Below, in pieces: positions 1 through 64,000 of a DNA stretch of 64,000 nucleotides. How positions within the stretch are numbered: the stretch's first letter is position 1; every line of letters begins with the position of its first letter. The translations under genes were made by a program, and so were the position numbers. The notes beneath the pieces are model-generated. The model searched no databases, was not told the DNA's origin, and saw nothing but the letters and a program-made list of their open reading frames with translations. Source of the DNA: Desulfuromonadales bacterium (GTDB lineage: Bacteria > Desulfobacterota > Desulfuromonadia > Geobacterales > Pseudopelobacteraceae); the NCBI GenBank assembly GCA_013349405.1, contig DUZS01000004.1, positions 94,726 through 158,725 of the forward strand, read 5' to 3'.

Positions 1-3000
1 CGCTTTGTCGAATGGTGGTTCAAACAGGAGCACGACCCCTTCCTCCCGGAGGACAAGATGCTGCCAGGCAGACTCCAGCGCCCGCTCGGCACGAATTGGG
101 TCTGCAGTGCCGCAAAGCCAGGCCCATGACTGGGGCAGGGAGTCAATGCGTGCCTCGCTGTTGTTCGCAGAGCCGAGGGGCGAGCCGTCGTCAAACGTTC
201 CGCGCAGATACCACTCTCCGTCCCATCCGGCCAGTTCGGTCCGCCTGATCAGGCTGCTTCGATCCTCGAGATAGGCCTCGCCTAACTGAGGTTGCTCAAG
301 CTGATTCGATAATTCAGACATCCCCTGCAGTACTTCACAGAGGAACCAGGCGAGCCAGACGCTTTCCCCTTTTCCCTCTGCCCCCACGAGGTTCATCCCG
401 TCGTTCCAGTCCCCGGTGCCGATCAACGGCAGGCCATGCGGCCCGATCGTCAGGCCGCGAGCGGTGGCACGCCGGCAATGTTCAAAAAGCGTAGCGCGCT
501 CATGGCTGCTCTCCGGGACTGAGAACAGCTCATGCTGATTATCCGCCAGCGGGGGTGCGGTGAGAAAAGGTATCTCAAGGTGCAGAATGTCGAGGTCGCC
601 GCTCGTCCGGACGTAATATGCGACAACATACGGGAGCCAGAGCAGGTCGTCGGAAATGCGCGAACGTATGCCGGCACCGGCTGGTTCATGCCACCAATGC
701 TGGACATCGCCCTCGGTGAACTGCCGGCCTGCAGCCAGCAGGATCTGGGTGCGGGCCAGTTCCGGCTCTGTAAACAGGAAGGCCATGACATCCTGTAGTT
801 GATCACGAAAACCGAAGGCACCGCCTGACTGGTAAAACGCCGAACGCCCCCAGATGCGGCAGCTGAGCGTCTGATACTGAAGCCAGCGGTTGATCAGGAG
901 GTCTGCAGCCAGTTCGGGGGTGTGGACTTCAACCGTGCCGAGCAGATCATCCCACCATTTTTTTGTCTGTTCGAGAGCATCTTCCACAGCCCGATCTCCA
1001 TGAAATCCGAGCACCAGATTTCTGGCTTCTGATACGGAGTTGGACTGTCCCAGCATACAGGTGATTTCGCACATTTCACCGGGGTTCATCTCCAGGGTAA
1101 CCCGGAGTGCGGCGCAGGGGTCGAGTCCGGCACCGGTCAGCTGTGACAGCCGTGGCCGCTCCATCGCTGCCGGATCGGAGAGAGTCCGGTTCCTGCCGAT
1201 GAACGAACTGCGATCGCCACTGTATGAATCTGCCTCAGGTGTCATGGCGATAAACGTGACGCGCCCTCCGTACTCCGGGTGGTAACGGTTCCGTGCCAGC
1301 AGTGCTCTCGCTTCATTATCCCAGTTGGTTATGATATGCATCTGGGACGTCTCGCGGTTTTCGCCGAGAGTTAATTCCACATACCACGTTACCGAGAGGC
1401 GCCGCTTTCGTGAAGAAGCGTTGATGAGTCGCAGCTGCTGCAGTTTCACCGGTTTTCCGCCGTTGCCGTCCACCGGTACGAAGACCGTCAGTTCCTGCTC
1501 GATGCCGTGGCTGTTATGTTCAAAGGCCGTATAACCGGCTCCGTGACGCGCCCGATAGGCAGATTCCTCTCGAATCGGCGCCGCGGTCGGTGTCCAGAAA
1601 ATCCCGCTCTCCTCATCGCGGATGTAGAGCGCTTCCGATGCCGGGTCGAGCACCGGGTCATTCGACCAGCCGGTCAGACGATTGCGTTGGCTGTTGCCAA
1701 ACCAGGTAAAACCGCTGCCGGATTCGCTGATCATGGTGCCGAAGGTCGGATTGGCGATGACATTAACCCACGGAGCAGGGGTGGTGCTCCCCGGGCCGAG
1801 ATAGATCGCATATTCCCTTCCGTCCCGGGTAAAACCGCCAAGGCTGTTGAAATAGTTTAACTCCATGAACGGGAGAGGAGCCGATGGATACAGGGGGACA
1901 CGGCTGCGCACCAGCGTATCAGGTATATCGGGGACCTCAACCGCCACTCCTAACTGCTGAGGGAGAGTGCCGCGTGCCGCAACGAGTACGACACTGGCAA
2001 CGGCCTTAAGCAGTATCAGATCCTCCTCCGGCAGCTGCGCGGCACACTTGAGAAATATACCGCCCGCCCGGTCTGTTGCCGCGGTGACGGTATGCGCCTG
2101 GATCAGCCGTTGCAGCTGCTCCTGAAGCGGGCGCTCATAGCTCCCCGCCTCCTCGTTGAGGATTACCAGGTCGGTCGACAGGCCGTGCATGCGCCAATAG
2201 GTGTGCGCCTGAAGCATCTGGCGGACCAGACTGATCTCCCGTACTTCATCGATGGTGATCAGGACGATCGGCAGGTCGCCGGAAATTGCGTACGGCCACA
2301 ATCCCGCCTGTCCTTTGACATTGTCTTCAAGGCGCTCGGCAGGTGCCCGCAGCAGGTGATTCGGAAAGAGCAGATGGCCGGCCAATTGCTGGTAACGGCG
2401 CGCTTCGTCAGGTTGAATATGCAGCAGCTGCAGCTGCTGCTGAGCTGAACCCCAGGCAAAATCAAGTGCCCGCCCGGTTGCGTGAGGATCACGGTATTTG
2501 TCTATCAGCAGAAGCGCCTGCTCGCGAGAATCGGCGCCGGCAAGTATCAGGGAAACCTGGACGTTCTGGCCCGGCTCCAGGGTCAGGCTGTGCCGTATGC
2601 CGAGCATCGGATCGAGGACAAACCCCTCGCTGTTGCCGAGCTTCTGTACAGCCCCCTGAGGTTTTGCGAGAGTCCGCCCGCGTCCGATAAAAGCGGCACG
2701 GTCGGTTTCAAACTGAAAGGGATTTTCTTCAGACTGGTCAGACAAGTCCGAATTGTCTGAATGCCTGAGGGTCAGGCAATGGACCACATAGAGCGGCAGT
2801 TCGCTTTCACTCCGCGCTCTCCGGTAGGCAATCAGGGCCCGCTGCCCGGGGAGCGCTTCCGTCTCGATAAACAGTTTATTGAATGCCGGGTGCTGGCGAT
2901 CAGCGTTGTGCGGTGCCATGGAAAGCTCAACGTAGCTGGTCAGGTTGAGGTGGCGAGGATGTGATGAACGATTGATCAGGGTAATCCGGCGTATCTCGAC

Positions 3001-6000
3001 ATCGTCCTCCGGAGAAACAACAACCTCTGTTTCGGTGTGGATGCCGTTATCAACGCGCCTGAATACTGCGCGGTCGAGAGCAAAATCAACAGAATACTCT
3101 TTGACCGTGCCGCCAACCGGGTGATACGTGGCGGACCAGAGCCGATCATGATCACTCTCATGGATGTAGCAGAAGGTGCCGAGATTGTCGCAGGTTGGAT
3201 CTGATCGCCAGCGGGTAAGTTCACGCTCGCCCAGTTGGCTGTAGCCCCCGCCGCTGTTGGTAATCATCAAACCGTAGCGGCCGTTGGAGAGCAGCAGGCT
3301 CCGTGGCGTGGCGGTATGGGGGGTGCTGAAGGATATGACTGCAGGTGTAACCAGATCTTCATTCGGCGATGTCGGTACGGCGGGTCGTGTTGAAATCAGC
3401 TGCAGTGGCGGCAGGGTCGGTATACGCTCCTGCAGCAACGCCTCAAATGCCCGTACGCGGGGGTCGCTATGAAAGCGACGCGGGAACGGATTGCCATAAA
3501 GCATATTGGTCAAAGCCAGAAACGCCATCCCCTGGTGATGAGCCATATATGCCTCAACCACCACGCCGCGCCTGCCGGTTCTCAGCGTTTGGCGACTGAA
3601 ATCCATCGCTTCGTAATATCCATATTCCCCGAGCATACCGAGTGCTGCCAGCCGCTTCAGGTTTTTTAATGATTCGCACGGCGCCACATTCAATGCCAGC
3701 AGAGTGGCATAGGGTGCAACCACCAGCTGTTCCTCCTGGCCGCGCTTTAAACCGAGCGCAGGTACTCCGAATGCTTTGTATTGATAGGTCTTGCTCAGAT
3801 CGAGGTCAGCAAATGCAGACTCGGAGATTCCCCACGGTACTGAGCGCATCCGGCCATAGGCAATTTGTATTTCAACCGCGTCCCCGGCTGCTTTTTTCAG
3901 GAGTGAGCCTCCGTAGGAATGCTGGAACAGGAATGGCATCAGATATTCAAACATGGTGCCGGTCCAACTGAGCAGCACCCGCTGACGACCAATAGCACCA
4001 TAGGGGCGCCCCAGTGAAAACCAGTGTTCCAGTGGCACATCTCCCCGTGCGATGGCGACGAAACTGCCGAGCCGCGCTTCACTGGCGAGAAGATCGTAAC
4101 TCGAATTGTCAAGACGATCCGTGGAAACGTTGTAGCCGATGGCAAACAGTTTGTGTTTGGGGTCATAGAGAAAGCGCATGTTCATTGCGCTTGAAAGCTC
4201 ACGGATAGCTGCAGTTAACTGGCCGGCTTTCTCCAGGGTTTCCGCGGCCTGCAGCTGAGCTGTTGCAAATGCCGCCATTATCCGGTCGAGCCATGGGGTG
4301 AGCGGAGCAATGTCCGGGGAGGATTCGGCGCGAATTGCACGAAGAATCCGGATCGAGCTGATCTGGTCATAGGCAAGGGCAGAGAGTGATGGCGACTGTG
4401 TGAGATCCTGACTAATGGCAAGTAGTGCAACCGGACCAAGCGGAGCCAGCTCCGACCCGGTTTTTTCCGCAAGAATCTCTATCCAGGTGAGATAGCGTTC
4501 ACCGTTCTGAACCCAGGCCAATGTCTGCAGTCCAAGCGCAATCCCCCACGGTTCGGCTCCTGCGGCAGCAACAACAGACCTGACATCCGTCGCTATCAGC
4601 CGTTGCCGGGAAAGAAGCTCTGTGATACCCGATGGTGCGGCATACCACGAATGCAGCAGTTGCTCGAGCGGCTGGCAATAGAGACAACTGCTTCCTTCTG
4701 ATGCCGCAGCCAGTTTCAGCAGTTCTCCGGTATCAGCCAGACCGGCACAGGCTGTGTCAGTAAAAAGCGGTGCGTGCAGCAGTTCTTCAATTCCCTGGTC
4801 AAGTGCCCAGAGGGCACCGAGCAGATTTCCACTGTCTACGGTTGAAACATAGCGCGGTTCGAGAGGAGTCAGGGCCTGAATGTCGTACCAGTTGAGGAGA
4901 TGTCCTTCATAGCGTTCCAGGCGATTGATGCTTGCCATGCTTTCGGTCAGAGCGTCTATCACTTGATCAATCGTCAGGTACCCTGAATCGTGGGCTCCGA
5001 GAACAGCCGTCATCCAGAGGCCGATGTTGGTAGGACTGGTGCGCATCGCCACGCGGTTTTGATGGGCGACCTGAAAGTTGTCGGGCGGTAACCAGGATGT
5101 TTCTGCAGTGACAAATGTTGAAAAATAGCGCCAGGTGCGCCGGGCAATCTGCCTGAGGAAGCGCCGGTCTGCTTCTGTAAGAGGGTGTGCCGATTTTTCG
5201 ACGGGGCGCAGATTAAGGAGCCACGCGAGTAGCGGAGATAAAAACCAGAGCGTAAGCCAGGGAGCGGCGTGCGGCAGGCTGGTTGGCGTGAAGTGCCAGA
5301 TTGCCCACCCAACCCCGGCGCTGAAGGCACTGCCAAGAGCCAGCCCGGCAACGAACAGCGGCTGGCGGCGGGTGGCACTCCACTCTGTCGCCTGGGCGGT
5401 CCACTCCAGCAGGTTGCGCTGAGAAATCATACGCCGGTACCAGACTCGGGCAATGGCATCCAGAGTTACGGCTGACTGATGCGGAATCAAAGCCGCATCA
5501 GTTGCTGCCCGCAGCAGATCGTGCAGCAGCTTCGACGGGGAGAAGTATTTCAGTCCCTTGGGGGTGGTAGCCATGGTAAACGGCTGCGCCAGAGGATGGA
5601 AAAGGAGCTGCATGCCGACGACCAGTGTGGCAATTCCCGCGACCAGCGGGGATACGAACCAGGAGGTCACCAGCAGGCCGAAACTTGTCGCCGGCAGCAG
5701 GCTGCGGCGCAGGTTGTCAAGAATTTTCCAGCGATTGAGCAGTGAGAGATGGTTGGTCCCGCGCCCACCCAGAGCATGCGGCACCCGCGGTAAAATCCAT
5801 CCCGCGATCTGCCAGTCTCCACGCACCCAGCGATGAGTGCGGCTGCTGTAATTTTGATACCCCTGGGGGAATTCATCGTACAGTTCAATATCACTGGCCA
5901 ATCCCACCCGGACATGGGCGCCTTCGATCAGATCGTGACTGAGCACCCACTCTTCCGGAAAGCGCCCGGACAGTACGCGACTGAAAGCCCGTACATCGTA

Positions 6001-8607
6001 GATCCCCTTGCCATGATATGAACCCTCGCCACTCAGATCCTGATAGACATCTGAGATTGCCTGAGTATAGGGATCAATTCCGACTGAATCGGCGAAAAGT
6101 CGACTGAAAATCGAGACGCTAGTGCTTGGCAGGGTTGGACTCACCCGGGGCTGGATGATCGTGTACGAACCGGGCAGGATGGCACCGGCGGCATCAAAGC
6201 GTGGCTGGTTGAGCGGATGCGCCAGGGTTTCGACCATCCTGCGGGCGGTTCCGTGTGGCAGTTGGGTGTCACTGTCGAGTGTGATGATAAAGCGGACGTC
6301 AGTCAAGCGGTGGGGATCGCCGAGGTAGACCAGCTGTGCTGCATCCTCAGGGCGCGTGCCGTCAATGAGGCGGTTCAACTCCTCGAGTTTGCCCCGTTTG
6401 CGCTCCCAACCGATAAATTTCTGTTCAGAATCACACCAGATGCGTTCACGATGGAACAGAAAAAAACGCTCGGCGCCATAGCGCAGGTTGAGTTGTGACA
6501 GGCAGTCAGTAGCGAGTTGCAGCAGCTGGCTGTCATCGTTACGGGAAAGTGTCGGTGAGTCGGTATAATCTGTAAAGAGACTGAAGAGCAGATTTGCTTC
6601 TTTATTTGCCAGGTACCGGATCTCCAGTTTTTCCACTTCGGCCCGTACCGTAGCGACGTTTGTCAGCATCATCGGGACAACTACCAACGTGCGGAATTCA
6701 TCAGGGATCCCCGATACTTCAAAATCCATTTTGGCCAGGGGGCGAGGCGGCAGAAGTCGCGTGATGAGGTAATTCACCACTTCAATTGCCAACTGGCTGA
6801 CCGGAACCAGCATGAGCAGCAGCAGCCCGATGCGGATAGCGGGCGGTGGACCGGTATGGCCGTAAGTGGCAATCAGGACCATGTAGAGTGTGGTGAGACC
6901 GCTGATGCCGAACAGATACACGGCTGTGTGGTGAGACATGATCCATGCGAGGGTGCGATAGCGCAGTGACTCGCGGCATCCGAGCAGCTGGGCCAATGCG
7001 GCCCGCCCCTCCCCGGTCAGCCAGAAGCAGACATGGGTGCGCAGATTGTTACGCACCGCCTCGCGCCCTGATTTTATTGCCGCCGTGATAACCTGATCCG
7101 CAACCTGCTCCTCGCGTATGCCGGCAGCATGGGCAAGCTCTTCAACAGCCCGACGACAACGGTCACGGGTTGCAAAATCCATGTGTGGATAGACGCCGGA
7201 CGGATCGCGGCGCAGCGTCTGTTCCACCCGGCTGAGTTGCTCAAACAGTTCCCGCCAATCGAGCAGCGCCAGCAGACGCAGGCTGGTGATGGCGTTGCCG
7301 CAGGAGAGCTGCTCCCTGGTCTGACGGTTTTGCTCTCGCTGATTAACTTCGTGGAGAGGGCTTTTAAGCGTGCGCTCAAGCCAGGTCTGGACCGGTGACA
7401 ATGCGACCTCTTCGTCGTAGAGCAGGCTTACCAGTTGGGCAGCAAAATAGGGGCTGGGATGCGCTTTCGCTTTTGCGAGTTCCGCCAGTATCGCGAAAAG
7501 ATGATTTGAATCGCGGCGAGTGGCGGCAATCAGGCGGTTTGCCCAGAATTCGGCCAGCTGGTGTTCGCGCAGGTCCGCCAGTGCAGTGACGGCAAGACTC
7601 TGAACGCTTTCAATTAACGCCATGCGCAGCATCTGTGGAATTGCCCACAGTTCGCCGATGGTCAGCGTCCGCACCGCCTGATATTCTTCAATAAACTGCA
7701 GGATGTTTTCCCGTTCCAGGCGCAACTCGGTATGAGAGACAAGGTTCTTGGCCAGATCGTAGATACAGGGGAGGCCACGGTTTGGTTCAGAGGCCAGCGA
7801 GGGGAGTTGCCGGTAATAACGCCGGGGGAGATTCAGCAGGACATCGCGAACATTACCCTCCAGAATGTACTCGTTATCCAGAATCCAATCGGCAGCCGGC
7901 GTGGCTTTCTGCTCCAGGCGGCTTGCTGCGGTAAGGTCTTCGCATACCTGACGGACATGGAGGCGGGATTGTTTGAGGCGTTTGAGCAGTTCAGGACTGC
8001 TTTGCGGTTTCAGAACCACCTGTTGTTCCAGAGCATGGCGATGGGCATGTTCAAGTATCTGCGTCGGGGAGAGTTTTAGTGCCGTAATCCGGGCTTCAGC
8101 ACGGCGCTCACGTTTTGGATGCATGATAAACAGTGCCGGAGGTGGGTCGCCACTTTCCCGTAGCAGCTTCATCGGACGGTGCAGCGATCCAACCGGTGCC
8201 TGGAGAATCAGGACTGATTCACCGGACACGAGCCAGCGGGCATGATTACGCATGACAACTGCATCAACTCCATACCGGGAACGGCGAAACAATTGAGTTG
8301 TTGCGAGTATTCCGATAGCAGAAGTTCCTATGACGAGAATCAGCGTAGTGGGAAGGGTGCCGAAGAAGACAAGCTGCAACGGCTGCATGAACAGAGAGAT
8401 ACCCCAGCCAATGCCGCCGGAGAGCAAGGCAGCAACAATGACTCTGAGTGCACGGCGCCACAGAAAAGGATCACCGATATGAATAGTGGCCTCAGAACTC
8501 TTGCGCACCAGGGCGATGCGATGGAAACCTTGCCGCATAAGTTCCCTGAGAGCCCTCCGGGCTTCATCTCTGTTCGTGTAGTACCCGATGAGAATGCCAA
8601 TGTTCAC
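1..8607 (-). CDS. ndvB: giant cyclic beta-1,2-glucan synthase family protein (NdvB/ChvB/Cgs-like: N-terminal TM segments, GT84-type glycosyltransferase core, GH94-like C-terminal region); 3' end runs off the left edge
   Basis: Manual minus-strand translation, spot-checked codon by codon at several points, gives an open frame from GTG at 8607 to position 1 (8607 = 3 x 2869). It is absent from the ORF track because no stop lies in the window. No other ORF over 136 aa exists in 1-8600. Family hallmarks read directly: ADWILDNEYILE, FIITLDSDTQLPHG, GKGIYDVRAF, LSHDLIEGAHVR, RWVRGDWQI. Confidence 0.9.
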   Translation of the reverse strand, partial: MNIGILIGYYTNRDEARRALRELMRQGFHRIALVRKSSEATIHIGDPFLWRRALRVIVAALLSGGIGWGISLFMQPLQLVFFGTLPTTLILVIGTSAIGILATTQLFRRSRYGVDAVVMRNHARWLVSGESVLILQAPVGSLHRPMKLLRESGDPPPALFIMHPKRERRAEARITALKLSPTQILEHAHRHALEQQVVLKPQSSPELLKRLKQSRLHVRQVCEDLTAASRLEQKATPAADWILDNEYILEGNVRDVLLNLPRRYYRQLPSLASEPNRGLPCIYDLAKNLVSHTELRLERENILQFIEEYQAVRTLTIGELWAIPQMLRMALIESVQSLAVTALADLREHQLAEFWANRLIAATRRDSNHLFAILAELAKAKAHPSPYFAAQLVSLLYDEEVALSPVQTWLERTLKSPLHEVNQREQNRQTREQLSCGNAITSLRLLALLDWRELFEQLSRVEQTLRRDPSGVYPHMDFATRDRCRRAVEELAHAAGIREEQVADQVITAAIKSGREAVRNNLRTHVCFWLTGEGRAALAQLLGCRESLRYRTLAWIMSHHTAVYLFGISGLTTLYMVLIATYGHTGPPPAIRIGLLLLMLVPVSQLAIEVVNYLITRLLPPRPLAKMDFEVSGIPDEFRTLVVVPMMLTNVATVRAEVEKLEIRYLANKEANLLFSLFTDYTDSPTLSRNDDSQLLQLATDCLSQLNLRYGAERFFLFHRERIWCDSEQKFIGWERKRGKLEELNRLIDGTRPEDAAQLVYLGDPHRLTDVRFIITLDSDTQLPHGTARRMVETLAHPLNQPRFDAAGAILPGSYTIIQPRVSPTLPSTSVSIFSRLFADSVGIDPYTQAISDVYQDLSGEGSYHGKGIYDVRAFSRVLSGRFPEEWVLSHDLIEGAHVRVGLASDIELYDEFPQGYQNYSSRTHRWVRGDWQIAGWILPRVPHALGGRGTNHLSLLNRWKILDNLRRSLLPATSFGLLVTSWFVSPLVAGIATLVVGMQLLFHPLAQPFTMATTPKGLKYFSPSKLLHDLLRAATDAALIPHQSAVTLDAIARVWYRRMISQRNLLEWTAQATEWSATRRQPLFVAGLALGSAFSAGVGWAIWHFTPTSLPHAAPWLTLWFLSPLLAWLLNLRPVEKSAHPLTEADRRFLRQIARRTWRYFSTFVTAETSWLPPDNFQVAHQNRVAMRTSPTNIGLWMTAVLGAHDSGYLTIDQVIDALTESMASINRLERYEGHLLNWYDIQALTPLEPRYVSTVDSGNLLGALWALDQGIEELLHAPLFTDTACAGLADTGELLKLAAASEGSSCLYCQPLEQLLHSWYAAPSGITELLSRQRLIATDVRSVVAAAGAEPWGIALGLQTLAWVQNGERYLTWIEILAEKTGSELAPLGPVALLAISQDLTQSPSLSALAYDQISSIRILRAIRAESSPDIAPLTPWLDRIMAAFATAQLQAAETLEKAGQLTAAIRELSSAMNMRFLYDPKHKLFAIGYNVSTDRLDNSSYDLLASEARLGSFVAIARGDVPLEHWFSLGRPYGAIGRQRVLLSWTGTMFEYLMPFLFQHSYGGSLLKKAAGDAVEIQIAYGRMRSVPWGISESAFADLDLSKTYQYKAFGVPALGLKRGQEEQLVVAPYATLLALNVAPCESLKNLKRLAALGMLGEYGYYEAMDFSRQTLRTGRRGVVVEAYMAHHQGMAFLALTNMLYGNPFPRRFHSDPRVRAFEALLQERIPTLPPLQLISTRPAVPTSPNEDLVTPAVISFSTPHTATPRSLLLSNGRYGLMITNSGGGYSQLGERELTRWRSDPTCDNLGTFCYIHESDHDRLWSATYHPVGGTVKEYSVDFALDRAVFRRVDNGIHTETEVVVSPEDDVEIRRITLINRSSHPRHLNLTSYVELSMAPHNADRQHPAFNKLFIETEALPGQRALIAYRRARSESELPLYVVHCLTLRHSDNSDLSDQSEENPFQFETDRAAFIGRGRTLAKPQGAVQKLGNSEGFVLDPMLGIRHSLTLEPGQNVQVSLILAGADSREQALLLIDKYRDPHATGRALDFAWGSAQQQLQLLHIQPDEARRYQQLAGHLLFPNHLLRAPAERLEDNVKGQAGLWPYAISGDLPIVLITIDEVREISLVRQMLQAHTYWRMHGLSTDLVILNEEAGSYERPLQEQLQRLIQAHTVTAATDRAGGIFLKCAAQLPEEDLILLKAVASVVLVAARGTLPQQLGVAVEVPDIPDTLVRSRVPLYPSAPLPFMELNYFNSLGGFTRDGREYAIYLGPGSTTPAPWVNVIANPTFGTMISESGSGFTWFGNSQRNRLTGWSNDPVLDPASEALYIRDEESGIFWTPTAAPIREESAYRARHGAGYTAFEHNSHGIEQELTVFVPVDGNGGKPVKLQQLRLINASSRKRRLSVTWYVELTLGENRETSQMHIITNWDNEARALLARNRYHPEYGGRVTFIAMTPEADSYSGDRSSFIGRNRTLSDPAAMERPRLSQLTGAGLDPCAALRVTLEMNPGEMCEITCMLGQSNSVSEARNLVLGFHGDRAVEDALEQTKKWWDDLLGTVEVHTPELAADLLINRWLQYQTLSCRIWGRSAFYQSGGAFGFRDQLQDVMAFLFTEPELARTQILLAAGRQFTEGDVQHWWHEPAGAGIRSRISDDLLWLPYVVAYYVRTSGDLDILHLEIPFLTAPPLADNQHELFSVPESSHERATLFEHCRRATARGLTIGPHGLPLIGTGDWNDGMNLVGAEGKGESVWLAWFLCEVLQGMSELSNQLEQPQLGEAYLEDRSSLIRRTELAGWDGEWYLRGTFDDGSPLGSANNSEARIDSLPQSWAWLCGTADPIRAERALESAWQHLVLREEGVVLLFEPPFDKA

Positions 8608-9476
8608 GAGATATCCTTTCTATTTTTATGTTCAAGCTCCGCAATAACCTGAGCGCCGAGAAGCAGAATTATCGTGACAACTTCAATGCTGAGAAGGGCT
8701 ACCACCGTAATGGAGATGGAGCCGTAAATGATATTCACCATCGAGATCGCTGCGTAATACCAGACCAGTAGCCGGCGGGTAATCTCCCATAAAATCGCGG
8801 CAACCAGGCCGCCGATAAGGGCGTAGCGAAATCTGACCTGCACTGTCGGCATTACCAGATAGATGGAGGTGAGCATCAACACTTCGCCGACAATTCCCAA
8901 GATATAGAGTGCCACTCCGTTTGTACCGCCAAGGTCGAGACTCCAGCCCCGAAATGTCACACTCGTACTTTCCAGTGTCTCGATAGCACCGACAATAAAC
9001 GATACCAGGACGATGCCGAGGCCCATGGCAATGATGTACAGATAGGGAATGAGCGCGGAAACGAGAAAGTTGCGCCGTTTGACCCTGATCCGTTGGGAAA
9101 AGATTACTGACATGGCGTTTTCAAGCATTGAAAAAGCGAGAGAGCTGAAAAACAGCATGCCGAGGAAACCGATGATGCCGACCGTCCCGCGGTGTTCAAG
9201 GAATGCCCGCACCTGTTCAGTCAGCGTTGCCGCATACCCGGGAATGACCATTTCAAGGTACGTTGACAGCGTATGAATCAGTTGTTGCTCTTCTATGAGA
9301 TGGGTCAGTACTATCAGTGCGATGATGGAGAGCGGTATGATTGACAGCAGGGTGTAATAGGCAACCGCTCCGGACAGCAAGAACCCCTGATTTCGCATGA
9401 ACCCTCGTGCAACCTGCAGCAGGAACCTGGAGATGCGAACCGATACCTGATAGATGTTTTGAGTGGTGTCTCTCAT
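8604..9476 (-). CDS. YihY/BrkB family inner-membrane protein
   Basis: ORF 8604-9509. The LLSGAVAYYTLLSIIPLSIIALIVL motif and about 6 TM segments fit the family. The start is moved to ATG 9476 because 9508-9533 is a terminator. The TGA stop overlaps the GTG start of the glucan synthase (GTGA). Confidence 0.8.
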   Translation of the reverse strand: MRDTTQNIYQVSVRISRFLLQVARGFMRNQGFLLSGAVAYYTLLSIIPLSIIALIVLTHLIEEQQLIHTLSTYLEMVIPGYAATLTEQVRAFLEHRGTVGIIGFLGMLFFSSLAFSMLENAMSVIFSQRIRVKRRNFLVSALIPYLYIIAMGLGIVLVSFIVGAIETLESTSVTFRGWSLDLGGTNGVALYILGIVGEVLMLTSIYLVMPTVQVRFRYALIGGLVAAILWEITRRLLVWYYAAISMVNIIYGSISITVVALLSIEVVTIILLLGAQVIAELEHKNRKDIS

Positions 9477-9507
9477 TCGTACGGTTCCGATACTGTCCCG
9501 TTCAGGC

Positions 9508-9533
9508 AAAAAAAAGGCGCACCACAGTGCGCC
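9508..9533 (-). terminator. intrinsic terminator between the BON gene and yihY
   Basis: Minus-strand RNA reads GGCGCAC-UGUG-GUGCGCC followed by 8 U. It lies 18 nt after the BON gene stop. Confidence 0.75.
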
Positions 9534-9550
9534 CCTTACAGAGAGTCAGA

Positions 9551-10312
9551 TTATTCAATGGTCATCCGGTTAATTACTTTCGTCACGCCGTTTACGTCGT
9601 TGGCGATTTTGGTAGCGAGATCTTTTTCAGTGACACTCTTTGCCTTGCCGTCCAGTGTTACCACACCACGCTTGGTTTTAACGGTGGTGTGGATGGCACT
9701 GGTCGAACGATGATAGAGCAGAGTCGATTTAACCTGGGCAGTAATGGAGGAATCGTCAATTTTTTCACCGATAGTACGCTTCGTTTTTGCGTGCTTACCG
9801 ACAGTCATCTCATTTATGACGTCTTTAACTCCTTCGACATCCTTGGTATATTCAGTCGTCAACTCTTTTTGCGCCTGGCTGGAAGCAACACCTCTCAGAG
9901 TCACGATGCCGTCCTTGACGTCAACTTCTGTTGCCAGGCCGCTGACGCTGCGATGAAAAGAAAGAGTGATTTTAACTTTATCGCGCAGCCACGCATCCGA
10001 GTTTGCGGTTGGTGGTGCCCCTTTTGTTTCGAGTCGGTTATCAACATTCGTGACACCGGGAAGGCCGGCGACAGTATCCTCGGCCAATGACTTGTGGTAG
10101 CTTTCAGTAACGGTTCCGGTCAGCACAACGGCACCGTTTTTCGCCTGAACTTTTATGTCATCAGTTTTGAGGTAGGTCTTGAACACATATGAATTCTTTG
10201 CCGATGATTCAATGCGGCTGTCAGTTTGTTTTGCAGCGTGTACAAACGGTACACTCAGTGCCAGCAAAGATGCCGCCGTCACCATAATTGATAATGATTT
10301 TGATACATTCAT
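9551..10312 (-). CDS. periplasmic BON-domain protein (three BON repeats, OsmY-like)
   Basis: Signal peptide MNVSKSLSIMVTAASLLALSVPFVHA. Three repeats of the BON pattern (for example VDVKDGIVTLRGVASS...VEGVKDVINEMTV). Confidence 0.85.
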   Translation of the reverse strand: MNVSKSLSIMVTAASLLALSVPFVHAAKQTDSRIESSAKNSYVFKTYLKTDDIKVQAKNGAVVLTGTVTESYHKSLAEDTVAGLPGVTNVDNRLETKGAPPTANSDAWLRDKVKITLSFHRSVSGLATEVDVKDGIVTLRGVASSQAQKELTTEYTKDVEGVKDVINEMTVGKHAKTKRTIGEKIDDSSITAQVKSTLLYHRSTSAIHTTVKTKRGVVTLDGKAKSVTEKDLATKIANDVNGVTKVINRMTIE

Positions 10313-10347
10313 AGCGTGTTCTCCTTTTATCTGGTGGTTTGTAAATT

Positions 10348-10530
10348 CTACTTCCCCAATACTTTCTTGATCTGGCCAAGTTTTTCCTGAACTCTGCCGG
10401 CGATCTTTTCACCGACTCCTGCAGCTTCCAAATCCGGATCCTCATTAAGTCTTCCGGCGATCTCTTTAGCCGTACCCTTCAACTCGTGAAACGCCCCTTC
10501 TGTCTTGTCTCTGATGCTCGATTTCATCAT
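10348..10530 (-). CDS. CsbD-family general stress protein (60 aa)
   Basis: MMKSSIRDKTEGAFHELKGTAKEIAGRL...GEKIAGRVQEKLGQ matches the CsbD pattern. GGAGG sits 6 nt upstream of ATG 10530. The track ORF start at 10611 lies upstream of the promoter. Confidence 0.85.
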   Translation of the reverse strand: MMKSSIRDKTEGAFHELKGTAKEIAGRLNEDPDLEAAGVGEKIAGRVQEKLGQIKKVLGK

Positions 10531-10606
10531 GGTATCCTCCTTAAGGACAACAGCTTGAATTTTGCAGATGACACACCTGATTCCATGTCCTGCTGCAAAG
10601 CTGATT

Positions 10607-10623
10607 CGCAACTTGTGTGCCAG
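10607..10623 (-). promoter_or_regulatory. sigma-54 -24/-12 promoter candidate (csbD-BON-yihY-ndvB)
   Basis: Minus strand reads CTGGCAC-ACAAG-TTGCG, about 75 nt upstream of the csbD ATG. Confidence 0.75.
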
Positions 10624-10648
10624 AGGGGAAAATAAGGTACTGCCTGTG

Positions 10649-10665
10649 CAAGAGTCTGATTTTAA
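10649..10665 (-). promoter_or_regulatory. IHF-like site (AATCAG-N4-TTG on the minus strand)
   Basis: The 17-mer CAAGAGTCTGATTTTAA is identical to 61316-61332. Both start 26 nt beyond the -24 box of a minus-strand sigma-54 promoter. It fits WATCAR-N4-TTR. Confidence 0.45.
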
Positions 10666-10717
10666 AGTGAAAATATGGACAGTTTAAGGTGTGGGGGTAT
10701 ATGAACCGTCGAAGAAA

Positions 10718-10752
10718 TCTGCCATGTTTAGCATAACTGTTACATATGGTGG
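10718..10752. promoter_or_regulatory. shared upstream box (candidate enhancer/UAS)
   Basis: CTGCCATGTTTAGCATAACTGTTACATATGGTGG resembles 25008-25041 and 16324-16357. It lies midway between divergent sigma-54 promoters. Confidence 0.4.
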
Positions 10753-10849
10753 CCCATTCAACAGTTACGACTGCCGTCAGTTATGCCGGGTTTCTCATAA
10801 CACCCGTACAAACAGACTCTTACAGCTAATCAGAGCGCGGTGAGTGCTC

Positions 10850-10864
10850 TGGCACTCTCGTTGC
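10850..10864 (+). promoter_or_regulatory. sigma-54 -24/-12 promoter candidate (AI-2E transporter-pssA)
   Basis: TGGCAC-TCTCG-TTGCT, with a core identical to 61517-61532. It lies inside the track ORF 10844-12151, so the true start is downstream. Confidence 0.75.
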
Positions 10865-10909
10865 TTGGTGTTTTCCGCTGCACATTCAGGATCTCAACTG
10901 GTGCCAAAC

Positions 10910-12151
10910 ATGATGACTCAAGAATTAATAACCGGACTCCTCACAAATGGAAGCAGACGTCGCGTGATCCGCATTGAGCCATCACCGGGTACCATCATCG
11001 CACTACTGCTGCTCATTGCCGGAATATGGGCAATAACCCAACTGCTGGTGGTGGTTCTGGTGCTTGTGGCAGCGCTCACAATAGTCGGCGCCGTAAACCC
11101 TGCGGTTCGATGGTTTGAAGAGCGGGGTATGCGCCGCGGGATGGGTATTGCACTCGTATTCGCCACGCTCTCGGTAATTGCAGCACTCATTATTACACTG
11201 ACGATTCCATCGCTCATTGAGCAGATAAGCGACCTTTTGGACAAGGAACCGGCCTTGCGTGCAGGCTTGTCAAAATGGTTGAAGGAGTCACACCTGACCA
11301 GCCCCCTGGCGGATCTTCTGCGTAAAGTTCATTCAGGAGACCTTGTCAGAATGGCGGCAGCAAATGCTTTCGCGCTCTCTACGCGCCTCCTCGAGATTTT
11401 CGCGTACAGCCTGAGTTCTCTCTTTCTTGCCCTGTACATCATGATCGACCGGGACCGGCTTCGTGGAGGGCTCTTTCTGGTAGTACCGCGCTCCCACCAT
11501 ATCCGGCTTTCCCGGATCATGTTGAACCTTGAAACGATTGTTGGCGGGTACGTGCGCGGACAGTTAATCACTTCCGGGCTTATGTCCGCTTTTGTCTTCA
11601 TTCTGCTGACTTCCTGCGGCGCGCCAAACGCACTGGCTATTGCAGTGTTTGCCGGTGTTGCCGATGTACTCCCCTACATCGGCCCGATCTTTTCAGTGGG
11701 AGCAGCAGTAGTGGCGGCGTTTTCATTAAGTCCGGCAATTATTATCATTGTTCTCGTACTGATGCTCGTTTATGAAGAGTTCGAAAGCCGGTTGATTATT
11801 CCCCGGATTTATGGCCGTGCATTGCGACTCCCGTCATCGGTTATCCTGTTGTCGTTATTGGTTGGCGCTGTTCTGATGGGCATCATCGGGGCACTCCTTG
11901 CCCTTCCGGTAGCGGCTGCGCTGCTGATGCTGATTGAGGAACTGCGTGTTGAGCTGCCGGGACAACAGGAACAGGCAGAAGATGTGGAGATCAGAAAGCG
12001 GGATGATCGGGGTGAAGAAGAGTATGAGCGCCGCGCTGAAGGCATGCCTGCCGAGCAGGCCGCCGCAATCGCCGTCGAAATATCTACCGATCGACATAAT
12101 CAGGAAAAGAGTCTACCGTTAAAAACGGTTGCTCCAGAAAGCGAAGAGTGA
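10910..12151 (+). CDS. AI-2E family transporter (PerM/UPF0118-like permease)
   Basis: Multi-TM protein with an acidic C-terminal tail. The ...LPYIGPIFS... region fits the family. Start set at ATG 10910, downstream of the promoter. Confidence 0.75.
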   Translation: MMTQELITGLLTNGSRRRVIRIEPSPGTIIALLLLIAGIWAITQLLVVVLVLVAALTIVGAVNPAVRWFEERGMRRGMGIALVFATLSVIAALIITLTIPSLIEQISDLLDKEPALRAGLSKWLKESHLTSPLADLLRKVHSGDLVRMAAANAFALSTRLLEIFAYSLSSLFLALYIMIDRDRLRGGLFLVVPRSHHIRLSRIMLNLETIVGGYVRGQLITSGLMSAFVFILLTSCGAPNALAIAVFAGVADVLPYIGPIFSVGAAVVAAFSLSPAIIIIVLVLMLVYEEFESRLIIPRIYGRALRLPSSVILLSLLVGAVLMGIIGALLALPVAAALLMLIEELRVELPGQQEQAEDVEIRKRDDRGEEEYERRAEGMPAEQAAAIAVEISTDRHNQEKSLPLKTVAPESEE

Positions 12152-12158
12152 CACCCTT

Positions 12159-12821
12159 ATGCAAAAATTCACAAGGATGGAGATGAGAACTGATATGAAA
12201 AAACACCAACAGCACAAACCGTTCGCAATGATTCGCGAATTTCAGCTCGCCGACTGGTTCACCCTGGCAAACGCCGTCTGCGGAACGGGAGCACTGTTTT
12301 CCATGCTGTCGTACCTGCAGAATACTGACGTCAGACATGTCTATTTTGCCGGCGGACTGGTAGTGACTGCCTTGGTCTTTGATGTTCTGGACGGACGAAT
12401 TGCCCGGTGGCGTCAGAAAAATTCTATTTTGGGGCGTGAGCTCGATTCTCTTGCCGATGTCATCTCATTTGGTGTCGCACCTGCGGTAATTGCCTACGGA
12501 TGCGGGATGCAGGGGTTGTATGACCGTATAGTCCTGACCTGTTTTGTCGCCTGCGGTGTGTCGCGGCTCGCGCGGTATAATGTTACGGCGGATGAACTGT
12601 CTGAAGGCGGCAGTAAGGTGAAATATTTTGAAGGGACACCGATTCCGACATCAGTGCTGCTGGTATTACTGCTCTGTATTGCTGCATCTCAAGGAGCGCT
12701 GCGCGAATCACTCTGGTTCGGGCATATATTGTTCGCAGGGTTCACTCTTCATCCACTTGTGCTGCTGTATGCGCTTTCCGGTTCTCTGATGATCAGCCGT
12801 ATCAGATTCCCAAAGTTCTAA
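12159..12821 (+). CDS. pssA: CDP-diacylglycerol--serine O-phosphatidyltransferase (CDP-alcohol phosphatidyltransferase family)
   Basis: The D-G-x2-A-R-x8-G-x3-D-x3-D motif is read as DGRIARWRQKNSILGRELDSLADVISF. First ATG after the upstream stop. Confidence 0.8.
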   Translation: MQKFTRMEMRTDMKKHQQHKPFAMIREFQLADWFTLANAVCGTGALFSMLSYLQNTDVRHVYFAGGLVVTALVFDVLDGRIARWRQKNSILGRELDSLADVISFGVAPAVIAYGCGMQGLYDRIVLTCFVACGVSRLARYNVTADELSEGGSKVKYFEGTPIPTSVLLVLLLCIAASQGALRESLWFGHILFAGFTLHPLVLLYALSGSLMISRIRFPKF

Positions 12822-12832
12822 ATTGTTTATTG

Positions 12833-12876
12833 CTGCATAAACGGGCTGATGAATATTCATCAGCCCGTTTATGCAG
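12833..12876. terminator. perfect 44-nt palindrome between convergent genes (bidirectional terminator candidate)
   Basis: CTGCATAAACGGGCTGATGAAT|ATTCATCAGCCCGTTTATGCAG. The second half is the exact reverse complement of the first. Confidence 0.6.
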
Positions 12877-12921
12877 CCCTTGTTCAAATTATACTGTTAC
12901 GCTTGTTACGGTGAATCATTT

Positions 12922-13782
12922 TTATTTTTTGTCATGTTCCTTGTCTTTGTCATGTTCTTTATCGCTGTCATGGTCTTTATCGTGGTTGTGCTCTTTGTCA
13001 TGATCGTGGTCGCGGCCGCAATTATTATGGTCTACCGGAGGATCTACCGGCGGCAGTACCGGTCCGGAACCACTGCAGGCTGATACTGCAACACCGGTCA
13101 ACGTCGAGCCGGCTTTTGCCAGATCGCGGCCCATCAGGCTACCTCCGGTGAATGTGCTGGCAGCTCCTGACAGAAGGGTTCCCTGAAAGTTGGAAGTTGT
13201 CATTGTTGCAGCCTCGGCAGCCCACCAATATACGTTGCAGGGATTTCCGCCACCGGACATGACCACCGAGAAGTTTGTTCCGGTCAAAGCACCGGTTCCG
13301 AGTGTTCCGACCTTGAAAATCCATTCCCCGTTTGCAGGTCCGTCAAGCGTTAACTGGCCGGTGAGAGTCGCTGCAGCATCAAAACAATACACGTTCGGCG
13401 CCAGCACCTGGTTGGTGAGATCACCGGACAAGGTTACATTACAGGGCACTTGTGCAAACAGATCGTAGCCGACGAGAAAATCACTGTATGCAGCAATAGC
13501 ACTTGCATCTGCCTGGTGAATCGTCCCGGTAACAGGACTGGTTGTTTGTGTGACGGTGCTGAATGGTAGTCCGGAGCCAACATCACCAGTAACGGTTGAA
13601 TCGGTGAGGGTCACAGCCGTTCCGCCAAGAACGGCAAATGATGCGGAAGTTCCCAATGCCGGTGCGGCTTCAGCGATTCCCGTGTGGAACGGTGCGGCGG
13701 TAAGAAACAGTGACGAAAATGCCAATGCGCCGAGTTTTACTGAGAGTTTACGGAAAATATCCACCTTGATCTGTTTTTTCAT
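12922..13782 (-). CDS. secreted DUF3494 (ice-binding-like beta-helix) protein with a His/Asp/Lys-rich C-terminal tail
   Basis: Signal peptide, then LGTSASFAVLGGTAVTLTDSTVTGDVG ... NVYWWAAEAATMTTSNFQGTLLSG. Tail reads DHDHDKEHNHDKDHDSDKEHDKDKEHDKK. GGAGA sits upstream of ATG 13782. Confidence 0.8.
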   Translation of the reverse strand: MKKQIKVDIFRKLSVKLGALAFSSLFLTAAPFHTGIAEAAPALGTSASFAVLGGTAVTLTDSTVTGDVGSGLPFSTVTQTTSPVTGTIHQADASAIAAYSDFLVGYDLFAQVPCNVTLSGDLTNQVLAPNVYCFDAAATLTGQLTLDGPANGEWIFKVGTLGTGALTGTNFSVVMSGGGNPCNVYWWAAEAATMTTSNFQGTLLSGAASTFTGGSLMGRDLAKAGSTLTGVAVSACSGSGPVLPPVDPPVDHNNCGRDHDHDKEHNHDKDHDSDKEHDKDKEHDKK

Positions 13783-13912
13783 TGTTGTTGTCTCCATTAA
13801 ATTTGGTAATAAATCACTGAACATCCTATCTCCCTTTTTCCTGTCATTTTCTCACACTTCTCCTATGTCACAGTTTGATGAAAGTCCTATGATTGGCCGA
13901 CCTGCCGGGCTC

Positions 13913-14119
13913 TCAATGCTCCCATCTATTAGTGCTGATACTATTATTGCTTCCCGGTTTTGGTATGAAATTTTTCACTGCACGCCTGTCAGGTGAATGC
14001 CCTTTCTGATACTCAGTCGTCGGATCATTTCCTTTGTAATAACCTGTGCCCGGGTCCTTCTCCTTGTGCTGATCTGTCCCTGATTCGTTTTTGTTGAGAT
14101 GCTTTGTACTTTTGTCCAT
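13913..14119 (-). CDS. small hydrophilic protein (68 aa), unknown function
   Basis: AAAGGAG lies 9 nt upstream of the ATG, about 50 nt downstream of the predicted sigma-54 transcription start. The sequence is Lys/Asp/Gly/Thr-rich with no TM segment. Confidence 0.4.
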   Translation of the reverse strand: MDKSTKHLNKNESGTDQHKEKDPGTGYYKGNDPTTEYQKGHSPDRRAVKNFIPKPGSNNSISTNRWEH

Positions 14120-14183
14120 GTGTCTGTACTCCTTTCAGGTTGAAGTGAGTTGCTCTGATTATTTTCGTTCTGGGTATGTATCA

Positions 14184-14200
14184 GGCAACTACCATGCCAG
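14184..14200 (-). promoter_or_regulatory. sigma-54 -24/-12 promoter candidate
   Basis: Minus strand reads CTGGCAT-GGTAG-TTGCC. Confidence 0.7.
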
Positions 14201-14445
14201 AGATCTTTCATCCGTTATGAATGTCGTAAGCTACTTATATTGCTTATTAAATATAATTCTAACGTGTCTGGTGACGGAAAAACCGTATCACGATCCCGTC
14301 ACGCAGAATAAAAACCGCTAAATATGGCAGTTAACCTGTAATGGTACGGATTCCAATGGTGGTTGAAATCGTGCAATGTCGCACTACATACTATTTTCCC
14401 TTTATATTCAATCTGTTGCGCATTTTTAAACTGCTTGATTATCTA

Positions 14446-14461
14446 TGGCACGGTAGTTGCG
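14446..14461 (+). promoter_or_regulatory. sigma-54 -24/-12 promoter candidate
   Basis: TGGCAC-GGTAG-TTGCG. It overlaps the track ORF start at 14457, so the real start is the SD-preceded ATG at 14532. Confidence 0.75.
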
Positions 14462-14531
14462 ATTATCTGCCCGGCTGCATATGCAGCAAAGGAAACCATC
14501 TGAGCAAGAAGAACAGTACATAGGAGAGCAG

Positions 14532-14918
14532 ATGACAATTGAGGAATTAAAAACGAACGTAATTGATTTTGCGTCACTGATAACAACTGCCGGTGCTGTA
14601 GCAGTGCTCTGCATAGCTTACATAGTATTTGTGCTTACCTGGAGTTATTCAAAAGGCGACAGAATAGGATATATCCAGAAATTTTCAGAAAAAGGTTGGC
14701 TGTGTAAAACCTGGGAAGGGGAGCTGCAGATGCTGCCTATAGCGGGTGCGCTGCCTGAAAAATTTCTCTTTACCGTGCGCGACAAAACGATAGTCACTAA
14801 AATCAATGCCGCCGTGGGGAAGAAAGTTGCGCTCTATTACACACAGCACAAAGGCGTCCCCACAACCTGTTTCGGCGAAACAGAATACTTTGTGGGGGAA
14901 GTCCGGATTCTGGATTAG
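14532..14918 (+). CDS. membrane-anchored protein, unknown function (128 aa)
   Basis: AGGAGAG lies upstream of ATG 14532. One N-terminal TM (LITTAGAVAVLCIAYIVFVL). No motif recognised. Confidence 0.6.
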   Translation: MTIEELKTNVIDFASLITTAGAVAVLCIAYIVFVLTWSYSKGDRIGYIQKFSEKGWLCKTWEGELQMLPIAGALPEKFLFTVRDKTIVTKINAAVGKKVALYYTQHKGVPTTCFGETEYFVGEVRILD

Positions 14919-14934
14919 CCGTTCCATTCGTATA

Positions 14935-14964
14935 AAAAAGGCCAGGGGTGGGGAACCCCTGGCG
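14935..14964 (-). terminator. intrinsic terminator of the PEP-CTERM DUF3494 gene
   Basis: Minus-strand RNA reads GCCAGGGG-UUCCCCA-CCCCUGGC followed by UUUUUU. The stem is related to the 35-nt repeated hairpin. Confidence 0.7.
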
Positions 14965-14971
14965 AGTAAAT

Positions 14972-15961
14972 CTACACGTTATTGCTGTTCTGACGCCTCT
15001 TCACGTATATTACCAAACCAAGAAGACCACTGCCTAAGAGCATCATTGTGCCCGGTTCCGGAACCGGAGCAGAGGTTCCGCCGTCACTTACACTTCCACC
15101 GCCACCGCCGCTGAGACCGTCGCTGCCGAAGTCTTTGCTGTCGAGATCGTTGCTGCTGAAGTCGGAACAGCCATTTCCGGTACCCTGAGCGCTGCTGTTG
15201 GAGATGCGATTGTCTGTCATTGTCACTGCACCGGTGAGGGCAACGGCTCTCCCGCAGAGAATTTGTGCCGTCGGATCGAGGCCGACACTAGCAAGAGCAA
15301 GAATATTGCCCTCAAAAGTAGAACCTGAACCGAGAGTTGCCGAACTACCTACCCGCCAGTACACACCGTTCGTCGAATTTCCGTTGATGACAGACACCCT
15401 TGAAGCGCTTGCGGTTGTCAGGGTACTCCCGATATTGAATACGAAGTCTGCATCGGAAACGTTCTGGAAATCGAGAACCAGATTTCCGTTCAACTGTGCC
15501 GAAGAATTAAAATTATAGACTCCGGCGGTAAGTGTCGAGTGACCCGCAGAGCCGAGGATAAAACCGGTGTAATCTGCTGTCATTGCCATGCCGGCAAGCA
15601 TGTTGTATGCAGTTCTTGCATCGGCCAGAGCTGTTTGTGCAACCCCGTCGTTTGTATGAATTGTGCCGCCGCTCACGGCTCCATCAGGATAAAAGCCGGT
15701 GATCGCACTCCCGGGAGTCACACCCAGATTCCCGAAAATTGTTGTGGTTGCGTTCGGCGCGCTGTGACCGTTGGTAACGGTAGCGGCACCTAAAGCCGCA
15801 AAACTCTGTGCCGAACCGAGTATCGGTGTGGCTTCTGCAATAGTCGGGGAAAAGGCTGTCAACAGCGGCACGACAGCGAAGAGTGACAGGAACGTACATT
15901 TTACTTTCGCTGCAGTGACATAAGTAAATATGCTGCATGGTTTTTTAGATTTTTTTTTCAT
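14972..15961 (-). CDS. DUF3494 (ice-binding-like) protein with a PEP-CTERM sorting signal
   Basis: LGSAQSFAALGAATVTN...GVYWRVGSSATLGSGSTFEGNILAL. The C-terminus is VPEPGTMMLLGSGLLGLVIYVKRRQ (PEP motif, TM, basic residues). GGAGA lies upstream of ATG 15961. Confidence 0.85.
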   Translation of the reverse strand: MKKKSKKPCSIFTYVTAAKVKCTFLSLFAVVPLLTAFSPTIAEATPILGSAQSFAALGAATVTNGHSAPNATTTIFGNLGVTPGSAITGFYPDGAVSGGTIHTNDGVAQTALADARTAYNMLAGMAMTADYTGFILGSAGHSTLTAGVYNFNSSAQLNGNLVLDFQNVSDADFVFNIGSTLTTASASRVSVINGNSTNGVYWRVGSSATLGSGSTFEGNILALASVGLDPTAQILCGRAVALTGAVTMTDNRISNSSAQGTGNGCSDFSSNDLDSKDFGSDGLSGGGGGSVSDGGTSAPVPEPGTMMLLGSGLLGLVIYVKRRQNSNNV

Positions 15962-16150
15962 TTTGATCTCCATTTTTTTGTGTGTCTGATTGAACGCTGA
16001 TTTTCCGGATCGGGCTGTGATCGTGTTCGCTGATGAAATATTTCAGTAGACAGAACTGAATACAAATACTCCTGACTTACAGGTTCTCCTTTCTGGGTGA
16101 ATGGATTTTGTTGCGATGTTGCATCTGGTGCGGTGCATTCCTGCAGAGGT

Positions 16151-16193
16151 AAAAAATCACCAGGGGCCCATGGGAGGGAAAGCAGCCCCTGGT
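16151..16193 (-). ncRNA. leader hairpin plus U-tract (repeat copy A): attenuator or short sigma-54-dependent RNA candidate
   Basis: Minus-strand RNA reads ACCAGGGGC-UGCUUUCCCUCCCAUGG-GCCCCUGGU followed by GAUUUUUU. It begins about 20 nt after the -12 box at 16213. Confidence 0.5.
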
Positions 16194-16212
16194 CTGCCGC
16201 TGATATATACTT

Positions 16213-16229
16213 ATCAACAAGCGTGCCAG
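16213..16229 (-). promoter_or_regulatory. sigma-54 -24/-12 promoter candidate (PEP-CTERM DUF3494 gene)
   Basis: Minus strand reads CTGGCAC-GCTTG-TTGAT (the -12 box is GA rather than GC). 24/25 identical to 24895-24911 and its flank. Confidence 0.6.
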
Positions 16230-16323
16230 AGACTGCTGGAACCGGTAGTAAGTGTAACTATCAGAATTTACGAGATAAAATATAATGGCATGAAATTCAT
16301 GGAAGAATAATCATTTTTAATAT

Positions 16324-16357
16324 CTGTCACATATGATTTTTCTGTTACATGCGGCGG
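16324..16357. promoter_or_regulatory. shared upstream box (candidate enhancer/UAS)
   Basis: CTGTCACATATGATTTTTCTGTTACATGCGGCGG lies about 100 bp from the minus promoter and about 100-130 bp from the plus promoter. Confidence 0.4.
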
Positions 16358-16453
16358 CTGTCGCTGGCAGAATTTTCTCCATCCAGCCCGACTATCAGCT
16401 ACTTTCCCCTGCAAATACAGCCAATTGAACACGTAGTATCTTCTGCACTTCAC

Positions 16454-16469
16454 TGGCACATTTGTTGCG
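16454..16469 (+). promoter_or_regulatory. sigma-54 -24/-12 promoter candidate (PAP2 operon)
   Basis: TGGCAC-ATTTG-TTGCG. Confidence 0.75.
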
Positions 16470-16511
16470 AATCCCCTTTCTGTTTTATATATGAATAAAG
16501 GAGATTTCACT

Positions 16512-17072
16512 TTGAGAAATTCTATAACAAAAATCCTGCGTGCGTATCTGGTTATCGTGGTGCTTTTATTGCCAGTGACGGCTGCTATGGCCGGAAATAG
16601 CCATGAGATTCTGGCGGCTGACATCCTGACAGGCGTTGTTCCTCTGACCGGCTTGGCCGTCGCCTATTTCAGTGACGATACAGAGGGCCAAAAACAGTGG
16701 TTGAGAAATACCGGAGTTAATCAGGTCCTCACATCAGCCCTTCGGCTCGGATTCAATGAAACAAGTCTGGGTGAACGACCGAACGGAAATAAATACGGGT
16801 TTCCCTCCGGGCATGTGGCTTTTGTAATGTCCGGCGCAGCCTTTCTGGGTGAGCGCTACGGCTGGAAATGGGGTGCTCCCGCGTATATGGCGACTGCATA
16901 CGTCGCGTATGTCCGCGTTGACCAGGACAAGCATCACTGGCGTGATGTCATTGCCGCCGGTGCATTGGGATATGGCGTGGCCCTGCTCACGGTCACGCCG
17001 GAACATGCGACCCACCTTGCTCCGGTTATCGGACCGGATTTCCTCGGTCTGCGCTGGCAGCGCTCCTTCTGA
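16512..17072 (+). CDS. PAP2-family phosphatase (lipid phosphate phosphatase type)
   Basis: PSGH and SRx5Hx3D-type motifs are read as FPSGHVAF and YVRVDQDKHHWRDVIAAG. The start is probably TTG 16512 (AAGGAG 8 nt upstream). ATG 16491 would lie about 10 nt from the predicted transcription start. Confidence 0.8.
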   Translation: MRNSITKILRAYLVIVVLLLPVTAAMAGNSHEILAADILTGVVPLTGLAVAYFSDDTEGQKQWLRNTGVNQVLTSALRLGFNETSLGERPNGNKYGFPSGHVAFVMSGAAFLGERYGWKWGAPAYMATAYVAYVRVDQDKHHWRDVIAAGALGYGVALLTVTPEHATHLAPVIGPDFLGLRWQRSF

Positions 17073-17128
17073 CCGGCCTGCTTACCCGGATTCCTGAAGA
17101 CACTATCATCCGTTTGGAAGGATGCTCC

Positions 17129-17623
17129 ATGGTTTCGTTTTCACCACGTTACCGTCGGCTGTTTCTCGCGACTTTCTCAGCGCTGCTGACAGCCCTTATC
17201 CTGTCATCGTGCGTAGGCGCCGGTCACAGACAGAGGAGCGGGCTTGTCCCTTTTACCAGCGACGGGTGTACGCTCTTTCCTGACGGCACGTTCAAAGATC
17301 GCGACAAATGGTGCGATTGTTGCCAAACCCATGACCTTGCGTACTGGCAGGGCGGAAGCGCAGCTGAACGCAACCAGGCTGATACGGACCTGCGTGACTG
17401 TGTGCTGAAGCGCACTGGCGACCGCTACCTGGCGGAGACCATGTACCTCGGTACGAGGGCGGGTGGGCACCCGGCTTTCCCCACCTGGTATCGATGGGGT
17501 TACGGCTGGCCCTATGGACGCGGCTATCAGTCGCTTTCAAATGGAGAAAAAGCCGATGTTCGAGAGTGGCTTGCACTGTATGCGCAACAGCATCCGGATG
17601 GATTTTGCGTTGAAAAAAAGTAA
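17129..17623 (+). CDS. lipoprotein with a secreted-phospholipase-A2-like CCxxHDxxY motif
   Basis: Lipobox LILSSC. DGCTLFPDG...WCDCCQTHDLAYWQGG carries the PLA2 catalytic-type motif CC-x2-HD-x2-Y. Confidence 0.55.
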   Translation: MVSFSPRYRRLFLATFSALLTALILSSCVGAGHRQRSGLVPFTSDGCTLFPDGTFKDRDKWCDCCQTHDLAYWQGGSAAERNQADTDLRDCVLKRTGDRYLAETMYLGTRAGGHPAFPTWYRWGYGWPYGRGYQSLSNGEKADVREWLALYAQQHPDGFCVEKK

Positions 17624-17659
17624 GTAAGCATAAAACGGTGTAACTAAAGGGAAGGTGCC

Positions 17660-19216
17660 ATGTTGACAAAAATCAGTTTTTTACTCCTCAGTTATTCATT
17701 GCTTTTTGCTGCTTCAGTATATGCAGATCCGGACAAAGCGGTGAGACCGGAGGTGACCGAAACCGGGTACAGTTGGCGGCGTGTCAAATATGCGGAAAAC
17801 AACGTCTTTACCTCAGAGAATCCGCCCGATGCACCGAAGCCGGCCGCCATTGCTCCGGAGAGAGTCACTCCCTGGGAGCAGATGCCGAATAAAAGCTATC
17901 TCATTCCTGCTCTCGAGATTCCGGGGTTTCTTGCTCTGCTTAACATCTACGACAGGTATGCCTATCCGGACCAGTTGCAGGACGGAAAAAAGGTGTACAG
18001 CTCTACCTTCTCCAGCACCTGGGAGCACCTGAGAAAACAAAACTGGGTCTTCGACCAGGACCCTTTTAACGTAAATCAGTTCGGACATCCCTATCAGGGA
18101 GCGACAATGTACGGACTGGCCCGTTCCGCCAACCTCGGTTTCTGGGAGTCGGCCGCCTACAGCAACGCAGGCAGCTTTTTGTGGAAGATGGCCGGAGAAA
18201 CCGATCCTCCATCCATCAATGATCAGATCACGACCGGCACCGCAGGAAGCCTTCTCGGTGAGGCGCTGTTTCGTATGGCAGAGCTTGTGCTCAACGATGG
18301 CGGCTCTCATCCCGACCTCTGGCACGAAGCAGGCGCGGCAGTAATATCGCCACCAACTGCTTTCAACCGCATGGCTTTTGGCGATCGCTACAAGGCAAAA
18401 TTCCCCAGCCTTAACCCGGCGACCTTCTGGCGGTTTCAACTCGGCGCCAGCGAAAGCAACAGTTCGAAAAATAACGCAATCATTGACTTCGGCATGTCTT
18501 ACGGGCTACCTGGTAAGCCTGGGTATACCTACACCCGTCCTCTTGACTATTTTGATTTCGAGTTAAGCGGACAGACGAGAGCGGACAACCCCGTTGAAAA
18601 CATTATGCTGCGTGGCCTGCTGTACGGTAAGGATTATCGCGCCGGCGAAAAATATCGTGGCATCTGGGGCCTCTACGGGAGCTTCGACTATCTGTCTCCC
18701 TCCGCTTTTCGTGTTTCTACCACCGCCCTTTCACTTGGCACAACTGGGCAATACTGGCTAGCTCCCGGCGTGGCACTGCAGGGTTCACTGCTGGGAGGTG
18801 TCGGTTTCGGCGCTGCCGGAACAACGCCGAATGAATTCGGCGAAAGAGATTACCACTACGGAGTTGCCCCGCAGGGCCTACTTGCACTGCGTCTGCTCTT
18901 CGGTAATCGAGCAGCGCTTGAAGTGGTCGGCCGTGGCTATTATGTCAACGGCACGGGTCACTTCACCACTGTCGGCAGCACTGCATACGATAACGCAGGG
19001 GGGGCGGAAAAGATTGTCCGGGTCAAGACGGCCTTCAACATCAGAGTCTATGGTCGCCATGGCCTGGGGCTCCAGTTTGTCGAGTCTATCCGTGATTCGC
19101 AATATGCCAACCAACCGAGCAGGCATCAGAGTGAAGGAGTGACAAGCCTTGTCTATACATTTACCGGAGACTCGTTTTTCGGTGCTGTCGAATGGCGCGA
19201 TAATGTCAATCGGTAA
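17660..19216 (+). CDS. secreted or outer-membrane protein, possibly DUF3943 family
   Basis: Signal peptide ending SVYA. NWVFDQDPFNVNQFGHPYQGATMYGLARS. The C-terminal half is Gly/aromatic-rich and beta-barrel-like. The family name is recalled from memory only. Confidence 0.5.
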   Translation: MLTKISFLLLSYSLLFAASVYADPDKAVRPEVTETGYSWRRVKYAENNVFTSENPPDAPKPAAIAPERVTPWEQMPNKSYLIPALEIPGFLALLNIYDRYAYPDQLQDGKKVYSSTFSSTWEHLRKQNWVFDQDPFNVNQFGHPYQGATMYGLARSANLGFWESAAYSNAGSFLWKMAGETDPPSINDQITTGTAGSLLGEALFRMAELVLNDGGSHPDLWHEAGAAVISPPTAFNRMAFGDRYKAKFPSLNPATFWRFQLGASESNSSKNNAIIDFGMSYGLPGKPGYTYTRPLDYFDFELSGQTRADNPVENIMLRGLLYGKDYRAGEKYRGIWGLYGSFDYLSPSAFRVSTTALSLGTTGQYWLAPGVALQGSLLGGVGFGAAGTTPNEFGERDYHYGVAPQGLLALRLLFGNRAALEVVGRGYYVNGTGHFTTVGSTAYDNAGGAEKIVRVKTAFNIRVYGRHGLGLQFVESIRDSQYANQPSRHQSEGVTSLVYTFTGDSFFGAVEWRDNVNR

Positions 19217-19240
19217 TTTGCTTTTAAAAGGAGATTCAAC

Positions 19241-19456
19241 ATGAAGAAAATTGCTTGGAATAGTATTGCAGCAGTGGTTTTAGGCGTCCTGATTATCGGA
19301 GTGAGCGGCTGCAAGAAAGAGGGACCGATGGAGAGAACCGGCCAGAAAATTGATGAGGCTGTGGAAAAAACCGGTCAGCAGATTGATAAGGGAATCAAAA
19401 AGAGCGGAGAGAATATCGAAAAGGCAGGGGATAAAATCAAGGACTCGGTAAAATGA
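19241..19456 (+). CDS. small lipoprotein with K/E/G-rich repeats (71 aa)
   Basis: Lipobox GVSGC. Repeats TGQKIDEAVEKTGQQIDKGIKKSGENIEKAGDKIKD. GGAGA lies upstream. Confidence 0.7.
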   Translation: MKKIAWNSIAAVVLGVLIIGVSGCKKEGPMERTGQKIDEAVEKTGQQIDKGIKKSGENIEKAGDKIKDSVK

Positions 19457-19570
19457 AAGGGTAATACCAAAGCGCAATCAACTGGTCACAAGGGGTGCCC
19501 CTTACGGGTACTACATCGGTGGATAGCCCGTTCATCATGGCAAATCCGTTTCAGTAGAAAACCTGTCCAC

Positions 19571-19586
19571 TGGCATGCTCATTGCG
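19571..19586 (+). promoter_or_regulatory. sigma-54 -24/-12 promoter candidate (usp-ATPase-GGDEF)
   Basis: TGGCAT-GCTCA-TTGCG. Confidence 0.7.
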
Positions 19587-19659
19587 AACACCTTCTGAAT
19601 GCGACATGCCACCTGTGCCAATTACCATCGGGCTGATGACTGGAAATGGGGGAAGGGAT

Positions 19660-19710
19660 ATGAAAAAGTCATGGAGTGACCGGAATGCCTGGTTCCGGTG
19701 GCAGAAATGA
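19660..19710 (+). CDS. 16-codon Trp-rich uORF (MKKSWSDRNAWFRWQK) coupled to usp
   Basis: GAAGGGA lies upstream. Its TGA overlaps the usp ATG (ATGA at 19707-19710). Confidence 0.3.
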   Translation: MKKSWSDRNAWFRWQK

Positions 19711-20501
19711 GCTACCGCACAATAGTTACTGTCGTTAACGAACACACGATATCCATGGTGATAGCCCGCTATGCCATCGCACTGGCGGCAGCCGGCAAGA
19801 CTAATCTGGTATTGTATGCCGTCGATGACGATGGCAGTGACCAGACCGTACTGCAACGGAGTGCTCGCCATCAGGATCACCTCTACTCGGTCGCTTCTGA
19901 ACTTGGCATCTCCGTGACGCGAATACGTGAAGTCGGCAAGATCGCTACGCTGCTGCCAAAGCGGGTAGTGCTCGAAAAAGCCGATCTCGTGTTTTATCCG
20001 CTGACGCCGTATAAACGCTTCGGCGCTGACCGGCAGCGGCTTCTGCTTCACACCCTGCTGCAGTCAATCAGGACTGATCTGGCCATCATGCGTGTCGTCA
20101 CCCTGGCCAGGCCGCACCCGGGGCATATACTGGTGCCGCTTGGGAAGAACATCAGCGGTAAGGAGCACCGACTGTTGTTTATCAGCGAGTTGGCCTCCTG
20201 TTTCCACGCAGAGATCACGCTGCTTCATCTGTTTGCAGAGCGTGACAAGCCAACCATGCCTGACGAGATCCACCAGTTTCGCAAGCTGCTCGAACAGCGG
20301 CACATTTCGGTACATGAGCGAAGCGGGCAGGGACAGATCGGCAGAGCCATCACCGTGGAAGCGGTCACCCGTCAGAATGACCTGGTCGTGCTCGGTGCCA
20401 GCGGGCGCGGAGTAGTGCGGAGACTGTTCTTCGGCAATCCCGCCGGTGATGTCATGCAGCAGCCACCCTGTAACACGATCCTGTTCCAGGCTGCTCACTG
20501 A
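19707..20501 (+). CDS. tandem universal stress protein (UspA family)
   Basis: Two Usp halves. The C-terminal motif is DLVVLGASGRGVVRRLFFGNPAGDVMQQPPCNTILF. Confidence 0.8.
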   Translation: MSYRTIVTVVNEHTISMVIARYAIALAAAGKTNLVLYAVDDDGSDQTVLQRSARHQDHLYSVASELGISVTRIREVGKIATLLPKRVVLEKADLVFYPLTPYKRFGADRQRLLLHTLLQSIRTDLAIMRVVTLARPHPGHILVPLGKNISGKEHRLLFISELASCFHAEITLLHLFAERDKPTMPDEIHQFRKLLEQRHISVHERSGQGQIGRAITVEAVTRQNDLVVLGASGRGVVRRLFFGNPAGDVMQQPPCNTILFQAAH

Positions 20502-20507
20502 ACCGTC

Positions 20508-23123
20508 ATGAAAATTCAAACACTCTCCCATGATGAAGTATTCACAAGTCTGCTGAGTTCCCCCCGGGGACTCACTACGGAAGAGGCGACGCACAGACGC
20601 GGCGAGTATGGATCCAACGAGATCCGCGAGTCACGGGGCCGCCCCATGATTCTGCGCCTGGCGTCCCAATTTACCCACTTTCTGGCCCTGCTGCTCTGGT
20701 TCGCCGCCGCCCTCTGTTTCCTCTCCGAATATCTGCACCCCGGTGAAGGACTGCTGCGTCTCGGTTGGGCAATCCTGGCCGTTATCTTCATAAACGCCAC
20801 CTTCACGTTCATCCAGGAGTACCGCACCGAAAAGGCTATCGAGGAGCTCCGCAAGATGCTCCCCTTCAGAGTGGCCGTCATCAGGAACGGGGTCGAAGTT
20901 GAGCTTGATGCCGCTGATATTGTACCGGGAGATCTGGTGCTGCTGAAAGAAGGGGACAAAGTACCGGCCGATGCGCGCGTCATACTGACCAATCGACTGA
21001 CGGTCAATAACGCGCCTCTGACCGGCGAATCCGACTCCCGTATGCTCACTGACGCCCCCTGCGAAACGGAACTGCTGGACAGCTCGAACCTGGTGTTTGC
21101 CGGCACTCTCGTCGTAAGCGGGAGCGGACAGGCTGTTGTCTATGCCAGCGGCATGGCTACGGAGTTCGGTAAGATCGCCCGGATAACCGGCACGGTGGAG
21201 CAGGAGGTCAGTCCGCTTCATCTGGAAATCACCCGGGTCAGCCGGATTGTTGCCATCATAGCCGTGGCGTGCGGCGCCGGCTTTTTTCTGGTCGGTGTTC
21301 TGGTGGGGCGCGGTTTTTGGGATAATTTTCTGTTTGCCATCGGTATTATCATCGCTACCGTGCCGGAAGGGCTGTTGCCGACCGTGACCCTGTCACTGGC
21401 TATGGGGAGCAAGCGCATGGCCCGCCGCAATGCCCTCGTGAAAAACCTCAACGCCGTGCAGGCTCTCGGTTCGGTTGACCTGATCTGTACCGACAAGACC
21501 GGTACGCTTACGCAGAACCTGATGACGGTGAAAACGTTCTGGAGCCCCGCTGATAAAGGCACCATGGCATATACGGTCGCCCAGCTCTGCAGCAATGTCA
21601 CCGTGACGCCGGAGGGCGTCAAGGGTGATCCGACCGAGACGGCGCTCTACAATTATGCGGTCATGCAGGGAGTCGTGACTGGTGAACGGCTGGGTGAAAA
21701 CCCCTTTGATGCCGACCGGAAACGGATGGCCACCCTGCACCGCATCGACGGTAAGCTTTTTGTCCTGGTCAAAGGGGCCGGTGAAAGCGTCATTCCGCTC
21801 TGCACAGCACCGGACAAGCCCGATTCAAAGGACTCTACGACCGACAGCAGCAGCGCTGGACTCCTGGCGAGATTGCAGGCAATGGCCTCTGAGGGTCTTC
21901 GTGTGATCGCACTGGCCTATCGGGAACTCGACTCGGCTCCGAGCGGAGATATCCCTGAAGAGGGGCTGGTTTTTGCCGGATTCATGGGACTGCTCGACCC
22001 ACCCCGTCCCGAAGTGCCGCAGGCCCTCAAGGATTGTCACAGCGCCGGTATCAGGGTGATCATGATTACCGGTGATGCCGGACCCACAGCAGCAGCCATC
22101 GCCAGGGATATCGGCCTGATAACCGGAGATCCGGTGGTCATTGAAGGGCGTGCCTGCGTCGCTATGCCGGACGAACAGTTGCGGGAAGAACTGAAAAAAG
22201 AGAACCTGATCTTCGCCCGCATGTCGCCCCAGAACAAGATGCGGGTTGTCACTCTGCTGATCGAAGAGGGGCACCGGGTAGCGGTGACCGGAGATGGCGT
22301 CAATGATGCGCCGGCCCTGAAAAAGGCGCATGTCGGTATTGCGATGGGGCTGACCGGAACCAGTGTTGCCCGCGAGGCCGCCGATATCGTACTGCTGGAT
22401 GACAACTTCGCCTCTATTGTCAATGCCATTGAGGAAGGGCGCGCCGTCTTCGAGAACATCCGGAACTTCATAACCTACATCTTCGCTTCCAATATACCGG
22501 AACTGATCCCCTACATCGGCTACATCCTGTTCGGTATCCCGCTGCCGCTGACCATCATGCAGATTCTGGCGGTGGACCTCGGGACCGACATGCTGCCGGC
22601 TCTGGCCCTTGGCGCGGAGAAACCATCGCCGGACATCATGCAGCGGCCACCCCGGCCAAAAGACGAGCATCTGCTCACCAGAGGGGTTCTCTTGAGGGCC
22701 TATCTCTATCTCGGGTTATGGGAGGCATGTGCCGGCATGAGCGCCTATTTCTTTGTCCTGCATCAGGGCGGCTGGAGTTGGTCTCAGACGCTGGCGCCTG
22801 CCTCAACGCTTTACCTGCAGGCGACCACCGCCTGTCTGGCCGGCATAATCGCAACGCAGATTGCCAACGTCTTTGCCTGCCGCTCACCGAATGTTTCCAT
22901 TCTGACTCTGGGGATTTTTTCAAACCGGCTGGTACTGGCAGGCATCGCTACCGAAGTGCTTCTGGCGGCGCTGATCATCTACACGCCGCTCGGCAACTCA
23001 CTGTTCGTCTGCGCTCCGATCGGTATCAACGTCTGGCTGCTGCTGATCCCGTTTGCCCTGCTGCTGCTGGTATTTGATGAAACACGGAAGTATTTTGTCA
23101 GGCGTGTGGTTATGCGGGCGTAG
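20508..23123 (+). CDS. cation-transporting P-type ATPase (P2-type, Ca2+/Mg2+-like)
   Basis: DKTGTLT, TGDGVNDAPALKKA, PEGLLPTVT, and about 10 TM segments. Confidence 0.9.
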   Translation: MKIQTLSHDEVFTSLLSSPRGLTTEEATHRRGEYGSNEIRESRGRPMILRLASQFTHFLALLLWFAAALCFLSEYLHPGEGLLRLGWAILAVIFINATFTFIQEYRTEKAIEELRKMLPFRVAVIRNGVEVELDAADIVPGDLVLLKEGDKVPADARVILTNRLTVNNAPLTGESDSRMLTDAPCETELLDSSNLVFAGTLVVSGSGQAVVYASGMATEFGKIARITGTVEQEVSPLHLEITRVSRIVAIIAVACGAGFFLVGVLVGRGFWDNFLFAIGIIIATVPEGLLPTVTLSLAMGSKRMARRNALVKNLNAVQALGSVDLICTDKTGTLTQNLMTVKTFWSPADKGTMAYTVAQLCSNVTVTPEGVKGDPTETALYNYAVMQGVVTGERLGENPFDADRKRMATLHRIDGKLFVLVKGAGESVIPLCTAPDKPDSKDSTTDSSSAGLLARLQAMASEGLRVIALAYRELDSAPSGDIPEEGLVFAGFMGLLDPPRPEVPQALKDCHSAGIRVIMITGDAGPTAAAIARDIGLITGDPVVIEGRACVAMPDEQLREELKKENLIFARMSPQNKMRVVTLLIEEGHRVAVTGDGVNDAPALKKAHVGIAMGLTGTSVAREAADIVLLDDNFASIVNAIEEGRAVFENIRNFITYIFASNIPELIPYIGYILFGIPLPLTIMQILAVDLGTDMLPALALGAEKPSPDIMQRPPRPKDEHLLTRGVLLRAYLYLGLWEACAGMSAYFFVLHQGGWSWSQTLAPASTLYLQATTACLAGIIATQIANVFACRSPNVSILTLGIFSNRLVLAGIATEVLLAALIIYTPLGNSLFVCAPIGINVWLLLIPFALLLLVFDETRKYFVRRVVMRA

Positions 23124-23148
23124 AGATGGATATTTAAGGAGGTGGTGC

Positions 23149-24021
23149 ATGAAGCTGGTCGATTCGCTCGCCAAGTTGCCTCATTCCCTTGTTACGGCGC
23201 TGGCGTTGTTTCTCTGTATTGCTGTGGGAGTGGTTGACGGGGTAGTCGGACACGTCTACTCGCTGGTGCCGTTCTATCTTGTTCCTGTCGTTCTGGCAGC
23301 CTGGTGCGTCGGGAGGAAAACCGGCTATCTGCTCTCCTTTATCTGCTCTCTGGGATGGTTATCGGCTGAATTAGCAGCCGGGCTGTTCTTGAAAGCCGAT
23401 TTTGCCATGTACTGGAATGACGCAATGAAGCTTTTGCTCTTTGTCCTGACGACCACGGTTATCTCCGCGCTTAAAGAGGCACTTGAGAGGGAAAATGTAT
23501 TAGCCCGGACAGATCATCTTACCGGTATTCCCAACAGACGCAGTTATTATGAGTCAGTCTCCGGAGAGATTCGGCGCAACCTCCGCTATTATGATCCCTT
23601 CACAATCGTATATCTCGACATTGATAACTTCAAAAATGTCAATGATACCAGGGGGCATGCCGGGGGAGATACGCTGTTAAAGCTCGTAGCTTCAGTCCTT
23701 GCAAAATCAGTCCGCGAAATCGATACGGTCGCTCGTCTGGGGGGTGATGAGTTTGCACTGCTACTCCCTGAAACCGATGGTGATGCTGCTGATATAGTGG
23801 CAACCAAGGTACGGCAGCGCCTTAAAATGAACGTGGAAAACCACTGGCCGGTGACCTTCAGCATGGGTCTGGTAACCTATCATAAAGCCCCGGCTACCAT
23901 CGATAAAGTAATCGGATATGCCGACCGCCTCATGTTTAAAGCGAAAGAGGGGGGTAAAGATGCCATCTGCTGCGAAGTGGTAGGGGAAATGGATAACGAC
24001 AAAGCCCCACAAGATTTCTGA
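23149..24021 (+). CDS. membrane-bound diguanylate cyclase (GGDEF, with RxxD I-site)
   Basis: AAGGAGG lies upstream of ATG 23149. N-terminal TM segments. FKNVNDTRGHAGGD, REID-x5-GGDEF. Confidence 0.85.
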   Translation: MKLVDSLAKLPHSLVTALALFLCIAVGVVDGVVGHVYSLVPFYLVPVVLAAWCVGRKTGYLLSFICSLGWLSAELAAGLFLKADFAMYWNDAMKLLLFVLTTTVISALKEALERENVLARTDHLTGIPNRRSYYESVSGEIRRNLRYYDPFTIVYLDIDNFKNVNDTRGHAGGDTLLKLVASVLAKSVREIDTVARLGGDEFALLLPETDGDAADIVATKVRQRLKMNVENHWPVTFSMGLVTYHKAPATIDKVIGYADRLMFKAKEGGKDAICCEVVGEMDNDKAPQDF

Positions 24022-24029
24022 GGGGCTTT
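24001..24029 (+). terminator. hairpin spanning the stop codon (weak terminator candidate)
   Basis: AAAGCCCC-N13-GGGGCTTT followed by GTCGTT. The U-tract is poor. Confidence 0.35.
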
Positions 24030-24141
24030 GTCGTTACTCTACGAATGGCTGCATTAGCCTATTTCATCCCATAACCATATAAGAATCATTTCGATCATTG
24101 TCATAACGTGTTCCTCTTTCAGGATAGTACGGTTTGTGCTG

Positions 24142-24186
24142 TTTTAAAAGACCAGGGGCCCATGGGAGGGGAAGCAGCCCCTGGTC
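24142..24186 (-). terminator. repeat hairpin copy C acting as the terminator of the pal-like gene
   Basis: Minus-strand RNA reads GACCAGGGGC-UGCUUCCCCUCCCAUGG-GCCCCUGGUC followed by UUUU. It starts about 10 nt after the stop. Confidence 0.7.
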
Positions 24187-24194
24187 AGCCGCCA

Positions 24195-24797
24195 TCAGGG
24201 TGTTGCAATAATAAATTCAGCGCGACGATTATTAGCCCACGCCGTCTCATCATTTCCGCCCGCAGACGGTTTTTCTTTCCCGTAACTGATTGTTGACAGG
24301 CGGTCACTGTCGACACCCATGGCTACCAGATAGTGCTGTGCGGCTATTGCGCGACGTTCACCGAGCGCAAGGTTGTATTCTGCCGAACCTCTCTCGTCGC
24401 AGTTACCTTCAATCCGGATATTGACGGTGGATTTATCGGTAAGCATTTCGGCATTTTTGGCCAATGTAGCGCGGGCAGATTCGGATAGCCCGGCGGAATC
24501 AAAATTGAAATAAATTTTATTCAAAGCTGCCTGCAGTTTCCTGTTTGCAGCTGTCTGCTGATCAAGTTGCGACGCAAATGAAGAGGACGACGGAGAGACT
24601 TCGCGTGTGTCGACCGGTGTAGATGGCGTCACAGCTGATGCTGACCGGTCCGTTCCGGGCGACTCGGTCTGTCTGACGACAGGCGCGGGAGAAATCCCCT
24701 CGTCCTTTTTAACGACATCAGGTTTTGCGCAACCGGAGGATACGAGGAGAGAAACGAGCAACAGGGACACAACATGATTCGGCACGATTTTCAGCAT
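24195..24797 (-). CDS. peptidoglycan-associated lipoprotein (OmpA-family C-terminal domain, Pal-like)
   Basis: Lipobox LVSSGC. The OmpA_C motif is read as NIRIEGNCDERGSAEYNLALGERRA...NRRAEF. AAGGAG lies upstream of ATG 24797. Confidence 0.85.
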   Translation of the reverse strand: MLKIVPNHVVSLLLVSLLVSSGCAKPDVVKKDEGISPAPVVRQTESPGTDRSASAVTPSTPVDTREVSPSSSSFASQLDQQTAANRKLQAALNKIYFNFDSAGLSESARATLAKNAEMLTDKSTVNIRIEGNCDERGSAEYNLALGERRAIAAQHYLVAMGVDSDRLSTISYGKEKPSAGGNDETAWANNRRAEFIIATP

Positions 24798-24830
24798 GGT
24801 AGAGACTCCTTGACATACGATTGTCTGATT

Positions 24831-24873
24831 TAAAAAAGACCAGGGGCCCATGGGAGGGGAAGCAGCCCCTGGT
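24831..24873 (-). ncRNA. leader hairpin plus U-tract (repeat copy B): attenuator or short sigma-54-dependent RNA candidate
   Basis: Minus-strand RNA reads ACCAGGGGC-UGCUUCCCCUCCCAUGG-GCCCCUGGU followed by CUUUUUU. 34/35 identical to copy A. It lies about 20 nt after the -12 box and about 40 nt before the pal ATG. Confidence 0.5.
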
Positions 24874-24894
24874 AAGTGAAGCTGCTATATACTT

Positions 24895-24911
24895 ATCAAC
24901 AAACGTGCCAG
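24895..24911 (-). promoter_or_regulatory. sigma-54 -24/-12 promoter candidate (pal-like gene)
   Basis: Minus strand reads CTGGCAC-GTTTG-TTGAT. Confidence 0.6.
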
Positions 24912-24937
24912 AGTTATCTCATACCATGTAAAAAACG

Positions 24938-24951
24938 TAATTATCTGATTC
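24938..24951 (-). promoter_or_regulatory. IHF-like site
   Basis: Minus strand reads AATCAG-ATAA-TTA (WATCAR-N4-TTR), at the same offset from the -24 box as 10649-10665. Confidence 0.4.
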
Positions 24952-25007
24952 TGAAAGACAAAATATAATGGCAGTGAGATCGGTGGAGTAATAACCGTTA
25001 ACTTTAC

Positions 25008-25041
25008 CTGTCACTTCTAGCATAACTGTCATATATAGCGG
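25008..25041. promoter_or_regulatory. shared upstream box (candidate enhancer/UAS)
   Basis: CTGTCACTTCTAGCATAACTGTCATATATAGCGG, midway between divergent promoters. Confidence 0.4.
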
Positions 25042-25136
25042 ATAATATTGACGGTTTCCCGCCCGGCCTGAACAGATACTTCCAATTTTAACCATGCATT
25101 CAGATAGTTGCAGCTTTCATAGCAGTCAATCGCCTC

Positions 25137-25152
25137 TGGCACATTAGTTGCC
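25137..25152 (+). promoter_or_regulatory. sigma-54 -24/-12 promoter candidate (NRAMP-cheB-like operon)
   Basis: TGGCAC-ATTAG-TTGCC, identical to the core at 50782-50797. Confidence 0.75.
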
Positions 25153-25207
25153 TTTACGCACGTATCTGCAGATGATTAACACTGACGTTTAACAGCGAGG
25201 TTGCACC

Positions 25208-25234
25208 ATGGAAAAACAGTTCGAAGCAGAATAG
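25208..25234 (+). CDS. 8-codon uORF (MEKQFEAE) ending 4 nt before the NRAMP ATG
   Basis: GAGGT lies 6 nt upstream of its ATG. The main ORF has no SD of its own. Confidence 0.3.
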   Translation: MEKQFEAE

Positions 25235-25238
25235 CCAG

Positions 25239-26975
25239 ATGAGTATCCACTCTCGGGAATTGGCCAAAGAAATTGAGATCGGTATGGCTGTAGAGGCCGA
25301 TGAGGGTGATCTGGGGCAGGAAGATATAAGCGAAGCCACCGTGATTTCCATTGTTCATGACCTGGCGGGAAATGTTGAGTCTGTCGTTGCCGAGAAAGGG
25401 ATTATCTTCAGAAAAGAGATTAATATTCCAGTGGAGAGGCTTCTGTCCGTTTCGCCCGATTCGTGCGGTTATGCATCAGGTCATTCGCCGGGTAAACTGA
25501 TCTTCTCAGCAAGTGAAGATGAGGTTGATGCGCTTACGTCCGTTGGAGAAGAGGCGTTTCCACCTATAGAGTTGATCCGGCAAACGTATGGCAATGACTT
25601 GCTGGATTTGACGGAGGTAGCACTGCCCACGGTTGTCGGTTTACGCAGACTCGAAGAGGAAACAGCAGAATCAGGCCGACTGAAAACTGCATATGAAACG
25701 GGTAACGCCGGCGGCAGAGGTACCAGCGCAGATCCCATTAAGGGAGATGATGATTCTGTCGACATCTCCAAGGTTCTTGGCCCGGGGTTATTATCAGGGA
25801 TGGCAGGTAACGATGCTTCTGCAGTTGCCTCGTATTCATTGGATGGCGCTCAGAACGGCTACGGCCATCTCTGGCTGATGCTTCTCGCGACTCCGCTGCT
25901 TCAGGCCGTACAATTTGCGTGCGCCAAAATAGGTCGAATCCAGCAAAAGGGTCTTGCTGAAATACTGAGAGAACAGTACGGCAGAAAAGTGGCGCTTCCA
26001 GCTGCAGTGCTGCTGGTTGTTGCCAATATCGCCCTGATCGCTGCTGATTTGGCAGCGATCAGCACCGGAATCGAATTGATAACGGGTGTACACTGGGCGT
26101 GGTTCGCGGTGCCGGTTGCTCTCGTACTCTGGTATATCACGGTATACGAGAACTTTCGTGCCATTGAAAAAATATTTTTGGTGATGAGTATGGTTTTTGT
26201 TGCCTATATCATCACTGCATTCTTTTCAAAGCCGGATTGGAGCGCCGTGCTGACCAGCACCTTTATTCCGCACATTGACTTCGGATTTGCCAGTATCAGC
26301 ACCGCCGTTGCTCTGCTCGGCGCCACCATATCTCCGTATACGATTTTCTGGCAGGTGCAGGGAGAAAAAGAAGACAAGCGCTTCGGTTCAACAGAGCGTA
26401 AGTTCCGACTTGCCGCTCTGGACATTGCCGCCGGGGTGATCAGTGGCAATGTGATTGCGTACTTCATTGTGGTCTCTACCGCAGCAACACTGTTTGCCAA
26501 TCACCAGCAAATACATAGCGCACTCGATGCTGCACGCGCTCTGGAGCCACTGGTCGGGCCCTTTGCCAAATACCTGTTCGCCTTGGGACTGATAGGTGCG
26601 GGAGTTATTGCCATCCCGGTGTTGTTGGCCAGTGCGTCTTATGGAGTCGCCGGCACCATCGGCTGGCCGTCCGGTCTGTCGAAGAAACCGTGGCAGAACG
26701 AGGGGTTTTATCTGATCATGACAGTAGGTCTTGCGGTAAGCCTGCTCCTCGCTCTCATTGGTCTGGATCCGGTGCATCTCATGTTCTGGGCAAATGTGCT
26801 GCAAGGGGTACTGTCACCGGCACTGGTGGTATTACTTGTGGTTATTGGCAACAATCCCAAAATAATGGGTGGGAACAAACTGGGCCTGGCAACCAACGCT
26901 GGACTGGTGATGGCGGCCATAGTCATGTTCGGCGCTTCACTGCTGCTTTTCTACGGGTTGGCGACAGGACAATAA
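25239..26975 (+). CDS. NRAMP-family divalent metal transporter with an approx. 190-aa N-terminal cytoplasmic extension
   Basis: The C-terminal approx. 390 aa show GPGLLSGMAGNDASAV...WLMLLATPLLQAVQ and about 11 TM segments. The N-terminal part (IEIGMAVEADEGDLG...VVAEKGIIFRKEINIPVERLLSV) looks PRC-barrel/DUF2171-like. Confidence 0.8.
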   Translation: MSIHSRELAKEIEIGMAVEADEGDLGQEDISEATVISIVHDLAGNVESVVAEKGIIFRKEINIPVERLLSVSPDSCGYASGHSPGKLIFSASEDEVDALTSVGEEAFPPIELIRQTYGNDLLDLTEVALPTVVGLRRLEEETAESGRLKTAYETGNAGGRGTSADPIKGDDDSVDISKVLGPGLLSGMAGNDASAVASYSLDGAQNGYGHLWLMLLATPLLQAVQFACAKIGRIQQKGLAEILREQYGRKVALPAAVLLVVANIALIAADLAAISTGIELITGVHWAWFAVPVALVLWYITVYENFRAIEKIFLVMSMVFVAYIITAFFSKPDWSAVLTSTFIPHIDFGFASISTAVALLGATISPYTIFWQVQGEKEDKRFGSTERKFRLAALDIAAGVISGNVIAYFIVVSTAATLFANHQQIHSALDAARALEPLVGPFAKYLFALGLIGAGVIAIPVLLASASYGVAGTIGWPSGLSKKPWQNEGFYLIMTVGLAVSLLLALIGLDPVHLMFWANVLQGVLSPALVVLLVVIGNNPKIMGGNKLGLATNAGLVMAAIVMFGASLLLFYGLATGQ

Positions 26976-26999
26976 AACATGTGAAAAGGAGGAGTCGTA

Positions 27000-27587
27000 A
27001 TGAAATCGGCAGAAACTGCAAAAAAATTCCCGGTTGTGTGTGTCGGCGGATCGGCCGGCGGTCTCGATGCCTATATCCGGTTACTGCAACATCTGCCGGC
27101 TGATATGGGGGTTGCCATCGTCATCGTCAATCATCTGAGAACCGTGGCGACCATGCTTCACAAAATTCTTCCCCGATATACGGAGATGCCGGTTGAACTG
27201 ATTACGGACTCCCTGCTCATTGAGCCCAACCATGTATTCATTATTCCGGAAAAGCGGGATTTGCATGTACGTGAGGGTGAATTTCGTCTGGAGCCGATAT
27301 CGAAGCCGAGAGGGTGGCCGGATGTGATTACCGTATTCATGCGCTCATTGACCGAAAACTGGGATGGCACGCTGATTGCGGTAATAGTTTCCGGATTTGA
27401 TGGTGATGGTGCAAATGCTCTGTGCGGTATTAAAGAAGTTGGCGGCATAACAATCGCGCAAAGGCCGGACACCGCCGCTCAGCCGGATATGCCTGAAAGC
27501 GCAATTGATAGCGGCTGTATCGATTTCATTCTCTCACCTAAGGACATTGCCAAAAAAATAGTCGAGATTGTCAACTTAGTTTACTGA
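27000..27587 (+). CDS. stand-alone CheB-type methylesterase domain protein (no receiver domain)
   Basis: VVCVGGSAGGLDAYIRLLQHLP, IVIVNHL and GFDGDGANAL match the Ser/His/Asp context of CheB. Paralogous to the N-terminus of 37552-40251. Confidence 0.75.
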   Translation: MKSAETAKKFPVVCVGGSAGGLDAYIRLLQHLPADMGVAIVIVNHLRTVATMLHKILPRYTEMPVELITDSLLIEPNHVFIIPEKRDLHVREGEFRLEPISKPRGWPDVITVFMRSLTENWDGTLIAVIVSGFDGDGANALCGIKEVGGITIAQRPDTAAQPDMPESAIDSGCIDFILSPKDIAKKIVEIVNLVY

Positions 27588-27608
27588 AACGGTGGCATTG
27601 GTGGATAT

Positions 27609-28139
27609 ATGAACGTGAGAATAGTAACTTTTGGAGCAGTTGTCGCGCTGTTCGGCCTGTTGTTGCCGGTCATAGCGGCAATTTATGTGATTGATAACCC
27701 GTCAGATAAAATTAAAAACCCGGCATCAACGATGAATAACCCGGCAACTCAGATCAAAAATCCGGCGTCTAACATATACAACCCTGCCGATCGGATGGAA
27801 AATCCAGATCCGCTTTCTCCGGTTACCCCCGCTATTCCCAGGCCACCGGAAGCAAAAAATATTCCGGCAGTACCGGCTGTAAAAACCGGTAAAAGACCGC
27901 TGATTCGGGCTACGGTCGCAGTTCCTCACAAAGAATACCATTTCAAAACGGTTGCTGCGTATATTTTCGCCGCTAAAAAAGCCTTCAGCCGCGACAACTA
28001 CAGTGAATTTCTTGCCATTACAGATGATGCTTTGAGGCGGATAGCTGCCGGTACACTCAAAGCTTCAAACAAATCCAGGCAGACATTACTGAAGTACAAA
28101 ATATTCGGCCAGAGCTTATTAGACAGAACCGGGGAGTAA
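27609..28139 (+). CDS. membrane-anchored protein with six xNPxxxx heptad repeats
   Basis: N-terminal TM. Repeats DNPSDKI KNPASTM NNPATQI KNPASNI YNPADRM ENPDPLS. Confidence 0.6.
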   Translation: MNVRIVTFGAVVALFGLLLPVIAAIYVIDNPSDKIKNPASTMNNPATQIKNPASNIYNPADRMENPDPLSPVTPAIPRPPEAKNIPAVPAVKTGKRPLIRATVAVPHKEYHFKTVAAYIFAAKKAFSRDNYSEFLAITDDALRRIAAGTLKASNKSRQTLLKYKIFGQSLLDRTGE

Positions 28140-28150
28140 AAAATAATCAA

Positions 28151-29263
28151 TCACGTTATGCCGATGCAATTCCTGAGCGGAATGCTTACGCTGAACCTGC
28201 TCCCTATACCAAACTCACTTTCAACCCGGATGGTGCCGCCATGGAGTTCCACCAACTGCCGTATCAGGGGCAGGCAGAGGCCGGAGCCTTCGTTTTTCAG
28301 TGTATACTCCGATTCCAGAAGCGTGAAGGCTTTGAAGAGGTTCGGGAGGACCTCTTCCCTGATCCCCGTGCCCATATCCGCAATGGTAATTTTCAGCAGA
28401 TCTCCGTCCCGCACAGATTTCACGTCCACCGTTCCGTTTGCCGGGGAGAATCTGATGGCATTGGCGAGCAGGCTGAAAAATATCTGCTTGAGCATCTCAA
28501 AGTCAGCCACGATGCGCTGGTTGGCTTCCGGGGCAAGATCCGGATGGATGGCAACACCTCTTTCCTGCATCTTTTCTCTGAGCATTGCCATTGCAGCATC
28601 AAGTGCCTCCCGAATTGAACAAACGCCAAGCTCAAGCGCAATGTTCCCCGACGCCAACGTGGTACCGTTGTGGTGGACGATTTCATGTATCTGCGGCACG
28701 GTTTCTTTTTGCCTTGAGATGTTGAGCAGGGAGAGGCGGCATTCCTGCCCCGAAGAGCTGATAGCAGCTCCGATCTCTACGGTGAGTGGAAGTCCCGCGT
28801 TGTCCAGGATTACCGCTTCGCATGTTTCATCGGTTCGGGTGGTAAAGATCCTTTCGAGAAAGCGAGTGAAAGTGGTGCGACCTTCTTCCGCAAGTAATTC
28901 TCTGAAACAACGACCAGGCAGGAGCGACCGTTCAATCCGGATAAGGTTGGCAGCCGCCAGATTCACGGCGAGTATGGTACCGTCCCGGTTAAGATTAAAG
29001 TAACCCACCAGGCCATGTTCGTAGAGGTCGGTATACCTTTCCAAATCCATCTCAACTTCATAACGGGCATCACGCAACTCCGTATTCTGGATTTCCAACT
29101 CGATCTGATGAACCTCAAGATCATGGACAAGGCGCTCTGTCGCCTCGCCACTCCCGACCACACGCTCATCAGGTGTGTGCAGACGCATCTGCTCTTCCGC
29201 GATGCGGTGCAACTCATCAGAATCTGTCAAATGATTTCTGGTATGGATGATTTCCATTGGCAA
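28151..29263 (-). CDS. PAS plus HATPase_c sensor-kinase-like protein lacking a recognisable H-box
   Basis: Coiled coil LEVHQIELEIQNTELRDARYEVE, a PAS domain, then N/G1/G2 boxes (LLANAIRFSP, DMGTGI, GSGLCLPL). No SHELRTP-like phosphoacceptor motif was seen. Confidence 0.7.
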   Translation of the reverse strand: MPMEIIHTRNHLTDSDELHRIAEEQMRLHTPDERVVGSGEATERLVHDLEVHQIELEIQNTELRDARYEVEMDLERYTDLYEHGLVGYFNLNRDGTILAVNLAAANLIRIERSLLPGRCFRELLAEEGRTTFTRFLERIFTTRTDETCEAVILDNAGLPLTVEIGAAISSSGQECRLSLLNISRQKETVPQIHEIVHHNGTTLASGNIALELGVCSIREALDAAMAMLREKMQERGVAIHPDLAPEANQRIVADFEMLKQIFFSLLANAIRFSPANGTVDVKSVRDGDLLKITIADMGTGIREEVLPNLFKAFTLLESEYTLKNEGSGLCLPLIRQLVELHGGTIRVESEFGIGSRFSVSIPLRNCIGIT

Positions 29264-29473
29264 TTCTCACTTCCCGCGAATTGTTAGGAGGTATGGTGCA
29301 GTCACTTGTTTTCATCCGAATCTGTTTTTTTAAAATCAGAACCAACAGTCTCTTCATGAGCTCTTTTATTTCCAGGCGATCCTGTTTCCGGTTTTCCGAA
29401 AATCTCATCAAAGGAGCTCCTGATTTTATGAAACGCTCCGTGTGGCTTGTCTTTTGTGTAAAATTCCATGACG

Positions 29474-29854
29474 TTACCCCCGTAGAAAATGACTTTTCAG
29501 GCTCTTATACCAGGAATTTGATTTTGCATGGCGTGGGTTATGAGTAGGCAGCAGTGGTGAAAACCCTGTGTCAAAGCTCAAACGCTGAATATCCTGCTGC
29601 AGTCGCTCCGGCAGGTTGACCAGTTTCGCCTCAACGCCCCTGAATTTGGCGCACTGCATCCAGGCGTGGAGCAGTTGCAGGCCGCTCCTGTCTGCTGAAA
29701 TTACTCTCCCGCAATCAATTTTAATGTTTTTTTCTCCGCCGGATCCGAGTTTCTGCAATGAAGCCGCCAACGTATTGACGATATTGTGCGTTACGCCGGA
29801 ATGGGTCAAGTCACCGTGCAGATATGCAACTGTTCCGTTTGTATATACTTCCAT
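29474..29854 (-). CDS. STAS-domain protein (anti-sigma-antagonist/MlaB-like)
   Basis: GGAGG lies 5 nt upstream of ATG 29854. VAYLHGDLTHSGV...IKIDCGRVISADRSGLQLLHAWMQCAKFRGVEAKLVNLPERL. Confidence 0.65.
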   Translation of the reverse strand: MEVYTNGTVAYLHGDLTHSGVTHNIVNTLAASLQKLGSGGEKNIKIDCGRVISADRSGLQLLHAWMQCAKFRGVEAKLVNLPERLQQDIQRLSFDTGFSPLLPTHNPRHAKSNSWYKSLKSHFLRG

Positions 29855-29921
29855 GTAGTCCTCCTGGTATGGGTAAAGGTGAGAGAAAACTTCGCTGCTT
29901 TTGATCTGATGGCAAGTATAA

Positions 29922-29938
29922 AGCAACAAGGATGCCAT
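29922..29938 (-). promoter_or_regulatory. sigma-54 -24/-12 promoter candidate (STAS / kinase-like genes)
   Basis: Minus strand reads ATGGCAT-CCTTG-TTGCT, about 70 nt upstream of ATG 29854. Confidence 0.7.
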
Positions 29939-30104
29939 ACCGCAAACAGGGTACATAATGGCGTAACATACTGACTATAAAGGTTAAAGTATGATTCATA
30001 GAATCGGGCTGCGAAAAAACTGCCAAAAATAACTGTTATAGATGACATAGTCGTCAAATGTGGTGGAGTTTGTACCGGAGTTGCCCCTGAGCAGAAAACT
30101 GCGC

Positions 30105-30156
30105 AAAAAAAGACGGAGACAGACAGGATTTCAACCCTGCGTGCCTCCGTCTTTTT
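30105..30156 (-). terminator. intrinsic terminator of the DUF3494 gene 30206-31087
   Basis: Minus-strand RNA reads AAAAAGACGGAG...CUCCGUCUUUUUUU, a long interrupted hairpin followed by a U-tract. Confidence 0.7.
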
Positions 30157-30205
30157 GGCCTGCTGTGTTCCGTGACTGAAACCCGGAACACCTGTGTTAC
30201 GTGAC

Positions 30206-31087
30206 TTATGGTGCCGGTACGGTAATGGTGGTGTTTACCATGGTAACTGAAGCGTGCAGCGCAAGTGCTCTGCCCTGCAGTGCTGTTAATGTGGTGTTGC
30301 CTGCAGTTGAGAAAGATGCACCGGAAAAGGCGATAATAGTTCCTACCATGGTGCCGCCACCGGCAGCGTTGATTGTTGCGGCACTACCGACCTGCCAAAA
30401 AACGTTTTTGGCCTGAGCACCGTTGATCAGGTGGACACTCTGGGGGAATGCAGCACCGGGGCCACCCACGGTAAGTGTTGAAGCCATCTGGAACACGAAT
30501 GTTGCATTCGCGTCGCCACGGCCGTCAAGAGTGAGGTCTCCACCGGTTATGGCAAATGAGCCTGGTGCGGATTTGTAGACGCCTGGAGCAAGGTAACGTC
30601 CGCCGAGTTCACCGGCACCGCCGCCGAGCGTTGAAACATCAATCCCGCCCGGAAGGGCTGCGGGGGAGAGCTTGTCGAAAGCTTTTTGTGCTGCGAGTGC
30701 GACTGCGGCAGCTTTAACACCCGGGACAGAGCCACGGGGAGCGGTTGCGGTATAGACTGTTCCGGTTACGTTTCCTTTATTCATGGTCGTTTCCGTATAG
30801 ACCGCTTTACTGTCGTGGAAACCGGTAACCATCGTTGATGCGCCTGTGGTGCCGATGTCACCTTTCACTACGGTATAAATCCCTTGATTGGTCATCCCGG
30901 CGCCGCCGCCAAAAACACCGAACGTCGATGCTGCGCCAAGATCAACGATTTTGGAAACAGCCGGGGGAGGCGGGTTATGGCTATCATGGTGTTTATCAGA
31001 GCCGGCAAAAACCATTGAACTACTTGCCAAAACAGTTAACGCCAACATTCCTGCAAGATACGTTTTTGGTGCGATACAGTTTTTCAT
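30206..31087 (-). CDS. secreted DUF3494 (ice-binding-like) protein
   Basis: Signal peptide. LGAASTFGVFGGGAGMTNQG...KNVFWQVGSAATINAAGGGTMVGTIIAFSGASF. AAAGGGGA lies upstream of ATG 31087. Confidence 0.85.
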   Translation of the reverse strand: MKNCIAPKTYLAGMLALTVLASSSMVFAGSDKHHDSHNPPPPAVSKIVDLGAASTFGVFGGGAGMTNQGIYTVVKGDIGTTGASTMVTGFHDSKAVYTETTMNKGNVTGTVYTATAPRGSVPGVKAAAVALAAQKAFDKLSPAALPGGIDVSTLGGGAGELGGRYLAPGVYKSAPGSFAITGGDLTLDGRGDANATFVFQMASTLTVGGPGAAFPQSVHLINGAQAKNVFWQVGSAATINAAGGGTMVGTIIAFSGASFSTAGNTTLTALQGRALALHASVTMVNTTITVPAP

Positions 31088-31240
31088 AACATCCCCTTTT
31101 ATCAATAAGAACAGTAGCTGTTCTCTGTCGGTGCGATCAATTCTCTGGCCCTTCAGAGTGTGAATCGCGACGTGGTGTATTTATTAGTATGTTTCAATGG
31201 TTGCAGGAATAAGGCGAAAAAGGAACCTGTTCACTGAAAA

Positions 31241-31330
31241 CGTACTGATACGTGGCAACCTGGCTGTCTCTGAGAGATCCTGTAGGCTTTCCGTCCCATC
31301 CTCGCGGATGGTTTAGTAGTATCGTGTACC
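31241..31330 (-). ncRNA. GEMM-I (c-di-GMP-I class) riboswitch aptamer with the A20, cGAMP-type (GEMM-Ib) signature
   Basis: Minus-strand RNA reads GGUACACGAUACUACUAAACCAUCCGCGAGGAUGGGACGGAAAGCCUACAGGAUCUCUCAGAGACAGCCAGGUUGCCACGUAUCAGUACG. It has the conserved AAACC-stem-GNRA(GCGA)-stem-GGGACG.AAAGCC core, a swapped G21-C46 pair (C...G), and a closing stem GUAC/GAUAC with GUAUC/GUAC. Confidence 0.75.
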
Positions 31331-31475
31331 GCCGGATTTATGCCTGTTCCCGGATAAACCCCCGGTCAGTATAAATGTTCGCCTGTTACGGCGCTTAAAC
31401 CCGAATTGGGATGATCTCTCCTCCTCTTAATAAGATTTACCTGCTAACCGGTATTTCTGCACTGATACTGTAGGG

Positions 31476-31492
31476 AGCAACGAACGTGCCAG
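31476..31492 (-). promoter_or_regulatory. sigma-54 -24/-12 promoter candidate (riboswitch leader plus DUF3494 gene)
   Basis: Minus strand reads CTGGCAC-GTTCG-TTGCT. The leader to ATG 31087 is about 375 nt. Confidence 0.75.
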
Positions 31493-31570
31493 TAAATAAA
31501 AACGTATTTTTATGAGTAACTAGCCGTAATAATACATTAAATTGTTTGTTGTCGCACCTCGTGCTGAAAA

Positions 31571-31619
31571 TCTGTCACGCGTATCTGTTGTAATTAACAG
31601 AAGTGTAATATGCGGCGGG
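31571..31619. promoter_or_regulatory. upstream box (candidate enhancer/UAS)
   Basis: CTGTCACGCGTATCTGTTGTAATTAACAGAAGTGTAATATGCGGCGG, about 80-130 bp upstream of the -24 box. Confidence 0.4.
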
Positions 31620-31726
31620 CACTCATGGGTGAGTGATATCATTAATGCCGTCAGCGGTTTTCCTCAAGAAATTCATGTGCGGTTATAATCTTGAATGATG
31701 CTGTCATGAGAGGCCCCTTCATCACG

Positions 31727-32314
31727 TTACCACGATGTATGCTCAGACTTTTTCGTACCTTTTGATCTGCTGGAATTTTGTAACTGCGGCATGGCTTCCA
31801 TGACAGCGGTGCGATACATGGCTTCCAGATCATGGCGGGCATTTTCAATGATTTTTCCCGGAATTCCGGGCAGATAGCTACCGGTATAGAGGATATTCGC
31901 CGTGGTGAATTTTTCGAGCGCGGCGGAATGATCTGCAAGTGATGACAGTTGGAGTCCTTCAAGAACCGTGCTGTAAAACTCGCGCGCATCGACATGGATA
32001 CGCTTCAGGTCAATGCGTATCCCTTCAGGACCAGCAACAAGCGGATTAAAGCCCAACTCTTTCACAAGGAACACGCCGAGCGGTCGAATGACCTTCTCAT
32101 CCAGTCGATGCCTGCTGGGACGAGTTTCCGGCATATCCCACATGGAGCGACAGATACGATCCCAGGTGAAGTATAGATCGAGAGGTGAGAGCAGCGAGCA
32201 GAAAAACACTTTAAGCGTTTCATCCGGCCAGGAAGCAGCCACAGGTTTTCCCTCGTTGCTAATGCTGAAGCGTCCGAGCGTCTGGATTTCCAGAGGTGTG
32301 TCAGGTTTATCCAT
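31727..32314 (-). CDS. SARP/BTAD-like transcriptional regulator (winged-helix plus bacterial transcriptional activation domain)
   Basis: LEIQTLGRFSISNEGKPV...W...KVFFCSLL, then IRIDLKRIHVDAREF...LEKFTTANILYTGSYLPG. AGGGAG lies upstream of ATG 32314. The track start at 32422 lies upstream of the promoter. Confidence 0.6.
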   Translation of the reverse strand: MDKPDTPLEIQTLGRFSISNEGKPVAASWPDETLKVFFCSLLSPLDLYFTWDRICRSMWDMPETRPSRHRLDEKVIRPLGVFLVKELGFNPLVAGPEGIRIDLKRIHVDAREFYSTVLEGLQLSSLADHSAALEKFTTANILYTGSYLPGIPGKIIENARHDLEAMYRTAVMEAMPQLQNSSRSKGTKKSEHTSW

Positions 32315-32386
32315 CAGAGGCTCCCTGAATGATAATATGAGTTGGAGTAACAGGCAGAGAATATGGCCCTGCAAGAGGAGAAGTAA

Positions 32387-32403
32387 GGCAACTACTGTGC
32401 CAG
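32387..32403 (-). promoter_or_regulatory. sigma-54 -24/-12 promoter candidate (SARP-like regulator)
   Basis: Minus strand reads CTGGCAC-AGTAG-TTGCC, about 70 nt upstream of ATG 32314. Confidence 0.75.
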
Positions 32404-32530
32404 TTGGATATTGCTGCGGCAACTAGCTGTTTTTACGATGATTGATTAAAACGGGAGTGCTGCTGTGAAGGGTAACTGTCAGTGGAATCCGTCAGGGGTA
32501 ACATTACTGTTAAATGTGGAGGATGGTTGG

Positions 32531-32632
32531 GAAGGGGGAATATACCCCCCTCCCAGCCTCCCCCCGCTGGGGGGAGGAGCTAATTAAGTTCCCTCACCCA
32601 GCGGGGGAGGGGTAGGGAGGGGGAGGCGGGAA
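32531..32632. repeat. G-run/C-run palindromic intergenic element (REP-like), copy 1
   Basis: CCTCCCCCCGCTGGGGGGAGG and CCCTCACCCAGCGGGGGAGGGGTAGGGAGGGGGAGG. Same family flavour as 46264-46365 and 52460-52502. Confidence 0.6.
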
Positions 32633-32664
32633 AGTGAGAAAGTAAAATCAGGGGGGATTTGCCG

Positions 32665-34215
32665 TTACACCCTCACAATCCCGTACTTTCTCATCCGGGC
32701 GCGCAGGGTGCTGGCGTTGAGACCAAGAATAATTGCAGCGCCGTTTCTTCCCTCGATACGCCAGCCGGTTTTTTTGAGCACCTGCATGATGTGGTCATGT
32801 TCCAGTTCCACAAGGGCTTTAATCTCCTGCCCGGTCGATTCCTCAATTTTCGGGAAAGACTCAAAACGGTCCAATACCTGGAGAGATGTTCCCTGGGTAA
32901 TGATGACGGCCCGTTCGATGACGCTTTCCAGCTCCCGCACGTTGCCCGGCCAGCTGTACCCCTGAAGGGAATTGAGTGTTTCTTTTGTGACGGTCTCGAT
33001 CCTCTTGCCGATCTTTTTGTTGAACTTGGCGACAAAATGATTGACGAGCAGCGGAATGTCTTCACTGCGCTGCCGGAGTGGCGGCATGGTGATGGGGAAC
33101 ACGTTGAGGCGGTAGTAGAGGTCTTCCCGGAAGGTGCCGTTCTTCACTTCATCGGCCAGGTTCCTGTTGGTGGCAGCGATGATGCGGACATCGACCTTTA
33201 TGGTGCGTGGACTGCCGAGGCGCTCAAACTCGCCGTCCTGAATGACCCTCAGCAGCTTGCATTGGAGTTCCAGCGGCATCTCGCCGATTTCGTCGAGGAA
33301 GATTGTACCGCCGTCAGCCAGCTCGAACCGTCCGATCTGCCGGGCATCAGAGCCGGTGAACGCGCCCCGCTCCCGGCCGAACAGCTCGCTTTCCACCAGG
33401 GTCGATGGCAATGTCGTGCAGTTGACGGTAATCAGAGGGCGTCCTTTGCGACTGCTGCTGCTGTGGATAGCACGAGCCACCACCCCCTTGCCGGTGCCGG
33501 TTTCACCGAGGAGTAGCACCGTTGCGTTCATGGGGGCCACCTGTTCGACCTGAAGAAATACCCGTGTCAGGACGGAACTCTGGCCAATAATCTCGCCGAA
33601 GTTGTATTCCCGGTCAACCTCCTGCTGCAGGTAGATGTTCTCTTCCTGGAGCCGGTCTTTCAAGGTTTTTATTTCTGCATAAGTCCCCTGAAGTGACCCT
33701 TCCGCCTTCTTCCGTTCCTCAATTTCCTGGGTGAGCTGGACATTCGCCGTCAGCAGGTCACTTGTCCGTTCCTGGACCGTCTCTTCAAGCTCCTTGTTAT
33801 AATTAACGAGTTTCTTATAGAGCAGCCGCACTTCGAGCATGTTGCGGATGCGGGTTTTCACTTCCACCAGATCAAACGGTTTGCTGATAAAATCCTTCGC
33901 GCCGACTTCCAGTGCCCGCAGTTTATGACCCGGTTGGGCGGTGATGACCAGAACCGGAAAGTGACTGCCGCTTTCAACACTCTTCAACTTTTCCATAACC
34001 TGGAAACCGTCCATGACCGGCATCTGCAGATCGAGCAGGATCAGGTCGTAGCGGTTTTTGTCATGCAACCCGCAGACCGTCTGTGGATCCATTGTTGAGG
34101 TGACGCAGGTATAGCCTGCTTCCACCAGTACCTGCTCAAGCAGTGTGATATTGGATTCCTGATCATCAACGATCAGGATACCGGCGCTCATTATTTCCGA
34201 CTCGGTGAGTATCAT
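32665..34215 (-). CDS. sigma-54-dependent response regulator (NtrC family: REC, coiled coil, AAA+ and Fis-type HTH)
   Basis: DLILLDLQMPVMDG, Walker A GETGTGKG, ERGAFTGS (GAFTGA variant), and a C-terminal HTH AAIILGLNASTLRARMRKYGI. The ATG overlaps the kinase stop by 4 nt. Confidence 0.9.
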   Translation of the reverse strand: MILTESEIMSAGILIVDDQESNITLLEQVLVEAGYTCVTSTMDPQTVCGLHDKNRYDLILLDLQMPVMDGFQVMEKLKSVESGSHFPVLVITAQPGHKLRALEVGAKDFISKPFDLVEVKTRIRNMLEVRLLYKKLVNYNKELEETVQERTSDLLTANVQLTQEIEERKKAEGSLQGTYAEIKTLKDRLQEENIYLQQEVDREYNFGEIIGQSSVLTRVFLQVEQVAPMNATVLLLGETGTGKGVVARAIHSSSSRKGRPLITVNCTTLPSTLVESELFGRERGAFTGSDARQIGRFELADGGTIFLDEIGEMPLELQCKLLRVIQDGEFERLGSPRTIKVDVRIIAATNRNLADEVKNGTFREDLYYRLNVFPITMPPLRQRSEDIPLLVNHFVAKFNKKIGKRIETVTKETLNSLQGYSWPGNVRELESVIERAVIITQGTSLQVLDRFESFPKIEESTGQEIKALVELEHDHIMQVLKKTGWRIEGRNGAAIILGLNASTLRARMRKYGIVRV

Positions 34216-37200
34216 ACGTGTCCTTTTGTTTTTGCGTAGTTAAGTGCGATGTTCAGTGTATCCATAAATTTATCGACGTTGATCGGTTTGGTGAGGTAGC
34301 GAAAGAACCCGGCTTTCAGTCCCATTTCGATATCGCGCGGCATGGCATTGGCACTGAGCGCCACCACCGGTATGTGGGCGGTGGTCTGATCAACCGCCAG
34401 GATTTTCATGGCGTCAATGCCGCTGATACCGGGCAGATTGATGTCCATCAGGATGACATCCGGCAGAGAGGCGCGCGCCAGCTCAATACCGCTTTTGCCG
34501 TTCCGGGCCGTCAGCAGGCGGATATCCGGTCGGCGGGCAATAATATCCTCAACCAGCATCATATTGGCCGGATTGTCCTCGACATAGAGGAGCGTCTGCG
34601 TTGGTGCGTCACCTTCTTTGTGCCCCATGACCGCTGTCATCGTTCCGGATGAATAGGCGGGAGCGTGCGGTTTTGCCATCAGGCTCATCTCTATCCAGAA
34701 GACACTCCCCACGCCAACGGTACTTTCCACGCCGATGACACCCCCCATCAGCTCAACGAGGCGTTTGGACACGACCAGTCCGATACCGGTTCCCTGTTCG
34801 CCGCTCGATTCCTGTCCAAGACGATTAAACGGCTGGAAAAGCTGGGCAAGCTGTTTTGGAGTGAGTCCTGCCCCGGTATCCCGAACGTTGATCCGAACCG
34901 ACTCCGTGCCGTTCACAACGCTCTCCACCAGCACCGTTCCGCCCGCTCTGTTATATTTGATCGCGTTGGAAAGAAGATTGATGAGCACCTGTTTGACCCG
35001 TGTTCGATCCGCCTCGATAAAGCAGGGGAGAGCGAATTCTTGAAAGGTCACGCTGATGGCATGTTTTATCGCCTCTGGTTCGATCATGGTCTCACATTCG
35101 TGCATGACTTCAGGCAGGGAAACCGGTTCCAGCGACATGGAAAGTTTGCCTGACTCTATCAAGGCGAGGTCGAGGATCTCGTTGATTAACTCGAGCAGGT
35201 ACCAGCCGGCCTTGAGAATCTGATCGATGCTGCGCTTCTGGTTTGGGGTCGGCTGAGGTGAACCGGATTCCACGAGTTGGGCAAAGCCGAGGATCGCACT
35301 GAGCGGCGTGCGCAGCTCATGGCTCATACTGGAGAGGAAATCCGATTTTGCCAGGTTGGCTTTTTCCGCGACAAGCGTGGCACGCTCCAGTTCGATGTTT
35401 TTATCCTGCAGTACCTGTTCGAGCCGGACACGTTCGGCTTCAACCAGCTTGCGAGCGGTGTTGTCGGTGCCGATCAGCAGGTATCCGATGATAGCATTAT
35501 GGACATCGCGCAGAGCCGTTACCGACACGACCGCCGGAAAACGGCTGCCATCCTTGCGGATATAGGTCAGTTCGTAAATATCCTCAATGCTGCGCGAAGC
35601 CTTGAACACCAGAGCCTCAAAACCGGGCGCGATGGCGGTGCCGAGTTCGGAACTCAAGGTCTCGGCACGCAAAATAACTTCCTGCGGATCGGAAATTTCG
35701 GCCGGGGTGATCTTGTTCATCACTTCTGCGGCCGTGTAACCGAGCATCCGCTCTGCGCCGACATTAAAGATCTGGATAACCCCCTTGGCGTCGGTGGCGA
35801 TACTGGAGAAGTTGGCGCTGTTAAAAATCGCACTTTGCAGCGCCCCCGCTTTGACCAGGGCCTCTTCCGCCAGCTTGCGAGCCGATATATCGCGCAAAAT
35901 TCCGGTGAAGTAGCGCTGCCCTCCCATCCACATCTCGCTGGCTGCAAGCTCCAACGGGAAATAGCTGCCGTCTTTACGTTTCCCCATAACTTCGCGACCG
36001 TGGCCACTGGCACGAGCCGCTTCACTCGCGCTGTAATATTCGAGAGAACCGTCGCGTTGATCCTGATCGAGCTCAGGAATCAGCAGACTGAAGTTCTGAC
36101 CTTCGAGTTCTTTAGCCGTATAGCCGAACATCAGTTCAGCCGCAGGATTAACCGTTTCAACGAGAGCGCCGTGTGCATGAATGGTGATAATTCCATCCAC
36201 CACGGTATTGAGAATCGCCCGCATCAGCGCGGCACTGTCACGCATCGATTGCTGCACCAGGTATTCCTCGGTGACATCACGGAACACCAGCACGGCGCCG
36301 ATCACCTGATCTTCGCGGTTGCGGATCGGGGAGCAGCTGTCAGCAATATCATATTCGCTGCCATCGCGGGCAATCAACACGGTGTGGTTGGCCAGGCCCT
36401 GGGACGTGCCATGGAGAATGGCAGCCATTATCGGGATAGGTGCGGGGAGTCGGGTCTCTTTATTGACAATGTGAAAGATCTCGTCTACCAGGTGCCCGGA
36501 AGCTTCAGCTCCACTCCAGCCGGTGAGCTGTTCGGCAACCGGATTCATGCGGGTTATCCGCGCTGTGTCATCGGTTGCTATTACCGCATCGCCGATGGAG
36601 TTGAGCGTTACGGCAAGCTGCTCTTTGCTGTCCCGCAGGACGGTCTCAAGCTGCATGGCGAGCTCTCGTGCCTCGCATAACGATTCGTTCTGCATCTCCA
36701 GTTCGACCTGGGATGTTTCCAGTTCCTGCTGGGAGCGTTGCAAATCAGTGTTCTGCGCCTCCAGTTCGTACTGGGAAATCTCCAGCTGAGCTAAAAGTTT
36801 CCGCGTTTTTTCATCGTTTTCCTGTAATGACACGTTGGCCTGTGCCAGTTGTGTATTTGAATCTTTCTGAATCTCAAGCAGATGCTCTGTTTCAAGATGA
36901 ACGATATCTTTAAGCCGCTGCTTGGATTCTTTATAGATCAGATAGGCGAACGCAAGTGCCAGCAGTAGCGTCATCAGACTGGCGAAAGCAATGGCGGCAA
37001 AAAGCATACGCAGTTTAGATTGAAATTCCGCTTCGCTTTGCAGCAGCACTCCCTGCTTTTTGCTGAAGCTGTCGATCTCGGCGCGAATCGAATCCATAAG
37101 CGGCTTACCCTGCATGCCGCGTATATTTACTAATGGGGCCGCAAGGTTGCCGGCGCGACGCAACTCGATATTTTTAGCGAAATATGCCAGTTTCGTATCA

Positions 37201-37535
37201 ATCAATGGCACCAGTGCATCCAGATTTTTATCGGCACCACTCATCCGGGGCGTTTGGCGTAATTGTGCCAACCGGACTTTGACCGTATCGCGTACCGCCA
37301 GGTACGGCTGCAGAAAGCTTTCCTCTCCGGTTAACAGATAGCCCCGCAGGCCGGTCTCGGCATCCAGTAATTCGGATTGCATCTCGCCTGTGAGGCTTAT
37401 TACTGTGGAGATCTGCCTGCGTGCTTCGGCAGCAGTTGCGATCTGGCGGAAAGAGTGGAAGGTTAGCGACACAACCAGCACAACCATAAGCGCCAGTCCG
37501 ACAAGTAAGCAGATAATTTTAGTACTGTATTTCAT
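34212..37535 (-). CDS. hybrid sensor histidine kinase (CHASE3, TM, coiled coil, 3 PAS, HisKA, HATPase and REC)
   Basis: CHASE3 motif ETGLRGYLLTGEESFLQPY, H-box SHELRTPLSAILGF, GTGIGL, REC DVILMDINLPGISG. Start set at ATG 37535, after the upstream stop at 37552. Confidence 0.9.
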   Translation of the reverse strand: MKYSTKIICLLVGLALMVVLVVSLTFHSFRQIATAAEARRQISTVISLTGEMQSELLDAETGLRGYLLTGEESFLQPYLAVRDTVKVRLAQLRQTPRMSGADKNLDALVPLIDTKLAYFAKNIELRRAGNLAAPLVNIRGMQGKPLMDSIRAEIDSFSKKQGVLLQSEAEFQSKLRMLFAAIAFASLMTLLLALAFAYLIYKESKQRLKDIVHLETEHLLEIQKDSNTQLAQANVSLQENDEKTRKLLAQLEISQYELEAQNTDLQRSQQELETSQVELEMQNESLCEARELAMQLETVLRDSKEQLAVTLNSIGDAVIATDDTARITRMNPVAEQLTGWSGAEASGHLVDEIFHIVNKETRLPAPIPIMAAILHGTSQGLANHTVLIARDGSEYDIADSCSPIRNREDQVIGAVLVFRDVTEEYLVQQSMRDSAALMRAILNTVVDGIITIHAHGALVETVNPAAELMFGYTAKELEGQNFSLLIPELDQDQRDGSLEYYSASEAARASGHGREVMGKRKDGSYFPLELAASEMWMGGQRYFTGILRDISARKLAEEALVKAGALQSAIFNSANFSSIATDAKGVIQIFNVGAERMLGYTAAEVMNKITPAEISDPQEVILRAETLSSELGTAIAPGFEALVFKASRSIEDIYELTYIRKDGSRFPAVVSVTALRDVHNAIIGYLLIGTDNTARKLVEAERVRLEQVLQDKNIELERATLVAEKANLAKSDFLSSMSHELRTPLSAILGFAQLVESGSPQPTPNQKRSIDQILKAGWYLLELINEILDLALIESGKLSMSLEPVSLPEVMHECETMIEPEAIKHAISVTFQEFALPCFIEADRTRVKQVLINLLSNAIKYNRAGGTVLVESVVNGTESVRINVRDTGAGLTPKQLAQLFQPFNRLGQESSGEQGTGIGLVVSKRLVELMGGVIGVESTVGVGSVFWIEMSLMAKPHAPAYSSGTMTAVMGHKEGDAPTQTLLYVEDNPANMMLVEDIIARRPDIRLLTARNGKSGIELARASLPDVILMDINLPGISGIDAMKILAVDQTTAHIPVVALSANAMPRDIEMGLKAGFFRYLTKPINVDKFMDTLNIALNYAKTKGHV

Positions 37536-37551
37536 GGTGGAGGTTCCTTGG

Positions 37552-40251
37552 TCACGCATTCGCTTCAAGCATCGCCTGCAGCCGTACGTTCTCCGCCCGC
37601 AGTTCCGCTTCCAGAGTCTTGGTTGCGGTGATGTTGGCAAAGGTAATTACCACACCGGAAATGACGTCATCCATGGTGCGGTATGGCATGATGCGTACCG
37701 AAAACCAGCGATTGTCGGTGGTGGTGATCTGTTTTTCCGAAAAGATCAGCGTACGGTGTACCTGACGCGAGTCCTCGATAATGTCGGGATAGTTGAGGTC
37801 GTTGACGATTTCGGAAAGAGGTCGGCCGATATCAACGGTACGCAGCTTGAATATGGTATCAGTCCCGCTGGTGAAGCGCCGGATATGGAGATCATTGTCC
37901 AGAAATACGGTCACGATTTCGGTACTGTTGAGCAGGTTGCGCATATCGTTGTTGACCCGCGCAAGCTCGTCCATTTTCGACTGCTGCTCGGCGTTCACCG
38001 TCTGTAGCTCTTCATTCAGTGACTGCATCTCCTCCCTCGAAGTGGTCAGCTCTTCGTTGGTGGATTGCAGCTCTTCGTTGGTTGACTGTAGTTCCTCATT
38101 GGTAGATTTAAGCTCCTCCTGGGAGGATTGCATCTCTTCGCGGTTGGCCTGGAGCGTTTCCCGGAACTGACGTTGTTCCTGTTCCAGTTCGAGCACCCGG
38201 GCGCTGCTGATTGAAGGGGGGCCGTCATGATTCGACGGAGCATGAACCTGGATGGGCGATGACACGTCGCGGAAGATGATCATGACCATCCCGCGCAGCG
38301 CTTCCGGTTCTTCGACGGACTGAACGGTGATGTCAACCGATTGTGCTGCATCACCTTTGCCCACCGTGAGACCCTTGGCCATGACGGTCTCTTTGAGTCG
38401 GACCGCTCTCTGGAACGCACTGCCAAGATCAGAACGAAGCCCTTCACGAGCCATTGCAAAAATATTCCAGTTGGCTTTTCCGGCGGCAGGTTCCAGGTAT
38501 TTGCCGGTTTTGCCACTGATATAGAGAATATCACCGCTTTCATTGGTCAGTACGGCGGGTGGTGAAAACTGCTGCAGAAGCAGATTGTCGGCCAGTGACT
38601 GCAGGTTGACAGCCGGTTTTACCATCGGCAACTCCTTTGAGGTTCCGTGAAAAGCGGGAACAAACGAGGCGGGAAATGCAAGCGGCTCTAACTGTATGAC
38701 GGACTCCCGCCGCTGGAAGAAGCGCGACTTGACGTTCAATGGTGCAAAAAGGTGCGTATAGGTGCTGATGGTTTCGGCACTCCCCAGAAACAGGATGCCG
38801 CCCGGTGCAAGGCTGTAATGGAAGAGCGGCATGAGCTTTTTCTGCAGTTCCGGTGTCAGATAGATGAGCAGGTTACGGCAGATGAGGATATTCAGCCGTG
38901 TAAATGGGGGATCCATGATGATGTTCTGTGTGGCAAAGGTCACGACATCGCGGATCTCCTTGCTGACCCGGTAGCCGTTTTCCTCCTTGATAAAGAACCG
39001 TTTCAGCTGTTCGTCGGCAACATTCTCGCTGATGGTGAGCGGATAGAACCCATGACGGGCCTTGTCAATCGAATCGTTATCCAGATCGGTGGCAAAAATC
39101 TGCAGCGAAAAATTTTCAGACGGTCTGACCTGTTCCAGCGCCATCTTGAAGGCGATGGCCAGCGAGTAGGGTTCCTCTCCGCTTGAACAGCCGGCCGACC
39201 ATGCCCGCAGAATCCCGCCTGACGGGTGCGCGGCCAACAGCGCCGGTATGCCTTCCTTGATCAGATATTCCCATGACTCGGGGTCGCGAAAAAAGCTCGT
39301 CACACCAATCAACAGCTCTTTGAAGAGAATTTCCACCTCCTGGGGGTTCTCCCGCAGGTAGCGGACATACGCCCCGATCCGGTCAATCTGGTGGACACTC
39401 ATGCGCCGCTCAATGCGGCGCTGCACAGTGTTTTTCTTGTACAATGAGAAGTCACTGCCGGTCTTGGCCCGCAGGAGGATGAGGACCTTCTCCAGGGCGC
39501 TTTGATCTTTCTCCTCCAGCGGTGGTTCACTCCTGGTAATGACCAGGGTGTGGTGGAGATAGGCGATGATCTTGCCCGGCAGCTCCTCGGCCGGGGCGAC
39601 AATATCTGCTACCCCGGCATTAATGGCGCTTTTCGGCATGCTGTCGAATTTTGCTGAAGCCGGCTCCTGTGCCAGGGTCACGCCACCATGCTCTTTAATC
39701 GCCGTGAGCCCCAGCGTGCCGTCCGAACCCATACCGGAGAGGACAACTCCAATGGCACCATCCGTGCGATCATCGGCTAAAGAGTGGAAGAAAAAATCGA
39801 TCGGAAGCCGGAGACCACGCGCTGCCGCCGGTTCAAACAGGTGCAGCACGCCGTGCAGGAGGGACATGTCCCTGTTGGGCGGGATGACATACACGCAGTC
39901 CGGTTGAACCTTCATCTGATCTATGACCTGAAAAACCTTCATCCCGGTAACCCGCTGGAGCAGCTCAGGCATGATCCCCTTGTGGGTTGGATCCAGGTGC
40001 TGAATGATGACAAAAGCGCAGCCGCAATTTTCCGTCACATGCCGCAGAAACTGTTCCAGCGCCTCAAGTCCACCGGCAGAGGCACCGATGCCGACGATGG
40101 GGAAGGGGGCTTCCGGAATGCTTTCACAGGAAGCCGGTTCGTGGGCATTTCCACGTCTGGTCATTTTAGTTCGCACTTTCATACGGTTACCATAACAGTA
40201 TTCCGGCGAATGCACTAATTTATTGTGTGGAGCCCCTCCCGCGCGGTTCAT
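37552..40251 (-). CDS. CheB methylesterase/CheR methyltransferase fusion with a coiled coil and C-terminal PAS
   Basis: VGIGASAGGLEALEQFL, VIIQHLDP, the CheR SAM region ILRAWSAGCSSGEEPYSLA, STNEELQ x3, then PAS. Confidence 0.85.
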   Translation of the reverse strand: MNRAGGAPHNKLVHSPEYCYGNRMKVRTKMTRRGNAHEPASCESIPEAPFPIVGIGASAGGLEALEQFLRHVTENCGCAFVIIQHLDPTHKGIMPELLQRVTGMKVFQVIDQMKVQPDCVYVIPPNRDMSLLHGVLHLFEPAAARGLRLPIDFFFHSLADDRTDGAIGVVLSGMGSDGTLGLTAIKEHGGVTLAQEPASAKFDSMPKSAINAGVADIVAPAEELPGKIIAYLHHTLVITRSEPPLEEKDQSALEKVLILLRAKTGSDFSLYKKNTVQRRIERRMSVHQIDRIGAYVRYLRENPQEVEILFKELLIGVTSFFRDPESWEYLIKEGIPALLAAHPSGGILRAWSAGCSSGEEPYSLAIAFKMALEQVRPSENFSLQIFATDLDNDSIDKARHGFYPLTISENVADEQLKRFFIKEENGYRVSKEIRDVVTFATQNIIMDPPFTRLNILICRNLLIYLTPELQKKLMPLFHYSLAPGGILFLGSAETISTYTHLFAPLNVKSRFFQRRESVIQLEPLAFPASFVPAFHGTSKELPMVKPAVNLQSLADNLLLQQFSPPAVLTNESGDILYISGKTGKYLEPAAGKANWNIFAMAREGLRSDLGSAFQRAVRLKETVMAKGLTVGKGDAAQSVDITVQSVEEPEALRGMVMIIFRDVSSPIQVHAPSNHDGPPSISSARVLELEQEQRQFRETLQANREEMQSSQEELKSTNEELQSTNEELQSTNEELTTSREEMQSLNEELQTVNAEQQSKMDELARVNNDMRNLLNSTEIVTVFLDNDLHIRRFTSGTDTIFKLRTVDIGRPLSEIVNDLNYPDIIEDSRQVHRTLIFSEKQITTTDNRWFSVRIMPYRTMDDVISGVVITFANITATKTLEAELRAENVRLQAMLEANA

Positions 40252-40405
40252 CGTTCCTCTTCATGAATGTCCCCCTCAATATACTAAAGAACCACCAAAT
40301 ATGAAGGCTAACCAGGCTTTTGAGGCCGGTAGATTGTGGTGGTACGTGAAGCCAACAACCTGTAATGGCACGATATTACCGCTGTTAATATGATTATTAA
40401 TTTGT

Positions 40406-40421
40406 TGGCGGACTAATTGCT
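40406..40421 (+). promoter_or_regulatory. sigma-54 -24/-12 promoter candidate (Ig-like/DUF3494 lipoprotein operon)
   Basis: TGGCGG-ACTAA-TTGCT. The leader to ATG 40685 is about 265 nt. Confidence 0.55.
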
Positions 40422-40684
40422 TTACTAGGGACATGATCCTGGTCATTCCACAAAAATACTGGATTTTATTCCATTTTTCGGTGGGGGATATATCACGAAT
40501 AAGCAGCGCCAAGATGTCTTCATTGAAGAAATAAGGGAGGGGAAATGCGAAATAACGAATTTGTACCAGGCACCAGTGAGGGTGCACGACCGTAAAACAG
40601 TCCCATGAGAGAAAGAGGCAGACCATCAGGCGTGCCACTACATTAGCTTCACCTGTTTGACCGTCCCTTAAGGAGGGGACACAT

Positions 40685-42751
40685 ATGAATAAAAATAAAC
40701 TCGTAACAAAGATGCGTTATCTGATGTTGCTCACCGTCGCGTTTGTGGCCGGATGTGCAAGTAATGGCCAGGAAATTCCGCTGATTCCTGCTGACACTAT
40801 CGCACCCACGGTGAGCTTTACGGCGCCGGATAGCGCTCAAACCGCCGTTCCTGTCAACCGGAAAGTTTCTGTTGCTTTTAGTGAGGCAATGAACCAGTCA
40901 ACACTCACTGCGGCAACGTTCAAAGTTTCCGGTCCGGGCCTGACGCCCGTGCCAGGTGCAGTCACCGGAGTTGGTCCGACAGCAATCTTTACGCCGACAA
41001 CAGCATTCTCTAACAGTACTCTCTATACCGCCACGATTACCGTTGGTGCCAAAGATCCTGCCGGTAATGCGCTGGCTGCAAACTATTCATGGACCTTCAC
41101 CACAAGCGCAATCGCTGACGTTATCAAACCGACGGTCAGTTTCACCGCGCCGATTACCGGCCAAACGGCTGTTCCCACAAACCGGATAATCCACGTAGCG
41201 TTCAGCGAGGTAATGGATCCTTTTACAATTATCGGAGCAAACGTTACGTTGACAGCCCCGGGTGCTGTTCCTGTTGCCGGAACTGTTGAGGGTATCGGAA
41301 CATCTGCCACCTTCACGCCGACCAGCGCACTGGCCAACAACACGTTGTATACCGCTACGGTCAAAACCGGTGTTAAAGACCTGGCAGGTAATACCATGGC
41401 AAGTAACTATGTCTTTACCTTCACGACAGGTCTGGCCGCAGACACAACACGTCCGACGGTAAATGTCACATCACCGACCGACACCGCAATAGCCGTGCCA
41501 CTCAACCGGAAAGTAAGCGTCGGCTTCAGTGAGGTGATGGATCCATTAACGATCACCACGACTTCATTTACGTTAACTGGCCCGGGTGTAACTCCCGTAG
41601 TGGGAACAGTTGCTCCAAGTGGTACGTCAGCTGTCTTTACGCCATCCAGTAATCTTGCCTACAGCACTCTCTATACCGGTACGATTACCACTGCAGCCAA
41701 AGACCTGGCCGGCAATGCCCTGGCAAGTAACTTTGTCTTTACCTTCACAACCGGTACACTTGCAGATAGTACAGCTCCGATCGTGGTGACGGTGAACCCC
41801 GCTGATCTCGCAACTGATGTGGCGATAAACAGCGCCGTTCATGCAACATTCAACAAGGATATGGATCCTCTGACCTTCAGCAGCACAACCTTTACGCTGC
41901 AGACATCCGGCCCGCCATTAGGTGTTCCCGCTGTAACAGGAGCGGTTACCTATAACACGCTGACCAAAATAGCCACTTTCACACCGGCAGCGGATCTCGC
42001 CGTCGACACGAAATATACTGCAACCGTTACAACCGGAGTCAAGGATCTGGCCGGTAATGCCCTGACAAGTGACAAGGTCTGGAGCTTTACAACAGCCGCC
42101 GCAATTGTCCCGCCGCCTGTTAACAATACTCACCTTGGTTCGGCAGCAGCCAACGGGATCATGGCAACCTCCTCAATTTCCAGTACCGGCCCTTCTGTCG
42201 TTAATGGTGATGTTGCCATGGAACCGGGCACTGCCAACGGTTTGCTGCCATCACAGGTAAACGGTACAATCAATCTGAATAATGCAATATCACACCAGGC
42301 CTATGCCGACCTGCTGATCGGGTATAATTACTACAAAGCCCTGCCATCGGGAACGATCATCACAGCCGGTGCAGATCTGGGTGCGTTATACCCGTTAGGT
42401 ATTCCACCGGGTACCTATACATCGGGAAGTACGATGTCAATCGCTACTCCTCTCAAGCTTGATGCGGGCGGTAACCCGAATGCCGTGTGGGTATTTCAGA
42501 TCGGCTCCTCACTGACAACGACCACGCCGTTAGGTAATGTTCAACTCCTCAACGGTGCAAACCCCAACAATGTGTTTTGGGTTCCTACTGCGTCAGCGAC
42601 TATCGGAGTCGGTACCACCTTCTACGGTACTGTTATTGCCGGTGTAACTATCACCGGTCAGACCGGTGCCACCATTAACGGTCGATTGTTGGCCGGGGCA
42701 ATCGGTGCCGGCGTAATTACGCTGGATAGCAATGTTGTTACCGTTCCGTAA
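40685..42751 (+). CDS. lipoprotein with four SbsA/Big_5-type Ig-like repeats and a C-terminal DUF3494 (ice-binding-like) domain
   Basis: Lipobox FVAGC. Four approx. 100-aa repeats (D..PTV.FT.P...V..N..I.V.FSE.MD..T......L...G..V.G.V......A.FTP...L...T.YT.T......DLAGNAL). The C-terminus is LGSAAANGIMA...NVFWVPTASATIGVGTTFYGTVIAG. Confidence 0.85.
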   Translation: MNKNKLVTKMRYLMLLTVAFVAGCASNGQEIPLIPADTIAPTVSFTAPDSAQTAVPVNRKVSVAFSEAMNQSTLTAATFKVSGPGLTPVPGAVTGVGPTAIFTPTTAFSNSTLYTATITVGAKDPAGNALAANYSWTFTTSAIADVIKPTVSFTAPITGQTAVPTNRIIHVAFSEVMDPFTIIGANVTLTAPGAVPVAGTVEGIGTSATFTPTSALANNTLYTATVKTGVKDLAGNTMASNYVFTFTTGLAADTTRPTVNVTSPTDTAIAVPLNRKVSVGFSEVMDPLTITTTSFTLTGPGVTPVVGTVAPSGTSAVFTPSSNLAYSTLYTGTITTAAKDLAGNALASNFVFTFTTGTLADSTAPIVVTVNPADLATDVAINSAVHATFNKDMDPLTFSSTTFTLQTSGPPLGVPAVTGAVTYNTLTKIATFTPAADLAVDTKYTATVTTGVKDLAGNALTSDKVWSFTTAAAIVPPPVNNTHLGSAAANGIMATSSISSTGPSVVNGDVAMEPGTANGLLPSQVNGTINLNNAISHQAYADLLIGYNYYKALPSGTIITAGADLGALYPLGIPPGTYTSGSTMSIATPLKLDAGGNPNAVWVFQIGSSLTTTTPLGNVQLLNGANPNNVFWVPTASATIGVGTTFYGTVIAGVTITGQTGATINGRLLAGAIGAGVITLDSNVVTVP

Positions 42752-42780
42752 GCTGCACGTGCATCAGATCTAAATATGTC

Positions 42781-42815
42781 GGTTATCCCCGCAGCCACAG
42801 GTTGCGGGGATAACC
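42781..42815 (+). other. 13-bp-stem hairpin between co-oriented genes
   Basis: GGTTATCCCCGCA-N9-TGCGGGGATAACC with no U-tract. Confidence 0.4.
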
Positions 42816-42863
42816 CCTGAAGAAAATGTAAACTCATTCAAAAAATAGAGAGGAGAACTTAAA

Positions 42864-44459
42864 ATGAAAAAACTACTGAAGGGAACATTGGCAGGCCTGC
42901 TGCTTGTCACTCTCACAACCCCCGGATATGCCGAAAACAGAAAGGGGTCAGGCAACTTGTCGCCATTCGTCGGCGGCTATGTTCTGGACAAGGAGCAACG
43001 CGAAGAGAGTCGTCCGATGTTCGGTCTGCGCGCCGGTTACAACTTCACCAAAAACCTCGGTATCGAGGGGATGTTCGGCTACAGCCTCACTGAAACGAAG
43101 CGGGGGATCAATGGCTCGAGGGAAACCGACCTGTATCGCTATGGCGGCGAATTCCTCTACCATTTCATGCCGGACGGTAAATTCGTACCGTTCATTGCCG
43201 CAGGCGGCGGCGGCACCAGCTTCATCATACCTCAGACCCCCAGCCTGCAGAACCACTCTGCCTATCTGGTCGATTACGGCGGCGGTTTTAAATACTTCGT
43301 TGCTCCGGATGTTGCACTGCGGGCCGACGTGCGCCACGCAATTCTTATCCACGACACCGGCGACAACAATGTTGAATATTCGGCCGGTCTGACTTTTCAG
43401 TTTGGCGGTGTGAGAAAAACGGCTGCAGCAATTGCTGCGGTTGAAGATACCACCATACCGACCGTAATATTCACGGCACCGGTTAATGGCGCCACTATGG
43501 TGTATGTCAATCAGAAAGCCAATGTTGCCTTTAGCGAAGATATGGATACAACAACGATCAACACAGAATCTTTCACTCTGAAGCAGGGGTCGACACCGGT
43601 ATCAGGGTCGGTGACAGCAACCGGTTCAACGGCAACCTTTACTCCGTTATACAATTATGAAAAAGGTAAGGTCTACACCGCTACAGTTACTACCGGGGCC
43701 AAAGACCTTGCCGGCAACAGACTGGCAAACAACTATATGTGGGAATTCAATGCCGGTCAGGCTGCAGATACAACCGCACCGACAGTGATGTTTACCTCAC
43801 CGGTCAGGGGCGATAATACGACGCCGGTCACTCAGAATGTCAGCGCAGCCTTCAGTGAAAATATGGATCCGGTGACGATCAATGCTGCCACCTTTACCGT
43901 AAAACAGGGTGAAACTCCTGTTTCAGGCAAGGTAACGTCAAACGCCTCAACAGCAACCTTCACCCCGGCGCGGAACTTTGAAAAAGGGAAAGCCTACAGC
44001 GCTACTGTTACCACCGGAACCAAAGACCTGGCCGGAAATGCCCTGGCAAAAAACTATATGTGGGACTTTAAAGCATATCAGGCACCGAAGGTTATCGGTG
44101 TATTGGCCACACTCGAAAATTCACATTTTGACTTCGATAGTGCTGCCATCAGCGAAAACGGTAAAACAATCCTCAACCATAATGCCGTGTCGTTGAAAAA
44201 GAACACTAATATGAAACTTCGCATTGTGGGACATACCTCGGCATCTGGTTCTGAGGAGTATAATCAGGATCTGAGCGAAAGAAGAGCCGAATCAGTCAAA
44301 GAGTACCTCGTTAAAACCGGTGGTATTGAGAGCAGCAGACTCTCCACAATCGGCTTCGGTAAAATGAGACCGATTAAGCATGAAGCTGACCCCTCGGATA
44401 AATTGTCGGCTGAAGCGTACGCCAATATGCGCGTCGTTATTGAGATCATCGAAGAGTAG
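42864..44459 (+). CDS. outer-membrane beta-barrel, two Big_5 Ig-like repeats and an OmpA C-terminal domain in one protein
   Basis: Signal peptide. Barrel-like N-terminus (GLRAGYNFTKNLGIEGMFGYS...). Two repeats homologous to the upstream gene. The OmpA_C motif is read as LRIVGHTSASGSEEYNQDLSERRAESV. Confidence 0.8.
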   Translation: MKKLLKGTLAGLLLVTLTTPGYAENRKGSGNLSPFVGGYVLDKEQREESRPMFGLRAGYNFTKNLGIEGMFGYSLTETKRGINGSRETDLYRYGGEFLYHFMPDGKFVPFIAAGGGGTSFIIPQTPSLQNHSAYLVDYGGGFKYFVAPDVALRADVRHAILIHDTGDNNVEYSAGLTFQFGGVRKTAAAIAAVEDTTIPTVIFTAPVNGATMVYVNQKANVAFSEDMDTTTINTESFTLKQGSTPVSGSVTATGSTATFTPLYNYEKGKVYTATVTTGAKDLAGNRLANNYMWEFNAGQAADTTAPTVMFTSPVRGDNTTPVTQNVSAAFSENMDPVTINAATFTVKQGETPVSGKVTSNASTATFTPARNFEKGKAYSATVTTGTKDLAGNALAKNYMWDFKAYQAPKVIGVLATLENSHFDFDSAAISENGKTILNHNAVSLKKNTNMKLRIVGHTSASGSEEYNQDLSERRAESVKEYLVKTGGIESSRLSTIGFGKMRPIKHEADPSDKLSAEAYANMRVVIEIIEE

Positions 44460-44494
44460 AAACATCCTGTTTCATCACCAGTAAGCATGGTGGA

Positions 44495-44530
44495 GGCCCG
44501 GCGGAATTGAAAATCTGCCGGGCCTTTTAA
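44495..44530 (+). terminator. intrinsic terminator
   Basis: GGCCCGGC-N14-GCCGGGCC followed by TTTTAATT. Confidence 0.75.
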
Positions 44531-44722
44531 TTCCTTACCCACCTCAGAATATAATTCCTTCATCTCCCATCAACTGGCATCGGCAATTTAGAATTCCACC
44601 ATATGTAGCGGCATGTCTGAATGTGGCGGGTGTATGTGACGGATTTTCCGTATTATCGAATAGTAAGTCTTTAATTAATAACAATAACAGTATGTTACCG
44701 AATATGAAGATGAGTCGTTTAT

Positions 44723-44738
44723 TGGCTCGATAGTTGTA
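44723..44738 (+). promoter_or_regulatory. sigma-54 -24/-12 promoter candidate (weak -12 box)
   Basis: TGGCTC-GATAG-TTGTA. The promoter and about 30 nt of leader are homologous to 45849 onwards. Confidence 0.5.
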
Positions 44739-44797
44739 ATACTACAGGTATCGACAGGCCGTAGAGTCTGTAAAAAAAATGAAAGAGGAGTTTACCA

Positions 44798-45610
44798 ATG
44801 AAAACGAATGTACGTAACAACAGGTGGTTCACAGCAGTATTTCTGGCGGCCGTATCAATGGCCGTAGCACTGACAGGATGCGGAGGCGGCGACGGAGGAA
44901 ATAATACACCAGTGGCGGGACCCAACACCGGGCCGTCAGCAGTTCAACTTGGAACAGCCGGAAATTATGCGATTTTTGCAGAGACAGGGGTGGTCACTAA
45001 TCCGAATCCCTCAGTAATTACCGGAAATATCGGCACCGGACCAGGGGTCACCTCTTCTGCCATTACCGGATTTGCTCTTACTTTGCCGGCAGCTGGAGCC
45101 TTTTCGACTTCAGCCCAGGTAACCGGAAACATCTATGCCTTCGATTATGCAGCGCCGACCCCGGTTAACGTGACCACCACTTCAGCCGACATGGGTACAG
45201 CGTACACTGATGCTGCCGGACGTCCTGCAGGAGTCGGTCCCTTCCTGAACGTCGGGGCAGGAACCGTCAGTGGTAAAACACTTGCTCCGGGTACCTACAC
45301 ATGGACAAGTGCAGTTACGATACCGACAGATCTCACACTTAACGGAAGCTCGAATGATGTCTGGATTTTCCAGATTGCCGGAACTCTCGACATGGCCGCA
45401 GCCAAAAAAGTCATCCTCAGCGGTGGTGCTCTGGCCAAAAACGTATTCTGGCAGATTGCCGGAGCTGTATCCATCGGTGCAGACACGGAGTTCAAGGGTA
45501 ATGTTATGGGTAAAACTGCAATCACCCTGGGTAACAAAGCGAAAATCGACGGCAGACTGCTGGCGCAAACGGCGGTTAATCTTAATGGCACAACGGTGAC
45601 AAAACCGTAA
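44798..45610 (+). CDS. DUF3494 (ice-binding-like) lipoprotein
   Basis: Lipobox ALTGC. LGTAGNYAIFAETGVVTN...KNVFWQIAGAVSIGADTEFKGNVMGKTAITL. Confidence 0.85.
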   Translation: MKTNVRNNRWFTAVFLAAVSMAVALTGCGGGDGGNNTPVAGPNTGPSAVQLGTAGNYAIFAETGVVTNPNPSVITGNIGTGPGVTSSAITGFALTLPAAGAFSTSAQVTGNIYAFDYAAPTPVNVTTTSADMGTAYTDAAGRPAGVGPFLNVGAGTVSGKTLAPGTYTWTSAVTIPTDLTLNGSSNDVWIFQIAGTLDMAAAKKVILSGGALAKNVFWQIAGAVSIGADTEFKGNVMGKTAITLGNKAKIDGRLLAQTAVNLNGTTVTKP

Positions 45611-45640
45611 TACCGAAGCATCCCTATTCTCACCTGCACC

Positions 45641-45689
45641 GCGCAGAACCGATGGTCACCCGCACGAAGGTGGCCATCGGTTCTGCGTC
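45641..45689 (+). terminator. long (approx. 20 bp) hairpin after the DUF3494 gene
   Basis: GCGCAGAACCGATGGTCACC-N8-GGTGGCCATCGGTTCTGCGT, followed by CATTAATT. Confidence 0.5.
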
Positions 45690-45717
45690 ATTAATTCAGA
45701 CCGGATTTCCTGGCAAC

Positions 45718-45752
45718 CTGTCACATATAACGGCTGTGTCACATATAACAGG
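45718..45752. promoter_or_regulatory. direct repeat of the upstream box (candidate enhancer/UAS)
   Basis: CTGTCACATATAACGG-CTGTGTCACATATAACAGG, about 100-130 bp upstream of the -24 box at 45849. Confidence 0.45.
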
Positions 45753-45848
45753 TCCCCCTCCCGCCCGATTAACCCGGCACATTGGATTTTAATCATAATT
45801 ATTATTATATTTCAGCATGTTGTGTTTCAGGTGCTGATTACCTTCACT

Positions 45849-45864
45849 TGGCACACTAGTTGTA
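45849..45864 (+). promoter_or_regulatory. sigma-54 -24/-12 promoter candidate
   Basis: TGGCAC-ACTAG-TTGTA. Confidence 0.6.
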
Positions 45865-45933
45865 ATACTACCAGGTATGCAACAGGCCGTTACGGCTGCA
45901 ACAAAGTTAAATACAGTGCATCAAGGAGATGGT

Positions 45934-46245
45934 ATGCGCACAAAATCGTTACTTGCACTTCTGGTTCTCTCGGCAGCTCTTTCAACCTTTGGCGTAAATG
46001 ACGCCACGGCTGAAGTTTCCCTGCAGGTAGGTACTCCCAACCTGAGTTTCAGCCTCAGCGACTTCCAGCCGGCGCCTCCCAACGTCTACGTCTACCAGAA
46101 CAGCGGTCGCCCGTATTATGTGGAAAGAGAGCGCCGGGTCTATATGGAGAGGAGAAAACCGGGCAAGCATTATAAATATGACAAGCATCACGAGAACAAT
46201 GGCCGGGGAAAAGGGCATGACAAGCATGACAGGCATGATCGCTAG
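45934..46245 (+). CDS. small secreted protein with a His/Lys/Asp-rich tail (103 aa)
   Basis: AAGGAG lies upstream of ATG 45934. Signal peptide. Tail reads KHYKYDKHHENNGRGKGHDKHDRHDR. The N-terminal motif VSLQVGTPNLSFSL resembles the next gene. Confidence 0.65.
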   Translation: MRTKSLLALLVLSAALSTFGVNDATAEVSLQVGTPNLSFSLSDFQPAPPNVYVYQNSGRPYYVERERRVYMERRKPGKHYKYDKHHENNGRGKGHDKHDRHDR

Positions 46246-46263
46246 GAGTCCGAACATTTAAAT

Positions 46264-46365
46264 CTAACCCCCCTCAGTCCCCCCCTTACCTAAGGGGGGA
46301 AGCCTTGAAGTCTCCCCTTCGATAAGTACCCTCTGGGGCATAAAGGGAGAGTTAGAGGGGTTAGT
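46264..46365. repeat. G-run/C-run palindromic intergenic element (REP-like), copy 2
   Basis: CTAACCCCCCTCAG...CCCCCCTTACCTAAGGGGGG...AGAGGGGTTAG, nested inverted repeats. Confidence 0.6.
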
Positions 46366-46453
46366 TACGGAAATGCATGAAATTTTAAGTGTTACAAGGC
46401 ATTAGGACGCAACGGTCTGAATCGGATACCTATCTATAAAAAGGAGCATGAAA

Positions 46454-47452
46454 ATGAACATAAAACTATTCGGATTGATTGTGATGGTAACGCTGATGTG
46501 TCCGGTAACCTATGCCAAAGCTCAGGTGAGTATCGGCATTGGCATCGGGTTGCCCAACCTGAGCATCGGTATCAACCTGCCGATGTATCCGACCCTTGCA
46601 CCGATGCCCGGCTATCCGGTCTATTACGCACCGGAAGTGAATGGCAATTATTTCTTCTATGACAGCATGTACTGGGTTTATCAGGGCGATAACTGGTACG
46701 CAAGCTCCTGGTATAACGGGCCATGGGGGTATGTGGAGCCGATGTCGGTGCCACTGTTCGTACTCCGTATTCCCGTACGATATTATCGGCAACCTCCTGT
46801 CTATTTTCGCGGATGGCAGCCAAATGCACCGCCCCGCTGGGGTGAGCACTGGGGTAATGACTGGGAACACCGGCGCAGCGGCTGGGACAGGTGGAATCGC
46901 AGGGCGGTACCGGCGCGGGCGCCTCAGCCGGCATATCAGCGTCAGTATTCCGGAGATCGCTATCCTCATGTAGAGCGGCAGCGTGAGTTACGCAGCGAGA
47001 GCTATCGCTACCAGCCGAAGGATAAGGCTGTCCGCCAACATATACAGCAGCAGAAAAATTCACCTCCCGCTCAACGGGAAAGAGAGCGCGAACCACAGGG
47101 GAGAAGCCCGCAGCAGATTGAGCAGCAACGCCAGGCACCGCACCAACAGGGTGCTCCGCCGGATCGGCGTTCTCAGCCGCCGCAGCGTGGCGGTGAAGAA
47201 GCGCAGCGGGTAAGCCCGGGCCAACCGGCTCACCAACAGCGCGGTCCGGAACAGCGTGAGCAGAAACAGCAGCCGGCAGCTCAACAGCGCGAGCAACAGG
47301 CGCCACGTCAGCAGGGACAGGAGCAACGGCAGGAACAACGACCGCAGGAGCAGCGACAGCAGCAGGAGAGGGGGGCAGCCCAGGATTCCGGTCGCGGTCA
47401 CGGACAGGGACAGGGACAGGATAAAGAAGATGATCGAGGCCGGGGACGGTAA
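46454..47452 (+). CDS. secreted protein: aromatic/Pro-rich N-terminal half and Gln/Arg/Glu-rich low-complexity C-terminal half
   Basis: Signal peptide ending YAKA. FFYDSMYWVYQGDNWYASSWYNGPWGYV. The C-terminus is QQREQQAPRQQGQEQRQEQRPQEQRQQQ. AGGAG lies 7 nt upstream of ATG 46454. Confidence 0.6.
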   Translation: MNIKLFGLIVMVTLMCPVTYAKAQVSIGIGIGLPNLSIGINLPMYPTLAPMPGYPVYYAPEVNGNYFFYDSMYWVYQGDNWYASSWYNGPWGYVEPMSVPLFVLRIPVRYYRQPPVYFRGWQPNAPPRWGEHWGNDWEHRRSGWDRWNRRAVPARAPQPAYQRQYSGDRYPHVERQRELRSESYRYQPKDKAVRQHIQQQKNSPPAQREREREPQGRSPQQIEQQRQAPHQQGAPPDRRSQPPQRGGEEAQRVSPGQPAHQQRGPEQREQKQQPAAQQREQQAPRQQGQEQRQEQRPQEQRQQQERGAAQDSGRGHGQGQGQDKEDDRGRGR

Positions 47453-47455
47453 GCC

Positions 47456-49936
47456 ATGAAAACATTGATCGACCTGTTCAACACCTTTGAGGCGCTCGGT
47501 GACAAGACCGCTTTTGTGAATCGAACCGGCGTGCGTCGGTTGGTGGTCTCCTTCCGGGAGTTTCATGATCTTGCCCTGAAGATGGCGAATCTGCTGGCTC
47601 AATATGGGGTGGCACCGGGAGACAGGGTGCTTATCTGGGCACCAAACTCTTCCTGGTGGGCGGTCGCTTATTGGGGCGTCATCGTCCGGGGTGCAATCGC
47701 CGTTCCGGTCGACTTTATGTCCGACCTGGCACGGGCGGAATCTATCCGCACCCTCACGAAAGCAGAGGTTGTTCTGCAAAGTCGCTTCAAATCGGAGCGG
47801 ATAGCGGCAGCAACGTCTCTGCTACTGGAAGATCTGCAGTTCCTGCTTGAAGATATTGGGCCGATCAGTAGTCTTGCCGATGTCTCACCTGAAGATATGG
47901 CTCAACTGGTGTATACCTCCGGAACAACCGGTAATCCGAAAGGTGTCATCCTCACCCACAAAAACCTGGTAGCTAATATCACACAGATACATCAACAGGT
48001 ACCGATCATCACCTCTCGATTTACCTTTCTCTCGCTGCTGCCGCTCTCCCACATGTTCGAATTGACGGGCGGCTTTTTAACGCCGCTCTGCCGTGGTGCC
48101 TCGATTGTGTATCTGCGCACACTCAAGCCCTCAGCAATCATGTCCGCGCTTGATGAAGAGGATATTTACGTCATCATGTCCGTTCCCCGTCTCATGCAGC
48201 TGTTGAAGACATCCATCGAGCGGAACCTGGATGAGAAGCACCTCTCCGGACTGTTCCGGTTCCTGGTGCAGCTTGCAAAACGGCTTCCGAAAGAGCTGCG
48301 GCGACTGCTCTTTTTCCCGGTTCAGAAAACGTTTGGCGCTCATTTTACTCTGTTTGTCTCAGGCGGCGCTCCTCTGGCTCCGGACGATTTCACGTTCTGG
48401 GACGGTATGGGTTTTACGGTTCTGGAAGGGTATGGACTCACTGAAACCTCGCCCGTACTCTGCGTCAATACCATGGAGCGACAGCAGGCGGGCTCGGTTG
48501 GGCCACCGCTGCCCGGTGTTCAGGTGAAGATCGACAAGAAAGAGGTACTGGTACGCGGTGATAACGTCTTTCCCGGCTACTACCAGAACGAGGAGGCAAC
48601 CCGTGCCGCCTTCACCGCTGACGGCTGGTTCCACACCGGCGATTTTGGAGAGATCGGCCCGGACGGCTGGGTTACCATAAAGGGGCGTCAGAAGGAGATG
48701 ATCGTTACCGGATCGGGTGTCAACGTCTATCCTGACGAGCTGGAAGCGACCCTGAACAGGATTGCCGGGGTGAAGGAATCTTCAGTTATCGGACTCGAAA
48801 AAGGGGGGGCGGAAGAGGTTCACGCTGTGCTGATTCTCGACGGCAGTGGCAGAGCGCCGGAAGAGATACTTGCCGAGGCAAACAGCCATCTTGATGCGCT
48901 GCAGCAGATTACCGGCTTTACCCTCTGGAAGGAAGCCGAATTCCCCAAAACCACAACACTGAAAATCAAGAAGTTTGCAGTCAAGGAGACGATTGAAAAA
49001 GATGCCGAGGGGGGCGATACCACGGTCAGCGCGGACAGTCTGATCAACCTCATAGCACGGGTAACCGGAGTCGCTGCCGCACAGATCAGCGAGGATTCAC
49101 TGCTGGTGTCGGAACTCGGCCTTACCTCCATCGACCGGGTGGAGTTGGTTAATTTTCTTGAACAGCAATTCCGCCTCGATATTGAAGATTCACAAATCGG
49201 CCTGGAAACAAAAGTATCCGACCTGCGCACGATTATTGCGAAACGGGAAAAAGTGACCAGCCACGATCATTTCCGCTTCTGGACCAATGGTTCATTTTTT
49301 AGAGGGGTGCGAATGGTATGGGACGCCCTGTTCCATCGTCCCCTCTTCAGCAGCTTCGTCACGCTCGAACCGCAGGGGCTTGAGGAACTGAAAAAACTGA
49401 AGGGGCCGCTCTTTTTTGTCGCCAATCATCTCTCCTACCTCGATCATCTTGCGGTCATGTTCGCTCTGCCACCCGGAATTCGCTCCAGAACCGCCACCGC
49501 CGCCTGGGAAGAGTTTTTTTTCGGCGATTACCATGGGATAAACCGGATATTACGGCGCCTCAGTTACGAATACGCCACGCTGCTGTTCAACATCTTTCCG
49601 CTGCCGCAGTCACAGGGCTTCAGTCGTTCACTCGCGTTTATGGGCAAACTCGTCGATGGGGGCTGTAATATCCTGCTGTTTCCGGAAGGTGAACATTCCC
49701 GTGATGGTCAAATGCATGGCTTTCATCTCGGTCTCGGCACGATGGTCAAAGAACTGGGGATTCCGGTTGTGCCGGTACAGATCAACGGCACGTTTCAGGT
49801 ACTTCCCCATGGAGCCAGTTTTCCCAAGCAGGGCAGGGTGACGGTAACTTTCGGGAAGCCGCTTTACTTTCGCAATGAGGAACCGGCCGAGATTGTGGAG
49901 ATTACGCGTAATGCGGTGGAGCAGCTCGGCATATAA
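47456..49936 (+). CDS. tri-domain AMP-dependent acyl ligase, acyl carrier domain and lysophospholipid acyltransferase (PlsC-type)
   Basis: YTSGTTGNPKGV. A carrier motif ELGLTSIDRVELV. HX4D read as NHLSYLDH, and FPEGEHSRDG. Confidence 0.85.
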   Translation: MKTLIDLFNTFEALGDKTAFVNRTGVRRLVVSFREFHDLALKMANLLAQYGVAPGDRVLIWAPNSSWWAVAYWGVIVRGAIAVPVDFMSDLARAESIRTLTKAEVVLQSRFKSERIAAATSLLLEDLQFLLEDIGPISSLADVSPEDMAQLVYTSGTTGNPKGVILTHKNLVANITQIHQQVPIITSRFTFLSLLPLSHMFELTGGFLTPLCRGASIVYLRTLKPSAIMSALDEEDIYVIMSVPRLMQLLKTSIERNLDEKHLSGLFRFLVQLAKRLPKELRRLLFFPVQKTFGAHFTLFVSGGAPLAPDDFTFWDGMGFTVLEGYGLTETSPVLCVNTMERQQAGSVGPPLPGVQVKIDKKEVLVRGDNVFPGYYQNEEATRAAFTADGWFHTGDFGEIGPDGWVTIKGRQKEMIVTGSGVNVYPDELEATLNRIAGVKESSVIGLEKGGAEEVHAVLILDGSGRAPEEILAEANSHLDALQQITGFTLWKEAEFPKTTTLKIKKFAVKETIEKDAEGGDTTVSADSLINLIARVTGVAAAQISEDSLLVSELGLTSIDRVELVNFLEQQFRLDIEDSQIGLETKVSDLRTIIAKREKVTSHDHFRFWTNGSFFRGVRMVWDALFHRPLFSSFVTLEPQGLEELKKLKGPLFFVANHLSYLDHLAVMFALPPGIRSRTATAAWEEFFFGDYHGINRILRRLSYEYATLLFNIFPLPQSQGFSRSLAFMGKLVDGGCNILLFPEGEHSRDGQMHGFHLGLGTMVKELGIPVVPVQINGTFQVLPHGASFPKQGRVTVTFGKPLYFRNEEPAEIVEITRNAVEQLGI

Positions 49937-50029
49937 CCCCAAAGCACCCCACCCCGACAATTGAACTGTTGGACGACCTCCCTCTGCCCGCATCCATTGC
50001 GCAGGAGTTTTCTTTGTACTTGCCTTGGC

Positions 50030-50047
50030 GATAGCGTATATGCTATC
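50030..50047. promoter_or_regulatory. palindromic operator candidate upstream of hicAB
   Basis: GATAGC-GTATAT-GCTATC, ending 9 nt before the hicA ATG. Confidence 0.4.
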
Positions 50048-50055
50048 GTTCAGCC

Positions 50056-50289
50056 ATGAAGAAACAAATCCTCGACAATCCCAACAACGTGCCGTTTAAT
50101 AAACTTCTTGTGTTATGTTGTGCTTACTTCGGAGCACCGAGGGTTGCCGGAAGTCACCATATATTCAAAACACCGTGGCAGGGAGACCCGCGCGTCAATC
50201 TTCAGCGAGATGGCAAAATGGCGAAGCCATATCAGGTACTTCAGGTAATAAAGGCGATTGAAAAAATGGAGAAAAAACATGAAGTATGA
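50056..50289 (+). CDS. hicA: HicA-family type II toxin (mRNA interferase)
   Basis: VAGSHHIFKTPWQGDPRVNLQRDGKMAKPYQVLQV fits the HicA/YcfA pattern. It overlaps the next gene by 11 nt. Confidence 0.7.
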   Translation: MKKQILDNPNNVPFNKLLVLCCAYFGAPRVAGSHHIFKTPWQGDPRVNLQRDGKMAKPYQVLQVIKAIEKMEKKHEV

Positions 50290-50602
50290 TCAGAGAAAAT
50301 ACACCTATCGCATTGAGTGGTCGGATGAAGACCAGGTACATATTGCCCGTTGCCTCGAATTTCCCTCACTGGCAACCCATGGCAAGACACCGGAAAAGGC
50401 GCTCAAAGAGATCGAATTTGTAGTTGCGGAATCCATTCGCTGGATAGAAGAAGAAGGGGGCGTTGTGCCGGAACCTCTCGGCACCAGACACTACAAAGGA
50501 AACATCACACTGCGAGTTCCGCCGGATGTGCATCGGAATCTGGCAATGCTTTCCGCCGAGCAAGGCGTCTCAATCAATCAACTGGTGCTTTCCCGTCTGT
50601 AG
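50279..50602 (+). CDS. hicB: HicB-family antitoxin with a C-terminal RHH-like DNA-binding tail
   Basis: YRIEWSDEDQVHIARCLEFPSLATHGKTPEKALKEI... and LRVPPDVHRNLAMLSAEQGVSINQLVLSRL. Confidence 0.75.
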   Translation: MKYDQRKYTYRIEWSDEDQVHIARCLEFPSLATHGKTPEKALKEIEFVVAESIRWIEEEGGVVPEPLGTRHYKGNITLRVPPDVHRNLAMLSAEQGVSINQLVLSRL

Positions 50603-50781
50603 GCTCTTCCCGGCATTTTTCCATTCGTCGCACAGAACCTCCTCAAAATCACCCGTCAAATAATACAGTTATTTCAAACATGACGGGATCAGATAGCAGT
50701 TTTCCATTCTCCATGCCGCAGTGTATCTCAATTCCCCCATATATTCAGACTCTTGCAGGCTATGATTCCGTGATGCTTACA

Positions 50782-50797
50782 TGGCACATTAGTTGCC
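50782..50797 (+). promoter_or_regulatory. sigma-54 -24/-12 promoter candidate (DUF4398-OmpA pair)
   Basis: TGGCAC-ATTAG-TTGCC. Confidence 0.75.
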
Positions 50798-50842
50798 ATA
50801 TATTTTACTGATAGAAAATTCCACGTAGTGAAGGAGGACTCA

Positions 50843-51208
50843 ATGAAGTATGTATCCAGGATCGGAATGACGCTGTTAGCCGTGGCCGTTGTGGCCACAG
50901 GACTGATTGCGGGATGCGCAAACGTGCCATTGCGTACAGAGAAGTCGACGTCGAATATCCGTGCTGCCGAGGAGGCAGGCGCCGCCACGGTGCCGCAAGC
51001 ATCGTTGCATCTGCAACTGGCCAAAGAAGAGTTGGAGGCTGCCAAAAAGCTTTCTGCGAAAGGGGATAAGGAAGAGGCCAGATCGATGCTGACGCGGGCT
51101 GAAGCTGACGCCGAACTGGCAATCACCCTCTCGCATAAGGATACTGAAAAGACAGAGGCCAGAGAAGCCGTAGAGCGTGTACGCCAACTCCGTAAAGACA
51201 ACCTGTAA
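50843..51208 (+). CDS. DUF4398-type helical lipoprotein
   Basis: GAAGGAGG lies upstream of ATG 50843. Lipobox LIAGC. ASLHLQLAKEELEAAKKLSAKGDKEEARSMLTRAEADAELA. Confidence 0.7.
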   Translation: MKYVSRIGMTLLAVAVVATGLIAGCANVPLRTEKSTSNIRAAEEAGAATVPQASLHLQLAKEELEAAKKLSAKGDKEEARSMLTRAEADAELAITLSHKDTEKTEAREAVERVRQLRKDNL

Positions 51209-51226
51209 ATCATAAAGGGGAATTCC

Positions 51227-52438
51227 ATGAAAGTATTACAATTATGTATCCTGACCATATCTGCAGCATATCTTGCTGGCTGCGCATCCGTTGCGCCAAA
51301 AGAGCTCGTCGATGCCCGTTCGGCATACCAGACCGCGAGCGCAGGGCCTGCACAGGAACTTGCGCCGGCGGATTTACACAAAGCACAACTGGCACTCAAC
51401 GAAGCGGAGCAATCCTTCCACAAGGACTCTGATTCTACTAAAACCAAAGATCTCTCGTACGTTGCCCAGCGGAAATCCGAGCAGGCGGGAGCACTTGGTG
51501 CTATCGCCGCTGCCAAGTCGACGAAAGAGAGAGCGAACGCTGACTTTCAGAAGCAGCAGGCAGCAATCGTGGAGCAGGGTAAAAAGGATTTGAGAGAATC
51601 CGAAAAACAGTCAGCTGTTACACAGGCGGAACTTGAAAAACAGGCAGCTCTCAAGACGGCCAAGGATACAGCGGACGCAGAATTGAAAGCGTCAGAACAA
51701 CGAACAGCCGCCGGACAACAGGCAGCTGCAGTTCAGGCTGAACGTGCCAGACAAGCATCAGAACAACAGGCAGCCGCAGAACAACGGACGGCCGCTGCCC
51801 AGACCGAACTCGCACGGCAAGCCGAGGTCAAGGCTGCCAAGGAGAGAACGGACGCTGAATCTCAGAGGCAGCAGGCCTTGATTGAGCAGGGTAAGAGGGA
51901 TGTCGTTGAAGCCGAGAAGCGGGCAGCCGTGACACGGGCGGAACTTGACAAGCAGGCAGCGCTCAACAGAGCCAAGGCTTCAGCGGATGCCGAATTGAAA
52001 GCATCGGAACAACGGACAGCTGCTGCAATGGCTGAACTCGCTGCGATCGCTTCTCTCAAGGAAGAGGAACGCGGCCTGGTACTGACTCTCTCCGGAAGTA
52101 TTCTGTTTCGATCCGCAGAAGCATCCTTGATGCCTGCTGCTCAGGTAAAGCTTGACCAGGTAACGAAAGCGTTGCTGACGATTCACCCACGCAGCCTTGT
52201 TGTCGAGGGTCACACCGACTCACAGGGTTCCGACGCATACAATCAGGCTCTTTCGCAACGTCGTGCCGACGCGGTCAGAGATTATCTGGTACAGAAAGGC
52301 TATCCGGCCAACCAGATTCAGGCACGCGGACAGGGCGAAGGAAGCCCAATCGCAAAAAACAGTTCCGCCGAGGGGCGCGCCAACAATCGCCGCGTTGAGA
52401 TCGTTATCCAGCGTGAAGTGCAGACATCTAAAAAATAA
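51227..52438 (+). CDS. OmpA-family lipoprotein with a DUF4398-like N-terminus and a duplicated approx. 60-aa coiled-coil repeat
   Basis: Lipobox YLAGC. Two repeats ...QQA.IEQGK.D..E.EK..AVT.AEL.KQAAL..AK...DAELKASEQRTAA. The OmpA_C motif is read as LVVEGHTDSQGSDAYNQALSQRRADAV...NRRVEI. Confidence 0.85.
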   Translation: MKVLQLCILTISAAYLAGCASVAPKELVDARSAYQTASAGPAQELAPADLHKAQLALNEAEQSFHKDSDSTKTKDLSYVAQRKSEQAGALGAIAAAKSTKERANADFQKQQAAIVEQGKKDLRESEKQSAVTQAELEKQAALKTAKDTADAELKASEQRTAAGQQAAAVQAERARQASEQQAAAEQRTAAAQTELARQAEVKAAKERTDAESQRQQALIEQGKRDVVEAEKRAAVTRAELDKQAALNRAKASADAELKASEQRTAAAMAELAAIASLKEEERGLVLTLSGSILFRSAEASLMPAAQVKLDQVTKALLTIHPRSLVVEGHTDSQGSDAYNQALSQRRADAVRDYLVQKGYPANQIQARGQGEGSPIAKNSSAEGRANNRRVEIVIQREVQTSKK

Positions 52439-52459
52439 GCGGAAAGAAATGATTTTAAA

Positions 52460-52502
52460 GTCCCCCATCCCCTTGTGGGAGAGGGTTAGGGGGGTGGGGA
52501 GA
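52460..52502. repeat. G-run/C-run palindromic intergenic element (REP-like), copy 3
   Basis: TCCCCCATCCCCTTGTGGGAGAGGGTTAGGGGGGTGGGGA. Confidence 0.55.
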
Positions 52503-52596
52503 TTTGCCATTTTTGACGCTGACATCAATATCACCCACCCCTCAATCCACTTTCGTCCGTAGTTGAATTTGAGTTTTTGTGTAATGGAGAAACAAT

Positions 52597-52701
52597 ATGC
52601 GTAATGCAGAAAAAGGAAAGGTAGGCTGGATACTCCTATGGCTCTTGGGAATTCCGCTCCCGATTCTACTGGTACTGTATTTTCTGCGTGGTTGCACGTG
52701 A
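52597..52701 (+). CDS. 34-aa single-TM small protein (below the ORF-track cutoff)
   Basis: MRNAEKGKVGWILLWLLGIPLPILLVLYFLRGCT. GGAGA lies 7 nt upstream. It ends 18 nt before the DUF748-like gene. Confidence 0.55.
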   Translation: MRNAEKGKVGWILLWLLGIPLPILLVLYFLRGCT

Positions 52702-52719
52702 GACGCCTCTGTGTAAAAC

Positions 52720-54324
52720 ATGGCAACTAAGTCAGAACTCATAAAACCTCGCTCTTCAAAGCTGCTGCGCTGGCTGATCGGAATTCCGGTCGTACTTGCT
52801 CTGCTGCTTGTGGCAGGATCATATTTTCTTGATGAACCGTTGCGCCGCTTCATGGAAGAGAGAATCAACCGCAATCTGAAAGGGTATTCGGTTCGGCTCC
52901 CCGCTGTGCATCTCCAACTGATCGGCCTCTCACTGACCTTGAAGGGACTGACACTCATTCAACAGGCACATCCCGCTCCGGCTGTCGCATCTTTCCCTTT
53001 GATTAATGCCTCGATCCACTGGCGCGAGATTTTCTCGGGGAAGCTTGTCGCCGAAGTGCTGCTGAATCAGCCGAACATCAACATCAATCTGAAACAGTTG
53101 AGCAGCGAGGCGGCCAGTACGGTTCCGCTTAAAGAACGCGGCTGGCAGCAGGCGCTGGAGGATATCTACCCGCTTAAAATCAACACCGTCACCGTTACGG
53201 ATGCCAATGTCACCTACATCGACCAGGATCCGCAGAAACCACTCGTCCTGAGCCATCTTAACCTCCGTGCCACCAATATCCGTAATATCCATCAGCCGGA
53301 CTTGATCTATCCTTCTCCGTTCACGCTTGATACGGCCATCTTTGAGAGCGGTTCTGGCAGCATTGAGGGGCATGCAAATTTCCTCGCACAGCCGCATATC
53401 GGCCTGAAAGGACGCCTTTCGCTGGACAAAATACCGCTCGACTACTTCAAAACGCTGGCTGCCCGCTCGAACTTCTCACTCGATGGCGGACTGTTGAAAG
53501 GCACCGGTAACGCCGAGTATGGACCAACGGTAAAAACCGCCCGTATGGAGAGTCTGATCATTCAGGGTATGAAGCTGGACTATATCCATTCACCGCGTAC
53601 CGCCGGCGCCGAAAAAGCCCGTGCTGTCGTGATAAAGAAAGCCGCCAGAAAAATTACCAACAAAGCGGATCTTTTGATCCGTGCTGATACGGTGATCTTG
53701 ACCGGGTGTACCCTCGGCGTTGTAAATAAGGCGGCCAGAAAACCGTACCGCGTCTTCCTGGCAGACACTGATCTGCGGCTGAGCAATTTTTCAAACCAGT
53801 TTGAGCAGGGCCCCGCACAGGTGAGCGTGAAGGCAAAATTTATGGGAAGTGGGGTAACAACGGCTTCTGCTACGTTCCGACCGGAGAACAGAGGGCCGGA
53901 TCTTGATCTTTTCGTCAATATCGGGGCAACCCGACTGACATCGATGAACGACCTGCTCCGCTCGTATGGTGATTTTGACGTCTCTGCCGGGGTATTCTCG
54001 CTCGTGACAGAACTGCATATTAAAAATGGCGCCATATCCGGTTACATCAAGCCGTTCTTTAAAGGAATGGATGTCTATGACCGGCGCACAGACAGTGATC
54101 GCGGCGTTGGTCACAAAATGTACGAAATGATGGTTGGCGGTGTTGCCAAAATTCTTGAAAACAGGCCGCGCCACCAGGTTGCCACCAAAGTGTATATCAG
54201 CGGCCCGGTGGAGAATCCGGAAACCAGCGGTTGGCAGATCGCCCTGGAACTGATCAAAAACGGCTTTTTTAAGGCGATTCTTCCCGGTTTTGAAAAAAAA
54301 GCGAGTGGTGGAGGCATCAAATGA
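52720..54324 (+). CDS. membrane-anchored DUF748/AsmA-like protein
   Basis: N-terminal TM, then a long beta-rich periplasmic region. The family name comes from overall pattern only. Confidence 0.5.
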   Translation: MATKSELIKPRSSKLLRWLIGIPVVLALLLVAGSYFLDEPLRRFMEERINRNLKGYSVRLPAVHLQLIGLSLTLKGLTLIQQAHPAPAVASFPLINASIHWREIFSGKLVAEVLLNQPNININLKQLSSEAASTVPLKERGWQQALEDIYPLKINTVTVTDANVTYIDQDPQKPLVLSHLNLRATNIRNIHQPDLIYPSPFTLDTAIFESGSGSIEGHANFLAQPHIGLKGRLSLDKIPLDYFKTLAARSNFSLDGGLLKGTGNAEYGPTVKTARMESLIIQGMKLDYIHSPRTAGAEKARAVVIKKAARKITNKADLLIRADTVILTGCTLGVVNKAARKPYRVFLADTDLRLSNFSNQFEQGPAQVSVKAKFMGSGVTTASATFRPENRGPDLDLFVNIGATRLTSMNDLLRSYGDFDVSAGVFSLVTELHIKNGAISGYIKPFFKGMDVYDRRTDSDRGVGHKMYEMMVGGVAKILENRPRHQVATKVYISGPVENPETSGWQIALELIKNGFFKAILPGFEKKASGGGIK

Positions 54325-55562
54325 CTGCCGTGACAATCTCAACATCCTACCGTCGCTATGCTCTCGGTCTTCTCCTCACGGTTAACATGCTTAATTATAT
54401 TGACCGTCAGGTGCTCTTCGCAGTTTTTCCGCTGATCAAGATCGATCTTCAGATCACTGATGCGGCACTCGGCCTGCTCGGGTCTGCTTTCATGTTCAGC
54501 TATATGCTCTTCGCGCCGCTTTTCGGCTGGCTGGGTGACCGATGGAGCCGTACTCTGCTCGCTTCCGGTGGCCTCGTTGTCTGGAGTGTGGCGACCGCCC
54601 TTGCCGGTTTTGCCCCCGGTTACCGCACCCTGCTGGCTGCCCGTGCCACTGTCGGCGTCGGTGAGGCGAGTTTTGGCACGGTATCCCCCGGGCTTGTTTC
54701 AGATTTTTTTCCGAAAGAGCGCCGTGGTAAAATTCTCTCCTGGTTCTATGTTGCCATCCCGGTCGGGAGTGCGCTCGGCTACCTCCTTGGCGGACTGCTG
54801 GGGCAGAACTACGGCTGGCATGCCGCATTTATGATGGTCGGAGTGCCGGGCCTGCTGCTCGCAATTCCGATTGCGCTGTTGCGCACACCACCGCGCGGTG
54901 GTGATACCCTTCAACCTGCCGGAGATGAAAAAAATGCATCTTCAGGATACGCGGCGCTGTTAAAAAATCGCTCGTTCGTCTGCAATACGTTGGCAATGGC
55001 AGCTATGACCTTTGCCGTCGGGGGACTTTCGCAATGGCTCCCTTCGTTCCTGCACCGCGTTCACTCTCTTGATGTTGCCAAGGGCAATATGCTGTTCGGT
55101 GCGACCACCGTGCTGGCGGGGATACTGGGCACTCTGGTCGGTGGCTGGCTTGGTGACCGCTGGCAGAAAAAGGACGGTAAGGGCTATCTGCTGTTGTCCG
55201 GGTGGGGGTTTCTCATCGGTACGCCGTTCGCGGTATTGGCTCTCATTGCTCCTGAAATAGTCGGCTGTATGTCGGCAATTTTTATCGCCGAGTTCTTCCT
55301 CTTTCTCAACACCGGTCCGCTGAATACCGTGATTCTCAATGTTACCAGTCCGACTGTTCGCGCCATGGCTTTTGCGGTTAATATCTTCTTTATCCACGCT
55401 CTCGGAGATGCCTTTTCTCCTGCCATTATCGGATGGCTGTCTGACCAGTGGGGGTTGCGCAATGCACTTCTGATAACCCCCGGGGTCATGGTACTGGCCG
55501 GTCTGTTCTGTTTTATCTGCGGCAGATATGTGGTGCAGGATATGGCGAGTGTTGAGGCGTGA
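54321..55562 (+). CDS. MFS transporter
   Basis: 12 TM segments. GWLGDRWSR and the loop 2-3 motif. ATGA overlap with the upstream stop. Confidence 0.8.
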   Translation: MTAVTISTSYRRYALGLLLTVNMLNYIDRQVLFAVFPLIKIDLQITDAALGLLGSAFMFSYMLFAPLFGWLGDRWSRTLLASGGLVVWSVATALAGFAPGYRTLLAARATVGVGEASFGTVSPGLVSDFFPKERRGKILSWFYVAIPVGSALGYLLGGLLGQNYGWHAAFMMVGVPGLLLAIPIALLRTPPRGGDTLQPAGDEKNASSGYAALLKNRSFVCNTLAMAAMTFAVGGLSQWLPSFLHRVHSLDVAKGNMLFGATTVLAGILGTLVGGWLGDRWQKKDGKGYLLLSGWGFLIGTPFAVLALIAPEIVGCMSAIFIAEFFLFLNTGPLNTVILNVTSPTVRAMAFAVNIFFIHALGDAFSPAIIGWLSDQWGLRNALLITPGVMVLAGLFCFICGRYVVQDMASVEA

Positions 55563-55609
55563 ACTCAATCTGCCGGGATCAAAAACAGCTGCACAGCAAG
55601 GAGTCGTTC

Positions 55610-55885
55610 ATGAACGTACCAATTCTGCCAATCCTCATCATCGGCTGCTGCCTTCTCGGCGGGTGCTCGAATTTCTATACCAGACAATCAGATGCGCCTT
55701 CTGCCATGCAGGTACCAAAGACGCTGGTTCATCCGGTTGGTAAAAACTGGCAGGTGATAGAAGAAGCGCCGAAAATAAGTGATGAACGGGGACGCCTTCC
55801 TTTTCAGACGGAACAATCGTTACAACCGGAGCGGTCAACGGTACCGGTACCTGCGAAGAATCGCACCATCGAGACACCGCGATGA
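55610..55885 (+). CDS. small lipoprotein (91 aa)
   Basis: AAGGAG lies upstream of ATG 55610. Lipobox LLGGC. Confidence 0.6.
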   Translation: MNVPILPILIIGCCLLGGCSNFYTRQSDAPSAMQVPKTLVHPVGKNWQVIEEAPKISDERGRLPFQTEQSLQPERSTVPVPAKNRTIETPR

Positions 55886-57162
55886 AACAACTGATCCTGT
55901 CACTGATAGTATTATTCATCATGCTGCCCCTGACGACCGTTGCGGCAGATGACGGCTATGGCTACCCGATCCCGGGGTCATATGAAGCCACCATTATCGG
56001 AACTCCGGTTACGCTGATGCCGGAACTGCCCGCATATATTACCACCCGGCAGCTTGTTCTTGACGTCAATCCGGGTAGAAAGCGCCCGCCGATCTTCTTT
56101 TATGACGAGGGATTGCGCTGCACGTTTGCTTATCAGGAGAAGAAAGCGCCTCTCGTTTTTCTGATCGCCGGAGCCGGTTCGGGTGATCGTTCCGTCAAGC
56201 TGATGACCATGATGAAAGCCTTCTATGTGGCCGGTTTTCACGTCATAACAGTGCCGTCGCCGTCACATGCAAATTTCATCATCTCAGCCTCCCGCAGCAG
56301 TGTCCCGGGAGATTTGGCCGAAGACGCTGCTGATCTCTATCGGGCCATGGAGAGTGCCTGGAAACAGGTCGCGGGTGATATTGAAGTTTCCTCTTTCAAC
56401 CTCTGCGGCTACAGCCTCGGAGGCACTCAGGCGGCTTTTGTGGCCAGGTTGGACGAGGAACGAAAGGTCTTCAATTTTCGCAAAGTGCTTATGATCAACC
56501 CGGCGGTAAGCCTCTTTAGTTCAGCAACCCGAATCGAAGATCTGATGAAGCAGATCCCGGGCGGAGCCAAGAAACAGGGGATCTTTTTCAACAAAATGCT
56601 GTCCAAATTCAGCCAGTATTATCGCTATGGTAATTTTGTTGCCATAAATGATGAGTTTCTCTACTCGATCTATACAGAGAAGCTGTTCTCTCTGGAAGAG
56701 ACGGCCGGTTTGATCGGACTCACCTACCGCATCAACCTGGCAGGCATGATTTTCGCTTCTGATGTCATGACCAACAGCGGCTACGTCGTACCGAAGAATC
56801 GCAACCTGAAGACCACTGATTCCATTTTTGACTATTTTCTGGTCTCCTCCCACTTGAGCTTCATCGACTATTTCAACGAGTATCTGTTCCCCTATTTCCA
56901 GAAGCAGCGACCGGGTCTGACCAAACAGCAGTACATCCATTCCCTGAGCCTCAAGAGCATCGAGGGGTACCTTACCTCTACAACCAAATTTGCTGTGATG
57001 ACCAACGAAAATGACTTTATTCTGACCGGTGAAGATCTTGATTACCTGCGTCAAATATTCGGCGAGCGTGCCAGGATATACCCTCGCGGCGGACATCTCG
57101 GCAACCTTGAATATAAAGAGAATCTGGCCTCTATGGTATCGTTTTTCGAGGAGACAAAATGA
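55882..57162 (+). CDS. secreted alpha/beta-hydrolase-fold serine hydrolase (lipase/esterase-like)
   Basis: Signal peptide. Nucleophile elbow GYSLGG. ATGA overlap with the upstream gene. Confidence 0.6.
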   Translation: MKQLILSLIVLFIMLPLTTVAADDGYGYPIPGSYEATIIGTPVTLMPELPAYITTRQLVLDVNPGRKRPPIFFYDEGLRCTFAYQEKKAPLVFLIAGAGSGDRSVKLMTMMKAFYVAGFHVITVPSPSHANFIISASRSSVPGDLAEDAADLYRAMESAWKQVAGDIEVSSFNLCGYSLGGTQAAFVARLDEERKVFNFRKVLMINPAVSLFSSATRIEDLMKQIPGGAKKQGIFFNKMLSKFSQYYRYGNFVAINDEFLYSIYTEKLFSLEETAGLIGLTYRINLAGMIFASDVMTNSGYVVPKNRNLKTTDSIFDYFLVSSHLSFIDYFNEYLFPYFQKQRPGLTKQQYIHSLSLKSIEGYLTSTTKFAVMTNENDFILTGEDLDYLRQIFGERARIYPRGGHLGNLEYKENLASMVSFFEETK

Positions 57163-57938
57163 TCGTTATGAGAGCCCTGGTAATCGTGACCGTTATACTG
57201 CTGCTGGCACTACTGGTGTCCGGTTGTGCCACGACGAACAGCAGCACCCTGGCAGAGGTACCGGCGATGCACTCCATAGCTGAGTTCAAAGATCAGCGTT
57301 TCGCCGATGTCTCCGATCCGTGGGAAGGTTTCAATCGGAACATGTACCGGTTTAACTACTACTTCGATAAATATATCTTTATCCCCGTAGTAACCGGCTA
57401 TGAGTTCGTCACCCCCACTTTTGTTCAGAAGCGCATAAGCGGTGTCTACAGTAATCTCGGTGAAGTAACTAATTTTACCAACAGCCTGTTTCAGTTGAAG
57501 GGCACCGAATCAGTCACGACGCTTGGCCGTTTCGTGACAAACAGTACCATAGGTCTTGCCGGAATGTTCGACCCGGCGACCAGTTTCGGCCTTGAGCGGC
57601 ACGACCAGGATTTCGGCAAAACGCTCGGGTACTGGGGTGCAGGCTCCGGCCACTATCTGGTGCTGCCGGTTTTCGGCCCCTCATCCCTCCGTGACGCAGG
57701 GGGACTTGCCGTTGACAGCGCCATAAAATATGGCATATATACCGCTATCGATCCGTTTGGCAGTTCCGGAAACAGTCTCGCCATCGATGCCGGAATAACT
57801 GTTCTGGGGGGCGTCGACGCACGGCACCAGCAGAGTTTCCGCTATTTCGAGAGCGGTAATCCCTTTGAATACTACCTGGTTCGTTTCATCCACCACGAGA
57901 AGCGCTCTATTGAAATAAACCCGCAGGTTACCAAGTAA
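57159..57938 (+). CDS. mlaA: MlaA/VacJ-family outer-membrane lipoprotein
   Basis: Lipobox LVSGC. DPWEGFNRNMYRFNYYFDKYIFIPVVTGYEFVTP. Confidence 0.85.
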   Translation: MIVMRALVIVTVILLLALLVSGCATTNSSTLAEVPAMHSIAEFKDQRFADVSDPWEGFNRNMYRFNYYFDKYIFIPVVTGYEFVTPTFVQKRISGVYSNLGEVTNFTNSLFQLKGTESVTTLGRFVTNSTIGLAGMFDPATSFGLERHDQDFGKTLGYWGAGSGHYLVLPVFGPSSLRDAGGLAVDSAIKYGIYTAIDPFGSSGNSLAIDAGITVLGGVDARHQQSFRYFESGNPFEYYLVRFIHHEKRSIEINPQVTK

Positions 57939-57950
57939 TAGGAGAAGAAT

Positions 57951-58499
57951 ATGGACTCGTCAATTATCAGAAGCATCACAATCGGCAGTATATCGCTGGT
58001 GGCTCTCGCGGTTGCCTCAGTCGGGGGGTGCACGGAAATGAGCCAGCCGAAGTTTGCCGATGTTGTCGCGGTAAAAGAAATAACGGAGACGATCACAACA
58101 CCGCGCGAGGAGTGCCGGGATGTGCAGGTACAGACGAAGGCGCCGGTTAAGGATTCCAATCGAATCGCCGGGACTGTAATTGGCGGAGTTGTCGGCGCCG
58201 TATTGGGCAACCAGATCGGCGGCGGCAGAGGCAAGACAGTCGCCACGATAGCAGGTGGTGCCGGTGGAGCGTATGCCGGAAACAAGGTGCAGGATGGTCT
58301 GCAGGAGAGCGACGTTGTCACTACGACGAGACGGGATTGCAAAACGGTCTATGACAAAGCGAAGAAAGTGGTCGGCTATGACGTCACGTATCGTCTCAAA
58401 GACAAGGAAGGGGTCGTAAGGACTTCGTTCCGTCCGGGCAGCACACTGCCGGTGGAAAATGGCATGGTGGTTGTGACACCGCCTGTAGCTGCGCAGTGA
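57951..58499 (+). CDS. glycine-zipper 2TM lipoprotein (SlyB / 17-kDa antigen-like)
   Basis: GTVIGGVVGAVLGNQIGGGRGKTVATIAGGAGGAYAGNKV. Confidence 0.8.
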   Translation: MDSSIIRSITIGSISLVALAVASVGGCTEMSQPKFADVVAVKEITETITTPREECRDVQVQTKAPVKDSNRIAGTVIGGVVGAVLGNQIGGGRGKTVATIAGGAGGAYAGNKVQDGLQESDVVTTTRRDCKTVYDKAKKVVGYDVTYRLKDKEGVVRTSFRPGSTLPVENGMVVVTPPVAAQ

Positions 58500-58520
58500 C
58501 CGGATCTTCCGTTCATGTTG

Positions 58521-58617
58521 GTAGGGGCGATCCCGGCGGGTCGCCCTGTCAGGATAGCCAATATATCCGGGGATTGGCGCATATCGAGACAGGGCGAGCC
58601 AACGGCGTCGCCCCTAC
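58521..58617. repeat. composite palindromic element between convergent genes
   Basis: The arm GTAGGGGCGA-N10-TCGCCCTGTC and its inverted copy GACAGGGCGA-N10-TCGCCCCTAC are separated by 37 nt. Each arm is itself a hairpin. Confidence 0.6.
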
Positions 58618-58645
58618 AAGGTAAATCGGAATTTTCTATATCCTT

Positions 58646-59512
58646 TTACTTACGCACTATCTTGATGATGGCACAGATATCTTCTTCGCCAAGACCGGCA
58701 TCAACTGCGGCCTGGTACACCTTGCTTGCCGATTCAGCGGCAGGGAGATTCAGTCCGACCAGACGTGACGCATTCATTGCCATATGAAGCTGGTCGTTGA
58801 CATATTTGAGTGCGAGACTGCGTGAGAAGTCGCCGCGTGCCATGGCGCGACCTTTCTGGTGGAATAGTGGCGACGCGACTCCGCGGGTGTCAAGAACTTC
58901 CAGAATTTTGTCAGCGCTGAACCCCATCTTCTCGCCAAGCACCAGACCTTCTGCCAGAACCTGTACCAACTCTGCCTGTACAAGATTTACGATCATCTTC
59001 ATCTTGGTGGCGTCACCAATCTCGCCGACATGAATGGTATTAAGCCCGAAAAAGGAGAACGGCTCGCGGCATTTACCAACCAGAGCGGGGTCGCCGGCGG
59101 TGATGATGGTCATCAGCCCGTTAACGGCATGATCTTTACTCCCCCACACCGGCGCATCCAGATAGTGAATATTCCTCCTTGCACACTCTTCCGCGAGTTT
59201 CATCGTTGTTTCAAGAGAGTGTGAGCCCATATCGGCAAGAATGGTACCGCTGTCTATGCCGGCCAGAATACCCTGCTCACCAAAAAAGAGCGGTCCCAAT
59301 TCATCACCTTCGGGAACAATAGCGATAACAAGATCACGCCCTTTAGCTGCTTCAAACGCTGATGAGGACGCCCTGGCACCCGAAACGGTCAATTCCTGCA
59401 CGACCGCCGCTTCCATATCAAATACCGTCAGTTCATAGTTCGCCTTGGCCAGATTGACAGCCATATGTCGTCCAACAGTACCAAGCCCGATAAAACCGAT
59501 TTTCCTCAACAT
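58646..59512 (-). CDS. NAD(P)-dependent 3-hydroxyisobutyrate/2-hydroxy-3-oxopropionate reductase-family oxidoreductase
   Basis: The Rossmann motif is read as KIGFIGLGTVGRHMAVNL. AAAGGAGG lies upstream of ATG 59512. Confidence 0.8.
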   Translation of the reverse strand: MLRKIGFIGLGTVGRHMAVNLAKANYELTVFDMEAAVVQELTVSGARASSSAFEAAKGRDLVIAIVPEGDELGPLFFGEQGILAGIDSGTILADMGSHSLETTMKLAEECARRNIHYLDAPVWGSKDHAVNGLMTIITAGDPALVGKCREPFSFFGLNTIHVGEIGDATKMKMIVNLVQAELVQVLAEGLVLGEKMGFSADKILEVLDTRGVASPLFHQKGRAMARGDFSRSLALKYVNDQLHMAMNASRLVGLNLPAAESASKVYQAAVDAGLGEEDICAIIKIVRK

Positions 59513-59763
59513 ACAAATACCTCCTTTAAGTAGCAATCATAACGATTGCTCAAATATTTATATATACTTTCAGTTCTTTCGTCATGTTGACTTCATATAT
59601 CCATCGATTGTAATTGCGTCACGATTGCCATTTCCCATGGCGAGGCTGGTAGTTGTGTCAACCTCGCGAAATTTCCTCCTGCAGACCACCTGTTAGACAT
59701 GCAACAAATATGCGCCAAAACTTTTCTGATACCCTTTTGAATGGACTTAGCCGGATGTTTGTT

Positions 59764-59979
59764 TCATGCGTGCAAGCGTTGGGTAAGCGTGAACCGTGTA
59801 ACTTCATCATTGCTGAATATCCTGGTTCTGCCTAAAGAGTCGTGCGCGGTGATCCTGGCAAAAGCACATACACCCTTGCCACGTATTTTTGGCTGTACCA
59901 TGACCGTGAAACTATCGCTATAAGATGGAATATAGACCTGATCTCCGGGGCCGAGCGTTTTTGCTTCATCAATTTGCAT
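59764..59979 (-). CDS. small protein, unknown function (71 aa)
   Basis: AAGGAGG lies 7 nt upstream of the ATG. Last gene of a four-gene minus-strand unit. Confidence 0.55.
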   Translation of the reverse strand: MQIDEAKTLGPGDQVYIPSYSDSFTVMVQPKIRGKGVCAFARITAHDSLGRTRIFSNDEVTRFTLTQRLHA

Positions 59980-60007
59980 TTTGTTCCTCCTTATGTTCAG
60001 GGCGTGC

Positions 60008-60217
60008 TTATTTCCCTGATGGAATTATTTTTTTAATACCATGCTCATAGTCGTTGGTAATTGTCTTCAGGTTACTTTTGACGTGACCTTGGGTGTACGA
60101 ATGATACAGGTACCACGCTCCGATAAGAGCCAGTAAAAACATGATGATTGCGATTACGCCACCATTATGGTTATGCAGGGGGCCGGCCAGGTTTTTAGGT
60201 GTAGTAACTTTGTTCAT
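60008..60217 (-). CDS. small single-TM protein (69 aa)
   Basis: AAGGAG lies upstream. TM segment VIAIIMFLLALIGAWYLY. Confidence 0.55.
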   Translation of the reverse strand: MNKVTTPKNLAGPLHNHNGGVIAIIMFLLALIGAWYLYHSYTQGHVKSNLKTITNDYEHGIKKIIPSGK

Positions 60218-60239
60218 GGATGTACTCCTTGAAAAGGTG

Positions 60240-60884
60240 TCAGAAATAAGAGACCGTCAGCAAAGGCGCCCGGTTGATTGTGGTGTCGTCTATTTCAATA
60301 AGCCCCGGGAAAACAAACCCATCATCCTCCAGAATGCGGATCTGGAAATAAACCAATCCACGGTGCTGGGCTTCCACCATCAATGATGTCACATCTACCG
60401 TAACGTGGCGGAGAACGTCGGCCCGGGATATCGGAGGTGTGATCGTCGTTACCGCCAGGGCAGGTTGAATAATGCGGTCAAAATCAGATGCCAGCAATGT
60501 CTGGGGTGGAAAAGCGACGAGCTCGATACGAATTGGAATTGAACCGGCCGCCGGCTGGATAGAGATGCTGTCAATAAAAATGTCGAGTGTTGCCGAGTTG
60601 ATGATTGCGCTCCCTGGAACTCCGCCCGTACCTGTCAGAGAAAAAGCCAGGAAAGCACGGTACTCAGATCCGGTGGCAGGATCTATGCCGGCAAATACGC
60701 TTGGGGGATTGCCCTGCACTATTGAAAACAGGTTTGGGGGATCTAACCGGATATCACCATCAAACGCCGCGCGACTGAGTATTTGCGTCACAACCACAGG
60801 CGGTGGACTGCTACCGCCACCACCGCACCCTGACATTGCCAGCATTAGTGAGATCATAACTGTTGCATAGAGAATCGTTTTCAA
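60240..60884 (-). CDS. lipoprotein, unknown function (beta-rich)
   Basis: Lipobox LAMSGC followed by GGGGSSPPP. No motif recognised. Confidence 0.65.
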   Translation of the reverse strand: MKTILYATVMISLMLAMSGCGGGGSSPPPVVVTQILSRAAFDGDIRLDPPNLFSIVQGNPPSVFAGIDPATGSEYRAFLAFSLTGTGGVPGSAIINSATLDIFIDSISIQPAAGSIPIRIELVAFPPQTLLASDFDRIIQPALAVTTITPPISRADVLRHVTVDVTSLMVEAQHRGLVYFQIRILEDDGFVFPGLIEIDDTTINRAPLLTVSYF

Positions 60885-60990
60885 AGTGGCCTCCTTTTAT
60901 TTTCAATTATTATGTGTCTCATCCTGTCGGCACATCAAATTTTTGTTCGTCACTGGATGTGTGGAATATCCGAGCCATCTGAATATTCAC

Positions 60991-61197
60991 TCAATCGCAA
61001 TCAAGGAATTCTGGTTTTGACTTTTTAACATGATGTATTTTTTGAATCAGATCATCAACCTTGACCCGCATCGCACGGGTATCGTGATGTTCGGCACAAA
61101 TCGAACCGTCATCTACCCATTTCAGGATAAGTGGCGTTTCCAGGCAATATGTTGCGACCGCATTTTCAATTGACGTCCAGGTTGTTTCAGATGACAT
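60991..61197 (-). CDS. small protein, possibly an excisionase/MerR-like HTH protein (68 aa)
   Basis: AAGGAGA lies upstream. SIENAVATYCLETPLILKWVDDGSI...RVKVDDL resembles the HTH_17 pattern. The assignment is weak. Confidence 0.45.
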   Translation of the reverse strand: MSSETTWTSIENAVATYCLETPLILKWVDDGSICAEHHDTRAMRVKVDDLIQKIHHVKKSKPEFLDCD

Positions 61198-61273
61198 GAC
61201 GAATCTCCTTTTTCAGTAAGCGTTCCATTGGGTGCATGCGTTGCTGTGAGCATGTTCTGCCAGGAAGCGATAT

Positions 61274-61290
61274 CGCAACTAACGTGCCAT
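61274..61290 (-). promoter_or_regulatory. sigma-54 -24/-12 promoter candidate (four small genes 61197-59764)
   Basis: Minus strand reads ATGGCAC-GTTAG-TTGCG, about 75 nt upstream of ATG 61197. Confidence 0.75.
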
Positions 61291-61315
61291 AGAATAACTA
61301 CAGAAATTGCGCTCT

Positions 61316-61332
61316 CAAGAGTCTGATTTTAA
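61316..61332 (-). promoter_or_regulatory. IHF-like site
   Basis: CAAGAGTCTGATTTTAA is identical to 10649-10665 and sits at the same offset from the -24 box. Confidence 0.45.
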
Positions 61333-61516
61333 TGGGTTTAAATCGAGTGAAAGGTTCTGAGTGAAGGGGTCGCCGCCATCGCCTCCCGTCATATTTGGCA
61401 GTTGCGTTAGGCGTGACGGGTTCCGCATATAAATTCGGCTTTACGCTTTACGCATATTTTATATTTATCCGTTTACAAACAGACCGTTGCAATTGCAACG
61501 CCCGCATATTTTTTTC

Positions 61517-61532
61517 TGGCACTCTCGTTGCT
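61517..61532 (+). promoter_or_regulatory. sigma-54 -24/-12 promoter candidate (41-aa ORF)
   Basis: TGGCAC-TCTCG-TTGCT, identical to 10850-10864. Confidence 0.75.
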
Positions 61533-61628
61533 CTGAACAATACTTTGAAAGAAATATAATTTCACTTGTTGAGGGTAATACCGTTCACTGAAGCCGTACG
61601 TGAACAGTATTGCAGCTAAAGAGGCCTT

Positions 61629-61754
61629 ATGATGGATCATACTGACGGCTGGATGGGTGGATGGATGGGCGGACAGATGTCGATTTGGATGGTACTCGCC
61701 ATTCTGGTGGTAGTTGTTGTCGTGATCAAGAGTCTGACCAGAAAAAAATCGTGA
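61629..61754 (+). CDS. 41-aa single-TM small protein (below the ORF-track cutoff)
   Basis: MMDHTDGWMGGWMGGQMSIWMVLAILVVVVVVIKSLTRKKS. AAAGAGG lies 4 nt upstream, about 85 nt after the predicted sigma-54 transcription start. Confidence 0.45.
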   Translation: MMDHTDGWMGGWMGGQMSIWMVLAILVVVVVVIKSLTRKKS

Positions 61755-62075
61755 GTTGCCGACAGCCAAACCTGGAAACCAAAGTAACGCGCACACGATC
61801 GGCTTGCAAGGCGAACACCCCCAGGAAGCGAAGCTAGGCCCATGCTTGATTATTTGATCAATTCTGTAGGTAGCCTTGGTCACAGGGCTATCCTGCACGA
61901 CACTATCGTGAAAATTGCATAAGCAACACCGTACACCAATCACCGCCCGTCATATATGGTCATTATGCTAAATACAACGGTTTCTGCTGGCGACTTCACT
62001 TTCACCACCCGTTCCGAATATTATAGTATCTATTAAAAACAGCTTGTTAGGCTGCAAAGAATCCAAAGATTATCT

Positions 62076-62091
62076 TGGCGTGGTAATTGCG
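62076..62091 (+). promoter_or_regulatory. sigma-54 -24/-12 promoter candidate upstream of dnaK
   Basis: TGGCGT-GGTAA-TTGCG, about 70 nt upstream of the ATG. Confidence 0.55.
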
Positions 62092-62160
62092 TTTACCTTC
62101 TATTGAATTTAATTTCATTATAATCGTCACAAAAAAAGGCAAAAAAGGAGATCTACAGCC

Positions 62161-64000
62161 ATGAGTAAAGTAATCGGAATTGATCTTGGAACAACCAACT
62201 CCTGCGTTTCAATCATGGAGGGTGGCGAGCCGATCGTTATCGCCAACTCCGAAGGAAACCGCACAACGCCTTCGATGGTGGCAATTTCGGACAGCGGTGA
62301 ACGTCTGGTGGGACAACAGGCCAAACGCCAGGCGGTCACAAACCCGGAAAACACCCTCTATTCAATCAAGCGCCTGATTGGGCGAAAGTTCGATACTGAA
62401 GCGGTGAAAAAGGACATCGCCATTTCTCCATTCAAGATTGTCAAGGCTGATAACGGCGATGCCTGGGTCGAGGTGCGCGGCAAGCGCTATTCAGCCCCGG
62501 AAATCTCGGCAATGATCCTGCAAAAAATGAAGAAAACAGCCGAGGATTATCTGGGCACGACTGTTACCGATGCGGTCATTACCGTGCCGGCCTATTTCGA
62601 CGATTCCCAGCGTCAAGCGACCAAGGATGCCGGCAAGATCGCCGGACTAAACGTCTTGCGCATCATCAATGAGCCGACGGCTGCCGCATTGGCCTATGGA
62701 CTCGATAAGAAGAAGGACGAAAAGATTGCCGTATTCGATCTGGGTGGCGGCACCTTCGACGTCTCAATTCTCGAACTGGGCGACGGTGTCTTTGAAGTCA
62801 AATCGACCAACGGCGATACATTCCTGGGTGGAGAGGATTTTGATCAGTTGATCATTGACTGGATCGCAGATGAATTCAAAAAGGATCAGGGTATCGATCT
62901 GCGCAGTGACAAAATGGCACTTCAGCGTCTCAAGGAAGCTGCAGAAAAGGCCAAATGTGAACTCTCGACATCTGTGGAGACCGATATTAATCTCCCCTTC
63001 ATCACCGCCGCCGCCTCCGGGCCGAAGCACCTGACCCTCAAGCTCTCCCGCGCCAAACTGGAGTCAATTTGCGCCGAACTGTTGGCCAGGCTGGATGGCC
63101 CCTGCCGCACTGCACTCAAGGACGCAGGGCTGAGCGCCAGTGAAATCAACGAGGTTATCCTCGTGGGCGGCATGACCCGTATGCCGGCCGTACAGAAAAA
63201 AGTTGAGACAATATTTGGCAAGGTCCCCAACAAAGGCGTCAACCCCGACGAGGTTGTTGCCATCGGTGCCGGCATCCAGGGGGGCGTTCTTACCGGAGAC
63301 GTCAAGGATGTCCTGCTCCTCGATGTCACACCACTCTCGCTCGGTATCGAGACCCTTGGCAGTGTTATGACCAAACTGATCGAAAAGAACACCACTATCC
63401 CCTGCCGCAAGAGTCAAACCTTCTCCACCGCCTCAGACAACCAGGCGGCGGTATCGATTCACGTCCTTCAGGGTGAACGTGAAATGTCCCGTGACAACAA
63501 GACCATCGGCAACTTTGAGCTGACCGGCATTCCGGCAGCACCGCGTGGCGTCCCGCAGGTTGAGGTAACTTTTGATATTGACGCGAACGGCATTGTCCAC
63601 GTTTCTGCCAAGGACCTCGGCACCGGCAAGGAACAGTCCATCAGCATCACGGCATCGTCAGGGCTGTCCAAGAGTGAAATTGAAAAGATGGTTCGTGACG
63701 CAGACGCCCATGCCGACGAGGACAAAAAGAAGCGTGAAATCATAGAGGTCCGTAACCATGCTGACAGCCTGGTCTACAGCACCGAAAATTCACTGAAAGA
63801 GTTCGGTGCTAAAATAGATGCCGTGGAAAAGGCTGCTATCGAAAATAAACTGGCCGAATTGAAAAAACTCATGGAAGGCGAAGATGCCGAGGCAATCAAG
63901 AAGGCCACCGATAATCTGGCCCAATCTGCACACAAGCTGGCAGAGGCCATATACGCCAAGGAAAAAACCGGCTGTGCTGACGGGTCCTGCGGGGACTCCT
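62161..64000 (+). CDS. dnaK: molecular chaperone DnaK (Hsp70), 3' end off the right edge
   Basis: Manual translation gives [22 protein letters not shown]..., [12 protein letters not shown] and [17 protein letters not shown] lies upstream. It is absent from the ORF track because no stop lies in the window. Confidence 0.95.

Follow-up and report, generated by a model that had tools for sequence, protein, structure and literature searches.

The window, that is, the whole stretch of 64,000 nucleotides analysed here, carries on its minus strand a pal-like gene for an OmpA-domain lipoprotein and a gene for a DUF3494 protein with a PEP-CTERM anchor, and domain matches agree with the identities that an earlier note on this DNA had given to both. 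Each gene is preceded by a compact module, first described in the same note, that consists of a sigma-54-type promoter box, a hairpin with a large C-rich loop (hereafter hairpin X) and a U-run (Table 1). The promoter motif TGGCACG(Y)TTGTTGATAAGTATATA occurs twice in the window (16204-16228 and 24886-24910) versus 0 expected, and the hairpin motif ACCAGGGGCTGCTT(Y)CCCTCCCATGGGCCCCTGGT exactly three times, always on the minus strand (16159-16193, 24151-24185 and 24839-24873), versus 0 matches in sequence shuffles. Both modules belong to an island of 20 sigma-54-like boxes (about 6 expected), which includes five divergent pairs, about 240 bp apart, with upstream boxes in common; these upstream boxes lie about 95-110 bp 5' of the module promoters, as they do at other promoters of the island. 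An activator gene of the NtrC family is located in the island as well (32665-34215), and its product, which scores 346 bits where PrsR requires 502.6, is classed as a generic member of that family. Both ends of the window fall within very large open reading frames.

Table 1. Coordinates of the module components, neighbouring genes and related elements (positions in the window unless a related locus is named)
Feature	Position	Strand	Description
Module copies	24831-24912; 16151-16230; L075: 2843-2926; L079: 3892-3973; L092: 325-405		Sequence comparison
Sigma-54-type promoter, pal module	24886-24912	-	TCTGGCACGTTTGTTGATAAGTATATA; -24 TGGCAC, -12 TTGA rather than TTGC
Predicted start region and single-stranded 5' tail, pal module	24874-24885	-	(G)CAGCUUCACUU
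Hairpin X, pal module	24839-24873	-	10-bp stem ACCAGGGGCU/GGCCCCUGGU, 15-nt loop GCUUCCCCUCCCAUG
U6 run, pal module	24832-24837	-	One base after the stem
pal-like OmpA-domain lipoprotein gene	24195-24797	-	TIGR02802, 134.8 bits (cut-off 125); SD AAGGAG; ATG 41 nt past the stem
Hairpin X without promoter, with U4	24146-24185	-	9 nt 3' of the pal stop codon; forms the pal 3' end
Sigma-54-type promoter, DUF3494 module	16204-16230	-	TCTGGCACGCTTGTTGATAAGTATATA
Variant 5' tail, DUF3494 module	16194-16203	-	UCAGCGGCAG
Hairpin X, DUF3494 module	16159-16193	-	Loop variant GCUUUCCCUCCCAUG; identical to the L079 copy
U6 run, DUF3494 module	16151-16156	-	From sequence
Further leader before the DUF3494 gene	15974-16150	-	About 180 nt; homologous to the L075 leader
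DUF3494/Ice_binding protein gene with PEP-CTERM anchor	14972-15961	-	Domain matches
Short relative of hairpin X with U6	14934-14963	-	9-bp stem, loop UCCCC; DUF3494 gene terminator
Upstream boxes, pal module	25001-25040	-	ATGACAG..N13..GTGACAG; presumed enhancer-binding-protein site for both divergent promoters (sequence comparison only)
Upstream boxes, DUF3494 module	16321-16350	-	ATGTAACAG..N13..GTGACAG; presumed activator site
Divergent partner sigma-54 box	25137-25151	+	TGGCACATTAGTTGC; NRAMP-like gene; about 240 bp from the pal-module box
Divergent partner sigma-54 box	16454-16468	+	PAP2 gene

The module promoters share TGGCAC and the spacing of the sigma-54 consensus (TGGCAC-N5-TTGC). 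The -12 element, however, reads TTGA, in which A takes the place of the C of the GC doublet, in all five promoter-linked copies known from the window and three related genomes, among which TCTGGCAYGYTTGTTGATA is invariant, whereas about 15 other boxes of the island have TTGC. This fixed association of the TTGA variant with the hairpin suggests co-adaptation of promoter and leader. The hairpin lies about 12 bases beyond the promoter and begins 20-22 nt past TTGA, a distance that was measured in both window modules and agrees with the earlier estimate. Sigma-54 promoters usually start transcription about 12 nt after the -12 element, which would place the start site of the pal module at about 24883-24886 and leave a single-stranded 5' tail of about 11 nt. 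The tail AGCUUCACUUA is identical in four of the five promoter-linked copies (the pal module of the window and those of L075, L079 and L092), and the DUF3494 module of the window carries a variant whose GCGGCWG is common to the flank of the hairpin after pal (repeat family D4). Copying within the genome is therefore evident, and identity within one genome cannot be counted as independent evidence.

All three long copies of hairpin X in the window are predicted by folding to form a 10-bp stem with a 15-nt loop at -19 to -20 kcal/mol, and over all modules the stem ranges from 9 to 11 bp (about -19 to -26 kcal/mol) and the loop from 14 to 16 nt; stem pairs were counted from individual folds, and MAFFT alignments mis-register the G-runs. 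The loop consensus is CUUYCCCUCCCAU, with a CCCUCCC core flanked by CUUY and AU. In promoter-linked copies a run of U5-7 starts 0-2 nt past the stem (GAUUUUUU in one window module and CUUUUUU in the other). The element had been described as a canonical intrinsic terminator: the GC-rich stem and the U-run fit this description, but the label is overstated because of the large loop, as intrinsic terminators typically have loops of 3-8 nt. Consistent with this, a terminator scan confined to loops of 3-8 nt did not call the long hairpin and gave the short relative as its top match.

Two further occurrences, both already recognised in the earlier note, indicate what such a hairpin can do. The copy after pal is identical at 35 of 35 positions to that at 24839-24873 (75.3 bits with the covariance model), although it is followed by U4 only; it is lineage-specific, since no hairpin was found 3' of pal in L075, L076, L077, L079 or L092. 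The short relative (GCCAGGGGUUCCCCACCCCUGGC and U6 at 14941-14963) ends the DUF3494/PEP-CTERM gene, scores 30.8 bits (E about 1e-5) with the covariance model of the long copies and folds with z = -4.3. The presence of the same hairpin, or of a derivative that has lost the large loop, at gene 3' ends implies that it can serve as a terminator. An integron attC-like cassette with pal flanked by hairpin X was considered and rejected, as the GTTRRRY core is lacking and the 3' copy is lineage-specific.

The module is present in four related uncultured Desulfuromonadales genomes, those of the window, L075, L079 and L092, all from one narrow clade. In the three relatives, the promoter, hairpin and U-run sit 5' of pal or DUF3494-pal, and over the five copies the gene after the module is pal in three and DUF3494 in two. 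Comparison of the window with L079 revealed an identity of 48% upstream, 86% in the -27..-9 box, 98% (47/48) in the tail, hairpin (including the loop) and U-run, and 38% downstream, while 52% of the four-fold sites of pal differ between the two. A run of U5-U7 follows the hairpin in 5/5 promoter-linked copies, and the sequence further downstream is 23-51% identical. The stem varies by two events, each affecting its top and both of its arms, namely GGGG-C..G-CCCC to GGGGG..CCCCC in L092, with one G-C pair gained, and C-G/U.G to U.G/G-C in L075, with pairing kept; as the stem base and loop core are invariant, covariation support is thin. Nevertheless, conservation is far above the neutral rate and the changes preserve the structure. 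The retention of 47/48 positions, set against the divergence of pal four-fold sites and the 38-48% identity of the non-coding flanks, argues for a selected RNA element rather than a generic REP. The module is absent from the close relatives L076 and L077, and is thus dispensable. Judged from its sequence, it is a real and previously undescribed regulatory RNA element, neither an ordinary terminator nor a scattered repeat, and is probably a small RNA, a leaky leader terminator or both.

A REP- or MITE-like mobile palindrome, or a mobile promoter cassette spread among these genomes, would account for three near-identical copies within 9 kb, for the lineage-specific copy at a synteny break after pal and for presence that varies among close relatives (L075 has the module; L076 and L077 do not). 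It is nonetheless very improbable. The earlier note had called for a search for more copies, and the covariance model found none in about 205 kb comprising the window and related loci. All six full copies known from the window and its relatives are in sense orientation, and five of them follow one and the same promoter variant at a fixed offset, which is not how a randomly scattered REP would behave; these five are embedded in an upstream region that shows homology despite its divergence (48-63%), and this points to vertical descent. Neither target-site duplications nor a nearby transposase were found. Strict exact hairpin-core patterns gave no matches in GTDB representative genomes or in JGI metagenomes, although the stem variant of L092, itself a JGI contig, escaped both patterns. 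Among 72 NRAMP loci of relatives, divergent sigma-54 pairs are present, with no adjoining pal or hairpin. Distant Pal homologues (P0011, P0019 and P0028) and the closest DUF3494 homologues (P0122-P0124) are at other loci, or have TTGC boxes and long leaders without the hairpin.

The same conservation bears on two readings that require no sequence-specific RNA partner. If hairpin X were a palindromic operator in the DNA at +12..+46, bound by a dimeric repressor of sigma-54 promoters, its perfect 9-bp inverted repeat, its fixed position downstream of the promoter and the conservation of sequence rather than of pairing alone would be expected. However, the internal U.G of the L075 stem pairs on the sense strand only, the centres of the half-sites are separated by about 26 bp, with a conserved asymmetric spacer in between, and neither the conserved U-run nor the copy that follows pal without a promoter makes sense for an operator, so that this reading deserves hardly any credence. 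Somewhat less improbable, but still improbable, is a plain stable hairpin that protects mRNA 5' and 3' ends, terminates or insulates, and owes its uniformity to gene conversion and common descent. Such a hairpin would fit the flanking of pal on both sides in the window, the use of the loop-less derivative as a 3' terminator and the evident intragenomic copying, but gene conversion cannot explain 47/48 identity alongside 52% four-fold divergence in pal, and protection or termination demands neither a fixed 15-nt loop nor an 11-nt unpaired tail. Moreover, 5' stabiliser hairpins normally lie at the very 5' end of the transcript, whereas about 11 nt would be unpaired here.

The promoter scan detected no sigma-70-like promoter between the hairpin and either the pal or the DUF3494 gene, so read-through is needed for their expression and termination must be partial or regulated. 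The earlier note had proposed regulation by an antiterminator, formed when AGCAGC or GCAG just upstream of the hairpin pairs with GCUGC. Such pairing can be drawn for both window copies, but the relatives do not preserve it (L079 carries GAGC instead of AGCAGC, and the L075 hairpin lacks GCUGC); it would open at most 3 of 10 stem pairs and never appears in minimum-free-energy or centroid folds; furthermore, GCAG near +1 is frequent at hairpin-free sigma-54 boxes of the island. Because the pairing is not conserved, this riboregulated attenuator was rejected and is scarcely credible. Pairing of the loop with the Shine-Dalgarno (SD) sequence in cis, also suggested there, would amount to about 4 bp (CUCC:GGAG) with an SD that lies 20 to about 190 nt away, and fared no better. 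A pseudoknot between the loop and the tails had no conserved partner, no significant fold was detected in the additional leader at 15974-16150, and the modules yielded no Rfam match or alternative fold that would indicate a riboswitch or classical attenuator.

A purely cis-acting attenuator controlled by a factor is a better-founded alternative, although an unlikely one. In such a system, the hairpin and U-run would stop most sigma-54 transcripts, the short RNA would be a by-product, and a protein or RNA bound to the loop and tail would prevent or enhance termination, or control translation or stability, giving pal and DUF3494 expression a second regulatory input. In every case the module is located between a promoter and a gene for which this promoter is the only one, and the conserved loop is as compatible with binding by a protein as with a seed for base pairing. 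Leader-level control also appears to be a theme here, since a paralogous DUF3494 gene of the same island has a c-di-GMP-I riboswitch as its leader behind a sigma-54 box and the DUF3494 leaders of the relatives are long; the Klebsiella nasF/NasR system offers a precedent in which a sigma-54 promoter is combined with a leader terminator. On the other hand, there is no conserved alternative fold, no recognisable gene for an RNA-binding antiterminator adjoins the modules, the hairpin recurs after pal without any promoter, and the same module precedes two unrelated genes whose SD distances differ greatly.

The reading to which we give close to an even chance is that hairpin X terminates transcription close to the promoter, but incompletely, and thereby releases a sigma-54-dependent RNA of about 50-55 nt with a conserved anti-SD-like loop to which a partner binds in trans, while read-through expresses pal or DUF3494. 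The module would then form an independent short transcription unit that at the same time provides the leader of the downstream gene. An enhancer-dependent sigma-54 promoter of the TTGA variant, sharing its upstream activator site with the divergent sigma-54 promoter, would start an RNA with the single-stranded tail, followed by the GC stem that exposes the C-rich loop and by the U-run. A fraction of RNA polymerase rounds would end at the U-run, as the large loop would make the terminator leaky, and the remaining transcripts would continue into the pal or DUF3494/PEP-CTERM mRNA. A trans partner, most likely G-rich SD-like sites (GGGAGGG) in other mRNAs, might recognise the short RNA as well as the hairpin carried by the mRNAs, as with other small RNAs that have C-rich anti-SD loops. 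At the sequence level the hallmarks of a small RNA are present (a promoter box, a hairpin with a U-run, a 5' tail invariant in four of five copies and an invariant loop core), and their conservation across genomes strengthens the earlier proposal of a sigma-54-dependent small RNA, an attenuator or both. Since termination alone would require neither the loop nor the 5' tail to be fixed, the extreme constraint on the sequence of both counts in favour of the small-RNA model and of a partner that recognises the short RNA in trans. Conversely, the 14-16-nt loop, outside the usual terminator range, could mean that termination is negligible, and the U-run could have another role, such as Hfq binding on the mRNA.

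Candidate targets were sought for the loop and the tail. Pattern searches for complementary sites in the window performed no better than shuffled controls, and neither did a comparison of the loop and 5' tail with 63 putative translation-initiation regions, in which no target was found. At 40645-40655 there is a sequence that resembles the tail, but it is not accompanied by a sigma-54 box and was dismissed as coincidental. The loop is complementary at 12 of 13 positions to 31287-31299, from which it may be speculated, with very little confidence, that it targets the conserved GGGACGnAAAG core of c-di-GMP-I riboswitches; sigma-54 signalling would in that case be linked to c-di-GMP-controlled genes. 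Coding by the hairpin itself was also considered. A leader peptide or N-terminal extension starting at the AUG inside the hairpin was rejected because frames and lengths vary between copies (MGPW*, MGPWSF*, 23 aa and, in two copies, a fusion to pal), as was an opposite-strand open reading frame at 16101-16310 (69 aa in the public assembly), whose frame is closed by stops in other copies. The hairpin gives rise to spurious open reading frame calls (43 aa and 69 aa in the public assembly) and to an ATG placed upstream for pal.

Should the short RNA exist, it would define a new family of RNAs, not represented in Rfam, in a phylum with very few known riboregulators, and its promoter would be unusually compact in having two outputs, with one sigma-54 activation giving both a regulatory RNA and a structural mRNA. 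A bolder and rather doubtful proposal is that hairpin X is the founding member of a minimal small-RNA class of about 50-55 nt in Desulfuromonadales, with a sigma-54 promoter, its own leaky terminator and the loop, possibly together with the 5' tail, as seed; one enhancer-binding protein would then activate envelope and stress genes (pal and the PEP-CTERM ice-binding-like gene) and a trans-acting riboregulator from the same promoter. The clade in which these predictions apply is narrow and uncultured.

No Rfam family matched the hairpin module, and a permissive threshold returned only noise. The idea of a loop as seed has parallels in RepG of Helicobacter pylori, RsaE/RoxS of Firmicutes and sX13 of Xanthomonas, whose C- or C/U-rich loops base-pair with targets that are G-rich or SD sequences; RepG uses the loop of its terminator hairpin as seed. 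These RNAs differ from X in being unrelated in sequence, longer and multi-hairpin, in having sigma-70-type promoters and in not being gene leaders (for the C-rich regions of RoxS, see PMC8216469). The most similar RNAs with C-rich anti-SD loops are cuckoo/CcsR1-4/alpha-r14 of Alphaproteobacteria (RF02791; PMC4615179), which likewise have hairpins of 24-50 nt with large loops of 9-27 nt and a conserved C-rich anti-SD-like loop motif, are associated with stress, are present in several copies in each genome and share a transcript with an adjacent gene, as is predicted for X. However, X scores 12.6 bits against the gathering score of 65.3 of RF02791 (E = 4.6) and is therefore not a member of the family. 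The cuckoo RNAs belong to a different phylum, carry 2-4 adjacent hairpins with CCUCCUCCC in each loop rather than a single hairpin with CUUYCCCUCCCAU, have variable rather than conserved stems, are transcribed from RpoHI/HII rather than predicted sigma-54 promoters and lie downstream of a DUF1127 gene rather than in a 5' leader.

Regarding the arrangement of promoter and leader, the Klebsiella nasF leader combines a sigma-54 promoter with a factor-independent terminator, and expression of the gene needs read-through. X resembles this system, and small RNAs derived from 5' UTRs by premature termination, in the predicted combination of an enhancer-dependent promoter, a leader terminator and read-through, but no ANTAR-type two-hexaloop motif, antiterminator fold or candidate antiterminator protein was found for X. 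The cis-regulatory site of PEP-CTERM genes, an upstream activator motif with a sigma-54 motif (Haft et al. 2006, PMC1569441), shares with the X module single-gene units, long upstream regions, the -24/-12 motif and the upstream activator site. No transcribed hairpin was described for that site; the X module, with its activator of the generic NtrC family instead of PrsR, precedes a non-PEP-CTERM gene, pal, as well. It would bring a further regulatory level to the sigma-54 control already known for PEP-CTERM and envelope genes. Sigma-54-dependent small RNAs themselves have precedents, one of them being Myxococcus Pxr. Another is Dv_sRNA2 of D. vulgaris, also in Deltaproteobacteria (PMC3333781). 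Although these two are stand-alone genes rather than leaders and share no sequence or structure similarity with X, they resemble what we infer for X in that a small RNA of the same broad bacterial group is placed under an enhancer-binding protein and sigma-54.

Three copies of the 35-nt hairpin ACCAGGGGCTGCTT(Y)CCCTCCCATGGGCCCCTGGT are present in the window, all on the minus strand, and shuffled sequences contain none; the promoter box TGGCACG(Y)TTGTTGATAAGTATATA occurs twice. As the earlier note had described, each box opens a minus-strand module consisting of a sigma-54-type -24/-12 box, a spacer of 20-22 nt, the hairpin, and GAUUUUUU or CUUUUUU. Beyond one module, 41 nt lead to the Shine-Dalgarno sequence (SD) and start codon ATG of the gene for a Pal-type lipoprotein; the other is joined by a leader of ~180 nt to a DUF3494/Ice_binding gene. 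The third copy, 3' of the pal stop codon, has U4 only and no promoter, and a shorter relative ends the DUF3494 gene, both placed as in that description. In every long copy the predicted fold is a stem of 10 bp topped by a 15-nt loop (about -19 to -20 kcal/mol); being short and GC-rich, the sequences do not stand out from shuffles in z-score. A terminator scan accepting loops of 3-8 nt ranked the short relative first and did not call the long hairpin, so that the term "canonical intrinsic terminator" is too strong, although a hairpin with a U-run is present. No conserved peptide starts from an AUG inside the hairpin or is encoded on its opposite strand, and Rfam returned no family match (best CcsR1, a meaningless 12.6 bits, E = 4.6). 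The hairpin does give rise to spurious ORFs (43 and 69 aa called in a public assembly, L001), and an in-frame upstream ATG within it would wrongly lengthen Pal by 18 residues.

The exact hairpin core, too strict a pattern, had no matches in sequence collections, and relatives were later reached through Pal homologues. The close Pal clade is small (P0001-P0007 and P0010); all remaining homologues represent another type of Pal, encoded at other loci. In the related locus L079 (Pal 70% identical), the order is CTCTGGCATGTTTGTTGATATATGTATATGAGC-TTCACTT-ACCAGGGGCTGCTTTCCCTCCCATGGGCCCCTGGT-CTTTTT, followed after 27 nt by the pal start codon; L092 (77%) is arranged likewise, its stem being GGGGG/CCCCC, and in L075 (76%) the module is followed by a leader homologous to window 16150-15975, DUF3494 and, 27 nt later, pal. 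The two module-bearing genes of the window are neighbours within one unit in relatives. L076 and L077 have no module, though their pal is 89-91% nucleotide-identical to that of L075; there, a TTGC-type box and a leader of 60 nt precede DUF3494, which is separated from pal by a long, unrelated hairpin. The module appears to predate the split from L079, and to have been duplicated in the window lineage and lost in one sub-lineage. The unrelated hairpin (GUUGCUAAAGCCC..GGGUUUUAGCAAC) lies ~45 nt before the pal start (region z = -4.2). Leaders of ~230 nt before DUF3494 homologues in L087, L088 and L090, behind TTGC-type sigma-54 boxes, each hold a G-rich box GGAGAGGGKGGUG and then a tiny ORF of 6-8 codons (no Rfam matches). 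A conserved hydrophobic ORF of 40-42 aa (MS.IGM..IWIW....F..WSRW...) follows pal in relatives; that of the window, directly after the lineage-specific hairpin copy, is down to 16 codons, truncated at a synteny break beside a convergent GGDEF gene.

Four-fold sites of the window pal differ at 52% (L079), 40% (L075) and 32% (L092). Against L079, the pal module is identical at 47/48 positions (98%) of the 5' tail, hairpin and U-run, at 86% of the box (-27..-9), 67% of -8..+3, 48% of the 100 nt upstream and 38% of the downstream UTR. The loop core CUUYCCCUCCCAU is unchanged in all six full copies and the stem base CCAGGGG/CCCCUGG is invariant; of the five promoter-linked copies, four share an identical tail, AGCUUCACUUA, and all five have U5-7 after the stem. 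Judged from these alignments, the constraint exceeds, and differs in kind from, the needs of termination alone, which suggests that the unpaired loop and tail are recognised by their sequence. At the stem top, two lineages have changes on both arms that keep the pairing (an extra G-C pair in L092; C-G/U.G to U.G/G-C in L075). A purely structural hairpin is distinctly unlikely beside the invariant loop. A DNA operator would share the conserved spacing from the promoter and is hardly credible; the internal U.G of L075 pairs in sense-strand RNA only.

A randomly scattered generic repeat is ruled against: a covariance model of the copies, run over ~205 kb (the window and 22 Desulfuromonadales loci), yielded nothing beyond the short relative and the copies already known, all copies are in sense orientation, and five of the six full copies stand at one offset from one promoter variant. 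The 7-nt 5' flank GCGGCWG common to the 16159 and post-pal copies indicates that intragenomic copying also occurs, so that identities within the genome are not independent evidence. A mobile palindrome is very improbable; the region upstream of the modules is homologous yet diverged, as vertical descent predicts.

No sigma-70-like site was found between the hairpin and either pal or DUF3494, and their expression must therefore need read-through of hairpin and U-run. Its occurrence, or that of a loop-less derivative, at gene 3' ends implies that the hairpin is able to act as a terminator, which its large loop should make leaky. Our tentative reading, given somewhat less than an even chance, is that a leaky, sigma-54-driven terminator near the promoter would free an RNA of about 50-55 nt (11-nt tail, hairpin and U-tail), whose C-rich loop, and perhaps tail, would make contact in trans with a partner (SD-like, G-rich sites are the most plausible), the pal and DUF3494 mRNAs being the read-through product. 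The alternative of a factor-controlled cis attenuator is rather unlikely. Two cis pairings suggested earlier fell away. The AGCAGC/GCUGC antiterminator is not conserved (L079 has GAGC, L075 lacks GCUGC), is never predicted in silico and would undo no more than 3 of the 10 stem pairs; moreover, GCAG, frequent near predicted start sites of the island, is a general trait of its sigma-54 boxes and was counted against it. The loop could pair with the downstream SD over only ~4 bp, the two lying 20 to ~190 nt apart.

Duplex scans of loop and tail against window start regions, and pattern searches, did no better than chance and yielded no target. The loop is complementary at 12/13 positions to the conserved c-di-GMP-I aptamer core AUGGGACGGAAAG (31287-31299); against the family consensus this would fall to 9/11, and the match is therefore treated as probable chance. 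The riboswitch lies ~160 nt after a sigma-54 box, before a DUF3494 paralogue. Just after the activator gene, 32505-32665 (-) holds an extreme C-rich then G-rich run (CCUCCCCCUCCCUACCCCUCCCCC ... GGGGGGAGGCUGGGAGGGGGG) that folds strongly (-64 kcal/mol, z = -4.1) and hides an exact 9-nt loop complement, UGGGAGGGG, within its own stem.

The modules sit in a sigma-54 island, with 20 matches to TGGCAC-N5-TTGC (at most one mismatch) in the window against 6.0 +/- 2.3 expected. Five divergent box pairs, ~240 bp apart with common internal boxes (TGTAACAG..GTGACAG, ATTATATTT and AATCAGA), look like one activator regulon whose enhancer is used in both directions; comparable pairs occur in the related loci L004 and L007. 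Nearly all island boxes lie 40-90 nt upstream of an SD and start codon, the genes behind them being of envelope or stress types (BON/OsmY, PAP2, DUF3943, Usp, P-type ATPase, NRAMP-like, STAS and HATPase proteins and three DUF3494 paralogues). Among these boxes, TTGA at -12 and the hairpin are confined to the two modules; other leaders have short palindromes at about +5..+30 (GCTGCATATGCAGC, ATCTGCAGAT, TTTGCAG..CTGCAAA). Genes for an NtrC-family activator and a CHASE3/PAS kinase lie at 32665-37640; the activator is not PrsR specifically (346 bits, cut-off 502.6). Adjoining the pal module, a stand-alone CheB-type methylesterase, a HATPase_c kinase and a STAS-domain protein (27000-29956) resemble a partner-switching signalling set, and pal of L079 also neighbours a CheB-like gene. 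Elsewhere, a frame without stops (1-8619, -), at least 2872 codons long, runs past the left window end, indicating a giant protein, and another open frame (62113-63999, +), of 628 codons or more, runs past the right; tandem repeats of ~324 nt (41013-44055, +; 62-82% identical), within ORFs 40685-42751 and 42864-44459, are probably repeated extracellular domains.

Coordinates of the module, its surroundings and features of related loci (window unless a locus is named)
Feature	Position	Strand	Remark
Hairpin copies	16159-16193, 24151-24185, 24839-24873	-	pattern match
Module sigma-54-type boxes	16204-16228, 24886-24910		pattern match
Pal-type lipoprotein gene	24797-24195	-	TIGR02802, score above cut-off
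DUF3494/Ice_binding gene	15961-14972	-	PEP-CTERM domain
Short relative hairpin	14941-14963		9 bp, loop UCCCC, U6
Spurious ORFs	24064-24195 (-), 16101-16310 (+), 24797-24851 (-)		from hairpin
Small ORF after pal	24054-24104 (-); L076:4786-4908, L077:2822-2950, L079:4653-4781, L092:1090-1218
Unrelated long hairpin	L076:3920-3955, L077:2100-2140		between DUF3494 and pal
DUF3494-homologue leaders	L087:2770-3000, L088:2770-3000, L090:2790-3000
Divergent -24/-12 pairs	10608-10864, 14185-14460, 16214-16468, 24896-25151, 61275-61531
Short leader palindromes	14461-14490 (+), 25152-25180 (+), 10575-10607 (-)
c-di-GMP-I riboswitch	31251-31327	-	39.7 bits
Box before riboswitch	31477-31491	-	sigma-54
Paralogue behind riboswitch	31105-30206		DUF3494

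Sigma-54 motifs 5' of PEP-CTERM genes are already known, and the same paper makes no mention of the hairpin (Haft 2006, PMC1569441). On the comparative evidence, the module is real, conserved and undescribed, plausibly a new small RNA or leader element of a narrow uncultured clade; its sigma-54 dependence, start site, termination and trans action are what we infer from sequence. RNAs of this kind, sRNAs or leader terminators whose loop resembles an anti-SD sequence, are already known, and C-rich anti-SD loops analogous to that of the module occur in RepG, RsaE/RoxS and sX13. The cuckoo RNA CcsR provides a further such analogue (PMC4615179), and sigma-54-dependent sRNAs exist in Deltaproteobacteria (PMC3333781).

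Follow-up and report, generated by a model that had tools for sequence, protein, structure and literature searches.

The leader of a DUF3494 gene on the (-) strand of the 64-kb stretch of DNA analysed here (hereafter, the window) carries an RNA element that, as judged from its sequence, is a genuine GEMM-I aptamer of the Geobacter/Desulfuromonadales A20 subclass (GEMM-Ib, cGAMP-type). The terminator that serves as the expression platform in this family is eroded in the window copy; on balance, the element appears to be an inherited GEMM-Ib ON switch that has become leaky or constitutive, with a sigma-54 promoter and its EBP as the main control of the gene.

The aptamer and its sequence family

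A cmscan search of the whole window against the whole of Rfam at gathering thresholds returned a single match, to RF01051 (c-di-GMP-I), at 31251-31327 (-) (39.7 bits; gathering score, 35; E = 2.8e-4), extending over the full length of the model (positions 1-87). This match, the family alignment, counts of P1 pairs and the identity to Gm0970 (see below) delimit the following features:

31247-31330 (-), GEMM-I aptamer
31327-31330 (-), P1 5′ strand, GGUA (family alignment)
31317 (-), A at the position of Vc2 G20 (model position 11, cmscan alignment)
31291-31316 (-), first hairpin with GCGA loop (cmscan alignment)
31290 (-), equivalent of A47 (aligned to the RF01051 consensus)
31257-31287 (-), second hairpin (cmscan and family alignments)
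31255 (-), equivalent of C92, within a UUGCC motif (aligned to the RF01051 consensus)
31251-31253 (-), altered junction, ACG (family alignment)
31247-31250 (-), P1 3′ strand, UAUC (family alignment)

The first-pass annotation had called a GEMM-I riboswitch, and the match bears it out together with three details on which the call was based: the A aligned with Vc2 G20, the replacement of the Vc2 G21-C46 pair by C-G (model pair 12-37) and a second hairpin, which is present as UCUC-UCA-GAGA. The C-G pair is followed by a U-G pair and then by the A at 31290, which corresponds to the intercalating A47 of Vc2 (ligand-contact numbering of A47 and C92 as in PMC6140456), and the GNRA-capped first hairpin is flanked by AAACC and GGGAC (CUAAACC-AUCC-GCGA-GGAU-GGGACGG). 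A closing stem had also been proposed (GUAC..GAUAC with GUAUC.GUAC); it is present and forms part of the minimum-energy fold, but it differs from the P1 of the family, since it would engage positions that stay unpaired and conserved across the relatives. The family P1 is a 4-bp GRUA/UAYC helix; 75 of 87 relatives have standard pairs at all four places, and the second pair occurs as A-U, G-U or G-C. The window copy keeps this helix in register as GGUA/UAUC. The adjoining junction is near-invariant in the family as GCC-GAA(A)-P1, the columns holding its G, A and A, which follow the ligand-pairing C, being 98-100% conserved, whereas the window reads GCC-ACG-UAUC; for the structural roles of these junction nucleotides, secondary sources and inference were used.

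With a 22-nt core pattern, 124 unique relatives were collected, 121 of which have A at the position of Vc2 G20. The window aptamer belongs to this abundant Geobacterales sequence family, which includes the cGAMP-selective Gm0970; the two aptamers are ~88% identical, by comparison with a Gm0970 sequence taken, with some OCR noise, from the machine-read supplement of bioRxiv 10.64898/2026.01.30.702909. Genes downstream of the relatives encode cytochromes c, fn3 and Ig-like surface proteins and outer-membrane beta-barrels, in agreement with the published Geobacter cGAMP regulon (PMC6456294), which supports the identity of the element. A full-text literature search for the aptamer sequence gave no relevant match.

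The score is just 4.7 bits over the gathering score and lies at the low end of the family span (38.7-50.2 bits; 45.1-48.0 bits in the orthologues), and five deviations at family-conserved columns place the window copy in the top 6%. These features could mean that the resemblance arose by chance or that the element is a dead fragment, with no riboswitch in either case. Such an origin is nevertheless very unlikely given the E-value reached in a whole-window, whole-Rfam search with a full-length match, the nearly identical sequences of more than 100 independent relatives and of Gm0970, the aptamers at the same position in orthologous loci, and the correct strand and 5′-UTR location. Neither a second or tandem aptamer in the window nor a GEMM-I element upstream of its other four DUF3494 paralogues was found at E <= 1 in model searches.

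The leader and its expression platform

The gene downstream had been taken as DUF3494, and its product is indeed an Ice_binding/DUF3494 protein with an N-terminal signal-peptide-like segment; an identical protein is encoded in GCA_037134735.1. The leader and the gene comprise the following features:

31331-31465 (-), 5′ leader from the predicted start to the aptamer, ~135 nt, of similar length in orthologues
31319-31329 (-), GUACACGAUAC, partner strand in an alternative 9-bp extended stem (minimum-energy fold)
31241-31251 (-), GUAUCAGUAC(G), 3′ strand of the extended stem (minimum-energy fold)
31240-31253 (-), local hairpin ACGUA-UCAG-UACGU, sharing GUAUCAGUAC(G) as one half
31217-31236 (-), remains of the family terminator, by homology to its 3′ arm and U-run in orthologues L202 and L004
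31222-31236 (-), decayed terminator 3′ arm, CAGUGAACAGGUUCC (by the same homology)
31217-31221 (-), U-run, UUUUU (by the same homology)
31155-31232 (-), C-rich, G-poor tract, 23 C and 9 G in 78 nt (sliding-window count)
31133-31168 (-), conserved hairpin GCGAU...CUCUG-AAGGGC-CAGAG...AUCGC, in the leader after the terminator
31108-31124 (-), hairpin AGAACAG-CUA-CUGUUCU (read directly from the sequence)
31085-31099 (-), ribosome-binding region, AAAGGGGAUGUU AUG
30206-31087 (-), DUF3494/Ice_binding-like gene, 293 aa (PF11999, E = 7.6e-48)

The expression platform of the family is an intrinsic terminator that uses the 3′ half of the aptamer. A U-run lies ~41 nt past AGCC in 98 of 110 complete relatives, and the AGCC-to-U-run segments of these 98 have a median folding energy of -22.2 kcal/mol (10th-90th percentile, -28.3 to -16.4), where this and all other energies are thermodynamic predictions and not co-transcriptional measurements. 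At L153 and L184, substitutions on the aptamer side are matched by compensating ones on the terminator side, and the predicted ground state of the orthologue L004 is the terminator (-43.1 kcal/mol, vs -20.7 for the aptamer alone). Termination at Geobacter cGAMP riboswitches has been reported in a gacA deletion strain (PMC6456294). In the window, the homologous segment reaches a predicted -5.8 kcal/mol, the search of this (-) strand turned up no terminator-like site, and the minimum-energy fold is the aptamer with the extended closing stem, with no competing structure. A candidate platform placed near 31215-31235 by the first-pass annotation overlaps this decayed remnant of the terminator arm and U-run.

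The ancestral module would have been a transcriptional ON switch, as still seen in orthologues. In the absence of ligand, pairing of CCGGGUYGCCGAAAUAUC, the 3′ half of the aptamer, with its downstream complement would create a strong intrinsic terminator, followed by the U-run; with ligand, the aptamer and its 4-bp P1 would be held together, the terminator would be blocked, and RNA polymerase would read through. In the window copy, the aptamer core is kept, the terminator 3′ arm has gathered mismatches, the GAA junction has become ACG, and the predicted ground state, which nothing challenges, is the aptamer fold with the extended closing stem; expression of DUF3494 would then depend chiefly on the sigma-54 promoter and the EBP. 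Because the terminator has decayed, the riboswitch probably no longer gates the DUF3494 gene strongly, and we infer that switching has been lost in this copy.

The orthologous loci place the window copy in a graded series. The module of sigma-54 promoter, leader, A20 aptamer, terminator and DUF3494 gene occurs in four complete orthologous loci and in one cut by a contig end, and the predicted terminator energies run from -27.1 kcal/mol in L004 and L209, through -19.5 in L208 and -12.4 in L202, to the value given above for the window; L004, L209 and L208 have the terminator-platform feature of the family and the window does not. In five further orthologues (L002, L201, L204, L206 and L210), the aptamer is deleted. 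This complete deletion in close relatives suggests that selection on the riboswitch has been relaxed in this clade. The sequence GGTAC|CAGTAC in the leader of L002 was considered as an exact scar of the deletion; it is suggestive, but a stretch of 11 nt is too short for such a call.

The first-pass annotation had held that the gene requires both EBP activation and the nucleotide signal. This two-input requirement is not supported for the window copy, since the terminator platform is degenerate and the strand yielded no terminator-like site. It is possible, if doubtful, that such a gate still works by other means, with EBP/sigma-54-driven initiation followed by cGAMP-dependent read-through at a non-canonical platform, for which the residual weak hairpin and U-run, a switch of pairing from the P1 register of the family to the extended 9-bp stem or back, or Rho loading on the C-rich tract may be considered. 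The conserved aptamer core above the Rfam threshold, the intact module in orthologues, the P1 still in register, the existence of a mutually exclusive extended stem followed by G-UUUU, the C-rich, G-poor tract just 3′ of the aptamer (C/G, 2.56) and the inner hairpin discussed below all speak for a working gate. The loss of the canonical terminator, with its fall from the family median, and the deletion of the whole riboswitch in close relatives speak against it; moreover, among the orthologues examined, only the window copy has the extended stem and the C-rich tract, which leaves a platform of this kind without comparative support.

It is also conceivable, although distinctly improbable, that the window copy has been rewired rather than decayed, so that a ligand-controlled choice of conformer or Rho access provides a non-canonical cGAMP gate in addition to sigma-54/EBP control. 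By one route, the binding-competent P1 register GGUA/UAUC may compete with the 9-bp extended stem, which in the predicted fold may take in the conserved junction nucleotides and abuts GUUUUC; by the other, ligand may govern the access of Rho to the tract at 31155-31232, the composition of which is compatible with a Rho loading site and offers only a lead. If so, cGAMP signalling would be linked to a sigma-54 regulon of the envelope in which DUF3494 proteins abound.

Three observations sit less easily with a leaky or constitutive switch. A well-conserved core, with no more than two substitutions at conserved columns, in an element that scores above the Rfam threshold would be unexpected for an RNA that has long been functionless; the weak, interrupted hairpin with UUUUU might still terminate partially in vivo; and the inner hairpin is kept with differing sequences (GAAAU/AUUUC in L004, ACGUA/UACGU in the window), which hints at continued constraint on the platform.

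Other parts of the leader were also inspected. The hairpin at 31133-31168 recurs in L202, L207 and L209 with three pairs altered on both sides, while the AGAACAG-CUA-CUGUUCU hairpin, which ends 16 nt upstream of a Shine-Dalgarno-like GGGGA, is not conserved in sequence in the orthologues. Pairing of GGUUCC-UUUUU with an alternative partner as a terminator was rejected, because only a hairpin of 3-4 bp with a loop of 2-4 nt is possible. The 135-nt leader is poorly conserved among orthologues and has no usable start codon after the purine-rich AAGAGGAGG, so that neither a conserved element nor a small ORF is recognised in it. An 8-nt complementarity between GAGAGAUC in the leader and GAUCUCUC in the aptamer strand was seen by eye, with two comparable sequences only.

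Promoter and upstream control

Transcription of the leader is predicted to start from a sigma-54 promoter, upstream of which lie putative activator sites and two regulatory genes:

31477-31491 (-), sigma-54 -24/-12 element, TGGCACgttcgTTGC, an exact match to TGGCAC-N5-TTGC
31566-31600 (-), putative upstream activator-like repeats, CTGTTAATTACAACAG ... GTGACAG, ~75-125 nt upstream of the -24 element
32665-34215 (-), NtrC-type sigma-54 enhancer-binding protein (EBP), REC-AAA+-HTH_8 (Pfam Sigma54_activat, E = 2.2e-70; Response_reg; HTH_8)
34212-37640 (-), hybrid histidine kinase, CHASE3-PAS-HisKA-HATPase-REC (Pfam)

The sigma-54 promoter, proposed earlier for this gene, is credible in view of its exact consensus, its conservation in orthologues, the upstream elements that it has in common with more than 10 other sigma-54 sites of the window, and the adjoining NtrC-type EBP gene. 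The window holds 20 sigma-54 matches with at most one mismatch, vs 6.0 +/- 2.3 expected. The element recurs at the corresponding position, exact or with one mismatch, in L004, L202, L208 and L209 and in four of the five orthologues that lack the aptamer (L002, L201, L206 and L210); the fifth, L204, has only a copy with two mismatches. All aptamer-bearing DUF3494 loci have a sigma-54 promoter, compared with 4 of 103 other family members. Positions 30000-32500, the part nearer the aptamer included, yielded no sigma-70-like promoter. The spacing had been given correctly as well: the predicted start lies ~135 nt upstream of the aptamer, and the ATG (31087) ~154 nt downstream of it.

Most of the other sigma-54 sites in the window have TRACAG/TGACGG-type repeats at a matching upstream position, and the orthologous locus L002 conserves the repeats. 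IHF-like sites (WATCAR-N4-TTR) are also found upstream of many sigma-54 sites of the window, with an imperfect match at the DUF3494 promoter. The EBP gene is located 1.2 kb upstream of the promoter, in a gene order that is syntenic in L002, and by this adjacency its product is a candidate activator of the DUF3494 promoter; likewise, the hybrid histidine kinase encoded directly upstream of it is a candidate sensor partner of the EBP.

Ligand preference and comparison with known riboswitches

The only GGDEF protein encoded in the 64-kb window (23053-24021) reads GHAGGD...GGDEF, with the canonical Asp signature of a diguanylate cyclase at the GHxxGD motif, where we take the Ser/Asp selectivity residue to be located; a Hypr GGDEF with the Ser signature was thus not found in the window. 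The Ser/Asp switch of Hypr GGDEF enzymes is described in bioRxiv 10.64898/2026.01.30.702909.

The A at 31317 had been read as a cGAMP signature. The nucleotide is present, but A20 alone is no proof of selectivity, because Vc2 G20A accepts either ligand, as does Cbe 1-2, a natural riboswitch with A20 (PMC6140456). For Gs1761, selectivity differs by construct, from about 3-fold in one study to about 1200-fold, and P1 composition has been suggested as an influence (PMC6140456). A functional aptamer whose physiological ligand is c-di-GMP, or c-di-GMP and cGAMP together, would fit with these reports, with the altered P1-proximal junction of the window copy, with the sole GGDEF enzyme of the window and with a G-at-20 variant of the same aptamer before another DUF3494 gene (L020). 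This alternative is unlikely, although worth considering: nearly all relatives also have the A, the closely similar Gm0970 is reported to be ~1600-fold selective for cGAMP (PMC8835794), and riboswitches of this family respond when GacA, the cGAMP synthase, is deleted in G. sulfurreducens (PMC6456294). The ligand bound by the window aptamer is presumably cGAMP by preference, possibly also c-di-GMP.

The kind of riboswitch was already known, and the understanding of its class is unchanged by this finding. What is added is a new target class, namely secreted DUF3494 proteins (ice-binding-like beta-solenoids) encoded under Geobacter-type cyclic-dinucleotide riboswitches, and the combination of a sigma-54 promoter with an A20 GEMM-I element, conserved for this gene family. 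The orthologous loci also constitute a natural decay series, in which the terminator is intact, weakened, then dead, and the aptamer finally deleted; this series could be used to study the loss of riboswitch control and the role of P1-proximal sequence in selectivity between cGAMP and c-di-GMP. For annotation, the finding carries the caution that a riboswitch match above threshold does not mean that the gene is still under riboswitch control.

Among known systems, c-di-GMP-I-GGC (RF03167) belongs to the same clan as the window aptamer; membership was rejected, as the score of 37.1 bits is far under the gathering score of 59. Riboswitches that act through Rho-dependent termination exist, for example in the mgtA and ribB leaders. 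The window likewise combines a structured aptamer with a C-rich, G-poor untranslated stretch 3′ of it and a long leader up to the start codon, but the likeness is one of base composition alone and the tract is not conserved in orthologues. With Vibrio cholerae Vc2, the archetype of RF01051, the window aptamer shares the three-helix junction, the GNRA hairpin, the equivalents of A47 and C92 and the conserved core AAACC...GGGAC..AAAGCC; it differs by A for G20, C-G for G21-C46 and a shorter second hairpin, and Vc2 is highly selective for c-di-GMP. The closest systems are the Geobacter GEMM-Ib riboswitches such as Gm0970 and Gs1761/pgcA (Kellenberger 2015 and Nelson 2015, as cited in PMC6456294, PMC8835794 and PMC6140456). 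The window copy shares with them the RF01051 fold, A20 and the adjoining swapped C-G pair, the GCGA tetraloop, a Desulfuromonadales host and a place in the 5′-UTR of a gene for a secreted or surface protein, and its orthologues keep the same terminator-based ON design. By contrast, it has an eroded terminator stem (-5.8 vs about -22 kcal/mol), ACG for the near-invariant GAA after GCC and an additional 9-bp alternative closing stem, its DUF3494 target is absent among 95 randomly sampled family targets, and its promoter is of the sigma-54 type that is rare in the family.

The aptamer and its sub-family

The Rfam scan of the 64-kb window at the gathering threshold returned a single match to the c-di-GMP-I model (RF01051), at 31251-31327 (-), with 39.7 bits (gathering score 35) and an E-value of 2.8e-4, covering the model end to end (1-87). 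The first-pass annotation had proposed a GEMM-I aptamer with an A at the position of Vc2 G20 and a swapped G21-C46 pair, and the cmscan alignment bears out all three:

Within 31251-31327 (-): hairpin AAACC-stem-GCGA-stem-GGGAC
31317 (-): A at the Vc2 G20 position (model position 11)
Window aptamer (-): C-G pair replacing Vc2 G21-C46
31290 (-): equivalent of A47, the A after this pair
31255 (-): equivalent of C92, in the UUGCC motif

The element can be assigned with high confidence to the GEMM-I aptamers of the Geobacter A20 sub-family. A permissive Rfam scan of the window turned up no further GEMM-I. Membership in c-di-GMP-I-GGC was rejected, the score of 37.1 bits lying below the gathering score of 59.

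Searching metagenomes with the 22-nt core CTAAACCATNCGCGAGGATGGG yielded at least 120 matching stretches, which together with the genome loci gave at least 124 unique aptamer instances. Among the matches listed, CUAAACC is preceded by A in 121 of 124 unique instances and by G in two, a count that applies to the sub-family only because the 22-nt pattern fixes the first hairpin. The members score 38.7-50.2 against RF01051, and the window copy is low within this range. Its identity to the Geobacter cGAMP riboswitch Gm0970 is ~88%, as judged from a text with OCR noise (supplement of bioRxiv 10.64898/2026.01.30.702909), and it is no closer to its own orthologue in locus L004 (87%). The genes downstream of 70 sampled members encode fn3/Ig-like proteins, c-type cytochromes, DUF4382, outer-membrane beta-barrels and PAS-GGDEF-EAL proteins, which fits the surface proteins and cytochromes of the published cGAMP regulon (PMC6456294); none of the 95 downstream ORFs of sampled members encodes DUF3494.

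Expression platform of the family and of the window copy

Among the matches listed, nearly all members read AGCCGGGUYGCCGAAAUAUC, a loop, GAUAUU, GGCRACCCGG and a U-run, which begins ~41 nt past AGCC in 98 of 110 complete instances; in these 98, the segment from AGCC to the U-run has a median folding energy of -22.2 kcal/mol (10th-90th percentile, -28.3 to -16.4). The terminator pairing covaries, since two members (L153 and L184) carry GCCAGG for GCCGGG in the aptamer strand together with CCUGG in the distal strand. The family P1, the closing helix of the aptamer, comprises 4 bp (GRUA/UAYC), with all pairs standard in 75 of 87 members among the matches listed, and its second pair varies between A-U, G-U and G-C. 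In L004, the terminator is the predicted ground state in the absence of ligand (-43.1 kcal/mol vs. -20.7 for the aptamer alone). This mechanism is the ON switch already reported for Geobacter, where deletion of the cGAMP synthase GacA raises termination at these leaders and a weaker terminator removes the need for cGAMP (PMC6456294).

The window aptamer departs from the family alignment at five columns with conservation of 90% or more, which places it in the top 6% of members among the matches listed. The second hairpin holds two of the deviations, GGG changed to GGA and GCCGGG to GCCAGG; the other three are consecutive, directly after GCC, where the window has A-C-G and the family G-A-A at 98-100%. 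The U-run persists at the homologous position (31217-31221 (-), 44 nt past AGCC), the 3' arm of the terminator is changed to CAGUGAACAGGUUCC, the homologous segment folds at only -5.8 kcal/mol, and a terminator scan of the minus strand over 30000-32500 found no site. The closing stem proposed earlier (GUAC-AC-GAUAC / GUAUC-A-GUAC, 9 bp) does close the aptamer in the minimum-energy structure of the leader, which has no competing structure, but it engages nucleotides A15-C18 (Vc2 numbering), which the family conserves and leaves unpaired, and it is absent from every orthologue examined; the family P1 is retained in register, pairing GGUA (31327-31330) with UAUC (31247-31250).

A leader hairpin that follows the old terminator and precedes the start codon, GCGAU...CUCUG-AAGGGC-CAGAG...AUCGC (31133-31168 (-)), is without an Rfam match and is conserved in L202, L207 and L209 with compensatory changes. 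Leader sequence like that after the old terminator also follows riboswitches of unrelated genes (L090, L149, L169 and L192).

The sigma-54 promoter and the orthologous loci

The ORF downstream of the aptamer, 30206-31087 (-), encodes an Ice_binding/DUF3494 protein (Pfam, E 7.6e-48), as had been annotated, and the distances given in the first pass between the sigma-54 start, the aptamer and the ATG are correct. An identical protein is encoded on contig JBAXLQ010000003.1 of GCA_037134735.1, and the nearest relatives come from metagenome-assembled genomes of Desulfuromonadaceae and Geobacteraceae, the clade known from the literature to carry cGAMP-type GEMM-I riboswitches (PMC6456294, PMC8835794). 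The 64 kb contain five such paralogues (12922-13824 (-), 14972-15973 (-), 30206-31087 (-), 40685-42751 (+) and 44798-45610 (+)), one with a PEP-CTERM tail and one with four Big_5 domains; only one of the five carries the riboswitch, and at least two others have upstream sigma-54-like sites (14185-14199 (-) and 16214-16228 (-)).

The proposed sigma-54 promoter is an exact consensus match, and the motif TGGCAC-N5-TTGC occurs 12 times exactly and 20 times with at most one mismatch in the window, vs. 6.0 +/- 2.3 expected; several sites form divergent pairs ~240 bp apart:

31477-31491 (-): riboswitch promoter, TGGCACgttcgTTGC, -24/-12 element
10608-10622 (-) / 10850-10864 (+), 14185 (-) / 14446 (+), 16214 (-) / 16454 (+), 24896 (-) / 25137 (+), 61275 (-) / 61517 (+): divergent pairs
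29923 (-), 32388 (-), 45849 (+), 50782 (+): further sites
32665-34215: NtrC-type enhancer-binding protein (EBP) gene, just upstream of the riboswitch promoter
34212-37640: hybrid CHASE3-PAS kinase gene, likewise just upstream

Most of these sites share an IHF-like motif, WATCAR-N4-TTR (seen as AATCAG-N4-TTG), ~30-45 nt upstream of the -24 element, and TRACAG/TGACGG repeats (TGACAG/TGACGG as inverted repeats) at ~75-125 nt; the riboswitch promoter has the repeats at 31566-31600 and a weaker IHF-like match. No sigma-70-like promoter was seen near the aptamer. The sites look as if a single EBP governed a regulon of envelope genes (BON, OmpA, PAP2, AI-2E transporter, Nramp and DUF3494). A CheB-CheR-PAS fusion gene (37552-40251 (-)) lies upstream of the kinase and EBP genes, with a stand-alone CheB-methylesterase-like ORF nearby (27000-27587 (+)); these genes would constitute an unusual chemotaxis-type input to the regulon. 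A long C-rich/G-rich inverted repeat with near-perfect arms, CCCCTCCC...GGGAGGGG (32543-32624, both strands), separates the EBP gene from the next sigma-54 promoter. Its scores against several microRNA-precursor models are due solely to its being a long hairpin, and it is probably a terminator or repeat element. Another long hairpin (12805-12896 (+)), at the 3' end of a CDP-alcohol phosphatidyltransferase gene (12129-12821), gives a sub-threshold microRNA-precursor match.

A sigma-54 element, exact or with one mismatch, precedes the gene in all orthologue leaders that reach far enough except L204 (two mismatches). Elsewhere in the family, sigma-54-like sites are rare (4 of 103 vs. 1 of 105 in the opposite-strand control, among the matches listed), and all aptamer-bearing DUF3494 loci have one, L020 included. 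Thus, the series arrangement of promoter and riboswitch claimed in the first pass is real and conserved for the DUF3494 family.

Leaders of the closest DUF3494 homologues (protein identity to the window; A20 aptamer; terminator)
L004: 79%; present; -27.1 kcal/mol
L209: 79%; present; -27.1 kcal/mol
L208: 79%; present; -19.5 kcal/mol
L202/L203: 86%; present; -12.4 kcal/mol, A-A mismatch in stem
Window: 100%; present; -5.8 kcal/mol
L207: 80%; truncated by contig end; terminator 3' arm visible
L201: 87%; absent; none
L002: 85%; absent; none
L206: 84%; absent; none
L204: 83%; absent; none
L210: 80%; absent; none

The loci nearest to the window are those with a weakened terminator or without the riboswitch; the Rfam scan found no aptamer in L201, L002, L206, L204 or L210. 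L002, with a leader of only ~35 nt, retains the upstream repeats as well as the gene order (EBP, 197-aa ORF, DUF3494, STAS, PAS-kinase). Sequences resembling the aptamer flanks occur in riboswitch-less leaders, as GGTAC|CAGTAC in L002 (3955-3975) and as GGTGGTACAACGA ~90 nt before the start codon in L204 and L206, and are possible deletion scars. The simplest reading is that an ancestral working module, which would have switched on a secreted DUF3494 protein from a sigma-54 promoter by way of a terminator-based ON switch, is undergoing loss in the clade of the window.

In the window copy, the inherited platform is eroded. Erosion would most likely render the leader leaky or constitutive, and on balance we lean towards this state, with sigma-54 and its EBP as the dominant control. 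The earlier proposal that the gene needs both EBP activation and the nucleotide signal finds no support in the window copy, given the weak terminator segment, the empty terminator scan and an aptamer that is itself the minimum-energy fold. Because the aptamer core continues to be conserved, the window copy may still gate expression non-canonically, via a residual weak hairpin, a P1 register switch beside GUUUUC, or Rho acting on a C-rich tract (31155-31232, C/G 2.56, a candidate target).

Ligand and relation to known riboswitches

No Hypr-type GGDEF was found within the 64-kb window; the single cyclic-dinucleotide enzyme candidate there, a membrane-anchored protein (23053-24021 (+), GHAGGD...GGDEF), has the canonical Asp, its GHAGGD motif being what we take to be the place of the Hypr Ser/Asp residue. 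The gene adjoins P-type ATPase and universal stress protein genes. In Hypr enzymes, a Ser-to-Asp change reverses product selectivity (bioRxiv 10.64898/2026.01.30.702909).

The cGAMP class is distinguished by an A at the G20 position (PMC6140456), and the Gm0970 aptamer is reported to be ~1600-fold selective for cGAMP (PMC8835794). Binding by the window aptamer may be dual or weakened: c-di-GMP and cGAMP are both ligands of Vc2 G20A and of Cbe 1-2, a natural A20 riboswitch, the selectivity of Gs1761 ranges from ~3-fold to ~1200-fold depending on the construct, and P1 composition has been suggested to affect selectivity (PMC6140456); the window copy is altered exactly at the P1-proximal junction. 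By homology to Gm0970, the most probable ligand is cGAMP.

The L020 aptamer (7221-7296) belongs to the same sequence family with G at the G20 position, has an exact sigma-54 element upstream and a DUF3494 gene downstream, and forms with the window copy a natural A/G pair for ligand-specificity tests in the same genetic context. The riboswitch kind is already known, and the window copy adds one member to it. Three or four near-identical A20 aptamers stand in tandem in single leaders of L084 (6433-7031), L153 (803-1433) and L081, exceeding the pairs described in G. sulfurreducens.
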